Below are positions 1 to 64,000 of a stretch of 64,000 bases of DNA, one piece after another. The DNA comes from an uncultured Methanomassiliicoccales archaeon (GTDB lineage: Archaea; Thermoplasmatota; Thermoplasmata; Methanomassiliicoccales; UBA472): assembly GCA_963695345.1 (NCBI GenBank), contig OY968769.1, positions 2,048,001 through 2,112,000 of the forward strand, in the 5' to 3' direction. Numbering within the stretch: position 1 is the first letter of the stretch; the number at the start of each line of letters is the position of its first letter. The notes under the pieces were generated by a model. That model saw only the letters and a program-made list of their open reading frames with translations, was not told the origin of the DNA and made no database searches. Made by a program: the position numbers and the translations under genes.

Positions 1-176
1 TTTCTTATCTTATGATACATGGCCATAGAATTTCCAATCTTATTGTTTTCCTTTTTCTCGAACCCGTACTCTGCTGACATGTTGTATGCGTGTGCGAAGG
101 CTTCCATCGTCTTGAGCAGTTTCTCTTTGTCTTCCTCATAGCGATGATTTAGCCGCAAAGTTATGGTCCGATACAT
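1..176 (-). CDS. tnpB: TnpB-like (IS200/IS605 family RNA-guided nuclease) N-terminus, partial, runs off the window edge
   Basis: Manual translation from ATG at 176 gives MYRTITLRLNHRYEEDKEKLLKTMEAFAHAYNMSAEYGFEKKENNKIGNSMAMYHKIR, resembling the archaeal TnpB N-terminal pattern (RTIxLxL...LLxTMExF..A.N....Y.KIR). A GGAGGTG SD lies just upstream. The RuvC domain is not visible. Confidence 0.65.
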   Translation of the reverse strand, partial: MYRTITLRLNHRYEEDKEKLLKTMEAFAHAYNMSAEYGFEKKENNKIGNSMAMYHKIR

Positions 177-480
177 TTTGCACCTCCAAATGATCAGATG
201 TCCGTCGGGGTCTTTACCTCGACGGTGAGAGGTGACCGAAACTATGATTCCTTGAGGGACTCTGGGCTAGGTTTTTCCACCTCTCTCGAGGTGACTGGCT
301 AATTAAAATAAAATAAAAAGTAATTATGTGGCCTTTTCTAGGCAGTGAAACTGCCCCCGAATAAACAAGGAGCTTACATAAGGGATCGTCGTTGCCCGTA
401 TACGGGTCTATTTTTCCTTTCTCGGGTCCTCATCCACATCATTATTACATCTCATATTGTCGTAGTCAAACTACGTCAGA

Positions 481-488
481 TTTAAATA
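481..488 (+). promoter_or_regulatory. Archaeal TATA box (TTTAAATA) for the HTH/mevalonate operon, probably leaderless transcript
   Basis: TTTAAATA about 25 nt upstream of the ATG at 513. Confidence 0.5.
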
Positions 489-512
489 TCGACCACGGAT
501 TAACCGGATTTC

Positions 513-1197
513 ATGCGGGAGCAGCTCAGGGAAAAAATGGCTGGTGAGATCGTTCTTTCCGTCGATGCGGGCAAGACGATCAGGAAGTGGAGAGAGGAGT
601 TCGGGGTCTCTCAACAGGAACTGGCAAAGTACATGGGCGTCTCCCCTTCGGTCATCAGCGATTATGAATCGGGTAGGCGCAGGTCTCCCGGGATCGTCAT
701 CGTCAGGAGGCTGGTCGATGGTCTCATCGCGCTTGATGAGGCGTCCGGGGGCAAGATACTGAAGAAGTATGACCTGGGCGAGAAGAGCGATTGCATCATC
801 AGCATCAAGGAGTTCAAGTCGTCCTTCAAGGCATCGGACTTCGTCCAGACGATAGAGGGCGAACCGCTCACCAAGAGCGTCAGCCTGGATATGGACATTC
901 ACGGGTTCACCATCATCGATTCGATGAAGGCCATCACCGCCCTCAGTTCGATGGACTATCTGAAGATCTACGGCTGGAGCAGCGAAAGGGCGCTCATCTT
1001 CACCGGGGTCAAGTTCGGCCGGTCGCCCATGATCGCCATCCGGGCGCATCCCGATGAAGCCGGCGCTGGTGGTATATCACCGTCCGGAACACGTGGATGA
1101 CCTGGCGATCCGCCTGGCGACGCTGGAAGGACTGCCGCTGATCAAAACGACATTGCCGATACAGACCCTCGTCGAGAGGCTGGAACGCGTAGAGTAA
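513..1197 (+). CDS. XRE-type HTH transcriptional regulator (COG1709-like), apparent +1 frameshift near 1050
   Basis: HTH motif SQQELAKYMGVSPSVISDYESGRR. Removing one C in CATCCCGATG restores HPMKPALVVYH...LERVE* ending TAA at 1197. Confidence 0.8.
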
Positions 1198-1210
1198 GGA
1201 GGAATATTCA

Positions 1211-2271
1211 ATGGATGTGGGTATTGTAAGCTACGGGGCGTACGTGCCAAGATACAGGATCGGGCCACAGGAGATCGGCCGGGTCTGGGGCGCGGATGGG
1301 GAAATGATGTCCAAGAACCTTCTGATCTTTTCCAAGTCCGTCCCGGCCCCCGATGAGGATGTCATAACCATCTCCGTGGAGGCGGCACGCGCCATGATGC
1401 GCGCGGACCAACGTGAACCCCCAGGACATCGGGGCGCTGTACGTCGGTTCGGAATCCCACCCCTATGCGGTGAAACCGACCGGAACCGTCGTCGCCGAGG
1501 CCATCGAGGCCTCGCCGAACCTGACCGTGGCCGATTTCGAGTTCGCCTGCAAGGCCGGAACGGCCGCCATCCAGGTATGCATGGGACTGGTCGGCTCGGG
1601 CATGATCAAGTACGGCGTGGCCATCGGCGCCGACACCTCCCAGGGCGCACCCGGGGACCCGCTGGAATACTCCGCCTCGGCCGGCGGCGCCGCCTACCTG
1701 ATCGGTTCCCGCGAGATCATCGCCAAGATCAACTCCACCTTCTCCTACACCACCGACACCCCCGACTTCTGGAGGCGGGAGGGTCAGCCCTACCCGTCCC
1801 ACGGCGGGAGGTTCACCGGCGAGCCGGCATATTTCAAGCACGTCTCCGCCGCGGCCAAGGGCCTGATGGAGAAGGTCGGGCTCGAAGCCGACCGACTACC
1901 AGTACGCCGTGTTCCACCAGCCGAACGGTAAGTTCCCGATGCGGGTGGCAAAGCAGCTGGGATTCACCGAGAAGCAGATCGAGACGGGCCTGCTGACGCC
2001 GGTCATCGGCAACACCTATTCCGGTGCCGTCCCGCTGGGACTGGCGTCGGTGCTGGACGTGGCCGCCCCGGGCGACCGGATCTTCGTCGTGGCCTACGGT
2101 TCCGGCGCGGGCGCGGACGGTTTCGACATAACCGTCACCGACAATATCTCCGGCTACCGGCGGGAGGAAGCCCCCACGATCAAGCAGATGCTGGAGAACA
2201 AGAAGTTCATCGATTATGCCACGTACGCGAAGTTCCGCGGCAAGATCAAGCTCAAGGAGGGATCCGAGTGA
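1211..2271 (+). CDS. Archaeal hydroxymethylglutaryl-CoA synthase, split by two apparent +1 frameshifts (about 1405 and 1884)
   Basis: Three consecutive frames join into GAYVPRYRI...[11 protein letters not shown]...EFACKAGT (catalytic Cys)...FHQPNGKFP...GNTYSG...YGSGAG. Confidence 0.9.
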
Positions 2272-3434
2272 GAGAGGTAGCGGTCATTGGAATCGGCGCC
2301 ACCAAGTTCGGCGAGCTGTGGGACCTGTCGTTCCGCGAGATCGGCATGCAGGCGGGATTGGCGGCGGTCTACGACGCCAACCTGTCCGGCGAGGACATCG
2401 ACGCCCTGTACGTGGGCAACATGTCCGCCGGCCGTTATATCCAGCAGGAGCATGTGGCGGCGCTCATCGCCGACTACTCGGGCATGGCCCGGGACAACAT
2501 ACCGGCGACCCGGGTGGAGGCCGCCGGGGCGTCCGGGGGCCTGGCGCTGCGCCAGGGCTACATGGCGATCGCCTCGGGAATGCATGACATCGTGGTCGTC
2601 GGCGGAGCGGAGAAGATGACCGACGTGGGCGATGCCGAGTCCAACGAGATCCAGTCGTCGGCCGCGGACGAGCAGTGGGAGGTGACGTTCGGAGCGACGT
2701 TCCCGTCGCTGCACGCCATGATAGCGCGCCGGCACATGCACGATTTCGGCACCACCCGCGAGCAGATCGCCCAGGTGGCGGTCAAGAATCACAAGCACGG
2801 TTCGCTGAACCCGAAGGCCCAGTACCAGAAGGAGATCAACCTGGACACGGTGCTCAGGTCTCCCCTGGTCTCGGACCCGCTGGGCATGTTCGACTGCGCC
2901 CCGAACTCGGACGGGGCGGCGGCGGTGGTCCTGTGCGCCATGGAGAAGGCCAAGAAGTACACCGAAACACCGGTCAAGATCCTGGCATCGGGGCAGGCGT
3001 CCGATACGCTGGCGCTGCATCACCGCAACAGCATCGTCGGGTTCGACGCCACCCGGGTCGCGGCCGAGCGGGCCTTCAAGCAGGCCAGGCTGACGGCGAA
3101 GGACGTCAACTTCGCCGAGGTCCATGACAACTTCACCATCTCGGAGATACTGGCCATCGAGGACCTGGGCTTCTTCCCGAAGGGGGAGGGCGGAAAGGCC
3201 ACCATGGACGGGCAGACGCTGCTCGGCGGGAAGATCGCCATCAACACCTCCGGCGGTCTTAAGGCCAGAGGCGACCCGATCGGGGCCACCGGGGTGGCAC
3301 AGATCGTCGAGGTCGTCACCCAGCTGCGCGGTCAGGCGGGAAAGCGCCAGGTCTCCGACGCGAGGGTCGGACTGGCCCAGAACGTGGGTGGGACCGGCGC
3401 CACCGCCGTCGTGCACATCCTGGGGGTGGCCTGA
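2268..3434 (+). CDS. Archaeal acetoacetyl-CoA thiolase-family protein with substituted catalytic residues (G87, N288, D336)
   Basis: Full thiolase fold (GAEKM, DGAAA, SGGLKA, QNVGG) between HMGS and DUF35. It has EAAGASG instead of EAACASG, HDNF instead of HDCF, and GDP instead of GHP. Confidence 0.9.
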   Translation: MREVAVIGIGATKFGELWDLSFREIGMQAGLAAVYDANLSGEDIDALYVGNMSAGRYIQQEHVAALIADYSGMARDNIPATRVEAAGASGGLALRQGYMAIASGMHDIVVVGGAEKMTDVGDAESNEIQSSAADEQWEVTFGATFPSLHAMIARRHMHDFGTTREQIAQVAVKNHKHGSLNPKAQYQKEINLDTVLRSPLVSDPLGMFDCAPNSDGAAAVVLCAMEKAKKYTETPVKILASGQASDTLALHHRNSIVGFDATRVAAERAFKQARLTAKDVNFAEVHDNFTISEILAIEDLGFFPKGEGGKATMDGQTLLGGKIAINTSGGLKARGDPIGATGVAQIVEVVTQLRGQAGKRQVSDARVGLAQNVGGTGATAVVHILGVA

Positions 3435-3839
3435 TGACCACGGCCAGGTTCTGGAGGGAGAACGCGTCCCGGTACAACATGATCGGCGCCCAGTGCACGG
3501 TCTGCGGGAAGGTGCACTTCCCCCCGCGGTCGGTGTGCCCCACCTGCCACCGCAAGTCCATCGGGAAGACTGCAGCCTATCCGGCTGAAGGGCGATGGGG
3601 AGATCTTCTCCTACACCGTGGTCCACGAGGCCCCGTCCCAGTTCGAGATGCAGAAGCCATACGTCATGGCGATCATCCGGATGAGGGAAGGGGTGATGGT
3701 CACCGGCCAGGTCATCGATCTCGACGCCAACGACCTGGAGATCGGCATGAAGGTCAGGGCCACCATGAGGAGGCTGGGATCGGACGGGCCCGACGGGGTC
3801 ATCCATTACGGCTACAAGTTCGCGCCGGTACGGCAGTAG
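3434..3839 (+). CDS. DUF35 Zn-ribbon/OB-fold scaffold of the thiolase-HMGS complex, apparent +1 frameshift about 3569
   Basis: CTVC...PPRSVCPTC Zn ribbon. Removing one base restores GKLQPIRLKGDGEIFSYTVVH...YGYKFAPVRQ*. Confidence 0.85.
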
Positions 3840-3860
3840 GGTCGGCCAGTACAACTTAAA

Positions 3861-3884
3861 CCCTTTTCCTTTCACTTCTTTTCC
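3861..3884 (+). terminator. Pyrimidine/T-rich archaeal terminator
   Basis: CCCTTTTCCTTTCACTTCTTTTCC just after the DUF35 stop. Confidence 0.5.
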
Positions 3885-4062
3885 ATGTCGACCATGCCGA
3901 AGCGGACGCTTCGGGTCATCCGATGGGGGGATCGATACCGATCCTTTGATATCGCAGGTCCAGGGCTCGGTCCCTTGACCGATGGTTTGATTTTCCGTGA
4001 CGCCATAGCATCAAGCTGACGTCCGGTTCTCTGACTGGATGTCATCCCGACCGGGTGGTAGG

Positions 4063-4521
4063 ATGTCCGAGCTCAAGACCGTGGAATACGTGGACGTGAC
4101 GAGGTACATGGGAACATGGTACGAGATAGCGAAGTTCCCGCAGAGGTTCGAGAGGGGACTAGTCGGGGTGACGGCCAAATACGCTCTGCTGTCCGATGGA
4201 ACGGTACAGGTCATCAATGGCGGATACGTCGGGGATTTTACTGGGAACTATCGGTCTGCCAAGGGCAAGGCATGGGTGGTCGACAAGAAATCCTATGCCA
4301 AGCTGAAAGTGAGCTTCTTCTGGCCGTTCGCCGCCGACTATTGGATATTGGAGATCGGTAAGGACTACGAGTATGCGGTGGTCGGCAACAGGTCGAGAAA
4401 ATACCTCTGGATCCTCTCCAGGACGCCGAGGATGGACGAGGCGGTGTATCAGGACCTGCTCCGTCGCATCGGTGAGATGGGATTCGATATCTCGAAACTG
4501 GAAAAGAACCCGCAGAAGTAA
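4063..4521 (+). CDS. Lipocalin (Blc-like), no signal peptide
   Basis: RYMGTWYEIAKFP, LKVSFFWPF, DYEYAVV and YLWILSRTP lipocalin motifs. Confidence 0.9.
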   Translation: MSELKTVEYVDVTRYMGTWYEIAKFPQRFERGLVGVTAKYALLSDGTVQVINGGYVGDFTGNYRSAKGKAWVVDKKSYAKLKVSFFWPFAADYWILEIGKDYEYAVVGNRSRKYLWILSRTPRMDEAVYQDLLRRIGEMGFDISKLEKNPQK

Positions 4522-4604
4522 GGCACCATGTACGAGGCATTTCGCCTTTGCCGACCGTCCCCGATACCGCAGGGTTCCAGATCATGAATGGCCTTGGAAA
4601 GATC

Positions 4605-7600
4605 TCATTCGACGGTAATCTCGAACTCGGATTCGAACCCTACCTGCTCCTCGGAGAGTACCGATTTGCACGACAACATCAGCTTCAGGGCGATATCGCC
4701 GGATATCCGTGGCTGGATCAGCACATCGATGGTCTTCTTTTCGCCCTTGGGCAGCCGTTCGATGTCGATGAGCCCCTTCACATCCACCTCTCCGACGATC
4801 TCCAGTCTGATATCCCGGGCCGCGGCGATGCCGTCGTTGCTGACATGCAGGCGGAACTTCGCCCAGGCGCCTTTCTTCGGTTCGTCGAGGAAATCGATGT
4901 CGATGCCGATGTCCGGCATCATCTGCTCTTTCTGCTCATCCACTTTCGCGATTGCCTGATGGAGGAGGTCCAGCCCCTGCTTGGCGTCTATGCTGCGCAG
5001 GGCGTCCGCCTTCTTCAGGAGCTGCTCCGCCGCGATCACTGGCATGCCCTGTGCCCGGACATTGTCCAGCTCCGCCTTGACCTTGTTGCGGACCTTCTTG
5101 AACTCCTCATTGGCGGCCGTGGCCACCCCGATGAGCCGCTCGCTCTTCTGCAGGGTCCGGAACGCCTCGCCCATGTCCTGTATCAGCAGCCCCCCGGTCG
5201 CGCTGGTGTACAGGCCCTCGCTCATGTTGACATCCAAGCCGGCCTTCCTGGCCTTGTTGATCCCTTCCGCCACCTTCAGGCGTTTGCGTCCGAACTCCTC
5301 CAGGACCAACTGGCGCATGGTACGTACCCCGATGCTCAGCGTCTCCAGGTCCTTCGAGCTGAAAACGCCTCCCCTGTCCTCCTGGAGCTTGAGCACGCTG
5401 GGGGCCAGCTTCGACCGGTCGTAGCCGATCTCGTTCAGCAGCTTGAACAGCTTGGTCAGCTCCGCGTAGTTACGCTCGGACTCCCGGCCGGCGATCTCCT
5501 GGAGCAAGGCCTTGGTCCGGTGAAGGAACAGCGATGATCTCTCGAAATCCAATGATAGCAGGGCCTCGTCCGCCTGGTCCAGGAGCATTTCCATGCTGGT
5601 CCGTTCCTCGCTCTCCTCCAGGAACTGGAAGTCGTGCCGGAGGGACTGCATCTCGTTCATCCTGGCCTCGAACATCTCACGCAGCTGGGTCAGTTCGTCC
5701 CGGCTGCGCATGGCCAAGGCGCTGGCCTCCGCGAAGGCATTGGCCTTCAGCTTGTCCTCGGCCTTGGTCAGCAGCTGCCTCAGGTCTTCCGAGAAGACCC
5801 CGGAGGCGGCCGCCTCATCGAACTTGGCCCGCACCTCGACGATGACCTTCCGGGCCGAGTCCCTGATATCCCTTACCTTGACAAGCTCGTCCTCATAGGT
5901 GCGGACCAGGGGGAGCACGTCACGGAACCGGCGCTGGTTGATGCGCTCGTTGATGTCCTTGCGGATACGGTCCACGATGACCAGGTCCGGTCCCTCCAGC
6001 TCTTCCCTTCGGATCTTCAGGTCGCTCTCTTCCAGCTTCCGGGAGATCATCATGTCCATGAGATGGGCCGCCTGGTCCACGGCGCGTTTCGAGAGTTCCA
6101 TGGCCAGCGGGTGGTTGCCCTGCTTCTGTATGATGCGGGCCTGATTCATGATCTCCAGCGCCGGCGAGACGTTCACGCCCAGGTCCTGGATGGCCTTGAG
6201 CGTGGCCATGGTCCGCTCGATCTGCTCGTTGGCCTTCTGCTCCATGAGCATCAGCTGGTCCAGTTCGCCCCTGGTCATCTGGGCTGCCCGGAGGGCTTCC
6301 AGGTAGCGTTTCTCCTCCAGCAGGCTGGTCGATTTCAGCAGTATCTGTTGCGGGGAGTTGGTGTCGATGCCCGCCGCCCTGGTTCTGTCCAGCAATGATC
6401 TGCACAGGTTGATCTCGCGCAGGATCCCGGACGCCAGCTGGCTCCTGATGAGCTCGATCCCGCCGTTCATCGTCTTAAGCGAGGTCAGGTGCTCATTCTT
6501 GTTCTCCTGCTCGATCGCCGCCTGTATCGACGATTCCGCGGACGAAATGTCCAGCCCGAGCGTTTCCATGGCCATGACCAGTTCCTTCGCCTCCTCTATC
6601 CTGCGGGCTGCCATGAACGGGGCCACGATGACCTCGGTCTCGGCGTACGAAGCGGTGGACGCGGCCCGGGCGTCCCCGTATCTTCCGCTCTCGAACATGC
6701 GCTTGGTCTTCAGGAGCAGGTCGGTGGCCTTCCGGGTGTCTATGCCCTTGGAGTCCGCCTCCTCCAGGAGATTGGAGATCTCCACTATCCTATCGTAGAT
6801 CTCCACGTGGACGCTGGTCAGCTGTCTCAGGCTTACCTGGGCCTCCTTGAGATTATCGAAGGCCTTCTCGAACGAGCCCTGCTTGAGGGCCCGGCCGGCC
6901 TCCTCCAGGAGATGTTCGGGCTTCATGACCTCGACGCCCTTCTTGCGCTCCAGCGAGATGGAGCGGGACGTGGAGGCCATCTCCCGGGTGAGCTCGTCGA
7001 GGATTATGGAATGTGAGAATTGGATGACGTCGTTGGCGGTGCGGAGGGCGACCATGGTGTTGTTCTTGGCCTTCATCTCCTCCGCCCGGGCCAGCTTGTC
7101 CTTGAGGGTGACGCTCTCGCAGTTGAGCTCCTTGAGGATGCCGAGCATGCTATGGGCCTCCGCCATGCGGGTCTCCAGGGCCTGCTTCTCCTCCCGGTTC
7201 AATGACTCGGCCGCCTCGGCCGCCAGGTCATAGGCGTTGACGAACTCGTTCCTCTCCGCCGCCTTGCGGGCCTGTTCCAGCATTGTCGTGGCACTGCTCA
7301 CGTCCATCGATCCCTTGTACATGTCCAGGTTAGCCTTGCCCTCGTCCAGGGCCTTCTGGACCTGGAAACGCAACTTCGCGTCGATGGTATCGGAGCATTT
7401 GGCGAGGAGTTCCGGTGCGACCGTGAACTCCCCCTTCTTGATGAGGTCGACGATCCTCTCCAGCATGCTCGTCTCGTCGTTCACGTCCACCCCGATGCGG
7501 AGAGCTCCGGCGAACTTGATCTCTATCGCCATGACATCCTTGGCGTAGTGCTCCTCGAGCTGCTTGTTCAGCTCCGAATGGGCCTCCCTGAGCAGGCCTG

Positions 7601-8939
7601 AGGCGCTGACAAACTCATGCGCCAGCGTCGCCCTCCTTGCCGAGTCCATGAAGCTCTTGGCGGTGGACGTATCCAGTTTCAGCTCGTCGGCCCGGTCCAT
7701 GACCGCCCTGGTCTTGAGCAGCTCGGATTCCAGGTCGGCCAGGCCCTTGAGGGCGGTGCCGATCTCGTTCTCGGCCGCCGAGATCTGCGCCATCGCTTCC
7801 TCGATCTCTGAGCTGGACAGGTGTGCCCTCGCCGCCTCGATCTTATTGGAAGCGCTTCCCAGGTCGATTCCCAGGCGCTTGGCGATGAGCAGTGAAGGGC
7901 GCAGCTTCAGCAATGCCTCGGAGATCAGGCCGGTCTCCTTGTCGCGCAGGGCGGTCTTCACGGACCTCGTCCCTTCGAGGGCCTCGTTGAACTTGAGGTC
8001 CTTGAGCAGGTCCTTCTGCAGACCGATCTGGGAGACAAGGTCCTTCACATCGATCCCATTCTCCTTGAGGGCCGTTCCTCTCTTGCGGAGCGACTGTAGC
8101 TCCGCGGCGAATCCCTTGGTGAGCGCCTTCTGCTGTTCACCCTCGGCCGATGACAGGGCGGCGAACGCCTCCTCGAACGAACCATGGTCCAGCAGCCCCT
8201 GCGCCTTCTTCAGGGCCTTTTCGACCTTCGACAGGTCGACGGCGAACTCGGACTGGTATTTGGAGACGTCCATCATGCTTTCGGCTCGGGCCTGGAACTT
8301 ATCGGCCAGGGCCGATTCCAGCGATTCCCGGCAGGATACCAGCTTCTCCATCGAGGAGGGCACCTGCTCTTTCTCCAGTAGGTCCCTGGCCTCCGTCAGT
8401 CCCTTGCGTTCGGCATCGACCGTTATGCCCTGGCCCTCCGCCAGCAGCATGACCGTCTGGGTCTCCCCGAAGGCGGTCGCCATGAACCGGTTGACCAGCT
8501 TCTCCACCTTGTCCCAGAGGTCCTTGGACATGGCGAAGGCATCCTCCAGCGACCCCTTTGCCAGAGCCGTCTTGGCCTCCTGCGACAGGATGGACAGGTC
8601 CTCCGCCTTGGCCCCCATTCTCTCCACATGGGTCCTAAGATCGTCCGCGTCCCCGATCATGGAGGAGACCTGGTCCTTCTGCGCCCTGAACGACGCCTCC
8701 ATGCTCTTGCTGGACATGCCCACCGATGAACGGTAATCCTTTTCTCTGAAAAATGAACTGGCTTCGGTAAGGTATTTCTCTGCCTCCGCCGAGGGGGCGT
8801 CCATCCTCTTGGAAAGCTTCAGAGATATCTCTGCCTGGACGAGCTTCTCCTCCGCAGCATCGCGGCTTTTAGCTGCCTCCTTCGCTTTTTGCTCAATTTG
8901 TTTCTTGAGCTGCAGCTGTTTGATGTAATCTCCAGTCAA
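4605..8939 (-). CDS. 1444-aa helical-repeat (about 65-aa units) rod protein with C-terminal Ig/CARDB-like beta domain
   Basis: About 20 degenerate G[IVL]D-x-x-A...L..A...L..G.[FY]..A units. The last ~105 aa are beta-rich (LHVSNDGIAAARDIRLEI...LPKGEKKTIDVLIQP). No TM segment or signal peptide. Confidence 0.8.
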   Translation of the reverse strand: MTGDYIKQLQLKKQIEQKAKEAAKSRDAAEEKLVQAEISLKLSKRMDAPSAEAEKYLTEASSFFREKDYRSSVGMSSKSMEASFRAQKDQVSSMIGDADDLRTHVERMGAKAEDLSILSQEAKTALAKGSLEDAFAMSKDLWDKVEKLVNRFMATAFGETQTVMLLAEGQGITVDAERKGLTEARDLLEKEQVPSSMEKLVSCRESLESALADKFQARAESMMDVSKYQSEFAVDLSKVEKALKKAQGLLDHGSFEEAFAALSSAEGEQQKALTKGFAAELQSLRKRGTALKENGIDVKDLVSQIGLQKDLLKDLKFNEALEGTRSVKTALRDKETGLISEALLKLRPSLLIAKRLGIDLGSASNKIEAARAHLSSSEIEEAMAQISAAENEIGTALKGLADLESELLKTRAVMDRADELKLDTSTAKSFMDSARRATLAHEFVSASGLLREAHSELNKQLEEHYAKDVMAIEIKFAGALRIGVDVNDETSMLERIVDLIKKGEFTVAPELLAKCSDTIDAKLRFQVQKALDEGKANLDMYKGSMDVSSATTMLEQARKAAERNEFVNAYDLAAEAAESLNREEKQALETRMAEAHSMLGILKELNCESVTLKDKLARAEEMKAKNNTMVALRTANDVIQFSHSIILDELTREMASTSRSISLERKKGVEVMKPEHLLEEAGRALKQGSFEKAFDNLKEAQVSLRQLTSVHVEIYDRIVEISNLLEEADSKGIDTRKATDLLLKTKRMFESGRYGDARAASTASYAETEVIVAPFMAARRIEEAKELVMAMETLGLDISSAESSIQAAIEQENKNEHLTSLKTMNGGIELIRSQLASGILREINLCRSLLDRTRAAGIDTNSPQQILLKSTSLLEEKRYLEALRAAQMTRGELDQLMLMEQKANEQIERTMATLKAIQDLGVNVSPALEIMNQARIIQKQGNHPLAMELSKRAVDQAAHLMDMMISRKLEESDLKIRREELEGPDLVIVDRIRKDINERINQRRFRDVLPLVRTYEDELVKVRDIRDSARKVIVEVRAKFDEAAASGVFSEDLRQLLTKAEDKLKANAFAEASALAMRSRDELTQLREMFEARMNEMQSLRHDFQFLEESEERTSMEMLLDQADEALLSLDFERSSLFLHRTKALLQEIAGRESERNYAELTKLFKLLNEIGYDRSKLAPSVLKLQEDRGGVFSSKDLETLSIGVRTMRQLVLEEFGRKRLKVAEGINKARKAGLDVNMSEGLYTSATGGLLIQDMGEAFRTLQKSERLIGVATAANEEFKKVRNKVKAELDNVRAQGMPVIAAEQLLKKADALRSIDAKQGLDLLHQAIAKVDEQKEQMMPDIGIDIDFLDEPKKGAWAKFRLHVSNDGIAAARDIRLEIVGEVDVKGLIDIERLPKGEKKTIDVLIQPRISGDIALKLMLSCKSVLSEEQVGFESEFEITVE

Positions 8940-9068
8940 ACGAGATCAAATCCGAGAGCCGATATGACCAACCATTCCCCAATAGGGAAGGGCTATTGTT
9001 TGCGATTAGCCCGATATCTGATATACCTTTTGACCGGATTCCATTAATTGGTAATATGGCCAGATAGC

Positions 9069-9557
9069 TCAACGCTTCAGGATTTCCACGAACGCAACCT
9101 TCTCGAGAACAATATCCGCGAACCGCTCTTCCGGGACCGCGCTGAGATCACAATCATCGATGCCGAACGCCACCGCCTTCTCCCTCGACGGCAGGAGGAC
9201 CAGGTCGTCCCTGGTCAACCCGAGGCGGCTGAGCACCTCCGCCGGATCGTCGCAATCGAACAGAACGAGGGCAAAACGCCTCACGCCGTCCTTGACCCCC
9301 ATCTTCTCCTTGGCCCTGGAAATCTGGCGCTCTCCGGAGGAGAAGAGCATGGTCTCCATGGACATGGTGGAAGAGGAGTTGGAGCCCTGCTCCATGGCCC
9401 TCTCGGCATGGGCCGCCGCCGCTTCCAGGTGGGTCCTGCCGCAGACCATGTCCGCGTCCATCGGAAGCACTTCACAAGGCAGTGACTGGACCTTCTGAAT
9501 GAAGTCGGAGGCGCAGCATGCTTCCCCCTTTGCACCCAGTATGATGACCGAGCTCAT
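9069..9557 (-). CDS. cgi121: KEOPS complex subunit Cgi121
   Basis: DADMVCGRTHL..A..HA, METMLFSSGERQISRA...GVK, VLEKVA motifs. Confidence 0.85.
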   Translation of the reverse strand: MSSVIILGAKGEACCASDFIQKVQSLPCEVLPMDADMVCGRTHLEAAAAHAERAMEQGSNSSSTMSMETMLFSSGERQISRAKEKMGVKDGVRRFALVLFDCDDPAEVLSRLGLTRDDLVLLPSREKAVAFGIDDCDLSAVPEERFADIVLEKVAFVEILKR

Positions 9558-9732
9558 GTCCGGTCCAACGGCGGGAGCGTATATATTGTTTTTTCCGGGA
9601 CCTTCCAATGGCCAGCCTGGTCCGTCCAGAACATATTCCGAAGTACCTTCAATATCTAGAAAGCATTATTAGGGCAAACGGGTTTTGTGGGCTCGTCTAG
9701 TTCATCGATATGTGAGATGGAGCGCACCTAAA

Positions 9733-10674
9733 ATGTCACTTAACAAGGTCGTGGTAAGATCTCCGGCAACCATAGCGAACCTTGGTCCGGGCTTCGATGT
9801 GTTCGGGATAGCTCTCAAGGAGCCGGCTGATCTGATCGAGGTTCGTCGGACCAGCGAGCGGGGCGTCCGGGTGGAGAAGATCGAGGGCATCGGAGCGCAC
9901 GGCGTGACCATCGACAATTCCCGGAACACCGCCGCGGTCGCCGCCCAGAAAGTGTTGGAGATGGGCAATGCGGATTTCGGTCTCAGGATGAGCATCAAGA
10001 AGGGCATCCGTCCGGCGAGCGGGATGGGTTCCTCGGGAGCTTCCGCGGCCGGCGGGGCCTATGCCGCGAACCTCATGCTAGAAACGCCCTTCCCGGTGGA
10101 GAAACTGGTCTACTCCGCCGCCCTGGGAGAGGAGGCGTCGTCCGGCAGCCGCCACGCCGACAACGCCGGGCCGGCATTGCTGGGAGGCTTCACCATCATC
10201 CGTTCGTATGAGCCGATGGAGATCGTCCGGGTCAACCCGCCGGCGAACCTCGGCATCGTCGCCATGCTCCCATCGTTCGCTGTCCCCACCCGGGAGGCGA
10301 GGAAGGTCCTGCCGAAGACCATCGACCTGAAGAGCCTGATATTCCAGGTCGGCCATGCCGCCTCCCTGGTGGCTGGAATGGCTAACAAGGACGTTAACCT
10401 GATCGCCCGCAGCATGAAGGACGCAGTGGTCGAACCTGCCCGTACGCCGATGGTCCCGCACCTGAAGGGGGCCGAGGAAGCGGCGATGAAGGGAGGCGCC
10501 CTGGCATCGTTCCTGGGCGGGTCCGGTCCCTGCATCGGCGCCATCTTTGACCTTAACGTGATCGACGGCATCGAGATCGCCCATTCGGTCCAGTCATTCT
10601 TTGAGAACCACGGCATCGACTGTCTGTCCTGGGTCACCACCTGGGGAGAGGGTTGCAGGCGGGTATCGGAATGA
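9733..10674 (+). CDS. thrB: Homoserine kinase
   Basis: PATIANLGPGFD, GHMP motif PASGMGSSGAS, HADN. Confidence 0.95.
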   Translation: MSLNKVVVRSPATIANLGPGFDVFGIALKEPADLIEVRRTSERGVRVEKIEGIGAHGVTIDNSRNTAAVAAQKVLEMGNADFGLRMSIKKGIRPASGMGSSGASAAGGAYAANLMLETPFPVEKLVYSAALGEEASSGSRHADNAGPALLGGFTIIRSYEPMEIVRVNPPANLGIVAMLPSFAVPTREARKVLPKTIDLKSLIFQVGHAASLVAGMANKDVNLIARSMKDAVVEPARTPMVPHLKGAEEAAMKGGALASFLGGSGPCIGAIFDLNVIDGIEIAHSVQSFFENHGIDCLSWVTTWGEGCRRVSE

Positions 10675-11891
10675 GCTACACGGTCAAGTGCTTCGAGTGC
10701 GGCAGACCCATCACCGACAACTTCGCCGACGCCTGTCCGCATTGCGGCGGTCTCCTGACCGTCGAGATGGACCTGGAACGGCTTTCCAATCTTACCCCGG
10801 CGGACCTGAGGAAGCGGCCGATAGGGGTCTGGCGCTATGCCCCGCTGCTGCCCGTATGCGAGGCCAAGGCGGTGACCCTGAAGGAAGGGGGCACCCCTCT
10901 CTACGACTGCGGCGCCATGGCCGCCAAGGCCAAGCTCAAGAAGGTGTACGTCAAGTTCGAAGGGGCCAACCCGACCGGCTCCTTCAAGGACCGCGGTATG
11001 ACCGTCGGGGTCACCCGGGCGGTCGAGCTCGGCTGTAAGGTGGTGGGATGCGCTTCCACCGGCAACACCTCGGCGGCTCTGGCAGCCTACGCGGCGAAGG
11101 CTGGATTGGAGAGCGTCGTGCTCCTGCCCTCGGGAAAGGTGGCCGCCGGAAAGCTGGCCCAGGCCATGTTCTACGGGGCCAAGGTCATATCGGTGGACGG
11201 CAACTTCGATGACGCGCTCAACATCGTCAAGAAGCTGGCGGCGGAGGGGGAGCTGTACCTACTGAACTCGATCAACCCGTTCCGGCCCGAGGGGCAGAAG
11301 ACGGTGGCCTTCGAGATAATCGATCAGCTGGACTTTGAGCTGCCAGACCGGATCATACTGCCGGTGGGCAACGCCGCCAACATCTGGGCGGTCTACAAGG
11401 CGTTCGTTGAGTACCGGCAGCTGGGCTGGATCGACAGGATCCCCAAGCTGACCGGGGTCCAGGCGGCCGGTTCGGCCCCCATCGTGGACGCCTACAGGCA
11501 TGGCACGTCGGACTTCGTGCCCGAGGATCACCCGGAGACCATCGCCACGGCCATCCGCATCGGCAATCCAGCATCGGGAAGGAAAGCGCTGAAGGCGATC
11601 TACGACACCGGCGGCAGCGCCATCGACGTGACCGATGAGGAGATCCTCTCGGCACAGCGCATCCTCGGCCGGTCCGAGGGTATCGGTGTGGAACCGGCCA
11701 GCGCCGCCTCGATCGCCGGGATGCTCAAGCTCTCGGAGATGGGGGAGATAGACAGGGACGAGCGCGTCGTCTGCATCTGCACCGGTCACGTGCTGAAGGA
11801 CCCGGACACCATCATCAAGTCCTTCGGCAAGGTGCATCAGGCCAAGGCGGACCTGGCATCGGTCAAGGTATGCATCAGCGCGAAGGATTGA
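10671..11891 (+). CDS. thrC: Threonine synthase
   Basis: NPTGSFKDRG PLP lysine, CASTGNTS, PVGNAAN, EPASAA. Confidence 0.95.
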   Translation: MSYTVKCFECGRPITDNFADACPHCGGLLTVEMDLERLSNLTPADLRKRPIGVWRYAPLLPVCEAKAVTLKEGGTPLYDCGAMAAKAKLKKVYVKFEGANPTGSFKDRGMTVGVTRAVELGCKVVGCASTGNTSAALAAYAAKAGLESVVLLPSGKVAAGKLAQAMFYGAKVISVDGNFDDALNIVKKLAAEGELYLLNSINPFRPEGQKTVAFEIIDQLDFELPDRIILPVGNAANIWAVYKAFVEYRQLGWIDRIPKLTGVQAAGSAPIVDAYRHGTSDFVPEDHPETIATAIRIGNPASGRKALKAIYDTGGSAIDVTDEEILSAQRILGRSEGIGVEPASAASIAGMLKLSEMGEIDRDERVVCICTGHVLKDPDTIIKSFGKVHQAKADLASVKVCISAKD

Positions 11892-11988
11892 ATCGGCGAT
11901 TCACCCCTCGTGTCCAGTAATTTAATCTCCGGGACCGTAACAAAATCTATTAGCCTTAGGGGCGATACTCTGCACAATCGGGGTTTCC

Positions 11989-12693
11989 ATGGACCAGAGG
12001 CCGAGATACAGGACGCACGTTAATGGGCTGGACGAGAACATAGGCGGCGGCATCCCCGAAGGGAGCGTGGTGCTCATCTGCGGGACCGCGGGAACGATGA
12101 AATCGTCCTTTGCCTATTACATGCTCTACACGAACGCCCGGGACGACGCCGTTCCCGGCCTGTACATCTCGCTGGAGCAGTCCCGGGACAGCCTTCTGCG
12201 CCAGATGCGCGGCCTGGGATTCCACGGAAAGCTGAAGGCGAACCTGGACATCCTAGACCTCGGCGAACTGCGCATGAAGATGGAAGGATCGAACTGGCTC
12301 GACACCTTCAAGTACGCCATCGAGGAGACCCGCAAAAGGATGAAGTATGACCTTCTGGTCATTGATTCGCTCGGCGCATTGACGCTGATATCGGGGTTCG
12401 AACGTCCCCGGGAGGAGATATTCCGACTCTTCGAATGGCTGCGCTCCATGAACATCACCACCATGGTGATATCCGAGATGCCCGTGGGCAACTTCCAGTA
12501 CTACGGCGGGGAGGAGACCGACTTCCTTTCCGACGGGATCCTGCACCTGAGGATGGTGGATGTCGGGGAGACGGACGTTCAGAGGCGGCTGCGGTGCGTG
12601 AAGCTCCGGGAGACCGACCATTCAAGCAGTTACTATTCCTTCTATTACAAGGACTCCAGCTTCTTCATAACCCGGGCCATCAGCGACCTCTAG
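11989..12693 (+). CDS. KaiC/RAD55-family single-domain ATPase
   Basis: GGGIPEGS, Walker A GTAGTMKS, YISLEQ, LVIDS, DGIL, VKLRET. Confidence 0.85.
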   Translation: MDQRPRYRTHVNGLDENIGGGIPEGSVVLICGTAGTMKSSFAYYMLYTNARDDAVPGLYISLEQSRDSLLRQMRGLGFHGKLKANLDILDLGELRMKMEGSNWLDTFKYAIEETRKRMKYDLLVIDSLGALTLISGFERPREEIFRLFEWLRSMNITTMVISEMPVGNFQYYGGEETDFLSDGILHLRMVDVGETDVQRRLRCVKLRETDHSSSYYSFYYKDSSFFITRAISDL

Positions 12694-14906
12694 AAGTCCA
12701 GCAGGCTGCTCTGGCCCCGTTCCTTCCCTTTCTTCTTCGTTTCCGGTTCGTCCGGTTCATCGGCCTCTATCGGTTCCAAGGGCGCCTTCGTCGGTGCACC
12801 GACCTGCTTCTTGATGCTCGCCGCCAGAATGTCGCTGATCCCGATGACCTTGGAAATCCTTCCGGCATCGGCCTGGCGCAATGCCTCCAGTGTAGTGAAT
12901 CCCTTCTTGTACAGCGAACGGGCCCTGATCCTTCCCACTCCCTTGAGCTTGACCAGGTCCAGCAGTTCCGGCCTGACCCCGTAGGTAAGGCGGGTCATCA
13001 GTTCGGTCAAAGGCGGATAGGCATCCTTGTTGAAGATGTTGGACATCTCACGCATCGAGTATAGCAGCCAGCCTCCTATCTCGACCTTGTTACGGAGGTC
13101 CCCGGGTCCGATACCCAGCTTGTCCAGTATCTTGTCTTCCTCTATCTCCAGGGTCCAGTCCTCAAGGATGGTGGCGGTCTTCAGCTCAGCCAGGAAGAAC
13201 TCGTACTCGGTCTCGTCGTCCTCCGGCGGGTCGAAGATCAGTTCTCCCTCGCGTTTCATGACCAGGTCCTCAAGCCAATCCCTGTCGTTGCGTCTTATGA
13301 ACATGGTCTTCATGTCCGGTGTCGAGCAGACCGCATGGAACAGTCCGAACTCCTTCCCCGGCTTGTATCCCTCCAACGCCTGGCGCATGCGCACCGCGGA
13401 CATCGGGTCGATGTAGAGGTCGGAGACCCGGCGGCCAAAGAAGGTGGCCTTGATCGTCTGGTCCGGGCCGGTCTTGATCATGTCCTCCTTTTCCAGGAAC
13501 TCCAGGATGTTGTTGGCCGCCTCCTCGATGCCGACGATGTTGGCCTGGTGCGCGAAGAAGGTGGAGCCCAGGAAGTCCATCAGACCCTCCCAGCTGCTGG
13601 CGGTTCCGCTGGCGATGGTGGAAAGGACATGGCTTCTCATCACCGACTCGTTGCTGAGCTTGGAGATGACGTCCTCCGGCTCTCCCAGCAGATACGTGTC
13701 ACGAAGGAAGGTCAGCTCATCCTCCGATTTCGCCAGGAGGATCGCCTCCCCGTAGGGGTCATACCGGGGGCGGCCTGCCCTGCCGCACATCTGCTTGATC
13801 TCCATGACCGGTATCGGCACGTTCATCCCGTTGTCGAAACGATAGACGTCCCGGATCACCACCCGCCGGGCCGGCAGGTTGATCCCGGCAGCCAGTGTCG
13901 GTGTGGCCACTATACACTTGATCTTTCCTTTCTTGAACGATCCCTCCACCATCCGCCGCTGCTCGTTGGTCAGTCCGGCGTTGTGGAAGGCGATGCCCTT
14001 CTTGACGCAGGATTTCAGGGTGCGCCCCACCGAGGTGTGCTCCCCTTCCCCGTCGATCATCCTTTCCGTTTCCGGATCGAGCTCGACGCCTTCCGCCATA
14101 TCCTTCATGAATTTGGAGAACTTGACGGCCAGCGATTCGGTCGATTTGCGCGTGTTGACGAAGACGAGGGCCTGTCCCCCCTCCTTGATGGCATCCTTGA
14201 CCAGGCTCCAGACCGGGTCCTCCTCGAAGATGACCTTCCGGGTGCTGTTGTCGATGAACCTGACCGTCCCATCCAGATAGACCCCCTCCCTGAGCTTGAC
14301 CGGCCTCCAGCGGTTGGCGATGTGGACCGCGCCGAGCCACTCCGCCAGCTCCCGGGAGTTGTTGACCGTCGCCGAGAGGGCGATGATCTGAAGATCGGTA
14401 TTGAAGCGCTTGAACTTGGCCAGGGTGACCTCCAGTGTCGGTCCCCGGTCCGGATCGTTGATCAGATGGACCTCATCGGCAACGACCAGCGTCACTTCCC
14501 GGAGCCAGTCCGACTGGTGCCTGAGCAGCGAGTCGGCCTTCTCCGAGGTGGCGACGATGACGTCATAGGATTGTAGGCGGGAATCCGGTGAATCGAAGTC
14601 CCCCACCGAGATGCCGACCTTGACTCCGAGCGGCTCGAACTTCCTCAGGTCGTCGTACTTCTCCGTGGCCAGAGCTCTGAGCGGTACGATGTAGAGCACC
14701 TTTCCGTGACGTTCCAGGATGTGCTTCATCGCCGCCAGGTAAGCGATGAGCGATTTGCCTGAGGCGGTGGGAACGGCCAGCACAAGGTTCTTGCCTGCCA
14801 CGGCCACCGGAGCGGCCTCCGATTGTGGAGGATAGAGTTCGGTGATGCCATCCCTTTCCAGGATCTCGATGACCCCCGCGGGAAGATCTAGCTCCTTGAC
14901 GTGCAT
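12690..14906 (-). CDS. hel308: Ski2-like DNA helicase Hel308
   Basis: LYPPQ, PTASGKS, DEVH, SAT, AAGINLPA, QMCGRAGRP and C-terminal HhH. Confidence 0.95.
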   Translation of the reverse strand: MHVKELDLPAGVIEILERDGITELYPPQSEAAPVAVAGKNLVLAVPTASGKSLIAYLAAMKHILERHGKVLYIVPLRALATEKYDDLRKFEPLGVKVGISVGDFDSPDSRLQSYDVIVATSEKADSLLRHQSDWLREVTLVVADEVHLINDPDRGPTLEVTLAKFKRFNTDLQIIALSATVNNSRELAEWLGAVHIANRWRPVKLREGVYLDGTVRFIDNSTRKVIFEEDPVWSLVKDAIKEGGQALVFVNTRKSTESLAVKFSKFMKDMAEGVELDPETERMIDGEGEHTSVGRTLKSCVKKGIAFHNAGLTNEQRRMVEGSFKKGKIKCIVATPTLAAGINLPARRVVIRDVYRFDNGMNVPIPVMEIKQMCGRAGRPRYDPYGEAILLAKSEDELTFLRDTYLLGEPEDVISKLSNESVMRSHVLSTIASGTASSWEGLMDFLGSTFFAHQANIVGIEEAANNILEFLEKEDMIKTGPDQTIKATFFGRRVSDLYIDPMSAVRMRQALEGYKPGKEFGLFHAVCSTPDMKTMFIRRNDRDWLEDLVMKREGELIFDPPEDDETEYEFFLAELKTATILEDWTLEIEEDKILDKLGIGPGDLRNKVEIGGWLLYSMREMSNIFNKDAYPPLTELMTRLTYGVRPELLDLVKLKGVGRIRARSLYKKGFTTLEALRQADAGRISKVIGISDILAASIKKQVGAPTKAPLEPIEADEPDEPETKKKGKERGQSSLLDF

Positions 14907-15130
14907 GCTACAAACCGGTCTCCTTGGCCTCCCTTTTCGCAAGGGATGCCGGGCATAAAGCGTTGTCGATTGGAGGATTCGTCCAAGAAATCCGGGTTCC
15001 CTGGTACTTTTCGAAATGGTCCGTCAGAACCCCGATAAAATTGTACTGGATAGTGTCAATATCTGAATATTTTTTCAAATAGCCTTATATAGCAGCGCTG
15101 TTATGGGATGAATTTAGAAGCCGGTGTAGT

Positions 15131-17098
15131 ATGGTTGAAGAGAACCCAAAAGAAATAGCGAATCTTCCCGACGCAGAGACGTGGATAGAGACGCAGGATT
15201 TCACTACCACAGCGGACATCAAGGTCCCGGACAAGCTAGCCGACCAGGTAATCGGTCAAGAGGCAGCTGTAGAAGTGGTCAAGAAGGCCGCCGAGCAGAA
15301 GCGCCACGTGATGCTGATCGGAGAGCCAGGTACCGGGAAGTCGATGCTCGCCAAATCCATGACGGAGTATCTGCCCAAGAGCGAGCTCCAGGATGTTGTG
15401 GCATATCATAATCCAGACGATTCAAACGAGCCGAAGATCCGGGTGATCCCGGCCGGCAAGGGAAGAGAGATCGTCGCAGCCCAGAAACGCGAGGCCATGC
15501 AGCGCAAGCAGCAGAAGACCTCCATGGTCACGATAATGGTCTTCATGATCGTGGCGCTGACGTTGGTATTATACATAGCCAGCGGGATGCGGGACACGAA
15601 CATAGTACTGATCGGGATCATTGCGGCGGCGATCATTTTCTTCGCGATGCGCTACTCGGGCACCAGGCAGGAGAGCTATATGGTGCCCAAGCTGCTCATC
15701 ACCCATGACGATAAGGACACGGCACCGTTCATCGATGCCACCGGAGCCCACGCAGGTTCGCTGCTGGGGGACGTCAAGCACGATCCCTTCCAAAGCGGTG
15801 GCCTGGAGACCCCGGCCCACGAGAGGCTGGAGGTCGGTGCGATCCACAAGGCGTCCAAGGGCGTCCTGTTCATCGACGAGATCAACATGCTGAGGATGGA
15901 GTCCCAGCAGTCCCTACTCACCGCGTTGCAGGAGGGCAAGTTCTCCATCACCGGTCAGAGCGAGCGCTCTTCCGGAGCGATGGTGAAGAGCGAGGCCGTT
16001 CCCTGCGACTTCATCCTGGTATGCGCAGGCAACATGGATGCCATACAGGGCATGCACCCGGCGCTCAGGTCCAGGATACGCGGTTACGGTTACGAGGTGT
16101 ACATGCGCTCCACGATGGACGACACCGAGGAGAACCGCAAGAAGCTCGTCCGGTTCGTGGCCCAGGAAGTGGCCAAGGACAAGAAGATCCCGCACTTCGA
16201 CAAGAAGGCGGTAGCCGAGATCATCAAGGAGGCTCAGCGCCGCGCCGGCAGGCGGGGCCAGCTCACCCTCAGGCTGAGGGAGCTGGGCGGACTGATCCGG
16301 GTCTCCGGGGACATCGCCCGGGAAGAGAACAAGCCGGTGGTCACCCAGCAGCACGTGTTCGCGGCCAAGCGGATCGCCCGCAGCCTCGAGCAGCAGATCG
16401 TCGACCGCTACATCCAGGCGAGGAAGGACTACAAGAGCTTCAACGTCGAGGGTGACCTGGTCGGGGTAGTCAACGGTCTGGCGGCGCTGAACTCCGGCTC
16501 GAGCATGACCGAGCTGTCCGGCGTGGTACTGCCGATCGTGGCAGAGGTGACCCCGGCGCAGATCAAGAACGCCGGCAAGATCATCGCCACCGGCAAGCTC
16601 GGGGAGATCGCCAAGGAAGCGGTGGAGAATGTCTCAGCCCTGATCAAGAAGTACACCGGCGAGGACATCTACAACCACGACGTCCACATACAGTTCATCG
16701 GAACGTATGAGGGGGTCGAGGGCGACAGCGCGTCCATATCGGTGGCTACCGCGGTCATATCGGCCTTGGAAGAGGTCCCGGTGGACCAGACGGTGGCCAT
16801 GACCGGCAGCCTCAGCGTGCGTGGGCAGGTGCTCCCGGTCGGTGGAGTGACCGCCAAGATCGAGGCGGCGGCAGAGTCAGGGATCAAGCGGGTTCTCATC
16901 CCGCGCGCCAACATGAACGACATCGTGCTCGAGGAGCGCTACGTTGGGAAGATCGAGATCATCCCGGTGACGAACATGGGCGAGGTCCTGAAGTACGCGT
17001 TGGTCGGCGGCGTCAAGAAGGAAAGCCTGCTGAAGAAGCTGGCCGAGCTTCTGGAGCACAGTGCACCGGTCATCGCGGCGAAGCCGAACCTGCTCTAA
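15131..17098 (+). CDS. lonB: Membrane-anchored ATP-dependent protease LonB
   Basis: GEPGTGKS, two TM helices inside the AAA domain, LFIDE, VEGDSAS (Ser), GGVTAK (Lys). Confidence 0.95.
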
Positions 17099-17270
17099 AC
17101 CCCAATAGACCAAACCCATTCCATTCCTTTTCTTTCTGGATCTGCTCAGCAGGCCACGATCGGTCTCATTCCGTTGCGGAGATGGTCCGAAAGCCGAGAT
17201 TGAACCATGAGAACGCCCGCTCCGGTCGTTTTACCGATTTCATTTAATCCATATCCACCATTGGTCGGTC

Positions 17271-17609
17271 ATGGCAAAGGTAAGTCGTGTCCTCCGGGTC
17301 TTTCGTCTTCTGGTCGATAATTATGATGCCCAGGTCCATTATGGCCCGGGCGAGACTGGAGAGAAGACGACGAACCTGATCATCACATTGACCGCATACG
17401 GACAGACGATGAGCTTCAACCGGGGCAAGGAATTCCAGCTGTTCTGCGTCGGACGTACCCGGGAAGAATTCGGAGAGGTCCTCACCCCGGCGAACATGAA
17501 CATGCTATACCAGCAGCTGGAAGGGATCGCGAAGGAACACCGGCCTTACAGGCCGCATCAATCCTGTTGCGGCTGCGATGACGGCTCTTTGGAAATGGAA
17601 GATGAGTGA
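17271..17609 (+). CDS. Hypothetical protein with C-terminal HxxCCGC cluster
   Basis: 112-aa ORF filling an intergenic gap with ordinary codon usage, ATG start and an AT-rich element upstream. Confidence 0.6.
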   Translation: MAKVSRVLRVFRLLVDNYDAQVHYGPGETGEKTTNLIITLTAYGQTMSFNRGKEFQLFCVGRTREEFGEVLTPANMNMLYQQLEGIAKEHRPYRPHQSCCGCDDGSLEMEDE

Positions 17610-17685
17610 ATCCCAATATGGTATTTTGGAAAAACGAACATGGGCCCCTATGGGGGCCAGTCCTGACTTCTAAAAGGTTAATGGC

Positions 17686-18231
17686 CTAGAGGAGCACGGC
17701 GAACTGATTTCCCAGGCTGTCGGGGACGGTGAACTTCATGCTCAGTACCTGCCCCATCTCCGGGATCAGCTTGACGATGACCTCGTCGTCGGCCGGTATG
17801 TCGAGGCCTGGGATGGTCAGCATCAGAAGCTCTCCCTTCTGGACTACGGTATCATCGGTTCCCGCGTAGGTGACCGTGGTGAAGAGGTGGGTGTTGTTCT
17901 CGAACAGGTAAGGGGTCTCACCATATTGCGTGGTCACGAAAATAACGATCTTGGTGAGATCTATCGGGTTGCTTCCAGGGGACAGTTTCATCATGAACTG
18001 CAGTTCTGAGAGGTTATTGACCGTATATCGTCCGGTAGCGTCCACGACCATGAGGCCGTCGCAGAGGTTCCTGACAGTATCTTCAGCCACCGCGGCTGCC
18101 TGGTCGCCGGTGTTGTTTACCGTGCCAAGTATCACGGAGCCTGCCGCTCCGGTGGTCAGTATTGAGGCGATGACGATCATCATCGATCCGGTCGCCATTG
18201 CCCCCCTCTTGTTATAAGACGCTTTCGTCAT
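17686..18231 (-). CDS. Divergent archaellin-like (type IV pilin class) protein
   Basis: Class III signal KRG|AMATGSMMIVIASIL...VIL, plus LSPGSNPIDL and KLIPEMG motifs typical of archaellins. Confidence 0.75.
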   Translation of the reverse strand: MTKASYNKRGAMATGSMMIVIASILTTGAAGSVILGTVNNTGDQAAAVAEDTVRNLCDGLMVVDATGRYTVNNLSELQFMMKLSPGSNPIDLTKIVIFVTTQYGETPYLFENNTHLFTTVTYAGTDDTVVQKGELLMLTIPGLDIPADDEVIVKLIPEMGQVLSMKFTVPDSLGNQFAVLL

Positions 18232-18398
18232 GATTATCACGTTCGGATTTAAGAGATATAATCTATTCGCCTTAATTGAAGTATTATTATCATTATTGAT
18301 AATCATTGTGGATTAATTGACTTATCAAGTTTTTCAACTCAGAATGACATCCTGGAAAGTATTTTCCGGTCACCATTCTTATATCTCATCTACCATTA

Positions 18399-18961
18399 AT
18401 GACGTTGATCAGAAAATGGAGTACATCGGAGCATTTCTCGAGTTGCCTGCTGATAGGGCGGTTCCAACCATTCCACAAAGGACACTTTGAAGTGGTGCGG
18501 TCAATCGCCAAGAAATGCGACTCGTTGATCATAGGCATCGGCAGCGCGCAATATTCGCACACCTACGACAATCCGTTCACCGCCGGGGAGAGGCATCTGA
18601 TGATCTCCCGGGCATTGAAGGAAGAGGAATTGGGGGAGTATTTCCTGGTGCCGATCGTGGACATCAATCGCTATTCCGTGTGGGTATCCCACGTGGTCTC
18701 GCTCGTGCCGCCATTCGAGGTGGTGTTCACCAACAACAATCTCACCCGCAGACTGTTCTCGGAAGCGGAGTATCAGGTCAGGGACTCACCGATGTTCAAC
18801 CGGGAAACCTACTCGGGAACCGAGATAAGGAGAAGGATGTCCGAGGGGGATGACTGGAGGGACCTTGTGCCCAATGCCGTGGCCAAGGTGATCGACGAGA
18901 TCGACGGGGTCAACCGCATAAGGGACCTGACCCCCCGGACAAGGACGAAGGTGGAAGATGA
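18399..18961 (+). CDS. nadM: Nicotinamide-nucleotide adenylyltransferase (3' end uncertain, probable indel in a C6 run about 18931)
   Basis: IGRFQPFHKGH, GSAQ, NPFTAGER, SGTEIR, W..LVP. Confidence 0.9.
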
Positions 18962-19426
18962 CTCTGGCGCAGGAATCTTGGGAATAAGGCCAAGGGCAGG
19001 GGGGTTACCATATCCCTGGCGGAATCGATCACCGGCGGTCTCTGCAGTGACCTGATCACCAATGTCCCCGGTTCGTCGGGCTATTTCCTCGGCGCCGTTA
19101 TCTGCTATAGCAATAGTTCCAAGGTCGAGCTCCTGGGGGTCAAGGAGGCGACCATCGCCTATCAGGGGGCGGTAAGCGAACAATGCGCCCTGGAGATGGC
19201 CGTAGGTGTCAGGAACCGTTTCCATTCGAACCTCGGCGTCTCGGTGACGGGCATTGCTGGTCCGGGGGGCGAGAGGCCGGGAAAGCCGGTCGGTCTGGTA
19301 TACTTTGGCGTCGATGACGGGGATAACATCTGGACGGAGAGGATGCTGTTCGAAGGCGATCGTGAGGCGATCAAACGGTCCGCGGCCGAGCACTTGATCG
19401 GACTGATCATCAAAGCGCTAGGCTGA
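18958..19426 (+). CDS. CinA C-terminal / NMN deamidase (PncC), apparent +1 frameshift about 18976
   Basis: Removing one base gives MTLAQELGNKAKGRGVTISLAESITGG...VPGSSGYFLG...YSN..K...GAVSE..A..MA...SVTGIAGPGG...KPVGLV...GDR. Confidence 0.85.
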
Positions 19427-19505
19427 GCGGTCAGAACGGCGACCCTAATAATAACCCCAACATTTTTAATCAGAGTACCCACATAATGGTTCAGGATGGA
19501 AGGGT

Positions 19506-20351
19506 ATGGGTGCACCAGTGAAACGGATTCCGACAGGAGTGGCTGACTTCGATAATATAATCAGAGGCGGCATGCCCATTGGTTCCGTTGTCTTGCTCCT
19601 GGGAGACCTGGGAGCGGGCCAGCAAGAATATGTGCTGACCTCGGCGGCCAAGATATCCCTCATTAAGGAGAACCCGGATTCGGCCGAGTTCTTCCTGGGA
19701 CACAGCGTCAAAGGGCAAATGATGCCGGAGTCCATCCACTACATCACATTCTCAAGGTCAAAGGAGGACATCCTTCAGGAGCTGGAGCTGTCCTTCAACG
19801 AGGACTTCTATGAATCGTTCGAACGCAACGTGAAGTTCAAGGACTTTTCCTCGAAGTACTTCAGGCAAACGCTGGTTCCCAAGAGCTGGTCTGGGGACAC
19901 ATCCTCCGCCCTGTTCTCCAGCAACAGCGACGAGGAGGGAGTACTGGAAGGGCTGGTCAACTACCTGGACCAGAACGCCCCCCGGAGCATGGTGATAATC
20001 GACTCGCTCACCGACCTGGTGCTGAACCAGAAGATCGACCCCAAGGACCTGGTGGCGGTGCTCCGCGGCATGCAGCGGGTGAGCAAGAAATGGGGCGGCG
20101 TGGTCTATCTGCTGCTGACCAAGGACATCATCGACGAAAGGATGCAACGGATGATCACCGATTCGGTGGATGGGGCTCTGGTGTTCGAATGGAGCCGCTT
20201 CGTCACCTCCTCCAAAAGGCAGCGCTATCTCTACGTTGAAAAATTCATGAGCATCCTGCCCCACTTGGATAGGGCGCGCATCGCGAGGTTCGCGACCACG
20301 GTCACCGCGCAGAGCGGCCTGGTGGTCATCGATACGGAAAGGATCGGGTGA
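19506..20351 (+). CDS. RAD55/KaiC-like protein with degenerate Walker A
   Basis: IPTGV..FD..I.GG start, but the P-loop reads GDLGAGQQ (no Lys). VIIDSL and DG motifs are retained. Confidence 0.8.
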   Translation: MGAPVKRIPTGVADFDNIIRGGMPIGSVVLLLGDLGAGQQEYVLTSAAKISLIKENPDSAEFFLGHSVKGQMMPESIHYITFSRSKEDILQELELSFNEDFYESFERNVKFKDFSSKYFRQTLVPKSWSGDTSSALFSSNSDEEGVLEGLVNYLDQNAPRSMVIIDSLTDLVLNQKIDPKDLVAVLRGMQRVSKKWGGVVYLLLTKDIIDERMQRMITDSVDGALVFEWSRFVTSSKRQRYLYVEKFMSILPHLDRARIARFATTVTAQSGLVVIDTERIG

Positions 20352-21052
20352 GCAAAATGGACCGAGTAAAGACCGGAATAGACGGACTGGACGAGCTCCT
20401 GGAGGGCGGCGTCCCGAAATCGCACACATTCGTGGTGATGGGATCGTTCGGTACGGGAAAGACGACGTTCGGACTGCAATTCCTCAATCAAGGTCTGGCC
20501 AATGGGGAGAAGTGCATCTACATCTCCTTGGAAGAGGACCAGAACTCGATACTGGAGGATGCCAAATCGCATGGCTGGGACCTCAAGCCGATGATCGACT
20601 CGCAGAAGATGGTGATCGTGAAGCTCGAACCCACCGACGCCAAGACGACGATCTCGAGGATAAAGAGCGAGCTGCCCGACTTCATCTCGAAGTTCGGGGC
20701 GACCAGGATCGTGTTCGATTCAGTATCCTTGCTGAACATGCTGTTCGAGGACGAGCATGAGCGCAGGATCAACCTGTTCAACCTGTCCCAGATGATCAAG
20801 AAGACCAACGCCACCTGCCTGATGACCGCCGAGACCAAGGACGAGAACCCGTTGGCCTCCCGAGACGGTCTGGTCGAATACGTGGCCGACGGTGTCATAT
20901 CGCTAAGGTACGTGGACCGGGTGGAGAGGAGCGAGATGCAGCTTTCCTTGCGCATCATCAAGATGAGGCGGACATCGCACTCGAGGAAGATCACCCTCTA
21001 CGAGATAACCAACAAGGGGATCGTAGTGCACGCCGGCTCGGAGATGATCTGA
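20348..21052 (+). CDS. KaiC-domain ATPase
   Basis: KTGIDGLDELL.GG, GSFGTGKT, YISLEE, VFDS, EYVADG, IKMR. Confidence 0.9.
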   Translation: MSKMDRVKTGIDGLDELLEGGVPKSHTFVVMGSFGTGKTTFGLQFLNQGLANGEKCIYISLEEDQNSILEDAKSHGWDLKPMIDSQKMVIVKLEPTDAKTTISRIKSELPDFISKFGATRIVFDSVSLLNMLFEDEHERRINLFNLSQMIKKTNATCLMTAETKDENPLASRDGLVEYVADGVISLRYVDRVERSEMQLSLRIIKMRRTSHSRKITLYEITNKGIVVHAGSEMI

Positions 21053-21465
21053 GCAGAACCGGTCAGAAACAGCCTACGGCTGACCGGCCATCCAGGACGG
21101 ACAATGGCTCGGTGGCCCGGTTCCTTGCCGGGAAGCGTGGCGGAGGAATCAGACGGGTCATCTGCTCATGGGAACAATATTGCATCGATTACGCAGGCCG
21201 ATGGCCCTCCGCTCAATGGGGCCGAGGGGGGTCCCTATGCCTATGACACGAACCTTTTCATATTGCACTCAGGGAACGCCACCGGCGATCTGGAGATTCC
21301 CAAAGGATTCTTTTACGTGGTTTTCTTCGGACACAACCCGACCACCGAACCATCCTCGGGAGTGTTCTCCTGGAAGATAACATATTATTGAATGTTCCTG
21401 CGTTGTCGCACCATTAGGTACGAGGTTCCAGAAAAGAATATTAGTCACGTGCCGATTATTGGCCG

Positions 21466-22392
21466 ATGTCAGAGAAGAAGCTCTTCCGCGTCGGCAAGGT
21501 CAAGAAGGTCTATGAGGTCGACAATAACACGTTGGAGTTCGAGTTCACCAACAACATCTCCGTTTTCGACAAGATAATTCCCTCGGACATCCCATTCAAA
21601 GGAGAGACGCTCTGCCGTACCTCCGCCCATTGGTTCAAGCTCCTGAAAGAGAACGGCATCCGTTCCGATTTCATTGAGGTGAACGGTCCGAACCGCATGC
21701 TGGTCAAGCGCGTGGACGTCATTCCCGACTACAGCAGGCTGAACCACAAGACCACCAACTACCTGATCCCGCTGGAGTTCATCTGCCGCCATTACAACGC
21801 CGGATCCCTGAACGACAGGGTCAAGGAAGGAAGGATAACGCCTGAGATGATGGGGTTCCCCAAAGGGCACTCACCCGCCTACGGCGAGCGGCTTCCGAAG
21901 GATTTCATTGAGACCACGACCAAGCTGGAGGAGACCGATCGGGAGCTTACCCGAGAGGAGGCGATCAGGATATCCGGTCTGACCGAGAAGGAATACGATC
22001 ACGTTTTCGAGGTCATCGGCAGGATCGACGATATCATAGGGTCCGAAGTGCGAAAGCGCGGACTTATCCATGTGGACGGCAAGAAGGAGTTCGCCTTCGA
22101 TGGGAATCGTCAGCTGATGATCGTGGATACGTTCGGGACAGCCGATGAGGACCGCTGGTGGGATGCGGCGGAGTATGCCCAGGGTAAGACCATCGAGCTC
22201 TCCAAGGAAATGGTCCGGCAGTATTACCGGGACATCGGCTACCACGAGAAGCTGTATTCGGCCCGAAAGAACAACCTGCCAGAACCGGACATCCCTGCCC
22301 TGCCGCAGGACATGGTGGAGAAGGTATCCCAGATGTACATCGCCCTTTATGAGCGCCTTACTGGAGAGAAGTTCCGGCGGGTCGACGGTTAG
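21466..22392 (+). CDS. purC: Phosphoribosylaminoimidazole-succinocarboxamide (SAICAR) synthase
   Basis: GKVKKVY, ISVFD, IPLEFICRHY.AGS, TTK, VDGKKEF, LSKEMVR. Confidence 0.95.
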   Translation: MSEKKLFRVGKVKKVYEVDNNTLEFEFTNNISVFDKIIPSDIPFKGETLCRTSAHWFKLLKENGIRSDFIEVNGPNRMLVKRVDVIPDYSRLNHKTTNYLIPLEFICRHYNAGSLNDRVKEGRITPEMMGFPKGHSPAYGERLPKDFIETTTKLEETDRELTREEAIRISGLTEKEYDHVFEVIGRIDDIIGSEVRKRGLIHVDGKKEFAFDGNRQLMIVDTFGTADEDRWWDAAEYAQGKTIELSKEMVRQYYRDIGYHEKLYSARKNNLPEPDIPALPQDMVEKVSQMYIALYERLTGEKFRRVDG

Positions 22393-22670
22393 GCTCACCC
22401 GAACGCCGGCATCCTGGGCGGATTCCATCAATACGACGGGACGGTCGTCCGATCCATTTAACTCATCGTTATGGGCCATCTTGGACTAACGCCTTCCGGA
22501 GGTGGATCTTCTCCAGCAGATCAAACCGCCATTCCGTTCCTCTAGGAATTTAGTATGATATCGTTGAGAAGGTAATAACCGAAAGTAACATGGTAAGATC
22601 ATTTCGACGCGGGTTATGACGGCCCGGTGGACCGATCGGGTCGGTCGTTGAACACTGAGCACCCCGCTGT

Positions 22671-23096
22671 TTATTCGAAAACGACCTCTACCAATTTGTT
22701 CCCCTCTGAGCACACCAGATCTCCCCGGATCTTCGATATTTTCATTTTGGTATGCTTCTCCAGCCCGATCGGATGGCAGATGCGATAATGGATACAACCC
22801 AGGGTACGGCATTTGACGTCCTCAAAGGAAATAGTGGAACCTTCCAGTGCGGCCTTCTTGCTGACCGAGCCCTGGATCTTCACCCTTTCGACCTCGGCCA
22901 CCCGTACTCCATCCTCGTGCATCTTGCACTCATGATGCACATCCCGGACGGATCTGATACGGTAACGGCCTCCCACATCAAGATTGAAGCAGACTGTCTT
23001 CAATTTGCATTCCTTGCATTCCGTGAGCGGCCCGCGGTAGACGAATTCGACGCCTTCCTTCGCCTGTCTCTCCCCTATCAATGTTACTATGACCAT
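22671..23096 (-). CDS. UPF0179 family protein
   Basis: TLIG..QA..G.EF.Y.G...EC..CKLK.VC.NL..G.RY.I..VR...H.C..H. Confidence 0.85.
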   Translation of the reverse strand: MVIVTLIGERQAKEGVEFVYRGPLTECKECKLKTVCFNLDVGGRYRIRSVRDVHHECKMHEDGVRVAEVERVKIQGSVSKKAALEGSTISFEDVKCRTLGCIHYRICHPIGLEKHTKMKISKIRGDLVCSEGNKLVEVVFE

Positions 23097-23110
23097 CAAA
23101 TCACATCCAA

Positions 23111-24175
23111 TCAGATAACCTTGGTTATCGTGGCGATCCTCTCGGCGGCCTCATAGGTCAGACCCATTCCAAGGATCGTGAATCTGTCCTTCCTGATCTT
23201 GTGGGCCGTCACTAGTGCCTGGATCACCTGCTCTTTGGAGATGCCTAGCTCTTTTGCCGAGGTAGGCGCCCCTATCTTCATCAACGCCGTCCTGATGCGG
23301 ACCCAGTCTCCGCCGTGCAGGTACATCATCATGATGCAACCGACCCCGCATTGCTCTCCATGCAATGCCTTGCCCGGTGCAATTATGTCCAACGCGTGCG
23401 AGAACATATGCTCTGAACCGCTGGTCGGCCTGGAGCTTCCCGCTACGCTCATGGATATCCCGGAGATTATTATCGGCCTGATGGCGATCCAGACGGATTC
23501 CTCCAGATTTGGCTTGATCAGGTCCGCATTATCTATGATAGTCTGTGCTGTGTAGTTCGACAGCGCATAGGCCGACCGGCTGAAGCTCTCATACCTCAGC
23601 CTTCTGGCGAACTCCCAATCCATTAGCGCTGTTGAGTTGGATATGACATCCGCACATCCCGATGCCAGTAATCGGTAGGGAGACTTAGCGATGATGTTGG
23701 TGTCCGCGATCACTCCCAACGGAACTTTGGCATCCAATGACATCGATCCCTTCTCGTTACGGATCGACGCTCGGCTCGAGGCGATGCCGTCATGAGAGGC
23801 CGAGGTGGGCACGGACAGGAACTCGCTGTGCGTGTTCTTCGCAGCCATCTTGGCCAGGTCTATCTTGCTTCCGCCGCCGACACCCAATAGGAATTTGGCT
23901 TTGGACTCCTTGGCCGCGCGTTCCACCTTCTTCAAGTTATCATCAGTGGCCTCGCCGACCATGATGCACTGTACCTCATAGCCATTCTTGACCAATCCTT
24001 CGGATACGATATCGCCTGCGACCTTCATGGTCTTGTCACCAGCAACGATCAATGCCGTTCCAGCCAGACTGAAATCCTTGCACATTTGGGGAATCGCATC
24101 GATAGCACCGTGCCCCGCAAGAACCTGTCTGGGAAAAAGCATCGAACGAGCCTTGGTGAAGTCACCCTCATCCAT
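23111..24175 (-). CDS. egsA: Glycerol-1-phosphate dehydrogenase (NAD(P)-dependent)
   Basis: GVGGG..ID.AK, PTSASHDGIAS, SRPTSGSEH, HGEQCG. Confidence 0.95.
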   Translation of the reverse strand: MDEGDFTKARSMLFPRQVLAGHGAIDAIPQMCKDFSLAGTALIVAGDKTMKVAGDIVSEGLVKNGYEVQCIMVGEATDDNLKKVERAAKESKAKFLLGVGGGSKIDLAKMAAKNTHSEFLSVPTSASHDGIASSRASIRNEKGSMSLDAKVPLGVIADTNIIAKSPYRLLASGCADVISNSTALMDWEFARRLRYESFSRSAYALSNYTAQTIIDNADLIKPNLEESVWIAIRPIIISGISMSVAGSSRPTSGSEHMFSHALDIIAPGKALHGEQCGVGCIMMMYLHGGDWVRIRTALMKIGAPTSAKELGISKEQVIQALVTAHKIRKDRFTILGMGLTYEAAERIATITKVI

Positions 24176-24587
24176 CCAAGCACCCTGAACGGAGGTTTAT
24201 ACAGATGCCCTATATTCAAGTTATCGGTGTGGACTCACGCCAGTAGGAAATGTCGACCTCGTGAACGGCATTGGTCGGTCCTAGGGCGGTTCGATCTATT
24301 CAGAAAAGAGGCATCCGGGAAGCTCTGCAAGGTGGAATTTCGATGCTATTCTTAGGAGGAGAATAGGGGGTGAGCCATCTCCGGACTGCCTCTATGAATC
24401 TTCAAATACACTTATATTATATATAGATTCTGAATCCTAAGATAATCACACGATTATTATTAAGACTCAATTTTTCGGGACATTTTATCAATACTGGCTA
24501 TGCAATCAAATGGTATGATTACTATTGATAATGAGATGACTCCTAAGTATAATGATACATCATCCATAAAATAAGTCCGGGAACATA

Positions 24588-27305
24588 ATGTGGACACAGT
24601 TTTGGAAGCCATCGATAAATTCGTGGAAAGGCATGATAAATCCGTTTCCGGATCGTTTTCTGGCGGTGATGTCATTAAGGAATCACAACCACTTTTCTTA
24701 CGACCGACCTCCATCGGATACCCGTTTTTCGTTGTTTGTTGTTCTGCAAATGGAAACATTATCGATGCTTTCATGTGCCAGAATGTGTTTTGGTTGTTCG
24801 ATCCCCTTGGCGGAACAGGACGAGTCGAACAACAATAACAGGCCAAAGGATTTGCCCCCTCCATCGGAGAAATGTTTTCATGTCACTGATTCAACACCGG
24901 TGCTGATGTGTTCATTGGACCGGGAAGGTCAACTGAAATACTACAACAAGGCGTTCGAAGCGGCCATGGAATGCGCGGAACATCCTTTGCTGGGAACCCG
25001 GCTGCATGTTCTGGTGGATACTACTGACCAAGAGGCGTTCTCGGAGATCATCGACAAGTGTTCCAGGGACGCATCGGCCACCGGGAACATGACCGTAAGG
25101 TTAAGGTCGGTCAACGGTCAGGAGGTGGGGTGCCTTTTCAACATTAGCCCGGTGGTGGAAAAGGGCAGTGTGGTCGGGGTCAGCGTCTTCGGGCGCAGGG
25201 CACAGGCAGAGAACGCCATAATGGGGTCCGTTCACCTCTCGTCCCAGCTCATGGATGAACTGCTTACTTTCGTCCATTTGATGGTTATCGCCTTTGACCA
25301 GGCGGGAAAGATAATTGTCTACAATAAGGCAGTGGAGGACTTCGTGTCCCGTTCCAGCAGTGAGGTGCTAGGTACCCAGATCATGGACATCCTGGACCCT
25401 AAGGAGATCCAGGAATCTGAGATACTGCAGGCCGTCCAGGAGGTCCTGTCGGGGAGGACGCTGACGATCAGACTGCCGCTGCTCACGGCCGGAGGGATGG
25501 TCTTCTTGAATTGGAGATTGACTGCGCTCAAGGATGACCTTGGGAGCACGACGGGAGTTCTGGCCCTGACCAACGATCCCAACCACTCGGTCAAAATGGC
25601 CAAGGACATCGAGCAACTGGGTCGCCACATGGAGATCTTGGCGGAGACATCGCGGGACATGAGCGACAACCTCGATCCCACCGAATCGATCGACCATGAA
25701 CTGATCCGAATGGTCAAGGCGCTGGATTTCGATTTCGCCATTTTCCGGCTCATCGATGATGGCAATATGCCTCAGATGTTCTGCTCCGGGGTGGATTTCC
25801 GTAATGGCCGGGCGCTGCTGGAATCTCCCTTGGAGAACGGCAACTCGCTTTACACTAGCGTCGAGAATGGTAACATATTCGTATCTGAGGACCTGCACAA
25901 CGACCGGAGGATATCGATCCAGAATGAAAAACCCAGAGCGCTCATCGGCCTTCCGGTCCACTTCCGACGCGAATCATATGGATGTGCCATATTTGGCAGC
26001 TATCATCCGATGTCCGACATCATGAGCAAGGAGACGGTCCTCCAGGTGTTCTGCAATCAGGTGGCGATATCCCATCGCAACGGTAAGTTGCACCGCCGGC
26101 AAACGCGCAGCAACAACGAGTTCCAGATCCTCTATGACGCCTCGAAGGTACTGTCCAGCACCCTTGACCACAAGGAGGTCATCTTGGCCATACTCAACAA
26201 GGCCAGGCAGTTGGTGAGTGCAGAGAACTGTCTGTTGTTCGAAATGGACCACAACAGCGGCAAACTTCGCTGCACCCAGAACGTATGTCAGATCCCCATC
26301 GACACAGTGGGAATGGAGATGGAACTGGGAGAAGGCATCACTGGGCTGGTGGCCAAGACCGGTCAGGGCATGCTCCTGGAACGGGCCGACCTGGATGAAA
26401 GGTCGGCGTTGTTGGAGGGAACGCTGGACGAGCCCAGCTCGCTGATCTGCGTTCCCATGAAATTCGGGGATGAGATACTCGGCGTGATCACCTTGGAAAA
26501 GAAGCCCGGGGTGCCCTTCACTTCCCGGGAATACAAACTGGTTGAGATGTTCTCGGTGCTGGCCGCGACGGCCATCAAGAACGCCCGCACCTATGCCAAG
26601 GTCAAGGAAAAGGCATCACGCCAGCAGGTCTACAACATACTGCTTACCCATGACGTGGCCAATTACAACGTTCCGATACACGGTTTCCTGGAGATGCTCC
26701 TGACCGATCCCAAGCTCGATGAGAGGCAACGGCGGTACGTCAAGAGCGCCCTGGCCCAATCGGAGAACATTTCCTCGCTGATATCGGATGTGCGCAAACT
26801 GTGGAAGCTCAAAGCGATGGAGCAGAGTCCGCTGCTGCCTGTCGACCTGTTGCCCATCCTCTCTGAGGCCATCCACGATATCCAGATGAACGCGCTCTAT
26901 GGGGACTATCACATCACCTTCCACTCTCCCTTGGGAAGGCTGATGGTCAAGGCGGACAATTTCCTGAAGGACGTCTTCTACAACCTGCTGAGCAACGCCT
27001 GCAAGTATGGCGACCAGAAACCCATCGAGGTAATGGTATCCGAACATTCGGAGAATGGGAATGATTTCTACCGGATCAGCGTGGCGGACTTCGGTCACGG
27101 GATCCCGGATGAAAGAAAGAATTTCCTGTTCAGGAGATTCGACCAACTGGATTCCGAATCGGCGGCGGAAGGACATGGCCTAGGACTTTCCGTGGTCAAT
27201 GCCCTGGCGGAGCGTTACGAGGGGAGGGTCTGGGTGGACAATCGTGTCACAGCGGACTTCTCCAAAGGTTCCATATTCTCGTTGATCATTCCAAGGGTAA
27301 GGTGA
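24588..27305 (+). CDS. Soluble PAS-PAS-GAF-GAF sensor histidine kinase (true start probably 24765 or 24807)
   Basis: Two PAS-like and two GAF-like segments, H-box THDVAN, N-box NLLSNACKY, DFGHGIP, GHGLGL. Confidence 0.9.
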   Translation: MWTQFWKPSINSWKGMINPFPDRFLAVMSLRNHNHFSYDRPPSDTRFSLFVVLQMETLSMLSCARMCFGCSIPLAEQDESNNNNRPKDLPPPSEKCFHVTDSTPVLMCSLDREGQLKYYNKAFEAAMECAEHPLLGTRLHVLVDTTDQEAFSEIIDKCSRDASATGNMTVRLRSVNGQEVGCLFNISPVVEKGSVVGVSVFGRRAQAENAIMGSVHLSSQLMDELLTFVHLMVIAFDQAGKIIVYNKAVEDFVSRSSSEVLGTQIMDILDPKEIQESEILQAVQEVLSGRTLTIRLPLLTAGGMVFLNWRLTALKDDLGSTTGVLALTNDPNHSVKMAKDIEQLGRHMEILAETSRDMSDNLDPTESIDHELIRMVKALDFDFAIFRLIDDGNMPQMFCSGVDFRNGRALLESPLENGNSLYTSVENGNIFVSEDLHNDRRISIQNEKPRALIGLPVHFRRESYGCAIFGSYHPMSDIMSKETVLQVFCNQVAISHRNGKLHRRQTRSNNEFQILYDASKVLSSTLDHKEVILAILNKARQLVSAENCLLFEMDHNSGKLRCTQNVCQIPIDTVGMEMELGEGITGLVAKTGQGMLLERADLDERSALLEGTLDEPSSLICVPMKFGDEILGVITLEKKPGVPFTSREYKLVEMFSVLAATAIKNARTYAKVKEKASRQQVYNILLTHDVANYNVPIHGFLEMLLTDPKLDERQRRYVKSALAQSENISSLISDVRKLWKLKAMEQSPLLPVDLLPILSEAIHDIQMNALYGDYHITFHSPLGRLMVKADNFLKDVFYNLLSNACKYGDQKPIEVMVSEHSENGNDFYRISVADFGHGIPDERKNFLFRRFDQLDSESAAEGHGLGLSVVNALAERYEGRVWVDNRVTADFSKGSIFSLIIPRVR

Positions 27306-27366
27306 AATATATTGAATGGGTTACACATTCAATAGTGCATAACGGATGTTTTTGGGAGGTGAATCA

Positions 27367-27741
27367 ATGATCAAAGTACTCATGGTGGACGACAATGTGG
27401 AACATATTCAGCTGTGCTCGGAGTTCTTGCCAGAGGATCAGTTCGAAGTAGACGCGGCCTATACCGGCGGTCAGGCCATTGAGAAGCTGAAGAACAGGAA
27501 ATACGACATTGTGATCCTTGATTACAAGTTGCCGGACATCAACGGCATCGACCTCTTGAAGAAGGTCAGGCCTTTGAACCTGAAAATCCCGGTCCTCTTC
27601 GTTTCCGCTCTGGACGATCCAGACCTGAGTTTCGAGGCGATGAAGGAAGGGGCCTGCGACTATGTCGTCAAGACCTTCCAATACTACAGCAGATTGCGCG
27701 AGCGCATCCTGGAGAACTTGGAAAGTTGCCAAGTACGGTGA
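27367..27741 (+). CDS. Stand-alone response regulator receiver protein
   Basis: VDD, ILDYKLPD.NG, FVS, GACDYVVK. Confidence 0.9.
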   Translation: MIKVLMVDDNVEHIQLCSEFLPEDQFEVDAAYTGGQAIEKLKNRKYDIVILDYKLPDINGIDLLKKVRPLNLKIPVLFVSALDDPDLSFEAMKEGACDYVVKTFQYYSRLRERILENLESCQVR

Positions 27742-27781
27742 ACGCCTCGTCAGGATTTTTTCAGGGACGGGTGGGGGTAGA

Positions 27782-28348
27782 ATGGTAACGGTCCTCGGAA
27801 TCCTCGGAAGTCCCCACGCCGTCGGTAACACGGCAGTGCTTCTGGGAGCGTTCCTCGATGGGGCCAGAGACGCGGGGGCAGAGACGATATTGCTGAACGC
27901 CACCGAAATGGCCATTTCCGGTTGCAGGGCATGCGATGCCTGTCAAGAAAACGGCATATGCGTTGTGGACGATGACATGATATCCGTCTATGATGCCATC
28001 CGCCGGGCTGACGTCCTGGTGCTGGCAACCCCGCTCTATTTTTCCGGGATGAGCAGTCAGCTGAAAGCGGTCATCGACAGGTGCCAATGTCTTTGGCATT
28101 TGGCAAGAAAGCGGAACGGCCCGGTCACGAAACGAGGTTATCTGTTGAGCGTTGGTGCGAGGGACAACGCCAACTTCAGGAACGTGCTATCCGAGGTACG
28201 CTCCTTCTACCTGGGGATTGGTGTTTCCTTCAAAGGTGAGGTCACCGTTTCCGGTGTGGACTACGAAGGTGAGATATCCACCCGAAAGGGAGAACTGGCC
28301 AAGGCCTATGGATTAGGTAGGGACGCGGCAACCTCAAGCCCTATCTGA
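27782..28348 (+). CDS. Iron-sulfur flavoprotein / multimeric flavodoxin family
   Basis: GSP...GNT, CRACDAC...C...DDM, ATPLYF, LK.VIDR. Confidence 0.85.
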   Translation: MVTVLGILGSPHAVGNTAVLLGAFLDGARDAGAETILLNATEMAISGCRACDACQENGICVVDDDMISVYDAIRRADVLVLATPLYFSGMSSQLKAVIDRCQCLWHLARKRNGPVTKRGYLLSVGARDNANFRNVLSEVRSFYLGIGVSFKGEVTVSGVDYEGEISTRKGELAKAYGLGRDAATSSPI

Positions 28349-29114
28349 GACAACCATTGACCCGGTCCAGGCGCTTGATGCTGGAGCGGATCCAGGTGAA
28401 CACTATCCAAGCCAACAGAAAGGTCAGGATGAGCCCGATCAGCGAAATGAACTCCACGTCCGAGGCGAAGTTGCCCATTATGGCGAACATGTTAAAGGCC
28501 GCATGCAGAACGACCGCCCCCGCATAGTAAAGAAACCATGACTGGGGGTGACCGGCCGCCCTATGGAACTTCGAGAGGGCAATGCCATAACCGGTCACGG
28601 CAGTGGCCGACGCGTGCAGCAAGGTCGAGGTCAATGCCCGGCTGATGGCGATGACAAAGAACAACTCGGTCCCGGCGACCAGAGCGGAACCATTGTAGAG
28701 CACGTTCTCCACGGCCGCAAATCCCAGTCCAGCCGCCGCTCCGTAGACCAGGCCGTCCTCGATCTCGTTCAGCCGCGGCCTCATGTACAGAACCGTCCAG
28801 GATTTGGTAAGCTCTTCCACCACCGGGGCGATGAAGACCGCCAGGATCAGCAGCTGCAGGTTCTGGTCGTTGGGTTGGATCCCCCAGAACCCCTGGGTGA
28901 GCACACTGCCTGGACTGAACAGCGTGCCGACCAGGATGCCTTCTATGATGTAGGCCGCCCCCAATGAGACGACCGCTGCGAATGCGAACGCCATCAGTAC
29001 TGAGCTCATCGATTCCCGTCGGCACAGCTCGGCATTCCTGACCCAGATCATATATGCTATCGGAGGGGCGACCGATAGGGTGACGATCAGGACCAGGCCA
29101 ACAACATCGACCAT
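28341..29114 (-). CDS. PrsW-family intramembrane glutamic protease
   Basis: APVVEELTK, GLGFAAVEN, LLHA, LHAAFN, multiple TM helices. Confidence 0.85.
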   Translation of the reverse strand: MVDVVGLVLIVTLSVAPPIAYMIWVRNAELCRRESMSSVLMAFAFAAVVSLGAAYIIEGILVGTLFSPGSVLTQGFWGIQPNDQNLQLLILAVFIAPVVEELTKSWTVLYMRPRLNEIEDGLVYGAAAGLGFAAVENVLYNGSALVAGTELFFVIAISRALTSTLLHASATAVTGYGIALSKFHRAAGHPQSWFLYYAGAVVLHAAFNMFAIMGNFASDVEFISLIGLILTFLLAWIVFTWIRSSIKRLDRVNGCLR

Positions 29115-29177
29115 TATGATCGGTGACAATTCTCACTCAGAGGTAATTAATGACTCCGTCGTCTGCGCCGTTCCGGG

Positions 29178-29876
29178 TCAATGCTGGGGTGCTGCCAGTT
29201 CCTTCGTCGTTTTCCTTAGCACAATGGCCAATGAGACGATGAACACTGCCCCCAAGATCGCGAACACCAACGCCCAGATGCCGCTGGAGACGGAGCTATC
29301 GAGGTTCGTGATGATGGAGAGCGGGGCGTGTATGTTGCCATAGAATACCATGAACCACCAGGCAGCCACCACTGAAAGGACCAGGCTGACCTGGAGCACC
29401 TTCAAGGAGCATTTACCCCGGATGACCAATCCCCAGGACCCCGCCAGAACTCCCCATATGAGCAGCGCGAAACCCGCATCCGCTGGGAAACCCCAATACG
29501 CCGCGAACGGGATCATCGTGATTTGCGCAACGGAAGCGGCTATCGACCCGATCCCGATCGGTTTCCAGTCCCATCCTTTGACCGCCACTATGGCGGTGCC
29601 CATGAACAGCAGGCCGTTGATGATCCCGGAAACCGCCATGACCAGGAACTGGTTCGAACCCGGGTTCCATATAAGCCAGAAAGCAAAAAGGAAGAGACTG
29701 ATGCCGGCAACCAGCGAGCCCATGGCGCCGATGGGTTGTTCAGGCACCATATCTTCCGGCTTGGTCTTCTTCCTCCACCATGTCGGTCCCGCCTCGGTGC
29801 CGCTGCAGAAGAATATCCAATGGCACAGCCCATAGACCAGACCTATCATCGCGAAGGCTACGCCGTTTAGTCCCAT
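29178..29876 (-). CDS. AmiS/UreI-like small-solute channel
   Basis: About 6-7 TM helices. GLLF...GWDWKP and WGVL resemble UreI LLF...GLDWRP and WGVLW. Confidence 0.55.
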   Translation of the reverse strand: MGLNGVAFAMIGLVYGLCHWIFFCSGTEAGPTWWRKKTKPEDMVPEQPIGAMGSLVAGISLFLFAFWLIWNPGSNQFLVMAVSGIINGLLFMGTAIVAVKGWDWKPIGIGSIAASVAQITMIPFAAYWGFPADAGFALLIWGVLAGSWGLVIRGKCSLKVLQVSLVLSVVAAWWFMVFYGNIHAPLSIITNLDSSVSSGIWALVFAILGAVFIVSLAIVLRKTTKELAAPQH

Positions 29877-30052
29877 CGTGACATCCTCGTGCTACCCTGT
29901 GGGTATTCACTCTCAGCAGTCAACCAGATTGGGGATACATAATCCTAACGCCCGCTAGTCTGGTGCCGGTGGTCAATTCTGGTCTGAACGCACAGCTGTC
30001 TGTTCTCTCTTCCCGAACCTGCTCGCCCATCTCAAGAGCTCGAGCGATGAGC

Positions 30053-31087
30053 TCAGATCGAGTTGCTGCTAGACGTGCCCGTGGGCGCATCCAGTGCGGT
30101 CGAATGGGCCGGGACCGTGGCTGCCGTTCCTCCCTCTGGCGATTCGATGATATCCGCTATCACCGGGGTGAACGGGTCCACAAGCGCACCGGCGACCCCC
30201 ATCCTCTCCAGTGAATCGAAATCCCTCTCAGTTATTCCGCCCCCCATGTGGAGGGTTATGCCGTGTGCCAGAGCCCTGGTCACGATATCCTCCGAATAGC
30301 CGGAGCGGGAACCCAGGCGGGGTAGGTCGATGATGGCGATCTCCTCGAACCCGATCCTCTTCAGTGCCTCGATAGCCTCGTCCAGATCGGTAGGTCCAGC
30401 CTCTGCCCTTTCCCAGACCACATCGGTGTCCAAATACAGACAAGGAATGCATTTGTCAGAGAGATCGAAAAGTTCCTTGAACATTCCGATGCTCCGGCAA
30501 CATAGGGTGCCGGCCACCGCATAGGAGACACCCATGGCGAAGGCGTCGAAAAGATCATCCTCGTTCCGCATGCCAATTTCGAGCCAGACGTTGTATTTCC
30601 TCTTGAGGAGCTGCCGTAGGACATCGAAGTTGGGACGGCCTTCCATGATCCCGGCCATGTCCATCAGCAAGACCTCCGGAGCATTGTAGCGCTGTCCCGA
30701 AACGGCCTTCCAGTACTTGCTGAAATTAGCGGAGTACTCGGACCTGACCAGCCGCTCACCATCCCATTTGACGCTGACCACTTCGGCTTTGCTCCCCAGC
30801 GGGATGTCGATCCCGGCCAAGGACAGCAAGGACCTAGTGTCCACTGGCATGATCGGGATGTGCATAAACGATTTCGATGCTTGGTCTTGCTCCATGTTAT
30901 CTTCCTTGAACTCCCTCAATTCCTTCTGACTGGCGAAATCTAACGGGACCGCCTTTCTACCGCACTGGCGGCAGATATACCCTCCGTCCTTGTTATCCAC
31001 TCCTGCCATCGGTCCTCCGAAGATCACCTGCGGTTCGATGTCTCGGCTTCCACAATATGGGCAGGCGCTGATACGCTGATTTGTCAT
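30053..31087 (-). CDS. Zn-ribbon + HisA/HisF-like TIM-barrel protein
   Basis: N-terminal CPYC...CRQC, then a barrel-like region with VAGT, IIDL.R.GS.SG and MGGGI...L...GV.GALV. Confidence 0.6.
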   Translation of the reverse strand: MTNQRISACPYCGSRDIEPQVIFGGPMAGVDNKDGGYICRQCGRKAVPLDFASQKELREFKEDNMEQDQASKSFMHIPIMPVDTRSLLSLAGIDIPLGSKAEVVSVKWDGERLVRSEYSANFSKYWKAVSGQRYNAPEVLLMDMAGIMEGRPNFDVLRQLLKRKYNVWLEIGMRNEDDLFDAFAMGVSYAVAGTLCCRSIGMFKELFDLSDKCIPCLYLDTDVVWERAEAGPTDLDEAIEALKRIGFEEIAIIDLPRLGSRSGYSEDIVTRALAHGITLHMGGGITERDFDSLERMGVAGALVDPFTPVIADIIESPEGGTAATVPAHSTALDAPTGTSSSNSI

Positions 31088-31262
31088 TTCGTTGCTACGA
31101 GCATAGTTGCATAGCGAATAATACTTTCCATGGGACGTTCTGACAAACGGCATCAGGCAACGATGACGATCGAGTGAGTTGGAGAAATTGTGCTCCGGCA
31201 GCGCCATATTATGAATGCTGCCTTCAAAATCGATATGTATCGGGTGAACATTCTTTTCTTAT

Positions 31263-32162
31263 GTGAGCAAGGTCGCCATAGTCGGTGGGTCAGGTCTGCT
31301 CGGCCAGTATCTGGTCGATGAGGCTCTGTCCCGGGGGCACGAGGTCGTCTCCACTTACAAAGGGGGGAAACCCTGCCCCGGAGGCAGGGCGATACCGCTG
31401 GATATGACCGACCAAGGTGCGGTGGAATCGTTCTTTTCCAGGGAAATGCCCGATCGTGTGCTGCTCCCGGCGGCGATGACCGATGTCGACGAGTGCGAAA
31501 GGAAACCGCAACTGGCCTTTTCCGTGAACGTGGAGGGGTCCATGAACATAGCCCAGGCATGCAAGTCCAGCGGTGCACTTTTGCTGTACGTCTCCACCGA
31601 CTATGTGTTCAACGGGTTCAAGGGATCGAAGTACTACGAGTTCGAGACACCGGACCCGCTCAGCATCTATTCCAAGACCAAGCTGGAAGGGGAACGTCTG
31701 GTGATGGATTACTCCAACCGTAACGCGGTCTGCCGGGTCGCGGTGTTGTATGGATGGAATCGATTGTCCAATAAGGACAACTTCGTTACCTGGGTCCTGC
31801 GTTCTGTAAGGGCGGGCAAGGAGGTCAGACTGTTCGAGGACCAATTCGTCTCCGCCACCTATGCCCCCCATTGCGCCAAGGTCCTGACCGAGGTGTCCGA
31901 GAGGGGCTTGAAGGGCTTGTTCCATGCCAGTGGCCCAAACTGCCTTAGCCGTTACCAAATGGGCATGGTGATTGCGGAGGTATTCGGCCTGGACGAATCA
32001 TTGATGAAGCCCTCAAAGCTGAAGGACGCGACATTCATGGCCAAGAGGGCGGAGAACTCCTGTCTCAATGTCGAGAACATCGAAGCTCAGCTGGACATGT
32101 CCATGATGCCTTTCCGGGCAGGCATCGAGGACATGAAGGCGACGGAATCATCACTGCAATAG
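31263..32162 (+). CDS. rmlD: dTDP-4-dehydrorhamnose reductase family SDR
   Basis: GGSGLLG, AAMTDVDECE, STDYVF.G, P...YSKTKLEGE. Confidence 0.85.
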   Translation: MSKVAIVGGSGLLGQYLVDEALSRGHEVVSTYKGGKPCPGGRAIPLDMTDQGAVESFFSREMPDRVLLPAAMTDVDECERKPQLAFSVNVEGSMNIAQACKSSGALLLYVSTDYVFNGFKGSKYYEFETPDPLSIYSKTKLEGERLVMDYSNRNAVCRVAVLYGWNRLSNKDNFVTWVLRSVRAGKEVRLFEDQFVSATYAPHCAKVLTEVSERGLKGLFHASGPNCLSRYQMGMVIAEVFGLDESLMKPSKLKDATFMAKRAENSCLNVENIEAQLDMSMMPFRAGIEDMKATESSLQ

Positions 32163-32262
32163 GTCAAATGCGCACGATGTTTCGTTCCTTCTGAGCCATT
32201 TTTTGAGGAAGCTTAATATCCGGGCCTTCATCAATACTTCATCGTTTGCGGAGGAGACAATA

Positions 32263-33390
32263 TTGGAATCCAACGGTCAAAAGATAGGTGTTTTCGTTTG
32301 CCGCTGCGGCGGGGACATTGACAATAACATAGATACTGAAACGATTGCCAGCTCGGTTCGGGCGGAGGGGGGCGTAGCTCATACCAGCGTCCATGATTTC
32401 CTATGCTCCAAATCATCCAGGGAGATGATCACCAAAACGATCATGGACGAGCATCTGGACCGGGTCGTGGTCTCTGCCTGTTCTCCCCGTTTGTACCTTC
32501 AGGACTTCCAGCAGGCGGCAGTTGACGGAGGACTGGACAAGTGCATGGTGGAGATGTCGAACATCCGTGAGCAGTGCTCATGGATCCACTGGGAGAACCG
32601 GGAGCTTCAGACAGAGAAGGCCCTGGACATGACCCTCATGGCAGTGGCCAAACTGCGCAACCAATTCCCTTCAGAAAAGGGCAATGTCGCAATCGTGAAC
32701 AAGGTGAGATGCACTGGATGCGGTGTGTGTGAGGCGGTCTGTAACGTCAACGCCATCAAGGTGACGGAAGATCCCGAGTCCGGTGGGAAACGAAAGGCAA
32801 ATGTCAACCCGAAGGCTTGCGAAGGATGCGGAGCATGTGTGTCCGCCTGTCCGACCGCGGCCATGGACCAGACCTGTTTCTCCAATGCCCAGGTGGTGGC
32901 GGAAATCGAGACCGCGCTGCGCAATTCAAGGGTGGAGAGCACTTTCCCGAACATCTTGGTCTTCTCTTGCCACCACTGTTCCTATGCCGCGGCCGACACC
33001 GCCGGGCTGAAAAGGCTAGGCAACGATGTCCACTTCCGGACCGTCCGCGTCATGTGCTCGGCGCGGGTCGATCCTGAATGGGTTCTGAAGGCTCTTTCAA
33101 GCGGGGCCGATGGAGTGCTCATCCTGGCCGGTTCCCCAGGTCGGTGCCATTACGAGGTAGGGAACCTGCGCACCCGCAAGCGGATGACCCTGCTTAAGAT
33201 CGTGCTGCAGCAGTTGGGCTTCGACGAGGACCGGTTCCTGATCGAGTTCGTTGACGAGGAGCAGCCGGAAAAGTACCGGACGACCATCGAGGAGTATGTC
33301 CAGAAGATTAGAGAACTGGGCCCCAACCCGATCGTTCCGAACAAGAAGCCGGACCCCAAACGGCTGGAGATACCGGGGCTGAATCTCTAA
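32263..33390 (+). CDS. HdrA N-terminal domain + 2[4Fe-4S] ferredoxin + MvhD fusion (no FAD-binding domain)
   Basis: IGVFVC.CGG.I, CS, ACSP, NIREQCSW.H, then two CxxCxxCxxxC motifs, then C..CSY.AAD, RVMCS.RVDP, GADGV, CHY..GN. GGAGGAG SD before TTG at 32263. Confidence 0.85.
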   Translation: MESNGQKIGVFVCRCGGDIDNNIDTETIASSVRAEGGVAHTSVHDFLCSKSSREMITKTIMDEHLDRVVVSACSPRLYLQDFQQAAVDGGLDKCMVEMSNIREQCSWIHWENRELQTEKALDMTLMAVAKLRNQFPSEKGNVAIVNKVRCTGCGVCEAVCNVNAIKVTEDPESGGKRKANVNPKACEGCGACVSACPTAAMDQTCFSNAQVVAEIETALRNSRVESTFPNILVFSCHHCSYAAADTAGLKRLGNDVHFRTVRVMCSARVDPEWVLKALSSGADGVLILAGSPGRCHYEVGNLRTRKRMTLLKIVLQQLGFDEDRFLIEFVDEEQPEKYRTTIEEYVQKIRELGPNPIVPNKKPDPKRLEIPGLNL

Positions 33391-33724
33391 ACACCTTAAT
33401 CCCTTCTTTCAGCAGCCACCCTGATCCTGACCTGCCGTTGAGGGCGGGTCATCCTATATTTTTCCTCTAGGTTTGGGACAACGTTGTAGGGGGCACAAAG
33501 ACCGCCAATCCCGGGCAATGACAATCGAAGGAATCGGACCAGGTCAATATTGTGCTGTGCAATAAATGGTATCGGCCCAAGTCAATGGATGGTCTGTGGT
33601 CCGGAAAATGATATGAGTATGCGTCAAGATATTCCATTCTCTCGATTCCGTTGATGATCTGATGTTCGATTCATATTCAGATTAAAAAAAGGATGAAAAA
33701 AAGAAGGGTTTGTCCTGTCGCACC

Positions 33725-35245
33725 TCAGGCAGGCGTCGGTTCCGGATTCTTCTTCTTGTCCAGGAGGGACACTCCGATGGTGGTTGCGAATCCGACCGGT
33801 ATGCTGATGATACCGGGGTTGTTCAGGGAGAAGAACGCTCCCGACCCCATCACCGTGGGGCTGGCAGAGATCAGCACCAGCGACAGGCCCAATCCGACGA
33901 ATATGCCCATCACGATGCCCTTCTCCGTGGCCTTCTTCCAGTACAGGGTGCAGATCAGCGCCGGGATGTTCGCCGAAGCTGCTATGGCGAATGCCAAGCC
34001 CACCAGGAAGGCCACGTTCTGGCCTTTCATGATGATGCCCAGGCCGATCGCCACCAGCCCCACCGACACCGCGGTGATCTTGGATACCCTCAGCGCCGAC
34101 TTCTCCGACTTCTTCTTGCCCATGATCTCGGTGTATATGTCATGGGCTATCGCACCTGCCGCAGCCATGATCAGGCCTGAGACCGTTCCCAGGATGGTGG
34201 CAAACGCTATCGAAGATATCAGCGCGAAGAACACCTCCCCGCCGATGAAGTTCGCCAGCGTAGGCGCCGCCAGGTTTGAGTCCTTCACCAGGAATTCCCC
34301 TTGGCCGGCGAAGTAGTTCGCCCCCAGTCCCAGGAACAGGATCAGGATGTAGAACGCGCCCATGGCTATTATGGCCACCACCGTGGACTTCCTGGCATCT
34401 GACGGCTTCGGGACCGTATAGTACCGTATCAGGATATGCGGAAGTGCTGCCGTGCCCAGGATCAATGCCAGCGCTAACGACGCGTAGTCCAGCGGATCAT
34501 GGTACTTCAGACCAGGCGACATGAACGCGTCCCCGCTGTAGGCGTTAGGCGTTCCCGTCGACGGGTTCGCCGCCCCATTGGAGATGAAGTGGCCTATGAA
34601 CGTCACAGGGTCCATTCCAGCAACTGCCAGGACGCCTATCGTCAGGGCTATCACCGCTATGAGCAGGAGGATCGCCTTGATGAACTGGACCCAGGTGGTG
34701 GAGACCATTCCTGCGGTGGCGACGATCAGGATGACGATGCTACCAACGATCACGACTCCCCATTCATAGGAGAATCCCAGCAGGGGCTGGACGATCGTCC
34801 CTGCACCGACCATCTGCGGTATCAGATAGAACACGCTGACGATCAGCGTGCTTATTGACGCGGCGAGGCGGACGCGCTTGCTCTTGAACTTGTGGACCAG
34901 TGCGTCAGCGAAGGTATACTTTCCCATGACCCGGAGCGGCTCCGCTATGAGGAACAGTGCCACTATCCATCCGGCCAGGAACCCGATCCCGTACATGAAG
35001 CCGTCATATCCGCTGAACGCGATCATTCCCGCTATTCCCAGGAACGAAGCTGCGCTGAGGTAGTCTCCGGCGAACGCTATCCCGTTGACAAACCACTTGA
35101 CCCCGCCTCCGGCGACGTAATAGTGGCCTGCGGTACGGACCCTTCGGGAGAAGTACACCGATATCGCCAATGTTATGATGATGATCACGACGAACAGCCC
35201 AAACGCTAATGGCTTGAAACTAGTGGTATCAAGTGCCGATGCCAT
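33725..35245 (-). CDS. actP: Cation/acetate symporter (SSS family, ActP-like)
   Basis: NGIAFAGDYLSAASFLG, YLIPQMVGAG, TTWVQ..KA, GTAALPHIL.R.YTVP, FATILGTVSGL. Confidence 0.9.
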   Translation of the reverse strand: MASALDTTSFKPLAFGLFVVIIIITLAISVYFSRRVRTAGHYYVAGGGVKWFVNGIAFAGDYLSAASFLGIAGMIAFSGYDGFMYGIGFLAGWIVALFLIAEPLRVMGKYTFADALVHKFKSKRVRLAASISTLIVSVFYLIPQMVGAGTIVQPLLGFSYEWGVVIVGSIVILIVATAGMVSTTWVQFIKAILLLIAVIALTIGVLAVAGMDPVTFIGHFISNGAANPSTGTPNAYSGDAFMSPGLKYHDPLDYASLALALILGTAALPHILIRYYTVPKPSDARKSTVVAIIAMGAFYILILFLGLGANYFAGQGEFLVKDSNLAAPTLANFIGGEVFFALISSIAFATILGTVSGLIMAAAGAIAHDIYTEIMGKKKSEKSALRVSKITAVSVGLVAIGLGIIMKGQNVAFLVGLAFAIAASANIPALICTLYWKKATEKGIVMGIFVGLGLSLVLISASPTVMGSGAFFSLNNPGIISIPVGFATTIGVSLLDKKKNPEPTPA

Positions 35246-35248
35246 CGC

Positions 35249-35974
35249 TCATCCCTCCGCTTCCTTCTTTCCGGCGTACCAATTGAACGTCACGGCCATC
35301 ACTATGGTCAGCAGGATGATGAACATCCCAAAGACGATCCCGACGTTCACACCGAGCGTACGTTCCCCCATTATGCTCCTTCCATAGGTGCCCAAGAGCG
35401 TGAACACCAGGTACAGGGCGCTGAAACCGAAGAAGAGCCACAGGCCGACCCTGAATTGCTTCGTGTGGGTTATGCTTTCCACTGTCTGGACCGAGGGCAT
35501 GGCTCTTCCATTGAGCTTCTTCACCATCTCCAATACCGATTTCACCTCTTCCTCCGTCGGCTTGATGATGACGACCGAGCACTTCGCGTGCTTCCCCACT
35601 GCCGCCGCCACATCTCCCAGGTACAATGCGCTCAGACCGGATGGGCTGGATGTCCCCATGACAATGGTGTTCACCTTGTACTCCTCTGCCGCCTTCAGTA
35701 TCTCGCCTGTGACCGCTCCCTCCCGTGTGATCATGACCACCGGGACCTTGAGCTTCGCCGCCTGGTCTTTGGCGAACGATACCCCATCGCAGAACTCGCA
35801 CCGTCTGAGGGCCTTGTCCTCGGAAATGCGCTCCAGCTCGATCGAAGGCATCTGTTCGATGACGTTCAGCACAACTAATGTGGAGTCGCTAGCTTTCGCC
35901 ATCTCCACTGCCTTCATGGTAGCGACCAGTGCGGGCAGGGAACTGTCTGTGGGTAGCAAGATATGGTTGGTCAC
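35249..35974 (-). CDS. Universal stress protein fused to a DUF485/YjcH-like two-TM domain
   Basis: ILLPTD.S, IVMG...G.VA..V.K.AKCSVVII (USP), then two TM helices with G.NVGI.FG immediately upstream of actP. GGAGG SD present. Confidence 0.75.
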   Translation of the reverse strand: MTNHILLPTDSSLPALVATMKAVEMAKASDSTLVVLNVIEQMPSIELERISEDKALRRCEFCDGVSFAKDQAAKLKVPVVMITREGAVTGEILKAAEEYKVNTIVMGTSSPSGLSALYLGDVAAAVGKHAKCSVVIIKPTEEEVKSVLEMVKKLNGRAMPSVQTVESITHTKQFRVGLWLFFGFSALYLVFTLLGTYGRSIMGERTLGVNVGIVFGMFIILLTIVMAVTFNWYAGKKEAEG

Positions 35975-36599
35975 TGCTGCATCCTCCTTCCGTTCGGTCC
36001 TTGACCGGTTCGGCCCTCAATCCAAACCACGGTAGCCTTGTCCACCGAAAATGTCGGCGGATATTGGATCCGTCTCGCCCTGTCAATCCTTCCGCCTGCG
36101 GGCGGGTGGTTGGCGTCGGTGAGATTACGCCTCTTTCTCCTTCGTTCCGGGCTGGGGAATGGGTCCCGCATGAACTGGAGCATTTCGAAAATCGGTACTT
36201 ATAGTTTGTTCATCTACACTACGATAATTGTCGATTATATATGAATAAATTACGGAATTCGTAACAATATTTTCATAATCACAGATATGACAACAAATAA
36301 CGTAGTTTAAAATCGTCAACCGTCGAAGTCATTTCCATTGGAAAGATTGATCTCAGTCATATTTAACTCTAGACATTTTTCAACCAGTCATTACTAACGA
36401 TTGAGATTACCGGATCGGTCGATACGTCGTCCGTCGTAGAACGCTTTTCGTTGAGAAACTGAGGTATCATTTGATTTTGGAACGGTGGAAAAACCTACCA
36501 GCTGTCTTCGGTACAAGATGGGAAGAATACAATCGCAATGAATATGGGCTGATGGCGGCGGTTTCCGCCATTCCGCCATCGAAATATGGTCCAGTTGCT

Positions 36600-36929
36600 C
36601 TAAGGTGTCTTGGGGTGGCGTCTGTTGAAGCGTTCGATGGCTTCCCGGACCGTTCCCTCCTCGTCAGCGACCAACTTGATGTTCTTGGAGGTGAGCTTCT
36701 TGATGCCATGAGGTCCTATGAATCCGGTAATGACCACGTCCGCGCCGAGCTTGATGAGGTTCTCGGCGGTCTGGATACCGTAACCCACATCGGTATCCTC
36801 CAGGATATTGTCATGGACCGTGAACTCCATGGTTTCGGGGTCCACGCAGACGAACAACGGGGAGTGCCCGAACTCTTCCTCGACCTCGGCTTCTAGGCTC
36901 CCTTCTGAGACCGTGACGCAAATTTTCAT
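36600..36929 (-). CDS. NifB/NifX (FeMo-cofactor biosynthesis-like) family protein
   Basis: MKIC.....L...V...FG.SP.F, G.GIQ.A, GADVVITG.IGP. Confidence 0.85.
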   Translation of the reverse strand: MKICVTVSEGSLEAEVEEEFGHSPLFVCVDPETMEFTVHDNILEDTDVGYGIQTAENLIKLGADVVITGFIGPHGIKKLTSKNIKLVADEEGTVREAIERFNRRHPKTP

Positions 36930-36934
36930 CAAGA

Positions 36935-37786
36935 TCACTTCATCCGTCTTTGCTCGTTCTCCCTTGAGGCTTTGACAAGCTTGTCGACAATGTCCTCGAA
37001 GGCTATTGTGGCCATGGAATCCCTTTTCGCCAACACAATCGGCTTGCCGTCATCCCCGCTGTCCACGACGCTGGGATCGATCGGCACCCTGCCCAGGAAT
37101 GGAACGCCCATCTCGGATGCGGCCTGCTCCCCTCCTCCCTTTTTGAAAAGGTCGATCTCCTTGCCGCAGTGAGGACAGATCAGCCCGCTCATGTTCTCAA
37201 TGATGCCCAGTACCGGCAGTTTTAGCGCCTTTGCGAACGTCACGGATTTGCGCGAATCGAGCAAAGCGACATCCTGTGGCGTGGTGACAATGACCGCCCC
37301 GTCGGCCTCCGGGATCAATTGGGCGATCGTGAGCGGCTCATCTCCTGTTCCTGGGGGAAGGTCAACAATTAGGAAGTCGAGCTCTCCCCACTTCACATCC
37401 GCCACGAACTGTCTCAGCGCCCCCATCTTCATCGGCCCCCTCCAGACTATGGGCGTGTCCTTGCTGTCCAGGAGGAAAGCCGTCGACATGACCTTCAGGT
37501 GCGGTGGGACGTCGACCGGGTAGAGGCCATCCTGGTCCCCCTGGATCTGGGCATCCTCGATGTTCAGCATCTTCGGGATGTTCGGACCATGGATATCGGC
37601 GTCAAGGATCCCTACCTCATATCCCCGCATGGCCAAAGCCATCGCCAGGTTGATGGTGACGGTGGACTTGCCAACGCCCCCCTTTCCGCTCATGACGATC
37701 ATCACGTGCTTTATCTTGGCCAGGCTTTTCAGCACCTTTACGTCCTCTTCTTTCACGGTGCGCAGTTCGATGTTGTCGTTCTCCAT
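36935..37786 (-). CDS. Mrp/NBP35 Fe-S cluster carrier ATPase
   Basis: [35 protein letters not shown]...CPHC. Confidence 0.95.
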
Positions 37787-37907
37787 GGTGATTCCTCTGA
37801 AACGAAATTTTCCCATTCTATTGGAATAGGCATAACTGTCCTCTTTGGTTATAAGCTGTTTATGAACGGATCGATTGATTCGTTCGAATCACCGATCTCA
37901 TGAACAC

Positions 37908-38927
37908 TCACTCTGTGTAAGAGTCGTTGTGCCTACCGTACGCCCCTGATTCGATGTCCTTGATCCAATCGATGTTGCTCATATACCAGGCCAGAGTTTC
38001 CTTGATCCCCTGTTCGAAATGATAGAAAGGAGTCCATCCCAGTTCTTTCCTGATCTTATTGGCGTCGACAGAGTATCGTAGGTCATGTCCCGGGCGGTCG
38101 CCGACGTAACGGATAAGGTCCTCGCTCTTTCCCATTTCCTTCAGTATCAATCGGACCACATCGATGTTCTTCCGTTCATTGTTACATCCGATATTGTAGA
38201 CATCTCCAGCTCTACCGCCGGAAACCACAAGATCGATCGCGCTGCAATGGTCCGCCGCGTGAAGCCAATCCCGCACGTTCTCCCCGTTGCCGTATATCGG
38301 AATCGGCTTATTCTGCCATGCCAGCATGATTGTTTTTGGAATTAGCTTTTCAGGGAATTGGTAGGGTCCGTAGTTATTCGAACAACGTGTGATGGTCGTC
38401 TTTATCCCATAGGTCCGGAAATAGGCCAGGACCAGAAGGTCAGCCCCTGCTTTGCTAGCGGAATAGGGGCTGGACGGACGAAGGAGGGAATCCTCCCGGA
38501 ATTTCAGGTCCGGTCTGTCAAGAGGGAGGTCTCCGTAGACCTCATCGGTCGAAACTTGATGGAAACGGTCGACCCCCAATTTCCGGCAGGAGTCCATCAG
38601 CACCTGGGTACCGATGATGTTCGTCTTTATGAACAGATCTGGATTGGTGATCGATCTGTCTACATGGGACTCGGCGGCGAAGTTCACGACGGCATCGAAA
38701 GCCCCTTCGCGAATGACCTTGTCCACCAGATCGGCATCGGTGATGCTCCCTTTGACAAATCTGAAGTTCTCAGTTCTAATGGTCTTCTCAAGATTCTTGA
38801 TATTTGCCGCATAGGTCAACGAATCAAGACACACGATCTCAACATCGGGATGGCTATTCTTCATGAAAAAAATGTAATTGGAACCAACGAATCCAGCTCC
38901 ACCGGTTACCAGGATTTTCATTTCCAT
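37908..38927 (-). CDS. rmlB: dTDP-glucose 4,6-dehydratase
   Basis: GGAGFVG, AAESHVDRS, STDEVYG, YSASK, NNYGPYQFPEKLIP, DRPGHD.RY. Confidence 0.95.
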   Translation of the reverse strand: MEMKILVTGGAGFVGSNYIFFMKNSHPDVEIVCLDSLTYAANIKNLEKTIRTENFRFVKGSITDADLVDKVIREGAFDAVVNFAAESHVDRSITNPDLFIKTNIIGTQVLMDSCRKLGVDRFHQVSTDEVYGDLPLDRPDLKFREDSLLRPSSPYSASKAGADLLVLAYFRTYGIKTTITRCSNNYGPYQFPEKLIPKTIMLAWQNKPIPIYGNGENVRDWLHAADHCSAIDLVVSGGRAGDVYNIGCNNERKNIDVVRLILKEMGKSEDLIRYVGDRPGHDLRYSVDANKIRKELGWTPFYHFEQGIKETLAWYMSNIDWIKDIESGAYGRHNDSYTE

Positions 38928-39136
38928 CCTCGCATGAATTTGCAGCTTTGTATTACATGCAAAATAGATCGAATCTATCTCAGGGCAATGGATAGCGACA
39001 GGCCATTGATTGATGCCCCATGTAATACCTGTGACAACCATTACACTAATAAAAAAGTTAGGCTAAATGACGAATTGAGTTCAACGTTGAACCGGACGGA
39101 TGTCGACACGCCTGAACCATCGCACAGTCCATCCTT

Positions 39137-39694
39137 TCAAACCGAATAAGGAAGATCGTTCTCCACTTCGTCCAGGAAAGGTGCCCTGGCATCCCTCTCG
39201 GATACGATGGGTTCTTCGAACCCCCAATCTATGTCGATCGTCGGATCGTCATATCTAATGGTCCTCTCATGCTCAATGGAGTACAGCCGGTCCACCTTGT
39301 ACTGGACCTCTGAATCGTCCTCAAGGGTGATGAACCCATGGGCATAACCGGAGGGAATGAACAATTGTCTTTTATTGTTCGAAGACAACTCGATTCCTAT
39401 CCATTTCCTGTAGTTGGGAGATCCTCTTCTAATGTCTACGCATATGTCCAGGATGGAACCTCTGGTGCATCGGACGAGCTTTGCCTGTTCCATCGGAGGG
39501 TTCTGGAAATGGAGACCCCTCACAACCCCCTTCTTTTTTGAATAGGAATGATTGTCCTGAACGAAAATCGTTCTGATACCGATATCCTCCATCTTGGTTC
39601 TCGAATAGCTTTCGTAGAACCAGCCCCGGGCATCCTCGTACACATCCGGTTCGATGATCAAGACCCCATCCAATCCAGTAGTGATACGGATCAA
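39137..39694 (-). CDS. rmlC: dTDP-4-dehydrorhamnose 3,5-epimerase
   Basis: D.RG.F.E, QDNHS.S, RGLHFQ, AHGF. Confidence 0.95.
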   Translation of the reverse strand: MIRITTGLDGVLIIEPDVYEDARGWFYESYSRTKMEDIGIRTIFVQDNHSYSKKKGVVRGLHFQNPPMEQAKLVRCTRGSILDICVDIRRGSPNYRKWIGIELSSNNKRQLFIPSGYAHGFITLEDDSEVQYKVDRLYSIEHERTIRYDDPTIDIDWGFEEPIVSERDARAPFLDEVENDLPYSV

Positions 39695-39700
39695 TATCGC

Positions 39701-40588
39701 TCAGTCCTTTCCTTCCTTGATCTCGAGGACCTTGGAGATATATTTTCCATAATTGCTGTGAGCGTATTTGGCGAGGAAGTCCTCAAGGTCTTTGCGATCT
39801 ATCCAGCCATTATTGATCGATATCTCCTCGGGATAACCGACCATCATGTTCCGATCCTTTTCCAACGTCTGGACATATTTGCCCGCCTCGATCATGGCAT
39901 CGGGGGTGCCAGCATCCATCCACATGAATCCGTTGTCTAGCCGTATCGCTTCCAGACAGCCTTCCTTGAGAAACAGATTGTTCACATCCGTTATCTCAAG
40001 CTCGTTCCTGTGCGAAGGCCTGACAGTTTTGGCATACTCCACCACACGATTATCATAAAAATACAGGCCAGCCGCCGCATAGTTGGACTTCGGTACCTTC
40101 GGCTTTTCCTCTATCGAGATCACTGATCCATTTCCGTCATATTCTATCACTCCGAATCTCTGAGGATCATTTACCTTGAAACCGAATATTGAAGCCCTTT
40201 TCCTTCTCACGTTTCGTATCGCTTGACCTAATCGCTCCTTCATCTCGGACCCGATAAAAATGTTGTCTCCCAAGACCATGGCGACATCATCCGAACCAAT
40301 GAACTCGTCCCCGATGATGAATGCCTGTGCCAGCCCGTCCGGTGAAGGTTGAATGGCGTATTTCAGGCTCAAACCGAATCTCCCTCCGTCTCCAAGGAGA
40401 TTTTTGAAATTGCCGATGTCCTCCGGGGTGGAGATGATCAGAATATCCTTGATGTCCGCCATCATCAATGTGCAGAGCGGGTAGTAGACCATGGGTTTGT
40501 TGTATATTGGAAGAAGGTGCTTGTTGATGGCTGACGTCATGGGATAGAGTCTGGAACCGCTCCCGCCAGCTAGGATTATTCCTTTCAT
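39701..40588 (-). CDS. rmlA: Glucose-1-phosphate thymidylyltransferase
   Basis: GIILAGGSGSRLYP, QPSPDGLAQA, LGDN, EEKP, ELEITD, W.DAGT. Confidence 0.95.
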   Translation of the reverse strand: MKGIILAGGSGSRLYPMTSAINKHLLPIYNKPMVYYPLCTLMMADIKDILIISTPEDIGNFKNLLGDGGRFGLSLKYAIQPSPDGLAQAFIIGDEFIGSDDVAMVLGDNIFIGSEMKERLGQAIRNVRRKRASIFGFKVNDPQRFGVIEYDGNGSVISIEEKPKVPKSNYAAAGLYFYDNRVVEYAKTVRPSHRNELEITDVNNLFLKEGCLEAIRLDNGFMWMDAGTPDAMIEAGKYVQTLEKDRNMMVGYPEEISINNGWIDRKDLEDFLAKYAHSNYGKYISKVLEIKEGKD

Positions 40589-40816
40589 GTTGAATCTGGA
40601 TGTAATTTGGACTGGGGTTATTAATGACTTCGGTGTTCTCGGACCAATTCCTATGCCCAACAGAATCCAATTGATATTTGTTAAATTGGGAATACTCGAT
40701 AATTAGTTCCATGCCAAATGATCATGGGCCCCATTAGGGATATTGACTTCCAGCTTCATTGATAAAACGTTAATAGGCATGTGATGTATCCCTCACCACT
40801 TTAGGGGGAGTACCAG

Positions 40817-41890
40817 ATAAAAATTTTGGTCCTTAACTGGCGAGATCCCAAGAATCCGGACGCCGGAGGAGCTGAACAATTCACCCACCAGATTGAGAAA
40901 AGGTGGGTAAATTGGGGGCATGAGGTCACCCAATTCTCTGCTGCATTCAGTGACTGTCTTCCTGAAGAGGTAATCGACGGGGTCAGGATCGTAAGGGGTG
41001 GGAACCGGTTCACCGTCTATAAACAGGCAAAACGATTCTATGACCGTTCGGAGAAATTCGATGTGGTGGTCGATGAGATCAACACGATCCCGTTCAACAC
41101 TCCCTCTTTTGTAAACCGCGGGGAAAAGCGGTTTGCCCTCATACACCAACTGGCACGGGAGTTTTGGTACTATGAGACCCCATTCCCATTGAGCTATATC
41201 GGCAATCATTACCTGGAGGACCATTGGCTTCGGAAATATGTCGATATGGACGTCATCACAGTATCAAATTCAACCATGGAAGACCTCCAGGGCCTTGGTT
41301 TCAAAAAACTCCATCTGGTCCATGAAGGATACGACTTCGAACCGCTTTCAAAGGTCGGGGAGAAGGAAAAGATACCGACGATCATATTCGTCGGTCGATT
41401 CAAGAAGGTAAAGCTGCCGGATCATGCCCTGAAAGCTTTCCAGATAGCGAAATCAAGAATGCCTGACCTGCGTATGTGGATGGTGGGCATGGGCTACCTT
41501 CAGCCAAAATTGAAGAAGCTCGCCGTCAAGGACGTTACTTTTTTCGGGCGCCTGCCGCTGGAAAAGAAATCGGAGCTCGTCTCGAAGGCCCATGTCATCG
41601 TCGTACCGGCGGTAAGGGAAGGTTGGGGCCTGGTCGTTACCGAAGCCAATGCAATGGGCACGCCGGCGATAGGATATCGCGTTCCTGGCCTACGCGACTC
41701 CATAAAGGATGGAAAAACCGGATTGCTGTGCGATCCAAACCCTCATGCCATGGCGGACGCCATAGTATCTCTCCTGAGCCAGGAGGAGAAGAGGATGGAT
41801 CTGTCGAGGAACGCCCTCGAAGATGCAAAAGAATACAATTGGGACAGAACCGCCAGGGAATTCATCGATCTTTTTGAGGGGAAGACGTGA
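40817..41890 (+). CDS. GT4 family glycosyltransferase (start codon ambiguous)
   Basis: (I)KILVLNWRD..NP.AGGAE, FVGR..K.K, EGWGLVVTEANAMGTP. Confidence 0.9.
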   Translation: MKILVLNWRDPKNPDAGGAEQFTHQIEKRWVNWGHEVTQFSAAFSDCLPEEVIDGVRIVRGGNRFTVYKQAKRFYDRSEKFDVVVDEINTIPFNTPSFVNRGEKRFALIHQLAREFWYYETPFPLSYIGNHYLEDHWLRKYVDMDVITVSNSTMEDLQGLGFKKLHLVHEGYDFEPLSKVGEKEKIPTIIFVGRFKKVKLPDHALKAFQIAKSRMPDLRMWMVGMGYLQPKLKKLAVKDVTFFGRLPLEKKSELVSKAHVIVVPAVREGWGLVVTEANAMGTPAIGYRVPGLRDSIKDGKTGLLCDPNPHAMADAIVSLLSQEEKRMDLSRNALEDAKEYNWDRTAREFIDLFEGKT

Positions 41891-42140
41891 AGGAATGAAC
41901 TTTCATTGAGGTTTCATTGATGGTTGGGAATTAAATGAAAGGCAACAAGATTCATGCCGTCACAAACCTTACCATGGACCGACCAACCAGAAACCTCTTG
42001 AGCAGAGTGCCGAATTCAACCACATTAATCGGATTCCCACTGACGAAGAGGACGAAATATCGAGTAAGATTGAATATAGGACAAGGAAAGGATTCAATTT
42101 CTGTCACTAATCGTGAGACGACAAAGGTAGTTTCTTAGCC

Positions 42141-44579
42141 ATGAAAAATGAAAGGGCCCCCTCGCAGGACCAAGGCTGGTCAATGGTTAGGAATCGATTG
42201 GACCAGTGGAAATTGGTCAGATTCGTCAAGGGGAATTTCACCAGGTTGGAATTGATCGAAATCCTCCTGTTGATGATATTGGGGCTCGTGGTCTTCACCT
42301 GGTATTCATCGAACATCGTCATCGATGCCTTCGATTACAACATCTCATTCTCGCCGATTCAGACTCTGTTCCGCTCCATGCAACTATGGGATCCGCATGG
42401 GGGATTTGGATCCGCAATGCCCCGGGCGATCGCCGGGTTCCTGCCGAACAACCTCTATTACGCCACGATGCAGTTCATAGGTCTCTCGCTCCACACATCA
42501 CAGAGCCTACTTCTCTACGTGGTCCTTGCGGGTTCGGGGGTCTCGGTATTTCTTCTTTACCGAGCGCTCGGACTCGGTGACCGGTACCGGAACGGGGCGA
42601 TTTTCGCGGCCATCGCCTACATGTTCTCGCCCATTGCATCCACATTTCTTTGGAACCAGTTCGCATCCAATTACTATTCCTATTGTTTCATTCCTCTGAT
42701 CGCCGCGATGGTGGTCTTCGGGATCAGGACCAGAAGGGGGCCGTTCTTCATTTTTGGCCTGGTCTTGCTCTGGACCCTCCTCATATCCGCATCCTACATG
42801 AACCCGGTTAACGGGCTCATGGACTGGATCTTCATTTTGGGTCTTTTGGGAACGATGGCCCTCAGGGAATCGACCAGAAGGATACAGGTGATCAAGTTTG
42901 CCGCGATACTGTTGGTGTTGTGGTTCCTGGTCAATCTGTTCTGGATCATTCCGGTCATGAGCAACGTTAGCATCGAGGTGACCAGATCGGGCGTCAGCTC
43001 GGTGGGGGTAAGCAACAAGGACCTGCTGAATTCCAATTCCGTCCCGATCTACTGGGCAGCCTTACAGACCGGTTATTGGGCCCTCTACGATGATTATCTG
43101 GGCGATCCGTGGTATTCATGGTCCAGCCTGGCTTCGTCGGGTCTCTTTATCTTCTCCTGTCTGATCATTGCCCTGACCGCTCTTTATGCACTGACCATTC
43201 GACCAATGAATCACATCATCCTTCTCCTCGGCGGCGTCACCGCCCTTTGTTTGGTGATGATCAATGGATTCTATCCGCCGACTGGATATCTCATCGAGGG
43301 ATTGTTCGATGCTGTTCCCATACTCTATGCTTTTCGGAGCCTCTATCAGCATTTCGGGCCATTGCTGGCCCTATCCTACGCTTTGCTCTTTGGATATTCC
43401 ATGGCCCATATTGTCGGATCCATCACCTGGCCGAGATGGAAGGGCTTTTCGATCAAACGGATTACAATAAAGGCATGGGCTGTCATGACCTGGACGGTCT
43501 TCGTCCTGTTGGCCCTATCAGTGATCGCCATGCCGTATTACACAGGTCAGGTCATCTATGAAGGGGGCAAGGTCATTCCTTCAGCCCGGGTGGAGGTTCC
43601 TGACTACTATTACCAGACGAACGATTACCTGAACAACGCTTCCGGTGATTTCAGGGTCTTGAACCTCCCATACTGTCAATTGGGTTACGCTTCATACGAT
43701 TGGGAAAATGGCTACTGGGGAGGAGACCCGTTGTCCACCATATTCGACAAAGGCGTCATAGTGTCGGAACCAGGTTTATCCAATGAACTGCTTGTGAACA
43801 TGGCCAACCAGATTGCCAACAGTACGTTCCATCTCAATGTCGGTAAGATGCTCTCGATAATGAACGTGCGATATGTGATGCTTCACCAGGACGCGAATTG
43901 GGCATTCATCCAGGGACAGTCGCCTCCCTGGTGGGCGGCACCCCAGGCGAACTTCTCGATGTACGACACCGGCCTGAGGAACGCCGGGTTCGTGGAGGCC
44001 GCCACCTTCGGAGGGCTCGTTCTCTACGAGAACCCAGAATGGAAACCGGTGCATTTCCTCCAGGTCGATCAGATATTGGCCGTTGTGGGAGGCATTCCGG
44101 CCGTATGGAACCTGACCCAGGAGAGCTGGTATGATGTTTCCAAGATGGCATTCGTAGTGGTTCATTCCGTATCGGACATGGCTGATCTCAACTTCCATGT
44201 CGATGGCATCTACTATGGTCGCGTCCTTTTCAGAGAGGACAGCTGGAAACTTCAAAACGGAGTGGCTCTTAGCGATACGGTGGGAAGCCCCACGGCACAC
44301 GCTGTGTCAGTTGACCCGGGGCAGCGTCTCCTGGTATTCTCAGAAAGGTACGATCCAGAATGGAAGGCGACCACTGTCAATGGCACCCAAGAGCACATTG
44401 CCGTGAACATGTTCTTCAATGGCTACATCCTGGGCAATGGAACTACAGAAGTGACGATCGAATATCAACCGCAGAAGGGGCTGATCAACCTGATATCATT
44501 CTCAGCCCTATTCACGGTAGGAATGTTCAGTATCCTCACTTACCGGCATTTGCGCCAGAGGGCTGGGACTGTTCGATAG
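42141..44579 (+). CDS. Multi-TM GT-C-like protein (AftD/DUF3367- or YfhO-like) with extracellular C-terminal domain
   Basis: About 12 N-terminal TM helices, P.YY....YL...DFRVL.LP, C-terminal LVFSERYD.EW...H..VN.F.NGY and a final TM helix. Confidence 0.65.
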   Translation: MKNERAPSQDQGWSMVRNRLDQWKLVRFVKGNFTRLELIEILLLMILGLVVFTWYSSNIVIDAFDYNISFSPIQTLFRSMQLWDPHGGFGSAMPRAIAGFLPNNLYYATMQFIGLSLHTSQSLLLYVVLAGSGVSVFLLYRALGLGDRYRNGAIFAAIAYMFSPIASTFLWNQFASNYYSYCFIPLIAAMVVFGIRTRRGPFFIFGLVLLWTLLISASYMNPVNGLMDWIFILGLLGTMALRESTRRIQVIKFAAILLVLWFLVNLFWIIPVMSNVSIEVTRSGVSSVGVSNKDLLNSNSVPIYWAALQTGYWALYDDYLGDPWYSWSSLASSGLFIFSCLIIALTALYALTIRPMNHIILLLGGVTALCLVMINGFYPPTGYLIEGLFDAVPILYAFRSLYQHFGPLLALSYALLFGYSMAHIVGSITWPRWKGFSIKRITIKAWAVMTWTVFVLLALSVIAMPYYTGQVIYEGGKVIPSARVEVPDYYYQTNDYLNNASGDFRVLNLPYCQLGYASYDWENGYWGGDPLSTIFDKGVIVSEPGLSNELLVNMANQIANSTFHLNVGKMLSIMNVRYVMLHQDANWAFIQGQSPPWWAAPQANFSMYDTGLRNAGFVEAATFGGLVLYENPEWKPVHFLQVDQILAVVGGIPAVWNLTQESWYDVSKMAFVVVHSVSDMADLNFHVDGIYYGRVLFREDSWKLQNGVALSDTVGSPTAHAVSVDPGQRLLVFSERYDPEWKATTVNGTQEHIAVNMFFNGYILGNGTTEVTIEYQPQKGLINLISFSALFTVGMFSILTYRHLRQRAGTVR

Positions 44580-45378
44580 ACGGCGATGCATCAACTCTTG
44601 AGCCTTCATAGTAATGGGTCAGTTTTATCCGGTAAAAAATGCCCATGGTGTCCTTCCATATCCGGCCGACGTCCTTCGGCTTGATCCTTCCGCCGTTCTC
44701 GCGGACAAAATTTATCGAGATCGGTGCTTCCGCGATGGTATAGCCGTCCTTCAAGGCATTCAAGAGGAGCTCAAGGTCGAACGCATATCTCTTTACGAAC
44801 ACCTTCGGAAACTCTCTGGTCAAAACCTCTCTCTTGAAGAGTTTCAGACCTGGTTGGGTGTCCGTCAAAGTGCATTGGAAAAGGCTGCGGATCAACAGAT
44901 TATAGCATCTGGACATGACCCTTCTCTTCATCGGATAATGGATGATCGATTCCTGGTGGCGCTTGGAGCCAATAACGATGTCGACCTTCTTCTCATCCAT
45001 GACGTCCAGGAAAACCTTCAGCTGTATGGGATGAAGCTCCAGGTCCGCATCGATGAATGTTATCAGGTCCCCGTGGGCATACTTCCAGCCCTCTTTCAGG
45101 GCGTTTCCCTTGCCGCCATTCTTGGTGTATGTGACAAGGATGACCTCTGGATGCTCCAGTTCGACCTTGTGCACTTCATCGGCCGTGTCATCGGTGCTTC
45201 CATCGTTGACCAATATCAGCTCGAAAGGATTCCCCAATGTGCTGAGGGTCTTTACGGCTTCAATTAAATTTTCTCTGATTTTCTTGCCCTCGTTGTATGC
45301 GGGCATAATAACAGAAATAAGAGTGGTAGGCTTGTTCCTAATTATTGTGGGTGAAGAATCACCGACAGTATCAATCAT
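44536..45378 (-). CDS. GT2 polyprenol/dolichol-phosphate glycosyltransferase-like
   Basis: SVIMPAYNE, VNDGSTD, NGGKG.A, FIDAD, GSKR, DTQPG.K.F, FD.ELL. Confidence 0.85.
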   Translation of the reverse strand: MIDTVGDSSPTIIRNKPTTLISVIMPAYNEGKKIRENLIEAVKTLSTLGNPFELILVNDGSTDDTADEVHKVELEHPEVILVTYTKNGGKGNALKEGWKYAHGDLITFIDADLELHPIQLKVFLDVMDEKKVDIVIGSKRHQESIIHYPMKRRVMSRCYNLLIRSLFQCTLTDTQPGLKLFKREVLTREFPKVFVKRYAFDLELLLNALKDGYTIAEAPISINFVRENGGRIKPKDVGRIWKDTMGIFYRIKLTHYYEGSRVDASPSIEQSQPSGANAGK

Positions 45379-45768
45379 GGTAATTTCCTTTTACCTCCCA
45401 GGTCTGGATTGGTGTCAGATAAACCAACTCATTATATTATAATTACGAACCCTTTTTTGTTTATGGCTAAGAGCAGCTGGAATTTAACGCCCATAACGAG
45501 ACGAAAAACCGATTCATCGTTCCCTCGTTGTCATTTATTACCTACATCGGTGGTTTACTCGAGAGAAACTCCGACCAACTATTCCGAGCGGTCGCGGCGG
45601 GCCCAATTGTTGGGATCCGGACCGCCGGGTCCCGGGAGAAACGCCAGCATGGATAGCTTTGATTTTCTTCAACGATAATATTAATAGCATAAAACAATGA
45701 CACGGATAATTCATAAACTGACTGTAAGTCTATTTATTGAAAAGGCTATTCTCTTTGGATGGGGTGAA

Positions 45769-47786
<2,018 letters not shown>

Positions 47787-47835
47787 CCGGCCCAGGATAA
47801 CTATTAAATGGATGCAATATTTCTACCCTTGAGAA

Positions 47836-48732
47836 ATGATCACTTTCTTCACCATCCCGAAACCTTTTGAAGGGCACAACGGAGTGATCCAGCGGAATGC
47901 TTTGCGCTCCTGGAGAAAGTTGAACCCGAAATGCGAGATCTTCATCTTCGGCGACGAGGTGGGAATAGCTGAGGTGGCGGAAGAGGTCGGGGCGATCCAT
48001 ATCCCCGAGATCCGGAAAAATGAATTCGGCACACCCTACCTCGATGGGATATTCTCAAAGGTCCAGGAAATGGCCAAGAACGACATCCTCTGCTATTCCA
48101 ACGCCGACATCATATTTTTGAATGATTTCCCCGCCGGGGTCGGGAAGATCAATGACGACCGGTATCTACTGGTAGGTCAGCGATGGGACCTGGACCTGAC
48201 CACCGAGGTCGATTATTCCGGGAATTACCAGGACGAGCTCCGACAAAGAACCGCCCAGGGGGGCAAGCTCCACGATGTGGACGGGATGGATTATTTCGTA
48301 TTCCGAAAGGGCACCCTCAAGGCATTGCCGGCATTCCTGGTCGGAAGGGCCGGTTGGGACAACTGGATGATATACAATGCCAGGGTGGAAGGCATCAAGG
48401 TCATCGACGGCACAAGGGGATACCTGGTCATTCACCAGAACCACAATTATGGGCACGTCAAGAAGAGCGTCGGCAGGTGGCTGGGTCCGGAATCGGATTA
48501 CAACATGGCGTTGCTTGGAGGCGTGGAACACCGGTTCACTCTCTATGATGCGACCTATCGGTTCAATGGAGTAAAGGTCCTCCGCAACCTGAGCGCCATA
48601 TCATTATACCGCCGTTTGAAATCCCTGTCTATCCTGAAGCCTGAGGCGGGAAAGGTGCTCCACCCCATCGAAAGGGCGGTCGATCCCATCGAGAGACTGC
48701 TCCTCGATATCTGGCGGAAGAGAAGCATTTGA
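47836..48732 (+). CDS. Putative GT-A-fold glycosyltransferase, unassigned family
   Basis: NADII (DxD-like), VGQRWD, DYFVF, GRAGWDNW, HQNH; follows gmd-fcl. Confidence 0.55.
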   Translation: MITFFTIPKPFEGHNGVIQRNALRSWRKLNPKCEIFIFGDEVGIAEVAEEVGAIHIPEIRKNEFGTPYLDGIFSKVQEMAKNDILCYSNADIIFLNDFPAGVGKINDDRYLLVGQRWDLDLTTEVDYSGNYQDELRQRTAQGGKLHDVDGMDYFVFRKGTLKALPAFLVGRAGWDNWMIYNARVEGIKVIDGTRGYLVIHQNHNYGHVKKSVGRWLGPESDYNMALLGGVEHRFTLYDATYRFNGVKVLRNLSAISLYRRLKSLSILKPEAGKVLHPIERAVDPIERLLLDIWRKRSI

Positions 48733-48793
48733 AGAATCGACTTCCGCCTTGGGTCGGCGCGGTAACTATTGACCAAGACGATCGACCCGATTG

Positions 48794-49789
48794 TCAGGGA
48801 ATCTCGTAGCTGGGGGAGGTGCTGCCGGACAAACCGTCGATCAGACCTCTGAGGTAACCCGAGGCTATCCGCAGCCGGTCCATCATCTTCTTGTCCGAAT
48901 TGATCACAATTATTCGCAGATAGAACAACGTGAAGAACCATAGGAAAACGGTGGCGAAACCGGCGAATTGCACCTTTCCCGAGTACATCCTATGGAAAAT
49001 GATCCGATTCCGGGACATGTAATACGCTCTGAACGGCCCTCCCAGATGGAACAGCCGGTTCCGGCTGGTACCGGGTGATGGCGGCTCGATGTCATGCCAC
49101 ACCTTGGCGGCTGGGTTACATAGTATCTTGAAACCCGCTCTGTTGACCCGCCTGGCGATGTCCGATTCCTCATAGTTGATGGGAAAGTCACGGGCATCGA
49201 ACGGCCCGGCCAGGCCGATGGACTCCCGGGAGATCATGAAGCAGTTGGGGAAGTCATCGGACTCTGTTACCAGAGCGTGCTGGCCCGGGTCGGTCCCGCC
49301 CCTGCCGACGAACGTGGTCTGTGACGTGGTCATGTTCCTTTTTATTCCGGCGCACCAGACGGTGTCCGGCCTCTTCAGATAGAACATCAATGGCCCGACC
49401 AGGCCCACCTTTGGTCGGTCCGGGTCCTGGAATGTCCCAATCAGTTCAACGATACAATTCGGGTCCATCACGTTGTCATCGTCGATGAACAGGAGGAACT
49501 CGCCATGGGAATTGTCGATCCCGGTGTTCCTCGCCGCCGAGACCCATCGTTCGCGGTCATGACGAAATATATGGACATAGGGAAACAGCTCCCTGACAGC
49601 CTCCACCGTTCCGTCGGGAGAATGGTCGTCCACCACGATCACCTCAAGCCTTGATGCTGGATACACCTGTTTGGATAGGGAATCGAGGAGTCTGAGCAGT
49701 TCCTTCTTTCGGTTAAAAGTAGGTATGATGATCGAGACCAGCGGCACCTGTGAATATCCGGATGTTGCTGTGCCAGAAGGTTGGGTCAC
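48794..49789 (-). CDS. GT2 family glycosyltransferase
   Basis: SIIIPTFNR, VDD.S.D, ARN.G, FIDDD, YEE.D. Confidence 0.9.
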   Translation of the reverse strand: MTQPSGTATSGYSQVPLVSIIIPTFNRKKELLRLLDSLSKQVYPASRLEVIVVDDHSPDGTVEAVRELFPYVHIFRHDRERWVSAARNTGIDNSHGEFLLFIDDDNVMDPNCIVELIGTFQDPDRPKVGLVGPLMFYLKRPDTVWCAGIKRNMTTSQTTFVGRGGTDPGQHALVTESDDFPNCFMISRESIGLAGPFDARDFPINYEESDIARRVNRAGFKILCNPAAKVWHDIEPPSPGTSRNRLFHLGGPFRAYYMSRNRIIFHRMYSGKVQFAGFATVFLWFFTLFYLRIIVINSDKKMMDRLRIASGYLRGLIDGLSGSTSPSYEIP

Positions 49790-50051
49790 CTCGGAAACAA
49801 TGAATTTTGGATATTAATATATTCCTTGATTGCCTCCACGTGGTTCCGTCAGGCTTGAATGACATCATACCAGGAGCTGGCTATCTCAAATCGATTCCAG
49901 GCACAAACAGGAGTATTCGAACGTGATACGACCAACCATTTTCTTCGACCTCGGAAATCATTTGACACTTGCCAGCCTTCCGATCCGGTCGAGCCAGTTA
50001 TGGATTCTGGACAACTATTAATACCGACAATTGAATCGGCTTTGGAGAGAA

Positions 50052-51560
50052 TTGATTGGTAGAAAGTCCACGTTGGTATTCGCTACCACAATAATATCCT
50101 CAATCCTTGGGTTCATTGGGCTATTTTTCATCACCAGATATCTGGGGACGGAGATCTATGGTGACATCGCCTGGATTCTGGCGCTTATCGCCGCAGTAAA
50201 TGCGGTTTCCGATCTGGGGTTCTCGAGTGCGCACATCAAGAAGATATCCGAGGGAGGGAACATAGATGATTGTGTCAGCACCTTCGTCATGGTCAAGGTC
50301 ATCCTAACGAGCATAATGGTTGCGATCATCGTACTTTTAATGGCGTTCATGCTCGTTATCGGACATGCTGGCTATTCATCGGACTATCTAGAGATCGTTA
50401 CCCTGTTCGTTCTCTATCAGGTGCTGTGCGACCTTTCTTTGATAGCCACCATGACCTTCACGGCAAGGACGGAAGCGGTCAAATCCCAGCTGATAATTCT
50501 CATCGATCCGGTCATTAGGGTGCCGATCATCATCTTCATTTGCCTTTTCAAAGGCAGCGAGCTCGATATCGCGATATCCTATGCGATCGCCGGTATCGCG
50601 GTGTTCTCCACCGCCCTCTATCTGATGTGGTCGGGCGAGTATCGTTGGACCAAGCCCACACTATACCGGCCCTATCTCAAATTCGCCCTGCCCCTTGTCA
50701 TCAGCATGGTGATAACGACCGTGGCATACAGCATCGACAAGATCTTTATCGGAGCCTTTTGGTCGAACACGGATGTTGCCTATTATTCGTCGGGGTTCGC
50801 ACTGATACTCATAATCAGCGGATTGGGGCTGGCGATAAGCCAACTAACCTTCCCCACCTTCTCGAATTTCTTCTCCAAGGGCAGGATGGAGGATATTCGC
50901 CAGACCACGGTGCAGGCGGAAAGGTTCGTGGCGATCATTTCCTTTCCGATGGTGGCTTTCATGCTGATATTCCCAGGGAACGTGACCTCGCTCCTGTACG
51001 GGCATGAATGGATACTGGCCGGGGATTCATTGAGATGGCTGGCCTTGGCGACTCTGTTCAACATCTTCAACGCGGCGGCAACATCCCAGATCCTGGCAGT
51101 CAACCGCCCCGATGTCTCTTTCAGAATAACGGTCATATATTTCATCGCGTTCGTCGCCGGGCTGTTCCTGTTCGTACCGAACGACATATTCGGCATTCAT
51201 TTGCTGGGCCTTTCCTATGTGGGGGCGTCGCTGGCTTATCTGATCTCGATGTTGGTCGGCTTTTTCCTCACGAGGGTCGCCGTCAACAAGCTCACCGGGA
51301 CCCATATCGAGCGGAGAATGGGACTGTACGCGGTGATATTCGCGATAACCGTGGGGTTTCTCGGTCTCCTGAGCATGTGGTTCCCGGTGCAGGAATGGTA
51401 CGTTCTGATAGCCATGTTCGGCGTTTCCTATGCCGTTTTCTGGGGATGTCTGGTGGCCTTCCGGGAGATGAAAAAGGAGGATATCCGTTACATGCTCGAC
51501 CTTGTCAACTTGAGGAAGATGGGCGGATACGTCTCTGAAGAGCTGACCGGTAAGAAGTGA
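50052..51560 (+). CDS. Wzx-type polysaccharide/oligosaccharide flippase (MOP superfamily)
   Basis: About 14 TM helices, RYLG...YG, DLG, KFALP, IDK.FIG, FP.FS. Confidence 0.85.
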   Translation: MIGRKSTLVFATTIISSILGFIGLFFITRYLGTEIYGDIAWILALIAAVNAVSDLGFSSAHIKKISEGGNIDDCVSTFVMVKVILTSIMVAIIVLLMAFMLVIGHAGYSSDYLEIVTLFVLYQVLCDLSLIATMTFTARTEAVKSQLIILIDPVIRVPIIIFICLFKGSELDIAISYAIAGIAVFSTALYLMWSGEYRWTKPTLYRPYLKFALPLVISMVITTVAYSIDKIFIGAFWSNTDVAYYSSGFALILIISGLGLAISQLTFPTFSNFFSKGRMEDIRQTTVQAERFVAIISFPMVAFMLIFPGNVTSLLYGHEWILAGDSLRWLALATLFNIFNAAATSQILAVNRPDVSFRITVIYFIAFVAGLFLFVPNDIFGIHLLGLSYVGASLAYLISMLVGFFLTRVAVNKLTGTHIERRMGLYAVIFAITVGFLGLLSMWFPVQEWYVLIAMFGVSYAVFWGCLVAFREMKKEDIRYMLDLVNLRKMGGYVSEELTGKK

Positions 51561-51660
51561 ACGATGACCGATCCGGCGAGGCAGTCCCGCGATTGCCAGA
51601 GCTCACTGGTCATTGATCACAATATATCGTTCTTGACGCTTTGACAATTGGGATCCTTGA

Positions 51661-52671
51661 CTAGAGCAGATAACGCAGTCTATAGATCGGCAGAAGGAAG
51701 AACGACAACCAGAACTCCTTATATCCCACGTACGGGGCGAGCGATTCCCTGTAATTGATGAATTTATGGCCCTCGCCCACCTTGATGAACGAAAGTGCCA
51801 GTATGTACGGTGTATATTCCATGATTATGCTGGCCTTGGCCTTGTGTATCAGTTGCGGACTGATACCGAGACTTTCGAAGAGATCCAGCAGCTCCATTGC
51901 CCGGATTACATGGACCACCGGGAATTCCTTCTCCCAATCCCTTGCTCCATCACCCACCACCAACAACGGGTTGCCGATGTAGAAAACCTTCCTTTTCCTC
52001 ATCGTGCGGGCCAATATCACCGCGTGCGGGTAGGTTGTCTGGACATTGCTGAAGTCGGAGTCTGAGGTCATTACATTCTTGGACTCCTCGACCCACAGGC
52101 TCCTTCTGAATATCGCGGTTTGCAGCGCGCACATGCTCACCCCGGATATCTTGGGGTCGATGAGTTGATCGAAGGAATCCAGCAGCTGTTCCCTCTTGTT
52201 CTTGCCATCCTGCCTCAGGTCATCGGGGAACTGGGCACTGCTGACCGGTTCGGTGAACCGGTCCAGCTCATCGATGTTGATATGCATCAGATTGGTGAAG
52301 AAAAGGTCGACCTCAGGATTGGCTTTCATGATGCCCACCAATCTTGCGATGGCGCCTTTTCTGACAAAATCGTCATCCCCGATGAGCCAGCAATAGTCAC
52401 CGGTGGCCATCTGGTTGGAGCAATAGAGGAAATTGGGCCCGCCCCCTATGTTCTTTTCCTGACGATGGTAGCGGAAAGGACCGAACTGCTTTGCCCACTC
52501 CACGACCTGAGGGGTCTCATCCGTCGAACAGTTGTCGGAAACGATTATCTCCACATCGTCTTCATAACCTGCGATCTGGCTCAATATCGACAGAAGATTG
52601 ATCTTTAGAAGTTTGCACCGATTAAATGTGGGTACGCAGATGGAGAGCAGCGGTTTACCGTGACCACTCAT
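51661..52671 (-). CDS. GT2 glycosyltransferase, RfbV (abequosyltransferase)-like
   Basis: LSICVPTFNR, SDNCSTD, N.G...NF, WLIGDDD. Confidence 0.8.
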   Translation of the reverse strand: MSGHGKPLLSICVPTFNRCKLLKINLLSILSQIAGYEDDVEIIVSDNCSTDETPQVVEWAKQFGPFRYHRQEKNIGGGPNFLYCSNQMATGDYCWLIGDDDFVRKGAIARLVGIMKANPEVDLFFTNLMHINIDELDRFTEPVSSAQFPDDLRQDGKNKREQLLDSFDQLIDPKISGVSMCALQTAIFRRSLWVEESKNVMTSDSDFSNVQTTYPHAVILARTMRKRKVFYIGNPLLVVGDGARDWEKEFPVVHVIRAMELLDLFESLGISPQLIHKAKASIIMEYTPYILALSFIKVGEGHKFINYRESLAPYVGYKEFWLSFFLLPIYRLRYLL

Positions 52672-52817
52672 TATTTTGCCTCAGTTCAAATCCCCTTATT
52701 GGCTCCCACATAATAATCATATCTCTGGCATAATACCATGCCGGACATCAGACCAGAGATCGCCTGCTTCGCCAGACGGTCCTGCCCTCATCCGGCCGGC
52801 CTTGCCTATGTCATTCC

Positions 52818-55800
52818 CTATGACCTCTTCCGCCAGTTCCAAACGATGTTGCCGACGATCAACAATAATGCGACACCCATCCCGGCATAGCTGAGCCAGT
52901 AACCGATCTGCATGTTGTTCTGTCCGGTGTAGTAGAGGTTGAGGGATATGTTGCCATTGCCCGTAACCACGTACCCGTTGATTATCCCATCATCGACGAA
53001 GTGTCCCTGCACGGTCCCATCGCTGGCTGTGAGGACCCATTTCTGATCGTAGCTTTCCCTGAATGCCACTATGGCCTGCCCGCTGACGTTGGTCATATCG
53101 ATCCGGTACTCCACCGAGCTGATCCGGATGAACGATATGTCGGAGTTCTTTGGGGAAAGCATGGTGGTCGTGAGGTCGACCTTGTCGCTGGCGAGGACTC
53201 TCACGTTGTCCAGCCAGCATTTCCAAGTTTCCGAGTCGTTGTTCTTCAGATCGAAGCTTATGTCCACCCGCCCATAGACTGCGCCAGCCGGCACTTCGAG
53301 GCTTGTCTGGTTCGATCTCCACAGATTCCATATGCTCCTTTGATCGATGGTCATGTTCGTCTGTGATATCAGATCGTTATTCTCATCCAGATAGCTGACC
53401 TGGACCAACGGTATGGTCAATCCGTAGGGCAGGGAATCGGCGGTTATGGTGTAGGTCTTGTTCTGATCGAAAGCGAATTCGTCGGAGATTATCTGATACG
53501 TTTCGACCCCGGCGATGGTCTTATTCTGCTGGAACAGAAGCGCATAGACTCCATCCATGTAGTTGTCCTGGTTCGTGTAATTGGAAATCGGGGACCTGAC
53601 GGGTACTGAACCATTGACACTGTAGTACACCTGCCACCCTCCGTACCCGTAGTCGAATGAGGGATTGCTCAGGACATTGATACCGAACTTGTACACCGTC
53701 TTCGTGGTCAGCAGACCCAGGGCATCCGTCCTGGCCGAGTCATAGCTTTCCGCGGACACGATGGATATCGCCGAAATGCCGTTGAAACCAGCAATATTCT
53801 TCAATGAAACGGTGACCGTTTCCCCATCGACGGCGACCATCGGTATCTTAGCCAGCAAGAACCCGTCATAACCGTCGTAGGTTTCAATGGTCTGGTCGAC
53901 GCCATTGGTGGTGACCTGGATCGTTCCCCCCTGTTCGTTTGCGAAATACCTCAAGATAAGATAGGAATTTCCGCTATGGTCAGGGGTGATCTCGAAGTTC
54001 ACCTGATCCGTAGAGCCAATGGTGTAGACCACGCCTCTATTGAAATCGAAGTCGAAGGAATACTGCGGCCAATTGACATAAGGGTGCCAGACGTTCTGGT
54101 GAGGGTCCCAATAACTGCCCTTGGACCACTGGGTGGTCGGATTGAAATTGACCACCTGGTCGTACGGGAAGATGGTGGTCATGTTGCTGCCCGCAGTGAC
54201 CATGGCCTCCATGTATGTCAGGCCCTCGATCATCTGGCTATCGGTCTTGTCAGAAATGATGATGGGGGCCGCGCTGATCGCCTTAAGGCTTACGTCCTGT
54301 CCAATGAAATCATATGAGAAGTCGTTTGAATATCCGGTGCTTTTCATGAACTGGTCCATCAGGCGGTATCCGCCATCGGCCAGGACCAGGTCCTGGTTGG
54401 TCGATATCCGGTAGTCGGCCTTCAGATTCTTGAAGATATACACCATTCCCTGATGGAATACTTCCAGGAAAACCGAGGAGTTCTCCATCTTCGAGATCAT
54501 CGGCTGGACCAGGCCTTGTAGCTCCTTTACGTCGTTATGGATCACCAGATATCCAATGTTCACAAAGCCACAGAAAGCGGCCAGGGACTCCACGTCCTGA
54601 TTGTGGAACAATGAGGAACTGTACTTAGTGTCCAGCGCAAAGTACCCGAAGTGGTTCCAATTGGTACCGAAAAGGATCGTTGGGACCGAGGATGAGAATG
54701 TCCAGATATCATTGGAGCCGACCGTTGAGCTCCAGACCGGTTTATATGACCCGTAGTCCGGCAGGTAGACCGCTCGATAGTCCTCTCCCACGGAATCCAG
54801 ATAGTTCCACGCATTCTGGAACTCGACCGGCACATCGGCCGGACCTGCGTTCGCGGCGGGATTGGTAAATAGCAATGGCCAGGAATACGCCGAGACCAGC
54901 AGGATGAAGACGACGAGGAAGGCGATCAACGAGACCCTTCTTTGCTTTCCGAAGAGTTTGAACCTGCGGCCCTTGACGAAGCGAATAATGGATACGAAGG
55001 TGAAGCCGCAAAGGACCGTCAGCGAGATCGCAATCAGTGCGTCCGAGACCCTCCATGTCCTGAACGCCAGGCCTATGGGTGTATTGAAGAACAGGTATTC
55101 GTGAATTCCCTTGAACGGACTGTCGACGTAAAAGAAAAGGATCGAAAATACCAACAGGATCGCATAGAACAGGACCTCGTTGTATCTTGAGTAACGATAT
55201 ACCGCAAAGAAAGCGGCAGCCGTGATCAATATCGTCGCCGGGACCAGATAGTTGAGGAATGAGAAGGGGTTGCTGGTGATCACATAGTAGGAACCCAGGT
55301 CCATGTGCGAGCTGGCGAGCAGCATATTGAACATGGTGGCGTGGCCCCATGGAACGCTCAGCCCGGTGGTGGACAGCGCCAGACCCTGGGATGATGTGGC
55401 CGTCAGCCTGAAGATGAGCCGATAGGCGATAAGGGAGACGAACAGGAACATCACGCCGAAAAAGGCCACCGTCGGGGTCACCAACTTCTTCTTCCAACTC
55501 CCCTTCCTGGTGGTGATGCAGAAGAACATGTAGAGGAATAGAATGATGGGGAATCCTGCCCAGATGAAATGCTCATCCACGTTGAACGCCATCAGTATGG
55601 CGCAGATCGGCAGATAGACCCATTTGTTGTCCAGGGCCGTCTTGGAGAACGCCCAGATGATCCAGGGAAGGCTGGTCAGGGACAATTGGATCCCCACCCA
55701 ATAGCTGTCGCCCAGGAAGTATGAAGGGTTAAGCCCATAGATCAGCGATCCAAGGAACGCCGCAGCGGTGATCGTGAGGGAATCATCCATTCGCTTGCTT

Positions 55801-56210
55801 AGATAATAACGGATCAGTATGAAAGCCCCGAGGAAGGCGAAGAACTGGAACGATAGTTTCTCCAGCGCGATGATGCCCACGGTCTGCAGGCCCAGGGCCT
55901 GACCGATTATCCAGAAAGAGGTGCGGAACGAAAGGGGGTCGAGACCGAAGGAACCTCCCGAATAGTAATCGTTCCAGGCATAGTTACCCAGGCTGCCTAA
56001 CGGGGGAATGTAGTTCTTTGCGATCACCGCTTGGTTCTCGGGTATCATGAACACCTTGAGATTTCCCGCGATTCCTGCCTCAAGATAGGTCAGATTGCAC
56101 GCGACGGTGATGATGATGAGTATCGCGACGACCAACCAGAAGCGTCTATCTAGACCTAAGAGGTCGAAACGCTTTCGTACACCGGTGATCGCGCTATTGA
56201 AAACTGCCAA
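52818..56210 (-). CDS. 1130-aa multi-TM GT-C-like protein with extracellular carbohydrate-binding-like domains
   Basis: N-terminal TM array, YRAVYLP, NPSF..G..GW CBM-like segment, FRESYD..W...H...G..NGY and a final TM helix; same architecture as 42141..44579. Confidence 0.65.
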   Translation of the reverse strand: MAVFNSAITGVRKRFDLLGLDRRFWLVVAILIIITVACNLTYLEAGIAGNLKVFMIPENQAVIAKNYIPPLGSLGNYAWNDYYSGGSFGLDPLSFRTSFWIIGQALGLQTVGIIALEKLSFQFFAFLGAFILIRYYLSKRMDDSLTITAAAFLGSLIYGLNPSYFLGDSYWVGIQLSLTSLPWIIWAFSKTALDNKWVYLPICAILMAFNVDEHFIWAGFPIILFLYMFFCITTRKGSWKKKLVTPTVAFFGVMFLFVSLIAYRLIFRLTATSSQGLALSTTGLSVPWGHATMFNMLLASSHMDLGSYYVITSNPFSFLNYLVPATILITAAAFFAVYRYSRYNEVLFYAILLVFSILFFYVDSPFKGIHEYLFFNTPIGLAFRTWRVSDALIAISLTVLCGFTFVSIIRFVKGRRFKLFGKQRRVSLIAFLVVFILLVSAYSWPLLFTNPAANAGPADVPVEFQNAWNYLDSVGEDYRAVYLPDYGSYKPVWSSTVGSNDIWTFSSSVPTILFGTNWNHFGYFALDTKYSSSLFHNQDVESLAAFCGFVNIGYLVIHNDVKELQGLVQPMISKMENSSVFLEVFHQGMVYIFKNLKADYRISTNQDLVLADGGYRLMDQFMKSTGYSNDFSYDFIGQDVSLKAISAAPIIISDKTDSQMIEGLTYMEAMVTAGSNMTTIFPYDQVVNFNPTTQWSKGSYWDPHQNVWHPYVNWPQYSFDFDFNRGVVYTIGSTDQVNFEITPDHSGNSYLILRYFANEQGGTIQVTTNGVDQTIETYDGYDGFLLAKIPMVAVDGETVTVSLKNIAGFNGISAISIVSAESYDSARTDALGLLTTKTVYKFGINVLSNPSFDYGYGGWQVYYSVNGSVPVRSPISNYTNQDNYMDGVYALLFQQNKTIAGVETYQIISDEFAFDQNKTYTITADSLPYGLTIPLVQVSYLDENNDLISQTNMTIDQRSIWNLWRSNQTSLEVPAGAVYGRVDISFDLKNNDSETWKCWLDNVRVLASDKVDLTTTMLSPKNSDISFIRISSVEYRIDMTNVSGQAIVAFRESYDQKWVLTASDGTVQGHFVDDGIINGYVVTGNGNISLNLYYTGQNNMQIGYWLSYAGMGVALLLIVGNIVWNWRKRS

Positions 56211-56364
56211 AACATCTCACCTGGTGGCCCATCATTCCCTGCCTTCTGGCATTAAGTTTGACATAGTTAAGGGTTTGCTCTTTTTGTCCGTCAATTGTGG
56301 CGGCGAGATATTTATCCATTCACCACCGTCAATTAACTTATTATGACGGATATCACAATAAATG

Positions 56365-56694
56365 TCACTTAGCGGTCCTGCTTCCGTTCTTTTGCTTTCT
56401 CAAGTTTCTGATCCGGTCAAGCCGCCCAAAAAACGGCTCCGCCTCTCCTTCCGGTCCTGTCTGACTGTTCGAGGATGGCCGGAATCTCTCAATTATGACG
56501 ATCAGGATCCCGGTCACAAAAGAGTAGAACGCAAGTATGGCCCAGGGATTCGGGTCCCAGAAATAGAACAGGGCGGAGGCCACAAGGAAGGCGATGGAGA
56601 CGATTATTGGGAATCGCGGGTCCACCTTCAGCAGGTATCTCATCGAGAACAGGGATATGACAAGAATGAGAACCGCGACATCCATGATGTTCAT
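56365..56694 (-). CDS. Small three-TM membrane protein
   Basis: Hydrophobic ORF in an operon with the flanking genes. Confidence 0.6.
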   Translation of the reverse strand: MNIMDVAVLILVISLFSMRYLLKVDPRFPIIVSIAFLVASALFYFWDPNPWAILAFYSFVTGILIVIIERFRPSSNSQTGPEGEAEPFFGRLDRIRNLRKQKNGSRTAK

Positions 56695-56795
56695 TCAACG
56701 CCTCGCCTTTCTTTATGTGTCTCGTATTATTTGTTCTTTACAGGATTCGTCAACAAAACCAGAGGCAATAATGGATGGGCCTCTCCTGTTCACGT

Positions 56796-57794
56796 TCAAG
56801 CGATCAGTAGTCGGTTTCGATGTTGGTGATCGGCAGTCGAGAACGCATAGCAGCTCAGAAGGTTGGAGGGGGACATGGTGGCAACGAAACTGCCGGCGGC
56901 TAGATCCCCTGTCCCCTCTATCTGGGTCCAGTAGAGGGGTCCCGACGCCCACGGCAAACCGCTGGCAATCATGCTGACCACATCCTTGGCCACCGCATCT
57001 TCCATGGAGGTGGTGAAAGGCTGATCCATCGCATCGCTCAATAGGACGATGCTGCCGTTGCCCCTATGGATAACGGCGGCCGATGTGAGGCTCTCTCCCC
57101 TCGAATACAGATACCCGATCGCCTGGCCATAGTTCTCCACATCACTGACCCGCATTCCCTGTCTGGGTGAGACGAATTCGAAGCCAAAGGCGGTGGCCAC
57201 TAGACTGGCAGTGACGCCGCTCCCCCCTTCATAGTCCAAGGCCTCATACCCTATCTGGTAGGGCGCGGCCATGGAGGAATTGGCGGAAACGAACGGCAAG
57301 GCTTCCGATCCCAGGCCGAAGATCAATCCTCCTTTTTCTACCCACGACAACATATCGGCTTCCTGGTCCGACCAGTCCTGGGTCGAATTGACTATGATCA
57401 GGGCGGAAGGTCCGCCCTTCATAACATCCAAGGCCCCCTGGTGGTCGACCAGCCTGACCGTCACAGGTAAACCTGATATCTCAATCTCGGCCCGGATGTG
57501 GTCGTACAGGCCCAATATCCGGGCGTAGTCCTGAATTGAGTATTTATTTTTGTCAGAGAATATGTAAATGGGCAAGGGCTCATATCGATCCAACGGTACC
57601 AGGACGATTCTTACGGGATCGGAGTATCGAGAAGACGAAATAGAATAGTTGACCAGCACCGATTCATTGCTCCCGCCGTAACCTCGTTTGACGGTCAACG
57701 TGATCGCGCCTGGCTCATTCCAGGGCTGGATCACCGCCGATGTGATGAACAACGCGGATATCACAAGCGCCAGCAGAATCGCCCCTATCCTCAT
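56796..57794 (-). CDS. Secreted/membrane-anchored hypothetical protein (GATase-like fold possible)
   Basis: N-terminal hydrophobic helix, WVEKGG.I and G.G.IV.LSD motifs; ATGA overlap with the upstream gene. Confidence 0.6.
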   Translation of the reverse strand: MRIGAILLALVISALFITSAVIQPWNEPGAITLTVKRGYGGSNESVLVNYSISSSRYSDPVRIVLVPLDRYEPLPIYIFSDKNKYSIQDYARILGLYDHIRAEIEISGLPVTVRLVDHQGALDVMKGGPSALIIVNSTQDWSDQEADMLSWVEKGGLIFGLGSEALPFVSANSSMAAPYQIGYEALDYEGGSGVTASLVATAFGFEFVSPRQGMRVSDVENYGQAIGYLYSRGESLTSAAVIHRGNGSIVLLSDAMDQPFTTSMEDAVAKDVVSMIASGLPWASGPLYWTQIEGTGDLAAGSFVATMSPSNLLSCYAFSTADHQHRNRLLIA

Positions 57795-59218
57795 TTTTCC
57801 TTCACCTCAGGATTCCTCGTCAGGTAAGATAGGGGATCATATTTTGCGGGAAGAAAAATGGAGTAAAGGAACAATGTTGCCGAAAAAATCACCGCGGATA
57901 GGATGAATATGTGCGATAACGGATCCGCCGAATTGTAGTACAACACGATATTGCTGTTAAGTGTCTCGATTTCCACCAGCCCAACGTAGCTGGCTAGAGG
58001 ATAGAACAATGCGTAGAATGATTGGAGCGATGATAGGAACAGCACGCCCAGCACCGAGAGGGCGGCGAATCTCCATTCCATTCTGGTCCCCTCAGGCGCG
58101 ACCAGGAGCATCAACGGAATGAGCCATATCAGATGCTGCGGGTTGCTCAATGGCTGAAGGATCAAAAGGGTGGCCACGAACAGTAAATTGCCTCTGATCA
58201 ACCTTTTATGAAGATCCGTTCCAGTTCTTCCTTTCACTGCCCACCAGGCCCAAAGCACTGATGCCCCCAGGATGGCGATGTAAATCAGGGTGGACAGGTG
58301 CAGGTCGGGAAAGGCCGAATCCGGGCTGATCTCCGGTATTAGGCCGTTCCATAAAGACCAAACGCTGATTCCCCCGAATTGCTGATAGTCGGTTCTTCTG
58401 AGGATTAACTCCGTGAATCTTCCCGATGCAATGAAGAACGGAAGCACAGTCACCAGCGCGATCGCCCCGCCGGCGAGCAACTCGACGACCTGTTTTCCTC
58501 CGTGCTTCGATATCCAAGGAATCGTCCTCTTCCGGTTCATCACTATGATGACCGTCAGGTAGAAGAAAATGAGGAAAACTGGGTAAACCTTGAGCAAGGT
58601 TCCCACCCCTAGAGCGAAACCCGCGAAAAGATACTTTTGTCTGATCGCGAAATAAAGCGCCGCCAGGGTCATCAAGGCTGGAAGCACGTCGAACTGGCCC
58701 ATCATCGAGCCGGTAAGGATGACCAAGGGGTTCAGGAACCATAGGACGAACGCACGTTTTGCCCAGGTCTCGCCATACAGGTCCCGGACTATGAGGAATA
58801 TGATCATTCCGGCCAGCAGGTCTCCTATGATCAAGGGAAATTTGATGGCCAGATTGAACTCGGGGCTGGTTACGTATGGGACCAACATGCCCGTGGCCTG
58901 GGCCGCACCGACCATCGTCGGCTGGAACATAACAAAACCAGACGGATCTTGGAAAAGTGAAAGGAGAAGAACGAACGGATACGTGATGACCATGAAAAGA
59001 GGGGGATATGAGTACATTACATGGCCATAGATACCCAGGCCTGAAAGGGAATCGGCCATCGCTGAATAGTACGGGTATACGTCGTAGGTCCAGGAAGTGA
59101 ATGGAGCCAAGGCGAAACGGATCGCCAAACCGACCAGGGCGATGACCGCGATCCCCCTGAAGGAAAGCATGAGGGACCTGGTCAAATGTACATACGATCT
59201 TATTGATCCATCAGCCAT
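57791..59218 (-). CDS. GT-C (GT87/PIG-M-like) polyprenol-phosphate-sugar-dependent transferase
   Basis: YD after TM1, YSYPPL, K.P....D, LNP......GQFD, K.YP, NPQH..W. Confidence 0.75.
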   Translation of the reverse strand: MADGSIRSYVHLTRSLMLSFRGIAVIALVGLAIRFALAPFTSWTYDVYPYYSAMADSLSGLGIYGHVMYSYPPLFMVITYPFVLLLSLFQDPSGFVMFQPTMVGAAQATGMLVPYVTSPEFNLAIKFPLIIGDLLAGMIIFLIVRDLYGETWAKRAFVLWFLNPLVILTGSMMGQFDVLPALMTLAALYFAIRQKYLFAGFALGVGTLLKVYPVFLIFFYLTVIIVMNRKRTIPWISKHGGKQVVELLAGGAIALVTVLPFFIASGRFTELILRRTDYQQFGGISVWSLWNGLIPEISPDSAFPDLHLSTLIYIAILGASVLWAWWAVKGRTGTDLHKRLIRGNLLFVATLLILQPLSNPQHLIWLIPLMLLVAPEGTRMEWRFAALSVLGVLFLSSLQSFYALFYPLASYVGLVEIETLNSNIVLYYNSADPLSHIFILSAVIFSATLFLYSIFLPAKYDPLSYLTRNPEVKEK

Positions 59219-59412
59219 GGTTCCTCCACACCCACCTCATACTCCCAACAATCCAGTATCGTATGCTGTCTTTTCTTGTCAAAGGTATGTATTCTATTAA
59301 ACTTTGTCAATGAATCGACCCATCCACAGGCATGAGTAATCCCATTGTGCCAGAGTATGGATGGCAGGGACCTCGGCAACCTTCGGAGAAATAATACGCG
59401 AAATCCGGGCGT

Positions 59413-60375
59413 TCACGGACTTCCGCCGTCGCCCGACCGGACCTTTGAGGCATAGAACCTGTTGAATATCCATTTGTACACTCGGTTGGGGATCGCCAGC
59501 ATGGGCACGTCGACCAGCCAGAAGCTCGGGTAGGATCCGAAGGACCGTCTCATTAGACCGAACAGCTCGGAGTCCACCTTCAATCCGTTCACCTTGGCCC
59601 AGGAGATCTCTCGCACATAACGGCCTTTGATCACGAAATCACCGTTCCTCTTGATCTGGTGCGAATAGCCCAGGTCTTCCATGCCGGAAAAGAGCTGGAC
59701 AAGTTTGAGACCGACCTGTAAGGATGTGCCGCCCTTTCCCCATCTGGCTCCTTCGCCCTGCCTCAGCATTTCGTCGGCGATGACATAGCCCTTTCTTCCG
59801 TCCTTTGGAGCCAGCGACTGGATCGAGTAGGCGAAGTGGATCCACAGACAACCATCGAACCTCTTCATGTCCAGGTCCAGCCATACCTGGCGGTTCACTA
59901 TGTTGCTGGAGACCAGGCCGTTCTTGAACTGACCATGCCTGAAGAACTGGTTACCGTCCTGGCAGAATACATCATCTGAGAGTCCCAGATCGATCCAGTT
60001 CTTGAAATTGGCGAATATCAGGGCCAGGTCGGGGTGTTTGACCATCACGTCCATGATGTGGCCGACCGATCCTGGGAGCAGGTAGTCATCATCCGAGACA
60101 AACCACACGAACTTGCCCTTTGCGTTCCGCACGATGCAATCGACGTTCGCGTCGAAGCCAACATTGACATCGTTCCTGGCGTACCTGACCAATTCGGGAT
60201 AGCGGGATTGATAGTCTTTGGCAATATTGGCGGTCTCATCGACCGACGCATTGTCCATTATCAGGACCTCGACGGACTTTCCCTCCGCTTCTTTGATGAT
60301 GCTGTCCAGCACTTCGGAGAGGAACATCTGACCGTTATAGGTGGGTATGCCTATTGTCAATACAGGAACGTTCAT
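59413..60375 (-). CDS. GT2 glycosyltransferase, RfbV-like
   Basis: LTIGIPTYN, DNAS.D, N.GFD.N, WFVSDDD, W.H. Confidence 0.8.
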   Translation of the reverse strand: MNVPVLTIGIPTYNGQMFLSEVLDSIIKEAEGKSVEVLIMDNASVDETANIAKDYQSRYPELVRYARNDVNVGFDANVDCIVRNAKGKFVWFVSDDDYLLPGSVGHIMDVMVKHPDLALIFANFKNWIDLGLSDDVFCQDGNQFFRHGQFKNGLVSSNIVNRQVWLDLDMKRFDGCLWIHFAYSIQSLAPKDGRKGYVIADEMLRQGEGARWGKGGTSLQVGLKLVQLFSGMEDLGYSHQIKRNGDFVIKGRYVREISWAKVNGLKVDSELFGLMRRSFGSYPSFWLVDVPMLAIPNRVYKWIFNRFYASKVRSGDGGSP

Positions 60376-60605
60376 GTCAGATCTCAGCCTGGTGAACCAA
60401 AAACCGCTCGGGTCCTAACCGCTTTGTCCTAATTAAATCGTGCGTTCTTCAGCATGAGGATCAACGGTGCCTGCAATGGCAGCCGTCTCAATGGTACTCT
60501 TGGAAATGAACGGACCGAACGCATCGGGCGATATTCCACCGCCCGAATGATTAGATGCTGATACATTCCGGCCAGGCATTTCCGAGGTCGAGGTCGCCCT
60601 GTCTT

Positions 60606-61658
60606 TCAGCGGACCTGGTTCCATCTTATCGTTCTGCTTATCGCGGTGTCCAGGTTGACTGTGACCTTGAGATCCAGCGTTCTGATGGCGCGGTCAACAT
60701 TGGGAACGAATTTCGATGGCTGCTCCTCGGGACCTCTGGACAGTCCGCTGATTATCTTTGGTGGGGTCGGGAAATTGGAGGCGATCTTTTGGGCCAGGTC
60801 CTGGAGGGATATCGGGTCCGGACTGCCTACATTATAGCTCTGGCCGACCTCGCCCCTGACCAGGATATTCAGTAGCCACCAGGCCATATCCGATGGGTAC
60901 ATGTAGCTTCTAACGGTCCTTCCGTCCCCAAGGATCCTGATGGGGCCTCCGAGAAGTCCGTCCCTGATGAAATTGTTGATCGCCCATGGCCTGTCCAGTA
61001 ACTGATGCGGGCCGATGAAGGCGAACGGTCGGGCGGTGACGATCGGCAATCGATGCTGGTTCCGGTAGATGGAACATATGATCTCGCCCATTCTCTTCGA
61101 CTCTGCGTAGGCTGAGCTAAATGCCCCGCAGTCCAGTCCGCCCATCATGTTCTCGGAGATCCCTTTGGTCTCCCAGGGCTGCGCGCCATAGACCAATCCC
61201 GAGCTAAGATTCAGTATCTTCCTCACATCCGATGACCTGGAGGCGTATTCAAGCAGGGAATTGGTCCCCTCGACTATGGTCTGGACGGTCCTCAGCGGCT
61301 CCGATGCGTGAACCCTCCTGTCCGGGGTGGCCGCGGCGTGGATGATGTAGGAAAAGTCAGACGGGATGTCGGTAAGGTTCCTGATGTCCCTCTCGATCAG
61401 TTGCACGTCGTCCCGTTCTGCGATATGTGGAACATTTTTCCTGAAGCTGCCGGTATTGGTTGCCAGCAGCGCCAATCTGGTCTTGAAGCCATGTTGATCG
61501 TTGAGGTAGATCACCAGCTCTGACAGCCAGGTACCAACGAAACCGGTTCCTCCGGTTATCAGCAGGGACTCATTTCTTAGAAGGTCCAATTTCTTTGTGC
61601 CGGACGAGGTGACCGCTTCCAGGTCCTGAATGACGATCTTGTGCTGAGGGTTGTTCAT
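60606..61658 (-). CDS. NAD-dependent epimerase/dehydratase/reductase (extended SDR)
   Basis: ITGGTGFVG, HAA, SSG.VYG, YAESK, R.F.F.GP, R.Y.Y..D. Confidence 0.9.
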   Translation of the reverse strand: MNNPQHKIVIQDLEAVTSSGTKKLDLLRNESLLITGGTGFVGTWLSELVIYLNDQHGFKTRLALLATNTGSFRKNVPHIAERDDVQLIERDIRNLTDIPSDFSYIIHAAATPDRRVHASEPLRTVQTIVEGTNSLLEYASRSSDVRKILNLSSGLVYGAQPWETKGISENMMGGLDCGAFSSAYAESKRMGEIICSIYRNQHRLPIVTARPFAFIGPHQLLDRPWAINNFIRDGLLGGPIRILGDGRTVRSYMYPSDMAWWLLNILVRGEVGQSYNVGSPDPISLQDLAQKIASNFPTPPKIISGLSRGPEEQPSKFVPNVDRAIRTLDLKVTVNLDTAISRTIRWNQVR

Positions 61659-62674
61659 TGGACTTTCCTTCCCTTCATGGACGAAAGCTGCGCCGCGACC
61701 TCTATGATGATATCTTCTTGGCCTCCGACCACCTGCCTTCGCCCCAATTCGAAGAAGACATCGCGCGGGTCCACGTCGTACTCCATGGAGATCCTCTCCA
61801 CCGGCTTCGAGAAACCCGAGAAGACGCCAGCCATTCCGCTGACGACGCTCAAGGACCTTATCCTCGGGATCTCCTTCATCAGTTCCTTCTCGGCCATATC
61901 GGCGGCGTCGAGCAGTCCGTAGAGGTCGATCCCGGTCGAATACCCCATTTTATCCAGGACCGCCACGAGGACCTCGACCTGGGCATTGCCAGCGCCGGCG
62001 CCGAATCCCCTTGCTGCCCCATCGATGATGGTGGCGCCCGCCTCCACCGCCGCCATGGCGTTAGCGATCCCCATCCCCAGATTGTTGTGGGCGTGGAATC
62101 CGACGGGAATATTTAATTTGCCTACCAGAAGGGAGATGCGCTCCGTTACCTGAGGAGGAAGGTATGCCCCGGCCGAATCATAGATCACCACTCCTTCAGC
62201 GCCATAGGATTCCATCTTCTGAGCCTCCACCAGTAGGACGTCCGGCGAGGCCATGTGGCTCATCATGAGGGCCCCGACGGCCTCTTTGCCCTTCGCGCGA
62301 ATAAAACTGATATGCCTCTGGGTAACGTCTGCCTCGGTGCAATGGGCGGCCACCCTGACAACGTCCACTCCCAGTTCCAAAGCCTTCCCCAGGTCCCTCC
62401 TGATCGTGGCGAAACCCGGCATGTCATGGATGGCCAGCTTTGCCGTCGTTAGGCACTTTTTGGCCTCGGTCAACATCTTCTCGTCATTGATGGCACTTAT
62501 ACCGACCTGTAATGAGGATGCTCCAAGGCCGTTCCCGTGTCCGACCTCGACGATGGGGACGCCGGCAGCGTTGGCGGCCTTAGCATAGGACGTGATCTGC
62601 TCTACCGACAATTGGTGGGCCACCGCGTGGTTCCCATCCCTCAAGGTCACGTCATGGACAGTAATTTTAGACAT
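61655..62674 (-). CDS. dmpG: 4-hydroxy-2-oxovalerate aldolase (DmpG/MhpE family)
   Basis: DVTLRDG.H, HG.GLG.SS, HCTEADV, DSAG, GFHAHNNLG, GAGAGN, VGGQED. Confidence 0.93.
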   Translation of the reverse strand: MSKITVHDVTLRDGNHAVAHQLSVEQITSYAKAANAAGVPIVEVGHGNGLGASSLQVGISAINDEKMLTEAKKCLTTAKLAIHDMPGFATIRRDLGKALELGVDVVRVAAHCTEADVTQRHISFIRAKGKEAVGALMMSHMASPDVLLVEAQKMESYGAEGVVIYDSAGAYLPPQVTERISLLVGKLNIPVGFHAHNNLGMGIANAMAAVEAGATIIDGAARGFGAGAGNAQVEVLVAVLDKMGYSTGIDLYGLLDAADMAEKELMKEIPRIRSLSVVSGMAGVFSGFSKPVERISMEYDVDPRDVFFELGRRQVVGGQEDIIIEVAAQLSSMKGRKVQ

Positions 62675-62699
62675 GGACCATCCTTAATAGGCCGCACCT

Positions 62700-63581
62700 T
62701 TATTTGTTCATTATGATTTGTTTGGCGAATCGTTCGGCCATTGATATTCCAGCGCAGTTGATAATATCCATGTTCCCGGCATATTTCGGAAGGTAGTCCC
62801 CCATACCCCTGACTCTGACCATCACGACCACCCGGTTCGCCTCGATCGTCGGAGCGACCAGCAGATTGTATCCCGGGACATATTTCTGGATCTTAGCGAC
62901 CATCGAATCGACCTCCTCCCTGAGACGTGCCATGTCTGGCCGCTTCACCTTGGCAAAGACCGTAGTCTGCATGTCGATCGAGGGGTTGGCCGGATTCAGG
63001 ATCAGGATGGCCTTTACGTTCTGGCAGCCGGAGAACTTCCTCAGTCCCCTCTCGGTGGTGTCCACATACTCGTCCAGGTTCTGTCTCGTTGCCGGACCGG
63101 CACTCCGGGAGGCGATGCTCGAGACGACCTCGATATACTCCACGTCTTCCTGCGTCCTTCCGATAACGTTAGCCAGCGGTATCGATGCCTGCCCCCCGCA
63201 GGTGATCATGTTGATATTGTCATAGTCCAGGCATTCGTCCAGATTGATCGCCGGAATGCACATCTCGCCGATCCCGGACGGGGTCATGTCAATGACCTTC
63301 TTGTTCAGCTTCTTAAGGATCGGCCAGTGTTTGCTGTGGTCCATCGCCGAGGTGGCATCGAAAACAACGTCGCAGCAATCGGGATTCCTTTCGATCGCGT
63401 CAATGCTCAGGTCAGACACCTTGACCCCCAGGCTGTTCGCCTTGTTCATTCCTGGCGTCCCCAGGTGGCGTCCGATGAACAGCGAACACTCGATGTAGGG
63501 GGATCGCATCGTTTTGACCAAGAGGTCCGTTCCGATGTTGCCGCTGCCTAGGATCGCTACCTTGACCTTTTTGGTGTTCAT
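62700..63581 (-). CDS. dmpF: Acetaldehyde dehydrogenase (acylating) (DmpF/MhpF family)
   Basis: GSGNIGTDL, FDATSA, NMITCGGQA (catalytic Cys), SAGP.TR.N.DEY, G.GDYLP.YAGN. Confidence 0.95.
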   Translation of the reverse strand: MNTKKVKVAILGSGNIGTDLLVKTMRSPYIECSLFIGRHLGTPGMNKANSLGVKVSDLSIDAIERNPDCCDVVFDATSAMDHSKHWPILKKLNKKVIDMTPSGIGEMCIPAINLDECLDYDNINMITCGGQASIPLANVIGRTQEDVEYIEVVSSIASRSAGPATRQNLDEYVDTTERGLRKFSGCQNVKAILILNPANPSIDMQTTVFAKVKRPDMARLREEVDSMVAKIQKYVPGYNLLVAPTIEANRVVVMVRVRGMGDYLPKYAGNMDIINCAGISMAERFAKQIIMNK

Positions 63582-63608
63582 TATGCAGCACCCACAGTGT
63601 CTCGAGGT

Positions 63609-64000
63609 TCACTTGCATCCTCTGCGGACGTTACAGGCCAGATATTCTTCCCTGGGAAGGAATGGGAACATGTCGTCGTAAGGCATGGACCTCATGGTTC
63701 CATCCTCCAGCTTCTTCGATGCGATCCTCGGGATCAGTATCTGGTTCGGCGGGTTCATGACCTCGATGATCATCGGTCCATCCTCGGTGAACATCGGCAT
63801 TATGGACGATTCAAGGTCATCAGTGGCCTCTATCCGCATATACTTCAATCCGTAGGCATCAGCCAGCTTAGACAGGTCGGGGAAGCTCACGCCATTGGAC
63901 TCGTCCGTCCCAATATGGCGGCCTCCCTGGAAGTTGTTCTGCGTCAATCGGATCAGGAGGTATCCGTTGTTATTCAGGACGATCAATTTGATGGGAAGCT
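63609..64000 (-). CDS. Thiamine-diphosphate-dependent enzyme (acetolactate synthase-like / YerE-like), C-terminal part, partial
   Basis: LPIKLIVLNNNGY (end of the ThDP motif), GVSFPD..KLA.AYG, DG.M.S.P..DMFPFLPREE. Confidence 0.85.
   Translation of the reverse strand, partial: LPIKLIVLNNNGYLLIRLTQNNFQGGRHIGTDESNGVSFPDLSKLADAYGLKYMRIEATDDLESSIMPMFTEDGPMIIEVMNPPNQILIPRIASKKLEDGTMRSMPYDDMFPFLPREEYLACNVRRGCK

Follow-up and report, generated by a model that had tools for sequence, protein, structure and literature searches.

Conserved loss of catalytic residues in the thiolase-fold subunit of the HMGS/thiolase/DUF35 operon of Methanomassiliicoccales, archaea that also encode a canonical thiolase

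The complex of a thiolase, HMG-CoA synthase (HMGS), and a DUF35 protein is the accepted archaeal entry to isoprenoid lipids, and the channelled acetoacetyl-CoA is thought to pull an unfavourable reaction. This archaeal complex was reportedly solved by Vögeli et al. in 2018 (PNAS). According to passages of Liao et al. 2026 (PMC12960953), the thiolase and HMGS clefts of the solved complex form a single CoA-binding site, DUF35 bridges both enzymes, and an H284A substitution in the HDxF motif, as the literature spells it, abolishes the activity of the archaeal complex. The same passages describe bacterial counterparts (PhlABC, MucABC, and PfACAT/HMGS-DUF35) in which it is HMGS that is dead, the thiolase having kept its Cys; subunits of the PhlC/MucB type retain the nucleophilic Cys, lack HDxF, and have a dead HMGS-like partner. 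Thiolase folds without the nucleophile are also on record with DUF35 partners. In the portions of PMC12329534 consulted, Ltp2-ChsH2(DUF35) and Sal-Shy(DUF35) (PDB 6OK1 and 9MYR) are SCP2-thiolase folds that lack the nucleophilic Cys (Gly in CtSal), and these steroid side-chain retro-aldolases need a Tyr base in YDHF or YDCY. Other thiolase/DUF35 pairs are dealt with in part of a preprint (bioRxiv 10.1101/2024.07.05.601840). A Cys-less operon thiolase in the archaea studied here did not come up in the literature searched, supplements aside, and the words mevalonate, thiolase, and HMG-CoA are all absent from Borrel et al. 2014 (PMC4153887).

The window, that is, the whole 64,000-nucleotide stretch of an uncultured Methanomassiliicoccales genome that was analyzed, carries the same three genes in the same order as the archaeal complex (6ESQ/6ET9), and an Rfam search of it gave no matches. 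The coordinates are collected in Table 1. HMGS belongs to the same archaeal family as that of the solved complex and has an intact tetrad, with the EFACK and FHQPN motifs present and the catalytic Glu, Cys, His, and Asn all there. The second gene encodes a protein with the Pfam domains Thiolase_N and Thiolase_C_1, residues 2-385 of which were aligned by phmmer with the solved Methanothermococcus thiolase (PDB 6ESQ/6ET9, E = 6.8e-110). Its translation reads VEAAGASGG, EVHDNFTI, and KARGDPIGA, so that Gly, Asn, and Asp stand at positions 87, 288, and 336, whereas 6ESQ has the nucleophilic Cys, the HDCF Cys, and the GHP His. The first-pass annotation had named these three codons as replacements of catalytic residues and had stated that the partner HMGS keeps its own, and both statements were confirmed, the HMGS tetrad being kept in every complete orthologue examined.

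Table 1. Coordinates of the three operon genes and of the substituted catalytic positions in the window
Feature	Position	Strand	Remarks
HMG-CoA synthase (HMGS), archaeal	1211..2271	+	three frames here owing to single extra bases at 1403 and 1881
Thiolase-fold subunit, 388 aa, without thiolase catalytic residues	2268..3434	+	translation, Pfam, PDB match
Gly87, codon GGG, column of the nucleophilic Cys	2526..2528	+	
His286-Asp287-Asn288, codons CAT GAC AAC, HDxF motif, Asn vs Cys of the solved enzyme	3123..3131	+	
Asp336, codon GAC, column of the GHP-motif His	3273..3275	+	
DUF35 gene (zinc ribbon and OB fold)	3434..3839	+	two frames here, one extra base at ~3569/3570

Of the residues that mark an archaeal complex thiolase, the nucleophilic Cys of the CxS motif and the His of the GHP motif are therefore missing, and the HDxF His is present as His286, with Asn rather than Cys as x. 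The protein also fell short of the NCBI equivalog cut-off for archaeal acetoacetyl-CoA thiolase (NF053570, 569.5 versus 600 bits) and passed only NF004720, a subfamily model named 'thiolase domain-containing protein'. The three losses did not prove to be of equal weight: C-H-A-H was read by 25 of 150 representatives, so the third HDCF letter is no universal Cys in working archaeal thiolases, and N288 by itself is weak evidence, while G87 and D336 bear the argument. With Cys, Cys, and His replaced by Gly, Asn, and Asp, acetoacetyl-CoA cannot be made and channelled in this complex by the known mechanism, and the sequence supports the view that the protein could not be a thiolase of that mechanism. 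An AF2 model of the 95% identical orthologue of genome G007 (pLDDT 89.1) was matched by Foldseek to 6ET9_C with a TM score of 0.95, an rmsd of 1.8 Å, and 47% identity.

[quoted passage not shown] A Friedel-Crafts acyltransferase subunit of the PhlC/MucB type was ruled out by the presence of Gly87, of HDNF, and of an intact HMGS tetrad. Retro-aldolases of the 6OK1/9MYR type were structural neighbours of the G007 model, at ranks 24 and 48, and the first-pass annotation had drawn an analogy to Ltp2-type aldolases. This analogy failed, given that His286 stands where YDxF/YDxY has Tyr in the portions of PMC12329534 consulted; moreover, DUF35 belongs to the hydratase in Ltp2/Sal and HMGS coupling is lacking there, whereas DUF35 of the window is a separate protein (134 aa in G007) with no MaoC-type hydratase fusion and with HMGS upstream, which ruled out this type as well. 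An archaeal SCP2-type thiolase fold, ST0096 of Sulfolobus tokodaii (PDB 4YZO), ranked sixth in structure (sequence E = 2.5e-76). Its nucleophile column is occupied by Ser and the x of HDxF by Met, and, unlike the window's protein, it keeps the GHP His; no paper on its role was found.

Assembly errors, or recent private mutations in a decaying pseudogene, could mimic such losses. Four single extra bases were located in the window by comparison with two same-genus relatives (L002 and L003), at 1052/1053, 1403, 1881, and 3569/3570, and these insertions hit three neighbouring genes: HMGS is read as ORFs 1211-1996, 1413-1931, and 1909-2271, and DUF35 (Pfam zf-ChsH2 and OB_ChsH2_C) as ORFs 3434-3859 and 3618-3839. 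The G007 orthologues of both are intact (HMGS, 352 aa, 586 bits on TIGR00748; DUF35, 134 aa). Elsewhere in the assembly three frames are needed to read a Carboxyl_trans gene, and the completeness score is 85% despite a single-contig assembly. Independent contigs from runs X1, X2, and X3, which come from close relatives rather than from the window's own strain, lack the base at 1402/1403, and those of X2 leave out one base at 1876, probably the extra base placed at 1881; no independent contig cleanly spanned the DUF35 indel at ~3569. However, the thiolase frame is open and contains none of the four extra bases; the indel noise noticed in the first-pass annotation was real and lay outside this gene. 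All three codons are covered by short-read contigs in records 3 and 6 of run X1, which show no difference there among the rows listed.

Furthermore, G87 was read in 30 of 30 orthologue loci fetched from Methanomassiliicoccales, N288 in 29 (one D), and D336 in 27 (three F). The 120 closest database homologues, which come from many independent assemblies and include proteins source-named Methanomassiliicoccus luminyensis and Ca. M. intestinalis, all had G87. In 10 same-genus pairs, the median dN/dS of the thiolase-fold gene was 0.029, compared with 0.023 for HMGS, 0.055 for DUF35, and 0.057 for the canonical thiolase described below, and the thiolase/HMGS protein-distance ratio was 1.16 in Cys-less families versus 1.12 in Cys-keeping families. 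Inside the clade to which the window belongs (Methanomassiliicoccales together with families f10 and f28), the G-H-N-D set at positions 87, 286, 288, and 336 was well conserved, and the source-named M. luminyensis protein P0055 has it too. Because the same residues recur in the order and in the 120 homologues at such a dN/dS, artefact and decay were refuted, and we give that explanation practically no credence. Thus, these data confirmed that the substitutions are neither sequencing error nor decay and that the gene is under strong purifying selection, and the orthologue comparison proposed earlier came out as clade-wide conservation.

Given that the operon thiolase is disarmed, acetoacetyl-CoA was expected from elsewhere, as the first-pass annotation had argued, and the genomes bore this out. 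Thiolase_N matched only two proteins in the window's genome, the operon gene and P0272 (396 aa; G000:C1:1228996-1230183), a canonical thiolase 820 kb from the operon and unlinked to it, which scored 334 bits on Thiolase_N and 450 bits on TIGR01930 (cut-off 240.55) and had 4N44 as its best PDB match (E = 3.5e-141). P0272 shows the residues of a canonical type II enzyme, C93 (CxS), N321 (NEAF), H353 (GHP), and C383 (CxG), the same four as in the biosynthetic thiolases of Clostridium acetobutylicum (4N44) and the Zoogloea 1DLU class, to which the operon gene is only distantly related. A canonical thiolase was found in all 41 genomes of the order, and the four residues were kept in 33 of 33 full-length alignments. 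Of the further sources suggested at the outset, neither an acetoacetate-CoA ligase above cut-off nor a CoA transferase was found in five order genomes, and the same five yielded no KAS III-like gene other than HMGS. Linkage varies: in family f23 the canonical thiolase and the operon are divergent neighbours (L098, 115-bp spacer), and in genome G095 a canonical-type thiolase lies ~2 kb downstream of it. The separate canonical thiolase most likely makes the missing acetoacetyl-CoA, and we place it in the mevalonate pathway by inference.

The first-pass annotation had caught only a part of the picture: the loss is special neither to the genome nor to the order and recurs through the phylum. Co-distribution was examined in 132 operon loci from 132 genomes, those with a second thiolase being a chosen sample of 1-19 per family from a larger set searched. 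Three best matches that did not adjoin HMGS (L158 and L159 of family f50, and L169 of G186) were dropped as paralogues, all reading C-H-C-H, and a 99% complete genome of family f17 (G101) stayed outside the count as neither kind of thiolase matched at the thresholds used. Where a second thiolase was present, the operon Cys was lost in 102 loci and kept in 11; where it was absent, the Cys was kept in all 19. In these 19 genomes no Thiolase_N match exceeded 124 bits, and the operon gene was the only match in 16. The 11 genomes that keep Cys despite a second thiolase indicate that the latter is permissive and not sufficient. All 132 loci had the gene order HMGS-thiolase-DUF35, and the HMGS E-C-H-N tetrad was kept in every complete operon locus looked at.

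Across the phylum, the nucleophilic Cys disappeared on at least 5-8 separate occasions. At least 7 changes of state are needed on the thiolase tree (trait columns masked) and at least 8 on that of HMGS, and an AU test rejected a single Cys-less clade (p = 5e-7), a group named after the tree had been seen. Independent contrasts gave 4-5 pairs, of which 2-3 went in the expected Cys direction and none in the opposite one (sign test, p = 0.25-0.5). In 47 Cys-less families, represented by one sequence each, columns 87, 288, and 336 had entropies of 1.75, 1.99, and 2.07 bits and varied more than 72-80% of columns; Cys-less variants carry G, D, S, T, E, or N at 87 and N, S, A, D, C, V, G, or T at 288, and the 102 Cys-less operon thiolases have D, H, Q, N, Y, F, R, or C at 336. 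No newly fixed column common to all 47 families was found. Asp287 was invariant and His286 was kept in 87% of these families, and conservation of the pocket-lining columns 126, 129, and 130, and also of 87 and 336, fell in comparison with active relatives. The Cys of MFDCAP, offered earlier as a possible active-site substitute, was equally conserved in Cys-keepers (27/30) and Cys-less proteins (89/102) and is therefore no new nucleophile. Family f35 has a long stand-alone HMG-CoA synthase, and no operon thiolase was found there.

We consider it probable that the protein plays no catalytic part in the HMGS/thiolase/DUF35 complex but is required there as a structural subunit, and that acetoacetyl-CoA comes from the separate canonical thiolase. 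Without nucleophilic Cys and GHP His, the thiolase-fold subunit would no longer perform thiolase chemistry and would be retained since the complex requires a structural part; the distant canonical thiolase would supply acetoacetyl-CoA, which would diffuse to the complex and be condensed with acetyl-CoA by the intact HMGS subunit. For this to hold, the three proteins would have to remain assembled, the dead subunit would have to go on helping to bind CoA substrates, and the canonical enzyme would have to feed the mevalonate pathway. A complex prediction for the three G007 proteins scored 0.91, but one control reached 0.79, and the result speaks neither for nor against binding. Several points count against this explanation. 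Conservation as tight as in competent relatives is usually thought to exceed what a simple scaffold calls for, and releasing free acetoacetyl-CoA forfeits the channelling that is held to make up for the unfavourable equilibrium of the thiolase reaction. Moreover, the G-H-N-D set conserved in the window's clade, together with the largely kept His286 and Asp287, would suit a ligand-binding or catalytic role. A narrower form of the same explanation, which we hold to be rather improbable, makes the protein a regulatory or substrate-capturing subunit, the old active site being a putative binding site for acetoacetyl-CoA or CoA from which substrate would be passed to HMGS by a swinging pantetheine arm, or by which HMGS would be tuned allosterically. 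It would fit how tightly the protein is conserved along its length, with the nucleophile loop VEAAGASGG and the G-x-P of the GHP motif among the conserved parts, and the fused CoA-binding site that passages of PMC12960953 report for the archaeal complex, whereas the reduced conservation of the pocket-lining columns in Cys-less families runs against it.

New chemistry, in which the Cys-less subunit would still catalyze part of the route to HMG-CoA with no covalent acyl-enzyme, appears unlikely to us. The candidates are a direct or decarboxylative Claisen reaction of malonyl-CoA with acetyl-CoA, or another C-C reaction, through His286, Asp287, Asn288, and Asp336. Selection as strong as on active relatives is consistent with it, as are the conserved G-H-N-D set with its retained His286 and Asp287 and a Carboxyl_trans gene in four of the five order genomes searched, and a precedent is at hand in the Cys-less SCP2-thiolase-like protein TbSLP, which, in the portions of PMC12329534 consulted, decarboxylates malonyl-CoA very slowly. 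However, Carboxyl_trans was not found in the 99% complete genome G029, although its protein shows the identical G-H-N-D set; the protein lacks the Tyr with which the Ltp2/Sal aldolases work; Cys loss was never seen without a canonical-type thiolase (0/19); and positions 87, 288, and 336 vary widely from one Cys-less family to the next, with no replacement residue fixed in all. The bolder version, in which the Cys-less subunit and HMGS together would turn acetyl-CoA, with or without malonyl-CoA, into HMG-CoA without a thiolase acyl-enzyme, the two-Cys step having been replaced repeatedly and convergently, is in our view distinctly improbable; if it were true, retained catalysis would account for selection being equally tight on the Cys-less and the Cys-bearing forms. 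The first-pass annotation had left a scaffold pseudo-enzyme and new chemistry side by side; the non-catalytic subunit is favoured, and new chemistry is disfavoured by the free variation of the three positions.

In Methanomassiliicoccales, including what is source-named the cultured M. luminyensis, the thiolase half of the complex is thus disarmed and yet conserved as tightly as a working enzyme, and the disarmed form is found in most sampled families of the phylum and only where a canonical thiolase is present. This would imply that channelling is dispensable given a second thiolase and that the thiolase-fold subunit has a second, catalysis-independent role that should be measurable. The label 'acetyl-CoA C-acetyltransferase', given at the source to many homologues, and pathway reconstructions would accordingly point to the wrong gene. 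The phylum may offer a natural series for the origin of a pseudoenzyme, from the complex only, through the addition of a second thiolase and the dead subunit, to the stand-alone HMG-CoA synthase of family f35 with no operon thiolase found.

The first-pass annotation had described the operon thiolase as having lost three catalytic residues beside an intact HMG-CoA synthase. This account of the residues and flanking genes was borne out by translation, by alignment with 6ESQ, and by the HMG-CoA synthase and DUF35 neighbors. The protein carries Thiolase_N and Thiolase_C_1 domains (Pfam), and its best solved match comes from the Methanothermococcus thermolithotrophicus complex, whose thiolase (PDB 6ESQ/6ET9; E 6.8e-110) has Cys, Cys, and His at the aligned columns of Gly87, Asn288, and Asp336. 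The second Cys belongs to a motif given as HDxF in the accessible text of Liao et al. (PMC12960953), and functional archaeal thiolases can have a residue other than Cys at its x: the signature C-H-A-H (positions 87, 286, 288, and 336) occurs in 25 of 150 cluster representatives. Gly87 and Asp336 weigh more in the argument than Asn288 does. The HTH_3 regulator may be a controller of the operon.

Features of the operon and its surroundings in the window (G007, the genome with the 95%-identical orthologue)
Feature	Position	Strand	Remarks
HTH_3 (XRE-type) regulator gene	513-1197	+	directly 5′ of HMG-CoA synthase; upstream in G007 too
Archaeal HMG-CoA synthase	1211-2271	+	upstream of thiolase-fold gene
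Thiolase-fold gene	2268-3434	+	388 aa; motifs VEAAGASGG, EVHDNFTI, KARGDPIGA (translation)
Gly87 codon GGG	2526-2528	+	read from sequence
Codons CAT-GAC-AAC, motif HDNF	3123-3131	+	read from sequence
Asp336 codon GAC	3273-3275	+	read from sequence
DUF35 protein	3434-3839	+	downstream of thiolase-fold gene
Bacterial-type lipocalin (Lipocalin_2)	4039-4521	+	E 4.5e-48; directly 3′ of DUF35; after the operon in G007 as well
ORF	4605-8939	-	1444 aa; many charged, helical-looking repeats; no Pfam match

Among 30 fetched orthologue loci of the order Methanomassiliicoccales other than the window's own (76-97% identity), Gly87 was found in 30/30, Asn288 in 29/30, and Asp336 in 27/30. Gly87 was likewise present in all 120 closest database homologues, with the signatures GHND (100), GNND (11), GHSD (7), GHTD (1), and one partial; their source names are Methanomassiliicoccales, including M. 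luminyensis and Ca. M. intestinalis with the same residues. In ten pairs from five genomes of the genus, the median dN/dS of the operon thiolase was 0.029, compared with 0.023 for HMG-CoA synthase, 0.055 for DUF35, and 0.057 for the canonical thiolase. The substitutions are thus clade-conserved under purifying selection, and sequencing error or decay was rejected as their cause.

The window's genome is one contig of 2.56 Mb with a completeness score of 85%. Comparison with two same-genus relatives revealed four extra nucleotides, each inserted singly, in a stretch of 2.6 kb (1052/1053, 1403, 1881, and 3569/3570); they split the upstream HTH regulator gene once, the HMG-CoA synthase gene in two places, and the DUF35 gene once, and no indel was found within the thiolase gene. 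In independent short-read contigs of close relatives, the base at 1402/1403 was absent (three runs, among the differences listed) and one base was missing at 1876 (one run, among the differences listed), the latter gap probably being the same extra base as that at 1881. Because the extra bases are missing in relatives and independent contigs, the frameshifts are most likely flaws of this assembly. Outside the window, a Carboxyl_trans gene (G000:C1:830855-832317) lies in three frames, and in relatives it is a single 517-aa frame. Together with the extra bases and the 85% completeness despite a single contig, this points to indel errors spread across the assembly.

A protein search of the window's genome for further homologues of the operon thiolase found only itself. 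A second, far stronger Thiolase_N match (Pfam), however, was located 820 kb away from the operon (G000:C1:1228996-1230183). The encoded 396-aa protein, P0272, has the motifs VCGSG, NEAF, GHPIG, and CLGGG, scored 450 bits on TIGR01930 (cut-off 240.55), and matched the Clostridium acetobutylicum thiolase 4N44 with E 3.5e-141. Thiolases of the P0272 type were present in 41/41 order genomes, and all four catalytic residues were kept in 33/33 full-length alignments. In five order genomes, no KAS III-like gene besides HMG-CoA synthase, no acetoacetate-CoA ligase above cut-off, and no CoA transferase was found. A carboxyltransferase turned up in four of these genomes; the search gave none in G029, although this genome has the same G-H-N-D protein. 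Elsewhere, in family f23, a canonical thiolase divergently adjoins the operon of HMGS, Cys-less thiolase, and DUF35, 115 bp separating the two (L098, G069:C20, 4302-5300 +; also L108), and in genome G095 a canonical-type thiolase (L175 6018-7331) lies ~2 kb downstream of the operon.

Of 151 genomes sampled from the class Thermoplasmata, 145 had the operon-type and 147 a P0272-like thiolase (the unpublished G121 is counted in these tallies only); a phylum sample of 121 genomes gave 109 (at E 1e-60) and 103, respectively. Cys87 was then scored at 132 loci, comprising all 19 genomes without the second thiolase that had an operon match and a chosen sample of 113 genomes with it (1-19 per family), in which each of the 58 operon-bearing families is represented. 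With the second thiolase present, Cys87 was lost at 102 loci and kept at 11; with it absent, Cys87 was kept at 19 and lost at none. No Thiolase_N match above 124 bits occurred in these 19 genomes (canonical enzymes, 310-335), and in 16 the operon gene was the only match. Wherever the operon thiolase is the sole one, its Cys is retained. Family f61 contains both states, G-H-C-H in one genome with the second thiolase and C-H-C-H in two without. The replacements at position 87 were lineage-dependent (G 63, D 21, S 10, T 5, E 2, N 1), and the Glu-Cys-His-Asn tetrad of HMG-CoA synthase and the gene order were kept in every complete locus.

Many families outside the class carry D-H-S-H (e.g., L139, L140, L142-L145, L152, and L168), with Asp at the nucleophile, Ser for the second Cys, and both His kept, by sequence a different, fairly uniform solution. 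In families f35 and f50, the archaeal complex looks wholly replaced: f35 has the operon-type thiolase in 0/8 genomes (E 1e-60) and a long 516-aa classical HMG-CoA synthase (L170 1495-3045 +, G224) without thiolase or DUF35 alongside, and in f50 (L158, L159) the best thiolase match is a C-H-C-H paralogue with no HMG-CoA synthase adjacent to it; L169 of family f34 was grouped with these.

On a thiolase tree built with the trait columns masked, Cys state required at least 7 changes, 5 of them forced by strongly supported branches, and 8 were needed on the HMG-CoA synthase tree. A single Cys-less clade, a group named only after the tree was seen, was rejected (AU test, p 5e-7). Strictly independent contrasts yielded few pairs (4-5), with Cys state as expected in 2-3 and opposite in none (sign test, p 0.25-0.5). 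Therefore, the rule that Cys is not lost without a second thiolase rests on the 0-of-19 asymmetry and biochemical sense rather than on phylogenetic significance.

With one sequence per family, columns 87, 288, and 336 had entropies of 1.75, 1.99, and 2.07 bits in 47 Cys-less families, varying more than 72-80% of all columns, versus 0, 1.04, and 0.41 bits in 12 Cys-keeping families, and no residue was newly fixed in all 47 at any column. Both results favor loss of catalysis over a shared new chemistry, and the variability likewise speaks against a retained function of the old pocket. The MFDCAP Cys, which the first-pass annotation had considered for the active site, turned out to be ancestral (27/30 Cys-keeping versus 89/102 Cys-less proteins). 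The rest of the protein is not relaxed, the thiolase/HMG-CoA synthase distance ratio being 1.16 in Cys-less and 1.12 in Cys-keeping families, and in the former neither Asp287 nor the Gly of GHP varies, and 87% retain His286. Such constraint is what a pocket still in use would leave; we nevertheless regard a remaining catalytic function as unlikely and a remaining binding function as slightly more doubtful still.

In the accessible text of PMC12960953, the archaeal complex has a single CoA-binding site fused from both enzymes' clefts, with DUF35 as the bridge. The Cys-less subunit would supply half of the HMG-CoA synthase substrate site, and a subunit in that position would face just such constraint. 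The AlphaFold model of the G007 orthologue (95% identical; pLDDT 89.1) superposes on 6ET9 chain C with TM 0.95. We lean toward a non-catalytic subunit kept as part of the HMG-CoA synthase substrate site.

An Ltp2-like aldolase was rejected: the available part of PMC12329534 places Tyr in Ltp2/Sal aldolases at the position of His286, so the analogy breaks down at a defining feature. Of the first-pass interpretation, a pseudo-enzyme with acetoacetyl-CoA made elsewhere, most likely by P0272, holds up on these data, whereas the likeness to Ltp2 does not. In ST0096 of Sulfolobus tokodaii (PDB 4YZO), a solved archaeal thiolase-like protein, Ser occupies the nucleophile column and Met the x of HDxF; the literature searched yielded nothing on its role, and no account of an operon thiolase without the Cys from these archaea. 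The nearest described cases, as far as the accessible text of PMC12960953 covers them, come from bacteria: in the PhlABC, MucABC, and PfACAT/HMGS-DUF35 complexes, a dead HMG-CoA synthase accompanies a live thiolase; the window operon is their mirror image, in primary lipid metabolism. The operon with its Cys-less thiolase is a new form of a known complex; it is conserved, it recurs, and cultured organisms allow it to be tested directly.

Follow-up and report, generated by a model that had tools for sequence, protein, structure and literature searches.

Pectobacterium atrosepticum SCRI1043 harbors an erwiniose cluster in which, as reported by Steitz et al. 2022 (PMC9306805), ErwE is encoded beside ErwF, the BphJ-like ErwJ and the BphI-like ErwI, accompanied by genes for a deoxy-keto sugar. 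The original prediction for the locus described here had named DmpF/DmpG homologues in this cluster, and ErwI and ErwJ of that report are indeed such proteins. In the assays given there, ErwE took 4-hydroxy-2-oxopentanoate, with the (R) form being preferred, and did not accept pyruvate. The yersiniose A pathway of Yersinia pseudotuberculosis involves DdhA-D, YerE and YerF, and YerE uses pyruvate to form a two-carbon branch. JanthE from Janthinobacterium (PDB 8RPH) is a further YerE-like carboligase, described as promiscuous for its donors (PMC12247030). For the catabolic aldolase BphI, strict (4S) control was reported, which is abolished in Y290F, while L87N/Y290F uses the (4R) form only; Leu-89 limits the aldehyde length, and L89A extends the chain (PMC3962088).

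The window analyzed here, a stretch of 64,000 nucleotides, ends within a locus that shares with the erwiniose cluster, as published, a YerE-like ThDP enzyme, a BphJ/DmpF-like dehydrogenase, a BphI/DmpG-like aldolase and candidate NAD(P)H-type reductase(s), as well as, in the vicinity, a glycosyltransferase gene and three (ddhA, ddhB and ddhC) of the four genes leading to CDP-4-keto-3,6-dideoxyglucose; likeness to ErwE, ErwF, ErwI and ErwJ was judged by family and gene context. In contrast to that cluster, whose described host is a Gram-negative bacterium with LPS, the window locus belongs to an archaeal methanogen, lacks ddhD/E3 and includes two SDRs. Common to the locus, as predicted, and the published yersiniose A system are the CDP-3,6-dideoxy-4-keto acceptor, a ThDP-dependent branching step at position C4 and a step that reduces the branch ketone, whereas the linked DmpF and DmpG of the window are predicted to supply a five-carbon 2-oxoacid instead of pyruvate, and ddhD is missing. 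The locus probably represents an erwiniose-type cassette whose product would be a CDP-activated 3,6-dideoxyhexose bearing at C4 a branch of four carbons derived from an acyl unit, and it lies in a surface-glycan island of a methanogen. Since it matches the published erwiniose pathway (PMC9306805), the window adds an archaeal cassette and not a new pathway.

Organization of the cassette and its glycan island

The minus-strand run of ThDP enzyme, DmpF, DmpG, SDR and GT2 genes that had been proposed from the sequence was confirmed for all five open reading frames and their family matches (Table 1). The window end cuts the ThDP gene, and its remainder was read from the genome beyond. Intergenic gaps between SDR350, DmpG, DmpF, ThDP and SDR294 genes amount to -4, 25, 27 and 123 bp, which is operon-like, the SDR350 start overlapping the DmpG stop by 4 bp. 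The GT2 gene is located downstream of the cassette, separated from it by 230 bp.

Table 1. Genes of the cassette and its vicinity; window-equivalent (w.e.) coordinates are G000:C1 positions minus 2048000.
Feature	Position	Strand	Family matches
GT2 glycosyltransferase, 320 aa	59413..60375	minus	PF00535, 81 bits
SDR350, extended SDR, 350 aa	60606..61658	minus	PF01370, 120 bits
4-Hydroxy-2-oxovalerate (pyruvate) aldolase, DmpG/BphI/ErwI type, 339 aa	61655..62674	minus	TIGR03217, 393 bits (cut-off 286); NF006049, 446 bits (cut-off 229); DmpG_comm domain
Acylating acetaldehyde dehydrogenase, DmpF/BphJ/ErwJ type, 293 aa	62700..63581	minus	TIGR03215, 380 bits (cut-off 282)
YerE/ErwE/JanthE-like ThDP carboligase, C-terminal 129 residues in window	63609..64000	minus	PF02775
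Full ThDP gene, 596 aa	to w.e. 65399; G000:C1:2111609-2113399	minus	three TPP_enzyme domains
SDR294, RmlD/Fcl-like	w.e. 65523-66407	minus	PF01370, 89 bits; PF04321, 52 bits
rfbF/ddhA	w.e. 66696-67466	plus	TIGR02623, 423 bits (cut-off 300)
rfbG/ddhB	w.e. 67473-68573	plus	TIGR02622, 473 bits (cut-off 278)
rfbH/ddhC	w.e. 68578-69930	plus	NF011936, 688 bits (cut-off 423)
GT4	w.e. 70049-71179	plus	PF00534, PF13439

The glycan island described in the original prediction was recovered at 37908-59218, where rmlA/B/C, GT4, GT-C, three more GT2 genes, a Wzx-like flippase and an Fcl-like SDR are encoded; additional glycosyltransferase and flippase genes follow past the cassette. The label 'RfbV-like' given earlier to the GT2 at 59413 is unsupported because its NCBIfam matches are all far below cut-off. 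A copy of this gene with 75% identity occurs in congener G005, one of the two cassette-bearing congeners, and the same query found none in the other, G002; the GT4 listed in Table 1 has 84% identical copies at the same place in both.

Directly past position 64000, rfbF, rfbG and rfbH were found in divergent orientation to the ThDP/SDR294 run, as had been anticipated, all above their NCBIfam cut-offs; the fourth gene expected there, rfbI/ddhD, is absent. No DdhD/E3 homologue was detected in the locus or in the genome, which is rated 85% complete (best tblastn E = 1.3), and ddhD-like genes were present in only four of 154 loci examined. The rfbH product is an E1-type 3-dehydrase as judged by its equivalog score, an AHH motif with His replacing the PLP lysine and a C-X57-C-X1-C-X7-C pattern, which we take to be the ligands of a 2Fe-2S cluster. 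Since the genome lacks a dedicated DdhD/E3 reductase, RfbH may obtain its electrons from a general carrier, e.g., ferredoxin.

The ThDP enzyme and the two SDRs

The catalytic motifs, earlier noted to be intact, are kept in DmpG, DmpF, the ThDP enzyme and both SDRs. The ThDP enzyme features HHEQ (Glu50), GDGS at 449 and NNNGY at 476. Its best PDB match and closest solved structure is JanthE 8RPH (404 bits over residues 2-584, compared with 233 bits for AHAS), which has CDG in its ThDP motif where the window enzyme possesses the canonical GDG (PMC12247030). The best NCBIfam names for the enzyme are acetolactate synthases, but all of these matches remain below cut-off; TIGR00118 reached 358 bits (cut-off 538), and every other NCBIfam AHAS cut-off was missed likewise. 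Separate AHAS-like genes are encoded elsewhere in the host genome, and the window enzyme is split from them with a support of 100 in one tree and 97 in a second. In the trees, 127 further YerE-like proteins cluster with it, the comparison comprising 128 distinct loci. Krug et al. 2024 reportedly list more than 200 YerE-like clusters. The phylogeny suggested in the original prediction placed the protein with YerE/JanthE-like enzymes and not with true IlvB, in agreement with the TIGR00118 score below cut-off.

Among the YerE-like proteins, the window enzyme belongs to a clade of 20 rows, hereafter clade A (support 97 in one tree and 100 in the second). In the loci retrieved for the 19 other members, the ThDP gene is without exception accompanied by adjacent DmpF and DmpG genes, and most clade-A loci also carry rfbF, rfbG and rfbH nearby. 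ThDP-DmpFG linkage recurs in at least ten bacterial phyla as well as in archaea. DmpFG-linked ThDP enzymes do not form one clade, seven others being placed elsewhere in the tree with approximately 41% identity to the window enzyme, so that donor choice is unreadable from orthology.

Both SDRs, which flank the core, contain Rossmann and YxxxK motifs (GGTGFVG at 36 and YAESK at 184 in SDR350; GGRGFIG at 7 and YGLSK at 126 in SDR294). After DmpG, 17 of the 19 other clade-A loci encode an SDR350 orthologue (43-66% identity); the exceptions are L003, which stops at a contig end, and L018, which is without SDR350 and has the SDR294 type only. Most clade-A loci encode the SDR350 type only, and co-occurrence of the two types is mixed. 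As judged from its sequence and position, SDR350 is a candidate for the branch ketoreductase, i.e., the ErwF role. With two SDRs in the cassette, an isomer or derivative of erwiniose may be formed.

Aldolase, dehydrogenase and alternative functions

DmpG retains the catalytic and metal residues R12, D13, H16, H194 and H196, and DmpF the catalytic Cys in TCGGQA (motif start at residue 127). Catabolic DmpG/DmpF and BphI/BphJ (1NVM, 4JN6, 8IH7) share fold families as well as metal and catalytic residues with the window pair, and the DmpG communication domain, associated with aldehyde channelling, is common to the aldolases. Identity of the window proteins to these enzymes is 41-48%, and in contrast to the catabolic enzymes the window pair is predicted to operate in the synthetic direction and with opposite stereochemistry, and it has no catabolic neighbours.

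In the aldolase tree, 25 ThDP-linked DmpG proteins and six others form one clade (support 95), whereas the 15 classic catabolic copies, drawn from 301 sampled Pseudomonadota genomes, are separate (support 99). The proposed test by DmpG phylogeny placed the window copy with sugar-cluster copies, outside the classic catabolic ones, and the window DmpG belongs to a sugar or anabolic clade. Since three of the six non-Tyr background copies adjoin an aminotransferase and not sugar genes, this clade marks anabolic use and not sugar use per se.

His83, Met85 and Phe285 of the window DmpG occupy the positions of BphI Leu-87, Leu-89 and Tyr-290. At the Tyr-290 position, distinct ThDP-linked copies have Phe (24 of 26) or Val (2 of 26) and never Tyr (0 of 26). 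The Leu-87 position is not uniform, with His in 19, Phe in four and Leu in two of 25 readable ThDP-linked copies. Leu-87 and Tyr-290 are both present in 15 of 15 classic catabolic copies, and PDB entries 8IH7, 4JN6 and 1NVM, the three with readable alignments, have Leu and Tyr at these positions. The His and Phe changes would fit the (4R) donor used by ErwE.

A catabolic identity of DmpG and DmpF is contradicted by the separate clades (95 vs 99), by His83/Phe285 and by the missing catabolic neighbours. The statement in the original prediction that ring-cleavage genes are absent holds as far as tested. Both dmpG and dmpF occur only once in the host genome, in this cassette, as in five of five other cassette genomes (matches over cut-off). 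No hydratase, hydrolase or dioxygenase genes were found within the window or 20 kb beyond; the sole FAA_hydrolase-family match of the genome lies approximately 0.95 Mb distant, and this family also occurs in 11 of 14 control genomes. That a pair from the end of aromatic meta-cleavage or a similar route resides near sugar genes by chance, with the ThDP enzyme acting as acetolactate synthase, is therefore extremely improbable, even though DmpF and DmpG pass the NCBIfam equivalog cut-offs for catabolic enzymes and the top NCBIfam names of the ThDP enzyme are acetolactate synthases. Beyond the missing hydratase and dioxygenase genes, the recurrent linkage across phyla, the separate AHAS genes, the distinct aldolase clade and the absence of the (4S)-fixing Tyr argue against it.

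Two further alternatives concern the donor. The ThDP enzyme may, like YerE, use pyruvate and attach an acetyl branch of two carbons, with DmpF and DmpG serving another purpose or acting after branching. DmpFG is absent from 102 of the 128 distinct YerE-like loci, many of the loci without DmpFG have an SDR294 relative no more than approximately 60 bp away from the ThDP gene, and JanthE accepts pyruvate among other donors (PMC12247030). However, retention of DmpF and DmpG throughout clade A, together with the lack of any other visible DmpFG role in the host genome, makes this very unlikely; moreover, ErwE, the enzyme characterized in a gene setting of this kind, did not use pyruvate, and Steitz et al. 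gave arguments against the branch being lengthened by an aldol reaction once attached (PMC9306805). Alternatively, DmpF may reduce another acyl-CoA, e.g., propionyl-CoA, in which case DmpG would form a longer 4-hydroxy-2-oxoacid and the branch would comprise at least five carbons. Conversion of 4-hydroxy-2-oxohexanoate by ErwE (76%, compared with 49% for the pentanoate; Table 1 of PMC9306805) is in line with this, as is the length-limiting Leu-89 position, where the window copy has Met and relatives have Ile, Val, Met or Leu. Met, Ile and Val, however, are not smaller than Leu, as is the residue in the chain-extending L89A variant (PMC3962088), and acetyl-CoA is the usual substrate of the DmpF family, to which the window protein is assigned by TIGR03215 over cut-off; a longer aldehyde is accordingly considered unlikely.

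Proposed pathway and origin of the cassette

For the erwiniose-type cassette, the following enzyme activities are inferred from the gene content observed. RfbF, RfbG and RfbH would convert glucose-1-phosphate to CDP-4-keto-3,6-dideoxy-D-glucose, with the iron-sulfur dehydrase RfbH being reduced by a general electron carrier, e.g., ferredoxin. DmpF, operating in the reductive direction, would form acetaldehyde from acetyl-CoA and hand it to DmpG for condensation with pyruvate; the product, 4-hydroxy-2-oxopentanoate, would probably have the (4R) configuration. The YerE-like ThDP enzyme is predicted to decarboxylate this acid and to attach the resulting 3-hydroxybutanoyl group at the keto carbon C4 of the CDP sugar. 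One SDR would reduce the branch ketone, and the second may tailor the product, e.g., as an epimerase, which could make the sugar an isomer of erwiniose. Island glycosyltransferases and Wzx-like flippases would place it in a surface glycan. The earlier proposal that DmpFG run in reverse to provide the branch donor is supported by the adjacent rfbF/G/H genes, by the ThDP enzyme not being IlvB and by the grouping of DmpG with sugar-cluster copies.

The host is a Methanomassiliicoccales methanogen. Its genome carries mcrA, archaellin, archaeal LonB and Hel308, and its LonB is 95-98% identical to that of Methanomassiliicoccales MAGs. The cassette groups with three Methanoregulaceae copies (support 100), nested in bacterial rows (96, 99). 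It is far closer to the Methanoregulaceae copies than housekeeping proteins are: ThDP enzyme, DmpF and DmpG are 74-77% identical, compared with 60-63% for LonB and 44-45% for Hel308. DmpG was found in three of 47 genomes of the host family, all in the window's genus (three of eight, including the window's own genome), and gene order in the island is conserved in both congeners possessing the cassette. The cassette is probably of bacterial origin and has probably moved between methanogen lineages.

Whether the full picture applies is, in our estimation, an even question: a wetland Methanomassiliicoccales methanogen with a C4-branched 3,6-dideoxy envelope sugar (erwiniose or an isomer due to the extra SDR), a naturally (4R)-selective aldolase and an RfbH that receives its electrons from a general carrier, e.g., ferredoxin, instead of a dedicated E3 reductase. 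In the literature searched, no paper pairs yersiniose with archaea. Should this picture be true, the sugar would be the first with an acyl branch to be demonstrated in Archaea, and the aldolase would represent a natural (4R)-selective class II pyruvate aldolase with His and Phe changes previously reached only in engineered BphI.

Gene content of the cassette locus

The window and the next 20 kb were examined together. Five minus-strand ORFs of the window encode a GT2 glycosyltransferase, an SDR, DmpG, DmpF and part of a ThDP enzyme, as stated in the original prediction. The complete ThDP enzyme, read from the genome sequence past the window end, comprises three TPP_enzyme domains. Together with DmpF, DmpG, an extended SDR of 350 aa (SDR350) and a second SDR of 294 aa (SDR294), it constitutes the cassette, in which catalytic motifs are intact and minus-strand genes are spaced by -4 to 123 bp. 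A 288-bp divergent spacer lies between SDR294 and the plus-strand run rfbF-rfbG-rfbH-GT4. Among the rfbF/G/H/I genes expected past position 64000, rfbF, rfbG and rfbH were present with scores above their cut-offs, whereas rfbI/ddhD was absent.

Features of the locus; window-equivalent (w.-e.) coordinates are positions on the genome contig G000:C1 minus 2048000
Feature	Position	Strand	Remark
GT2 glycosyltransferase	59413-60375	-	window ORF
SDR350, extended SDR, 350 aa	60606-61658	-	window ORF
4-hydroxy-2-oxovalerate aldolase (DmpG)	61655-62674	-	TIGR03217 393 bits, cut-off 286
Acylating acetaldehyde dehydrogenase (DmpF)	62700-63581	-	TIGR03215 380 bits, cut-off 282
ThDP enzyme, last 129 residues inside window	63609-64000	-	whole gene to w.-e. 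65399, 596 aa
SDR294, 294 aa, RmlD/Fcl-like	w.-e. 65523-66407	-	adjoins ThDP gene
rfbF/ddhA	w.-e. 66696-67466	+	TIGR02623 423 bits, cut-off 300
rfbG/ddhB	w.-e. 67473-68573	+	TIGR02622 473 bits, cut-off 278
rfbH/ddhC	w.-e. 68578-69930	+	NF011936 688 bits, cut-off 423
GT4	w.-e. 70049-71179	+	last of four plus-strand genes

The best structure match of SDR350 was the epimerase/dehydratase 8VR2 (102 bits; no relevant publication on it was found), followed by UDP-glucuronate decarboxylases, and matches of SDR294 were weak (at most 42 bits). The ketoreduction step of yersiniose synthesis is described as uncharacterised in PMC4753412, which does not mention YerF.

A search for a DdhD/E3 homologue in the genome, a single contig rated 85% complete, returned none (tblastn with a Thiomicrorhabdus DdhD query, best E = 1.3). 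Among the matches listed, DdhD-like genes were present in 4 of 154 loci with a ThDP match. In RfbH, His replaces the Schiff-base lysine and the cysteines follow the pattern C-X57-C-X1-C-X7-C, which we take to be the E1 2Fe-2S motif; of the 79 RfbH-like ORFs located close to YerE-like genes, 64 show such a pattern. RfbH (E1) may be reduced by a general carrier such as ferredoxin.

Several further genes of the region were recorded. An 1130-aa protein beside the cassette (window 52818-56210, minus strand) has no Pfam/NCBIfam match and occupies the same place in two congeners (76-81% identity); it is followed by a weakly DUF4350-like protein and a 475-aa GT-C-like membrane protein with PIG-U/PMT_2 matches. 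Within the glycan island, an Mrr-type restriction nuclease domain is fused to an ATP-cone (w.-e. 71207-72205, minus strand; L002:8207-9205 in the fetched locus), and a 69% identical copy stands at the same place in the congener G002. Large ORFs without a Pfam/NCBIfam family match are also located at window 4605-8939 (1444 aa) and 2214-3875 (553 aa), both on the minus strand.

ThDP enzyme and likeness to the erwiniose pathway

The ThDP enzyme scored below all AHAS cut-offs of NCBIfam. Its closest solved relative is 8RPH (404 bits; the score with E. coli AHAS I is 233 bits), a structure whose single citing paper concerns JanthE. In the alignment, the ThDP motif reads CDG in JanthE and GDG in the window's protein; the account of JanthE in the excerpt of a 2025 review (PMC12247030) agrees with the CDG motif. 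Judged from its sequence, the enzyme is YerE-like and not IlvB, in agreement with the type originally predicted.

Of at least 597 relatives in species genomes, the best 80 were retained, and three pooled scans gave 154 loci with a ThDP match, corresponding to 128 distinct proteins of at least 450 aa among the matches listed. A FastTree phylogeny of these 128 proteins, with three fragments of AHAS genes from the host genome added, placed the window's enzyme in a 20-row clade (support 97), which was recovered with support 100 in a quick IQ-TREE run of 38 rows. DmpF and DmpG adjoin the ThDP gene in all 19 other clade members, in 17 of which the gene after DmpG is an orthologue of SDR350 (43-66% identity); of the two exceptions, L003 is cut off where its contig ends, and L018, from Micrarchaeota, carries an SDR294-type gene instead. 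Since seven more DmpFG-linked ThDP enzymes branch elsewhere in the tree, the partner of DmpFG is not one lineage. Alignment columns 78, 124, 421 and 423 distinguish enzymes with a DmpFG link from those lacking one, but this separation is confounded by relatedness, and the columns are therefore only a lead to donor-specificity residues.

Other archaeal YerE-like ThDP genes were observed at eight loci (L018, L039, L048, L076, L082, L087, L139, L147) from Micrarchaeota, Methanotrichaceae, a second Methanoregula, Methanobacteriaceae, Bathyarchaeia and Pacearchaeota, and DmpFG is absent from all of them except L018. These genes are scattered among bacterial branches, the tree needing at least five changes of the label 'archaea'. 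Moreover, the cassette of a Geobacteraceae MAG contains extra radical SAM/SPASM and B12-radical SAM genes (L006:5017-6105 and 18501-20075), and FkbM-type methyltransferases occur in cassettes of Microcoleus (L019:9012-9959) and one Pseudomonadota genome (L182:4547-5473). Such extra tailoring genes in bacterial cassettes point to further modified branched sugars.

In Pectobacterium atrosepticum, the erwiniose cluster described by Steitz et al. 2022 (PMC9306805) encodes the ThDP enzyme ErwE, the reductase ErwF, the BphJ-like acetaldehyde dehydrogenase ErwJ and the BphI-like pyruvate aldolase ErwI (accessions WP_011093010 to WP_011093013) along with genes for CDP-4-keto-3,6-dideoxyglucose. ErwE takes 4-hydroxy-2-oxopentanoate as donor, with (R) preferred, and refuses pyruvate; dihydro-2H-pyran-3(4H)-one served as acceptor in that study. 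The scheme originally proposed for the window, in which DmpFG run in reverse would feed the ThDP enzyme and yield an acyl-branched CDP-dideoxy sugar, is the erwiniose scheme of that study, the Erw proteins being compared by description, since no Pectobacterium sequence was among the matches listed in scans of genome contigs. It is supported here by the presence of rfbF/G/H, the YerE-like ThDP enzyme and the separation of DmpG from catabolic copies. The pathway type is thus already known, having been published in 2022 for P. atrosepticum. Furthermore, more than 200 YerE-like clusters were found in silico by Krug et al. 2024, as reported in the excerpt of the 2025 review (PMC12247030). In the literature searched, to which Krug et al. 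2024 and the supplement of Steitz et al. 2022 may add on this point, no publication pairing yersiniose and archaea was found, the five papers naming erwiniose were all bacterial by title, and nothing specific to a branched sugar of this kind was found for archaeal envelopes.

Aldolase clade, residue signature and genomic context

In a background sample of 301 Pseudomonadota genomes, 24 contained a DmpG match, 20 of them over the cut-off. In the tree, DmpG from every one of the 25 ThDP-linked loci falls into one clade together with six background copies (support 95), apart from the clade of 15 classic catabolic copies (support 99). The phylogeny called for by the original prediction accordingly groups the window's DmpG with the ThDP-linked copies.

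Alignment to DmpG 1NVM showed that metal and catalytic residues are kept in the window's protein, which carries His83, Met85 and Phe285 at the positions of BphI Leu-87, Leu-89 and Tyr-290. In the 26 distinct copies linked to a ThDP gene, the residue at the Tyr-290 position is Phe (24) or Val (2) and never Tyr; at the Leu-87 position, the 25 readable copies have His (19), Phe (4) or Leu (2). Leu and Tyr are present in all 15 high-scoring background copies (526-593 bits); a single outlier pairs Ile with Tyr, and the Tyr is missing from all six low-scoring copies (301-385 bits). BphI is strictly (4S), with Y290F losing this control and L87N/Y290F using only (4R), as given in the excerpt of PMC3962088. 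With the residues at the Leu-87 and Tyr-290 positions replaced, the module's aldolase resembles a naturally occurring form of the (4R) enzyme obtained by engineering BphI, and the product of such a predicted (4R) aldolase would fit the (R) preference of ErwE.

Half of the six background copies that lack the Tyr (L185 in G232, L186 in G252 and L187 in G300, all Pseudomonadota) are located away from sugar genes, and in L185 and L187, the two Pfam-scanned loci, a class I/II aminotransferase follows DmpF/DmpG. L185 also carries an ATP-grasp amino-acid ligase. Since non-Tyr copies also occur beside an aminotransferase and not beside sugar genes, the signature would mark anabolic use in general. These neighbours hint that the aldol product has another anabolic fate as well, possibly a 4-hydroxy amino acid.

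The genome contains one copy each of dmpG and dmpF, both at this locus, and matches over the cut-offs are likewise single and within the cassette in all five other cassette genomes. In line with the predicted lack of ring-cleavage genes, no hydratase or dioxygenase genes were found in the window and the 20 kb beyond; the sole gene of the FAA_hydrolase family is about 0.95 Mb distant, and matches to this family occurred in 11 of 14 control genomes as well. That gene and three AHAS large-subunit copies are each broken into neighbouring pieces that differ in frame (G000:C1:1585525-1589135, 587535-589164 and 1156887-1157493, outside the window), which looks like assembly indel errors rather than real pseudogenes. 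Unlike these fragmented genes, the cassette ORFs are intact.

Host, probable transfer history and significance

Archaellin, archaeal LonB and Hel308 are encoded in the window, and the genome carries mcrA and an STT3/AglB gene. The sole STT3/AglB match (G000:C1:1327864-1329216) is part of a 2180-aa open frame, which exceeds the usual length of an oligosaccharyltransferase. LonB shares 95-98% identity with its counterparts in uncultured Methanomassiliicoccales MAGs and about 80% with that of Methanomassiliicoccus, and housekeeping proteins place the host in Methanomassiliicoccales, not Methanoregulaceae. The nearest cassette copies among the matches listed are nevertheless those of Methanoregulaceae MAGs (ThDP enzyme 74-75%, DmpF 76-77%, DmpG 70-75% identity), whose LonB and Hel308 are only 60-63% and 44-45% identical to those of the window.

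The four methanogen cassette copies form a clade (support 100) nested among bacterial rows (96, 99; IQ-TREE). Since the Micrarchaeota copy branches first in the 20-row clade, the rooting of that clade is uncertain. DmpG was found in 3 of 47 genomes of the window's GTDB family, all in its genus (three of eight, own genome included), and the island from the 1130-aa protein through GT4 is syntenic in both cassette-bearing congeners (79-98% identity). Base composition did not point to a recent import (GC 0.545 in the cassette, 0.560 in the genome). The simplest reading of these sequence comparisons is that the cassette was imported from bacteria and later exchanged between methanogen lineages.

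The LPS-type pathway to a branched sugar that was published for a bacterium in 2022 is thereby proposed to extend to methanogens, archaea about whose surface glycans hardly anything is known. The pathway travels as a compact module (ThDP enzyme, DmpF, DmpG, SDR) through at least 10 phyla of bacteria and between two lineages of methanogens. E1-type 3-deoxygenation without a dedicated E3 reductase is predicted for most of these organisms. Moreover, the module aldolases are predicted to be natural (4R)-selective counterparts of BphI/DmpG; if so, they could be of use in biocatalysis and would account for the stereochemistry of the donor. Finally, a DmpFG pair without the Tyr is predicted to indicate anabolic rather than catabolic use, and, if true, this marker would put right the automatic labels 'aromatic-degradation gene' and 'acetolactate synthase'.
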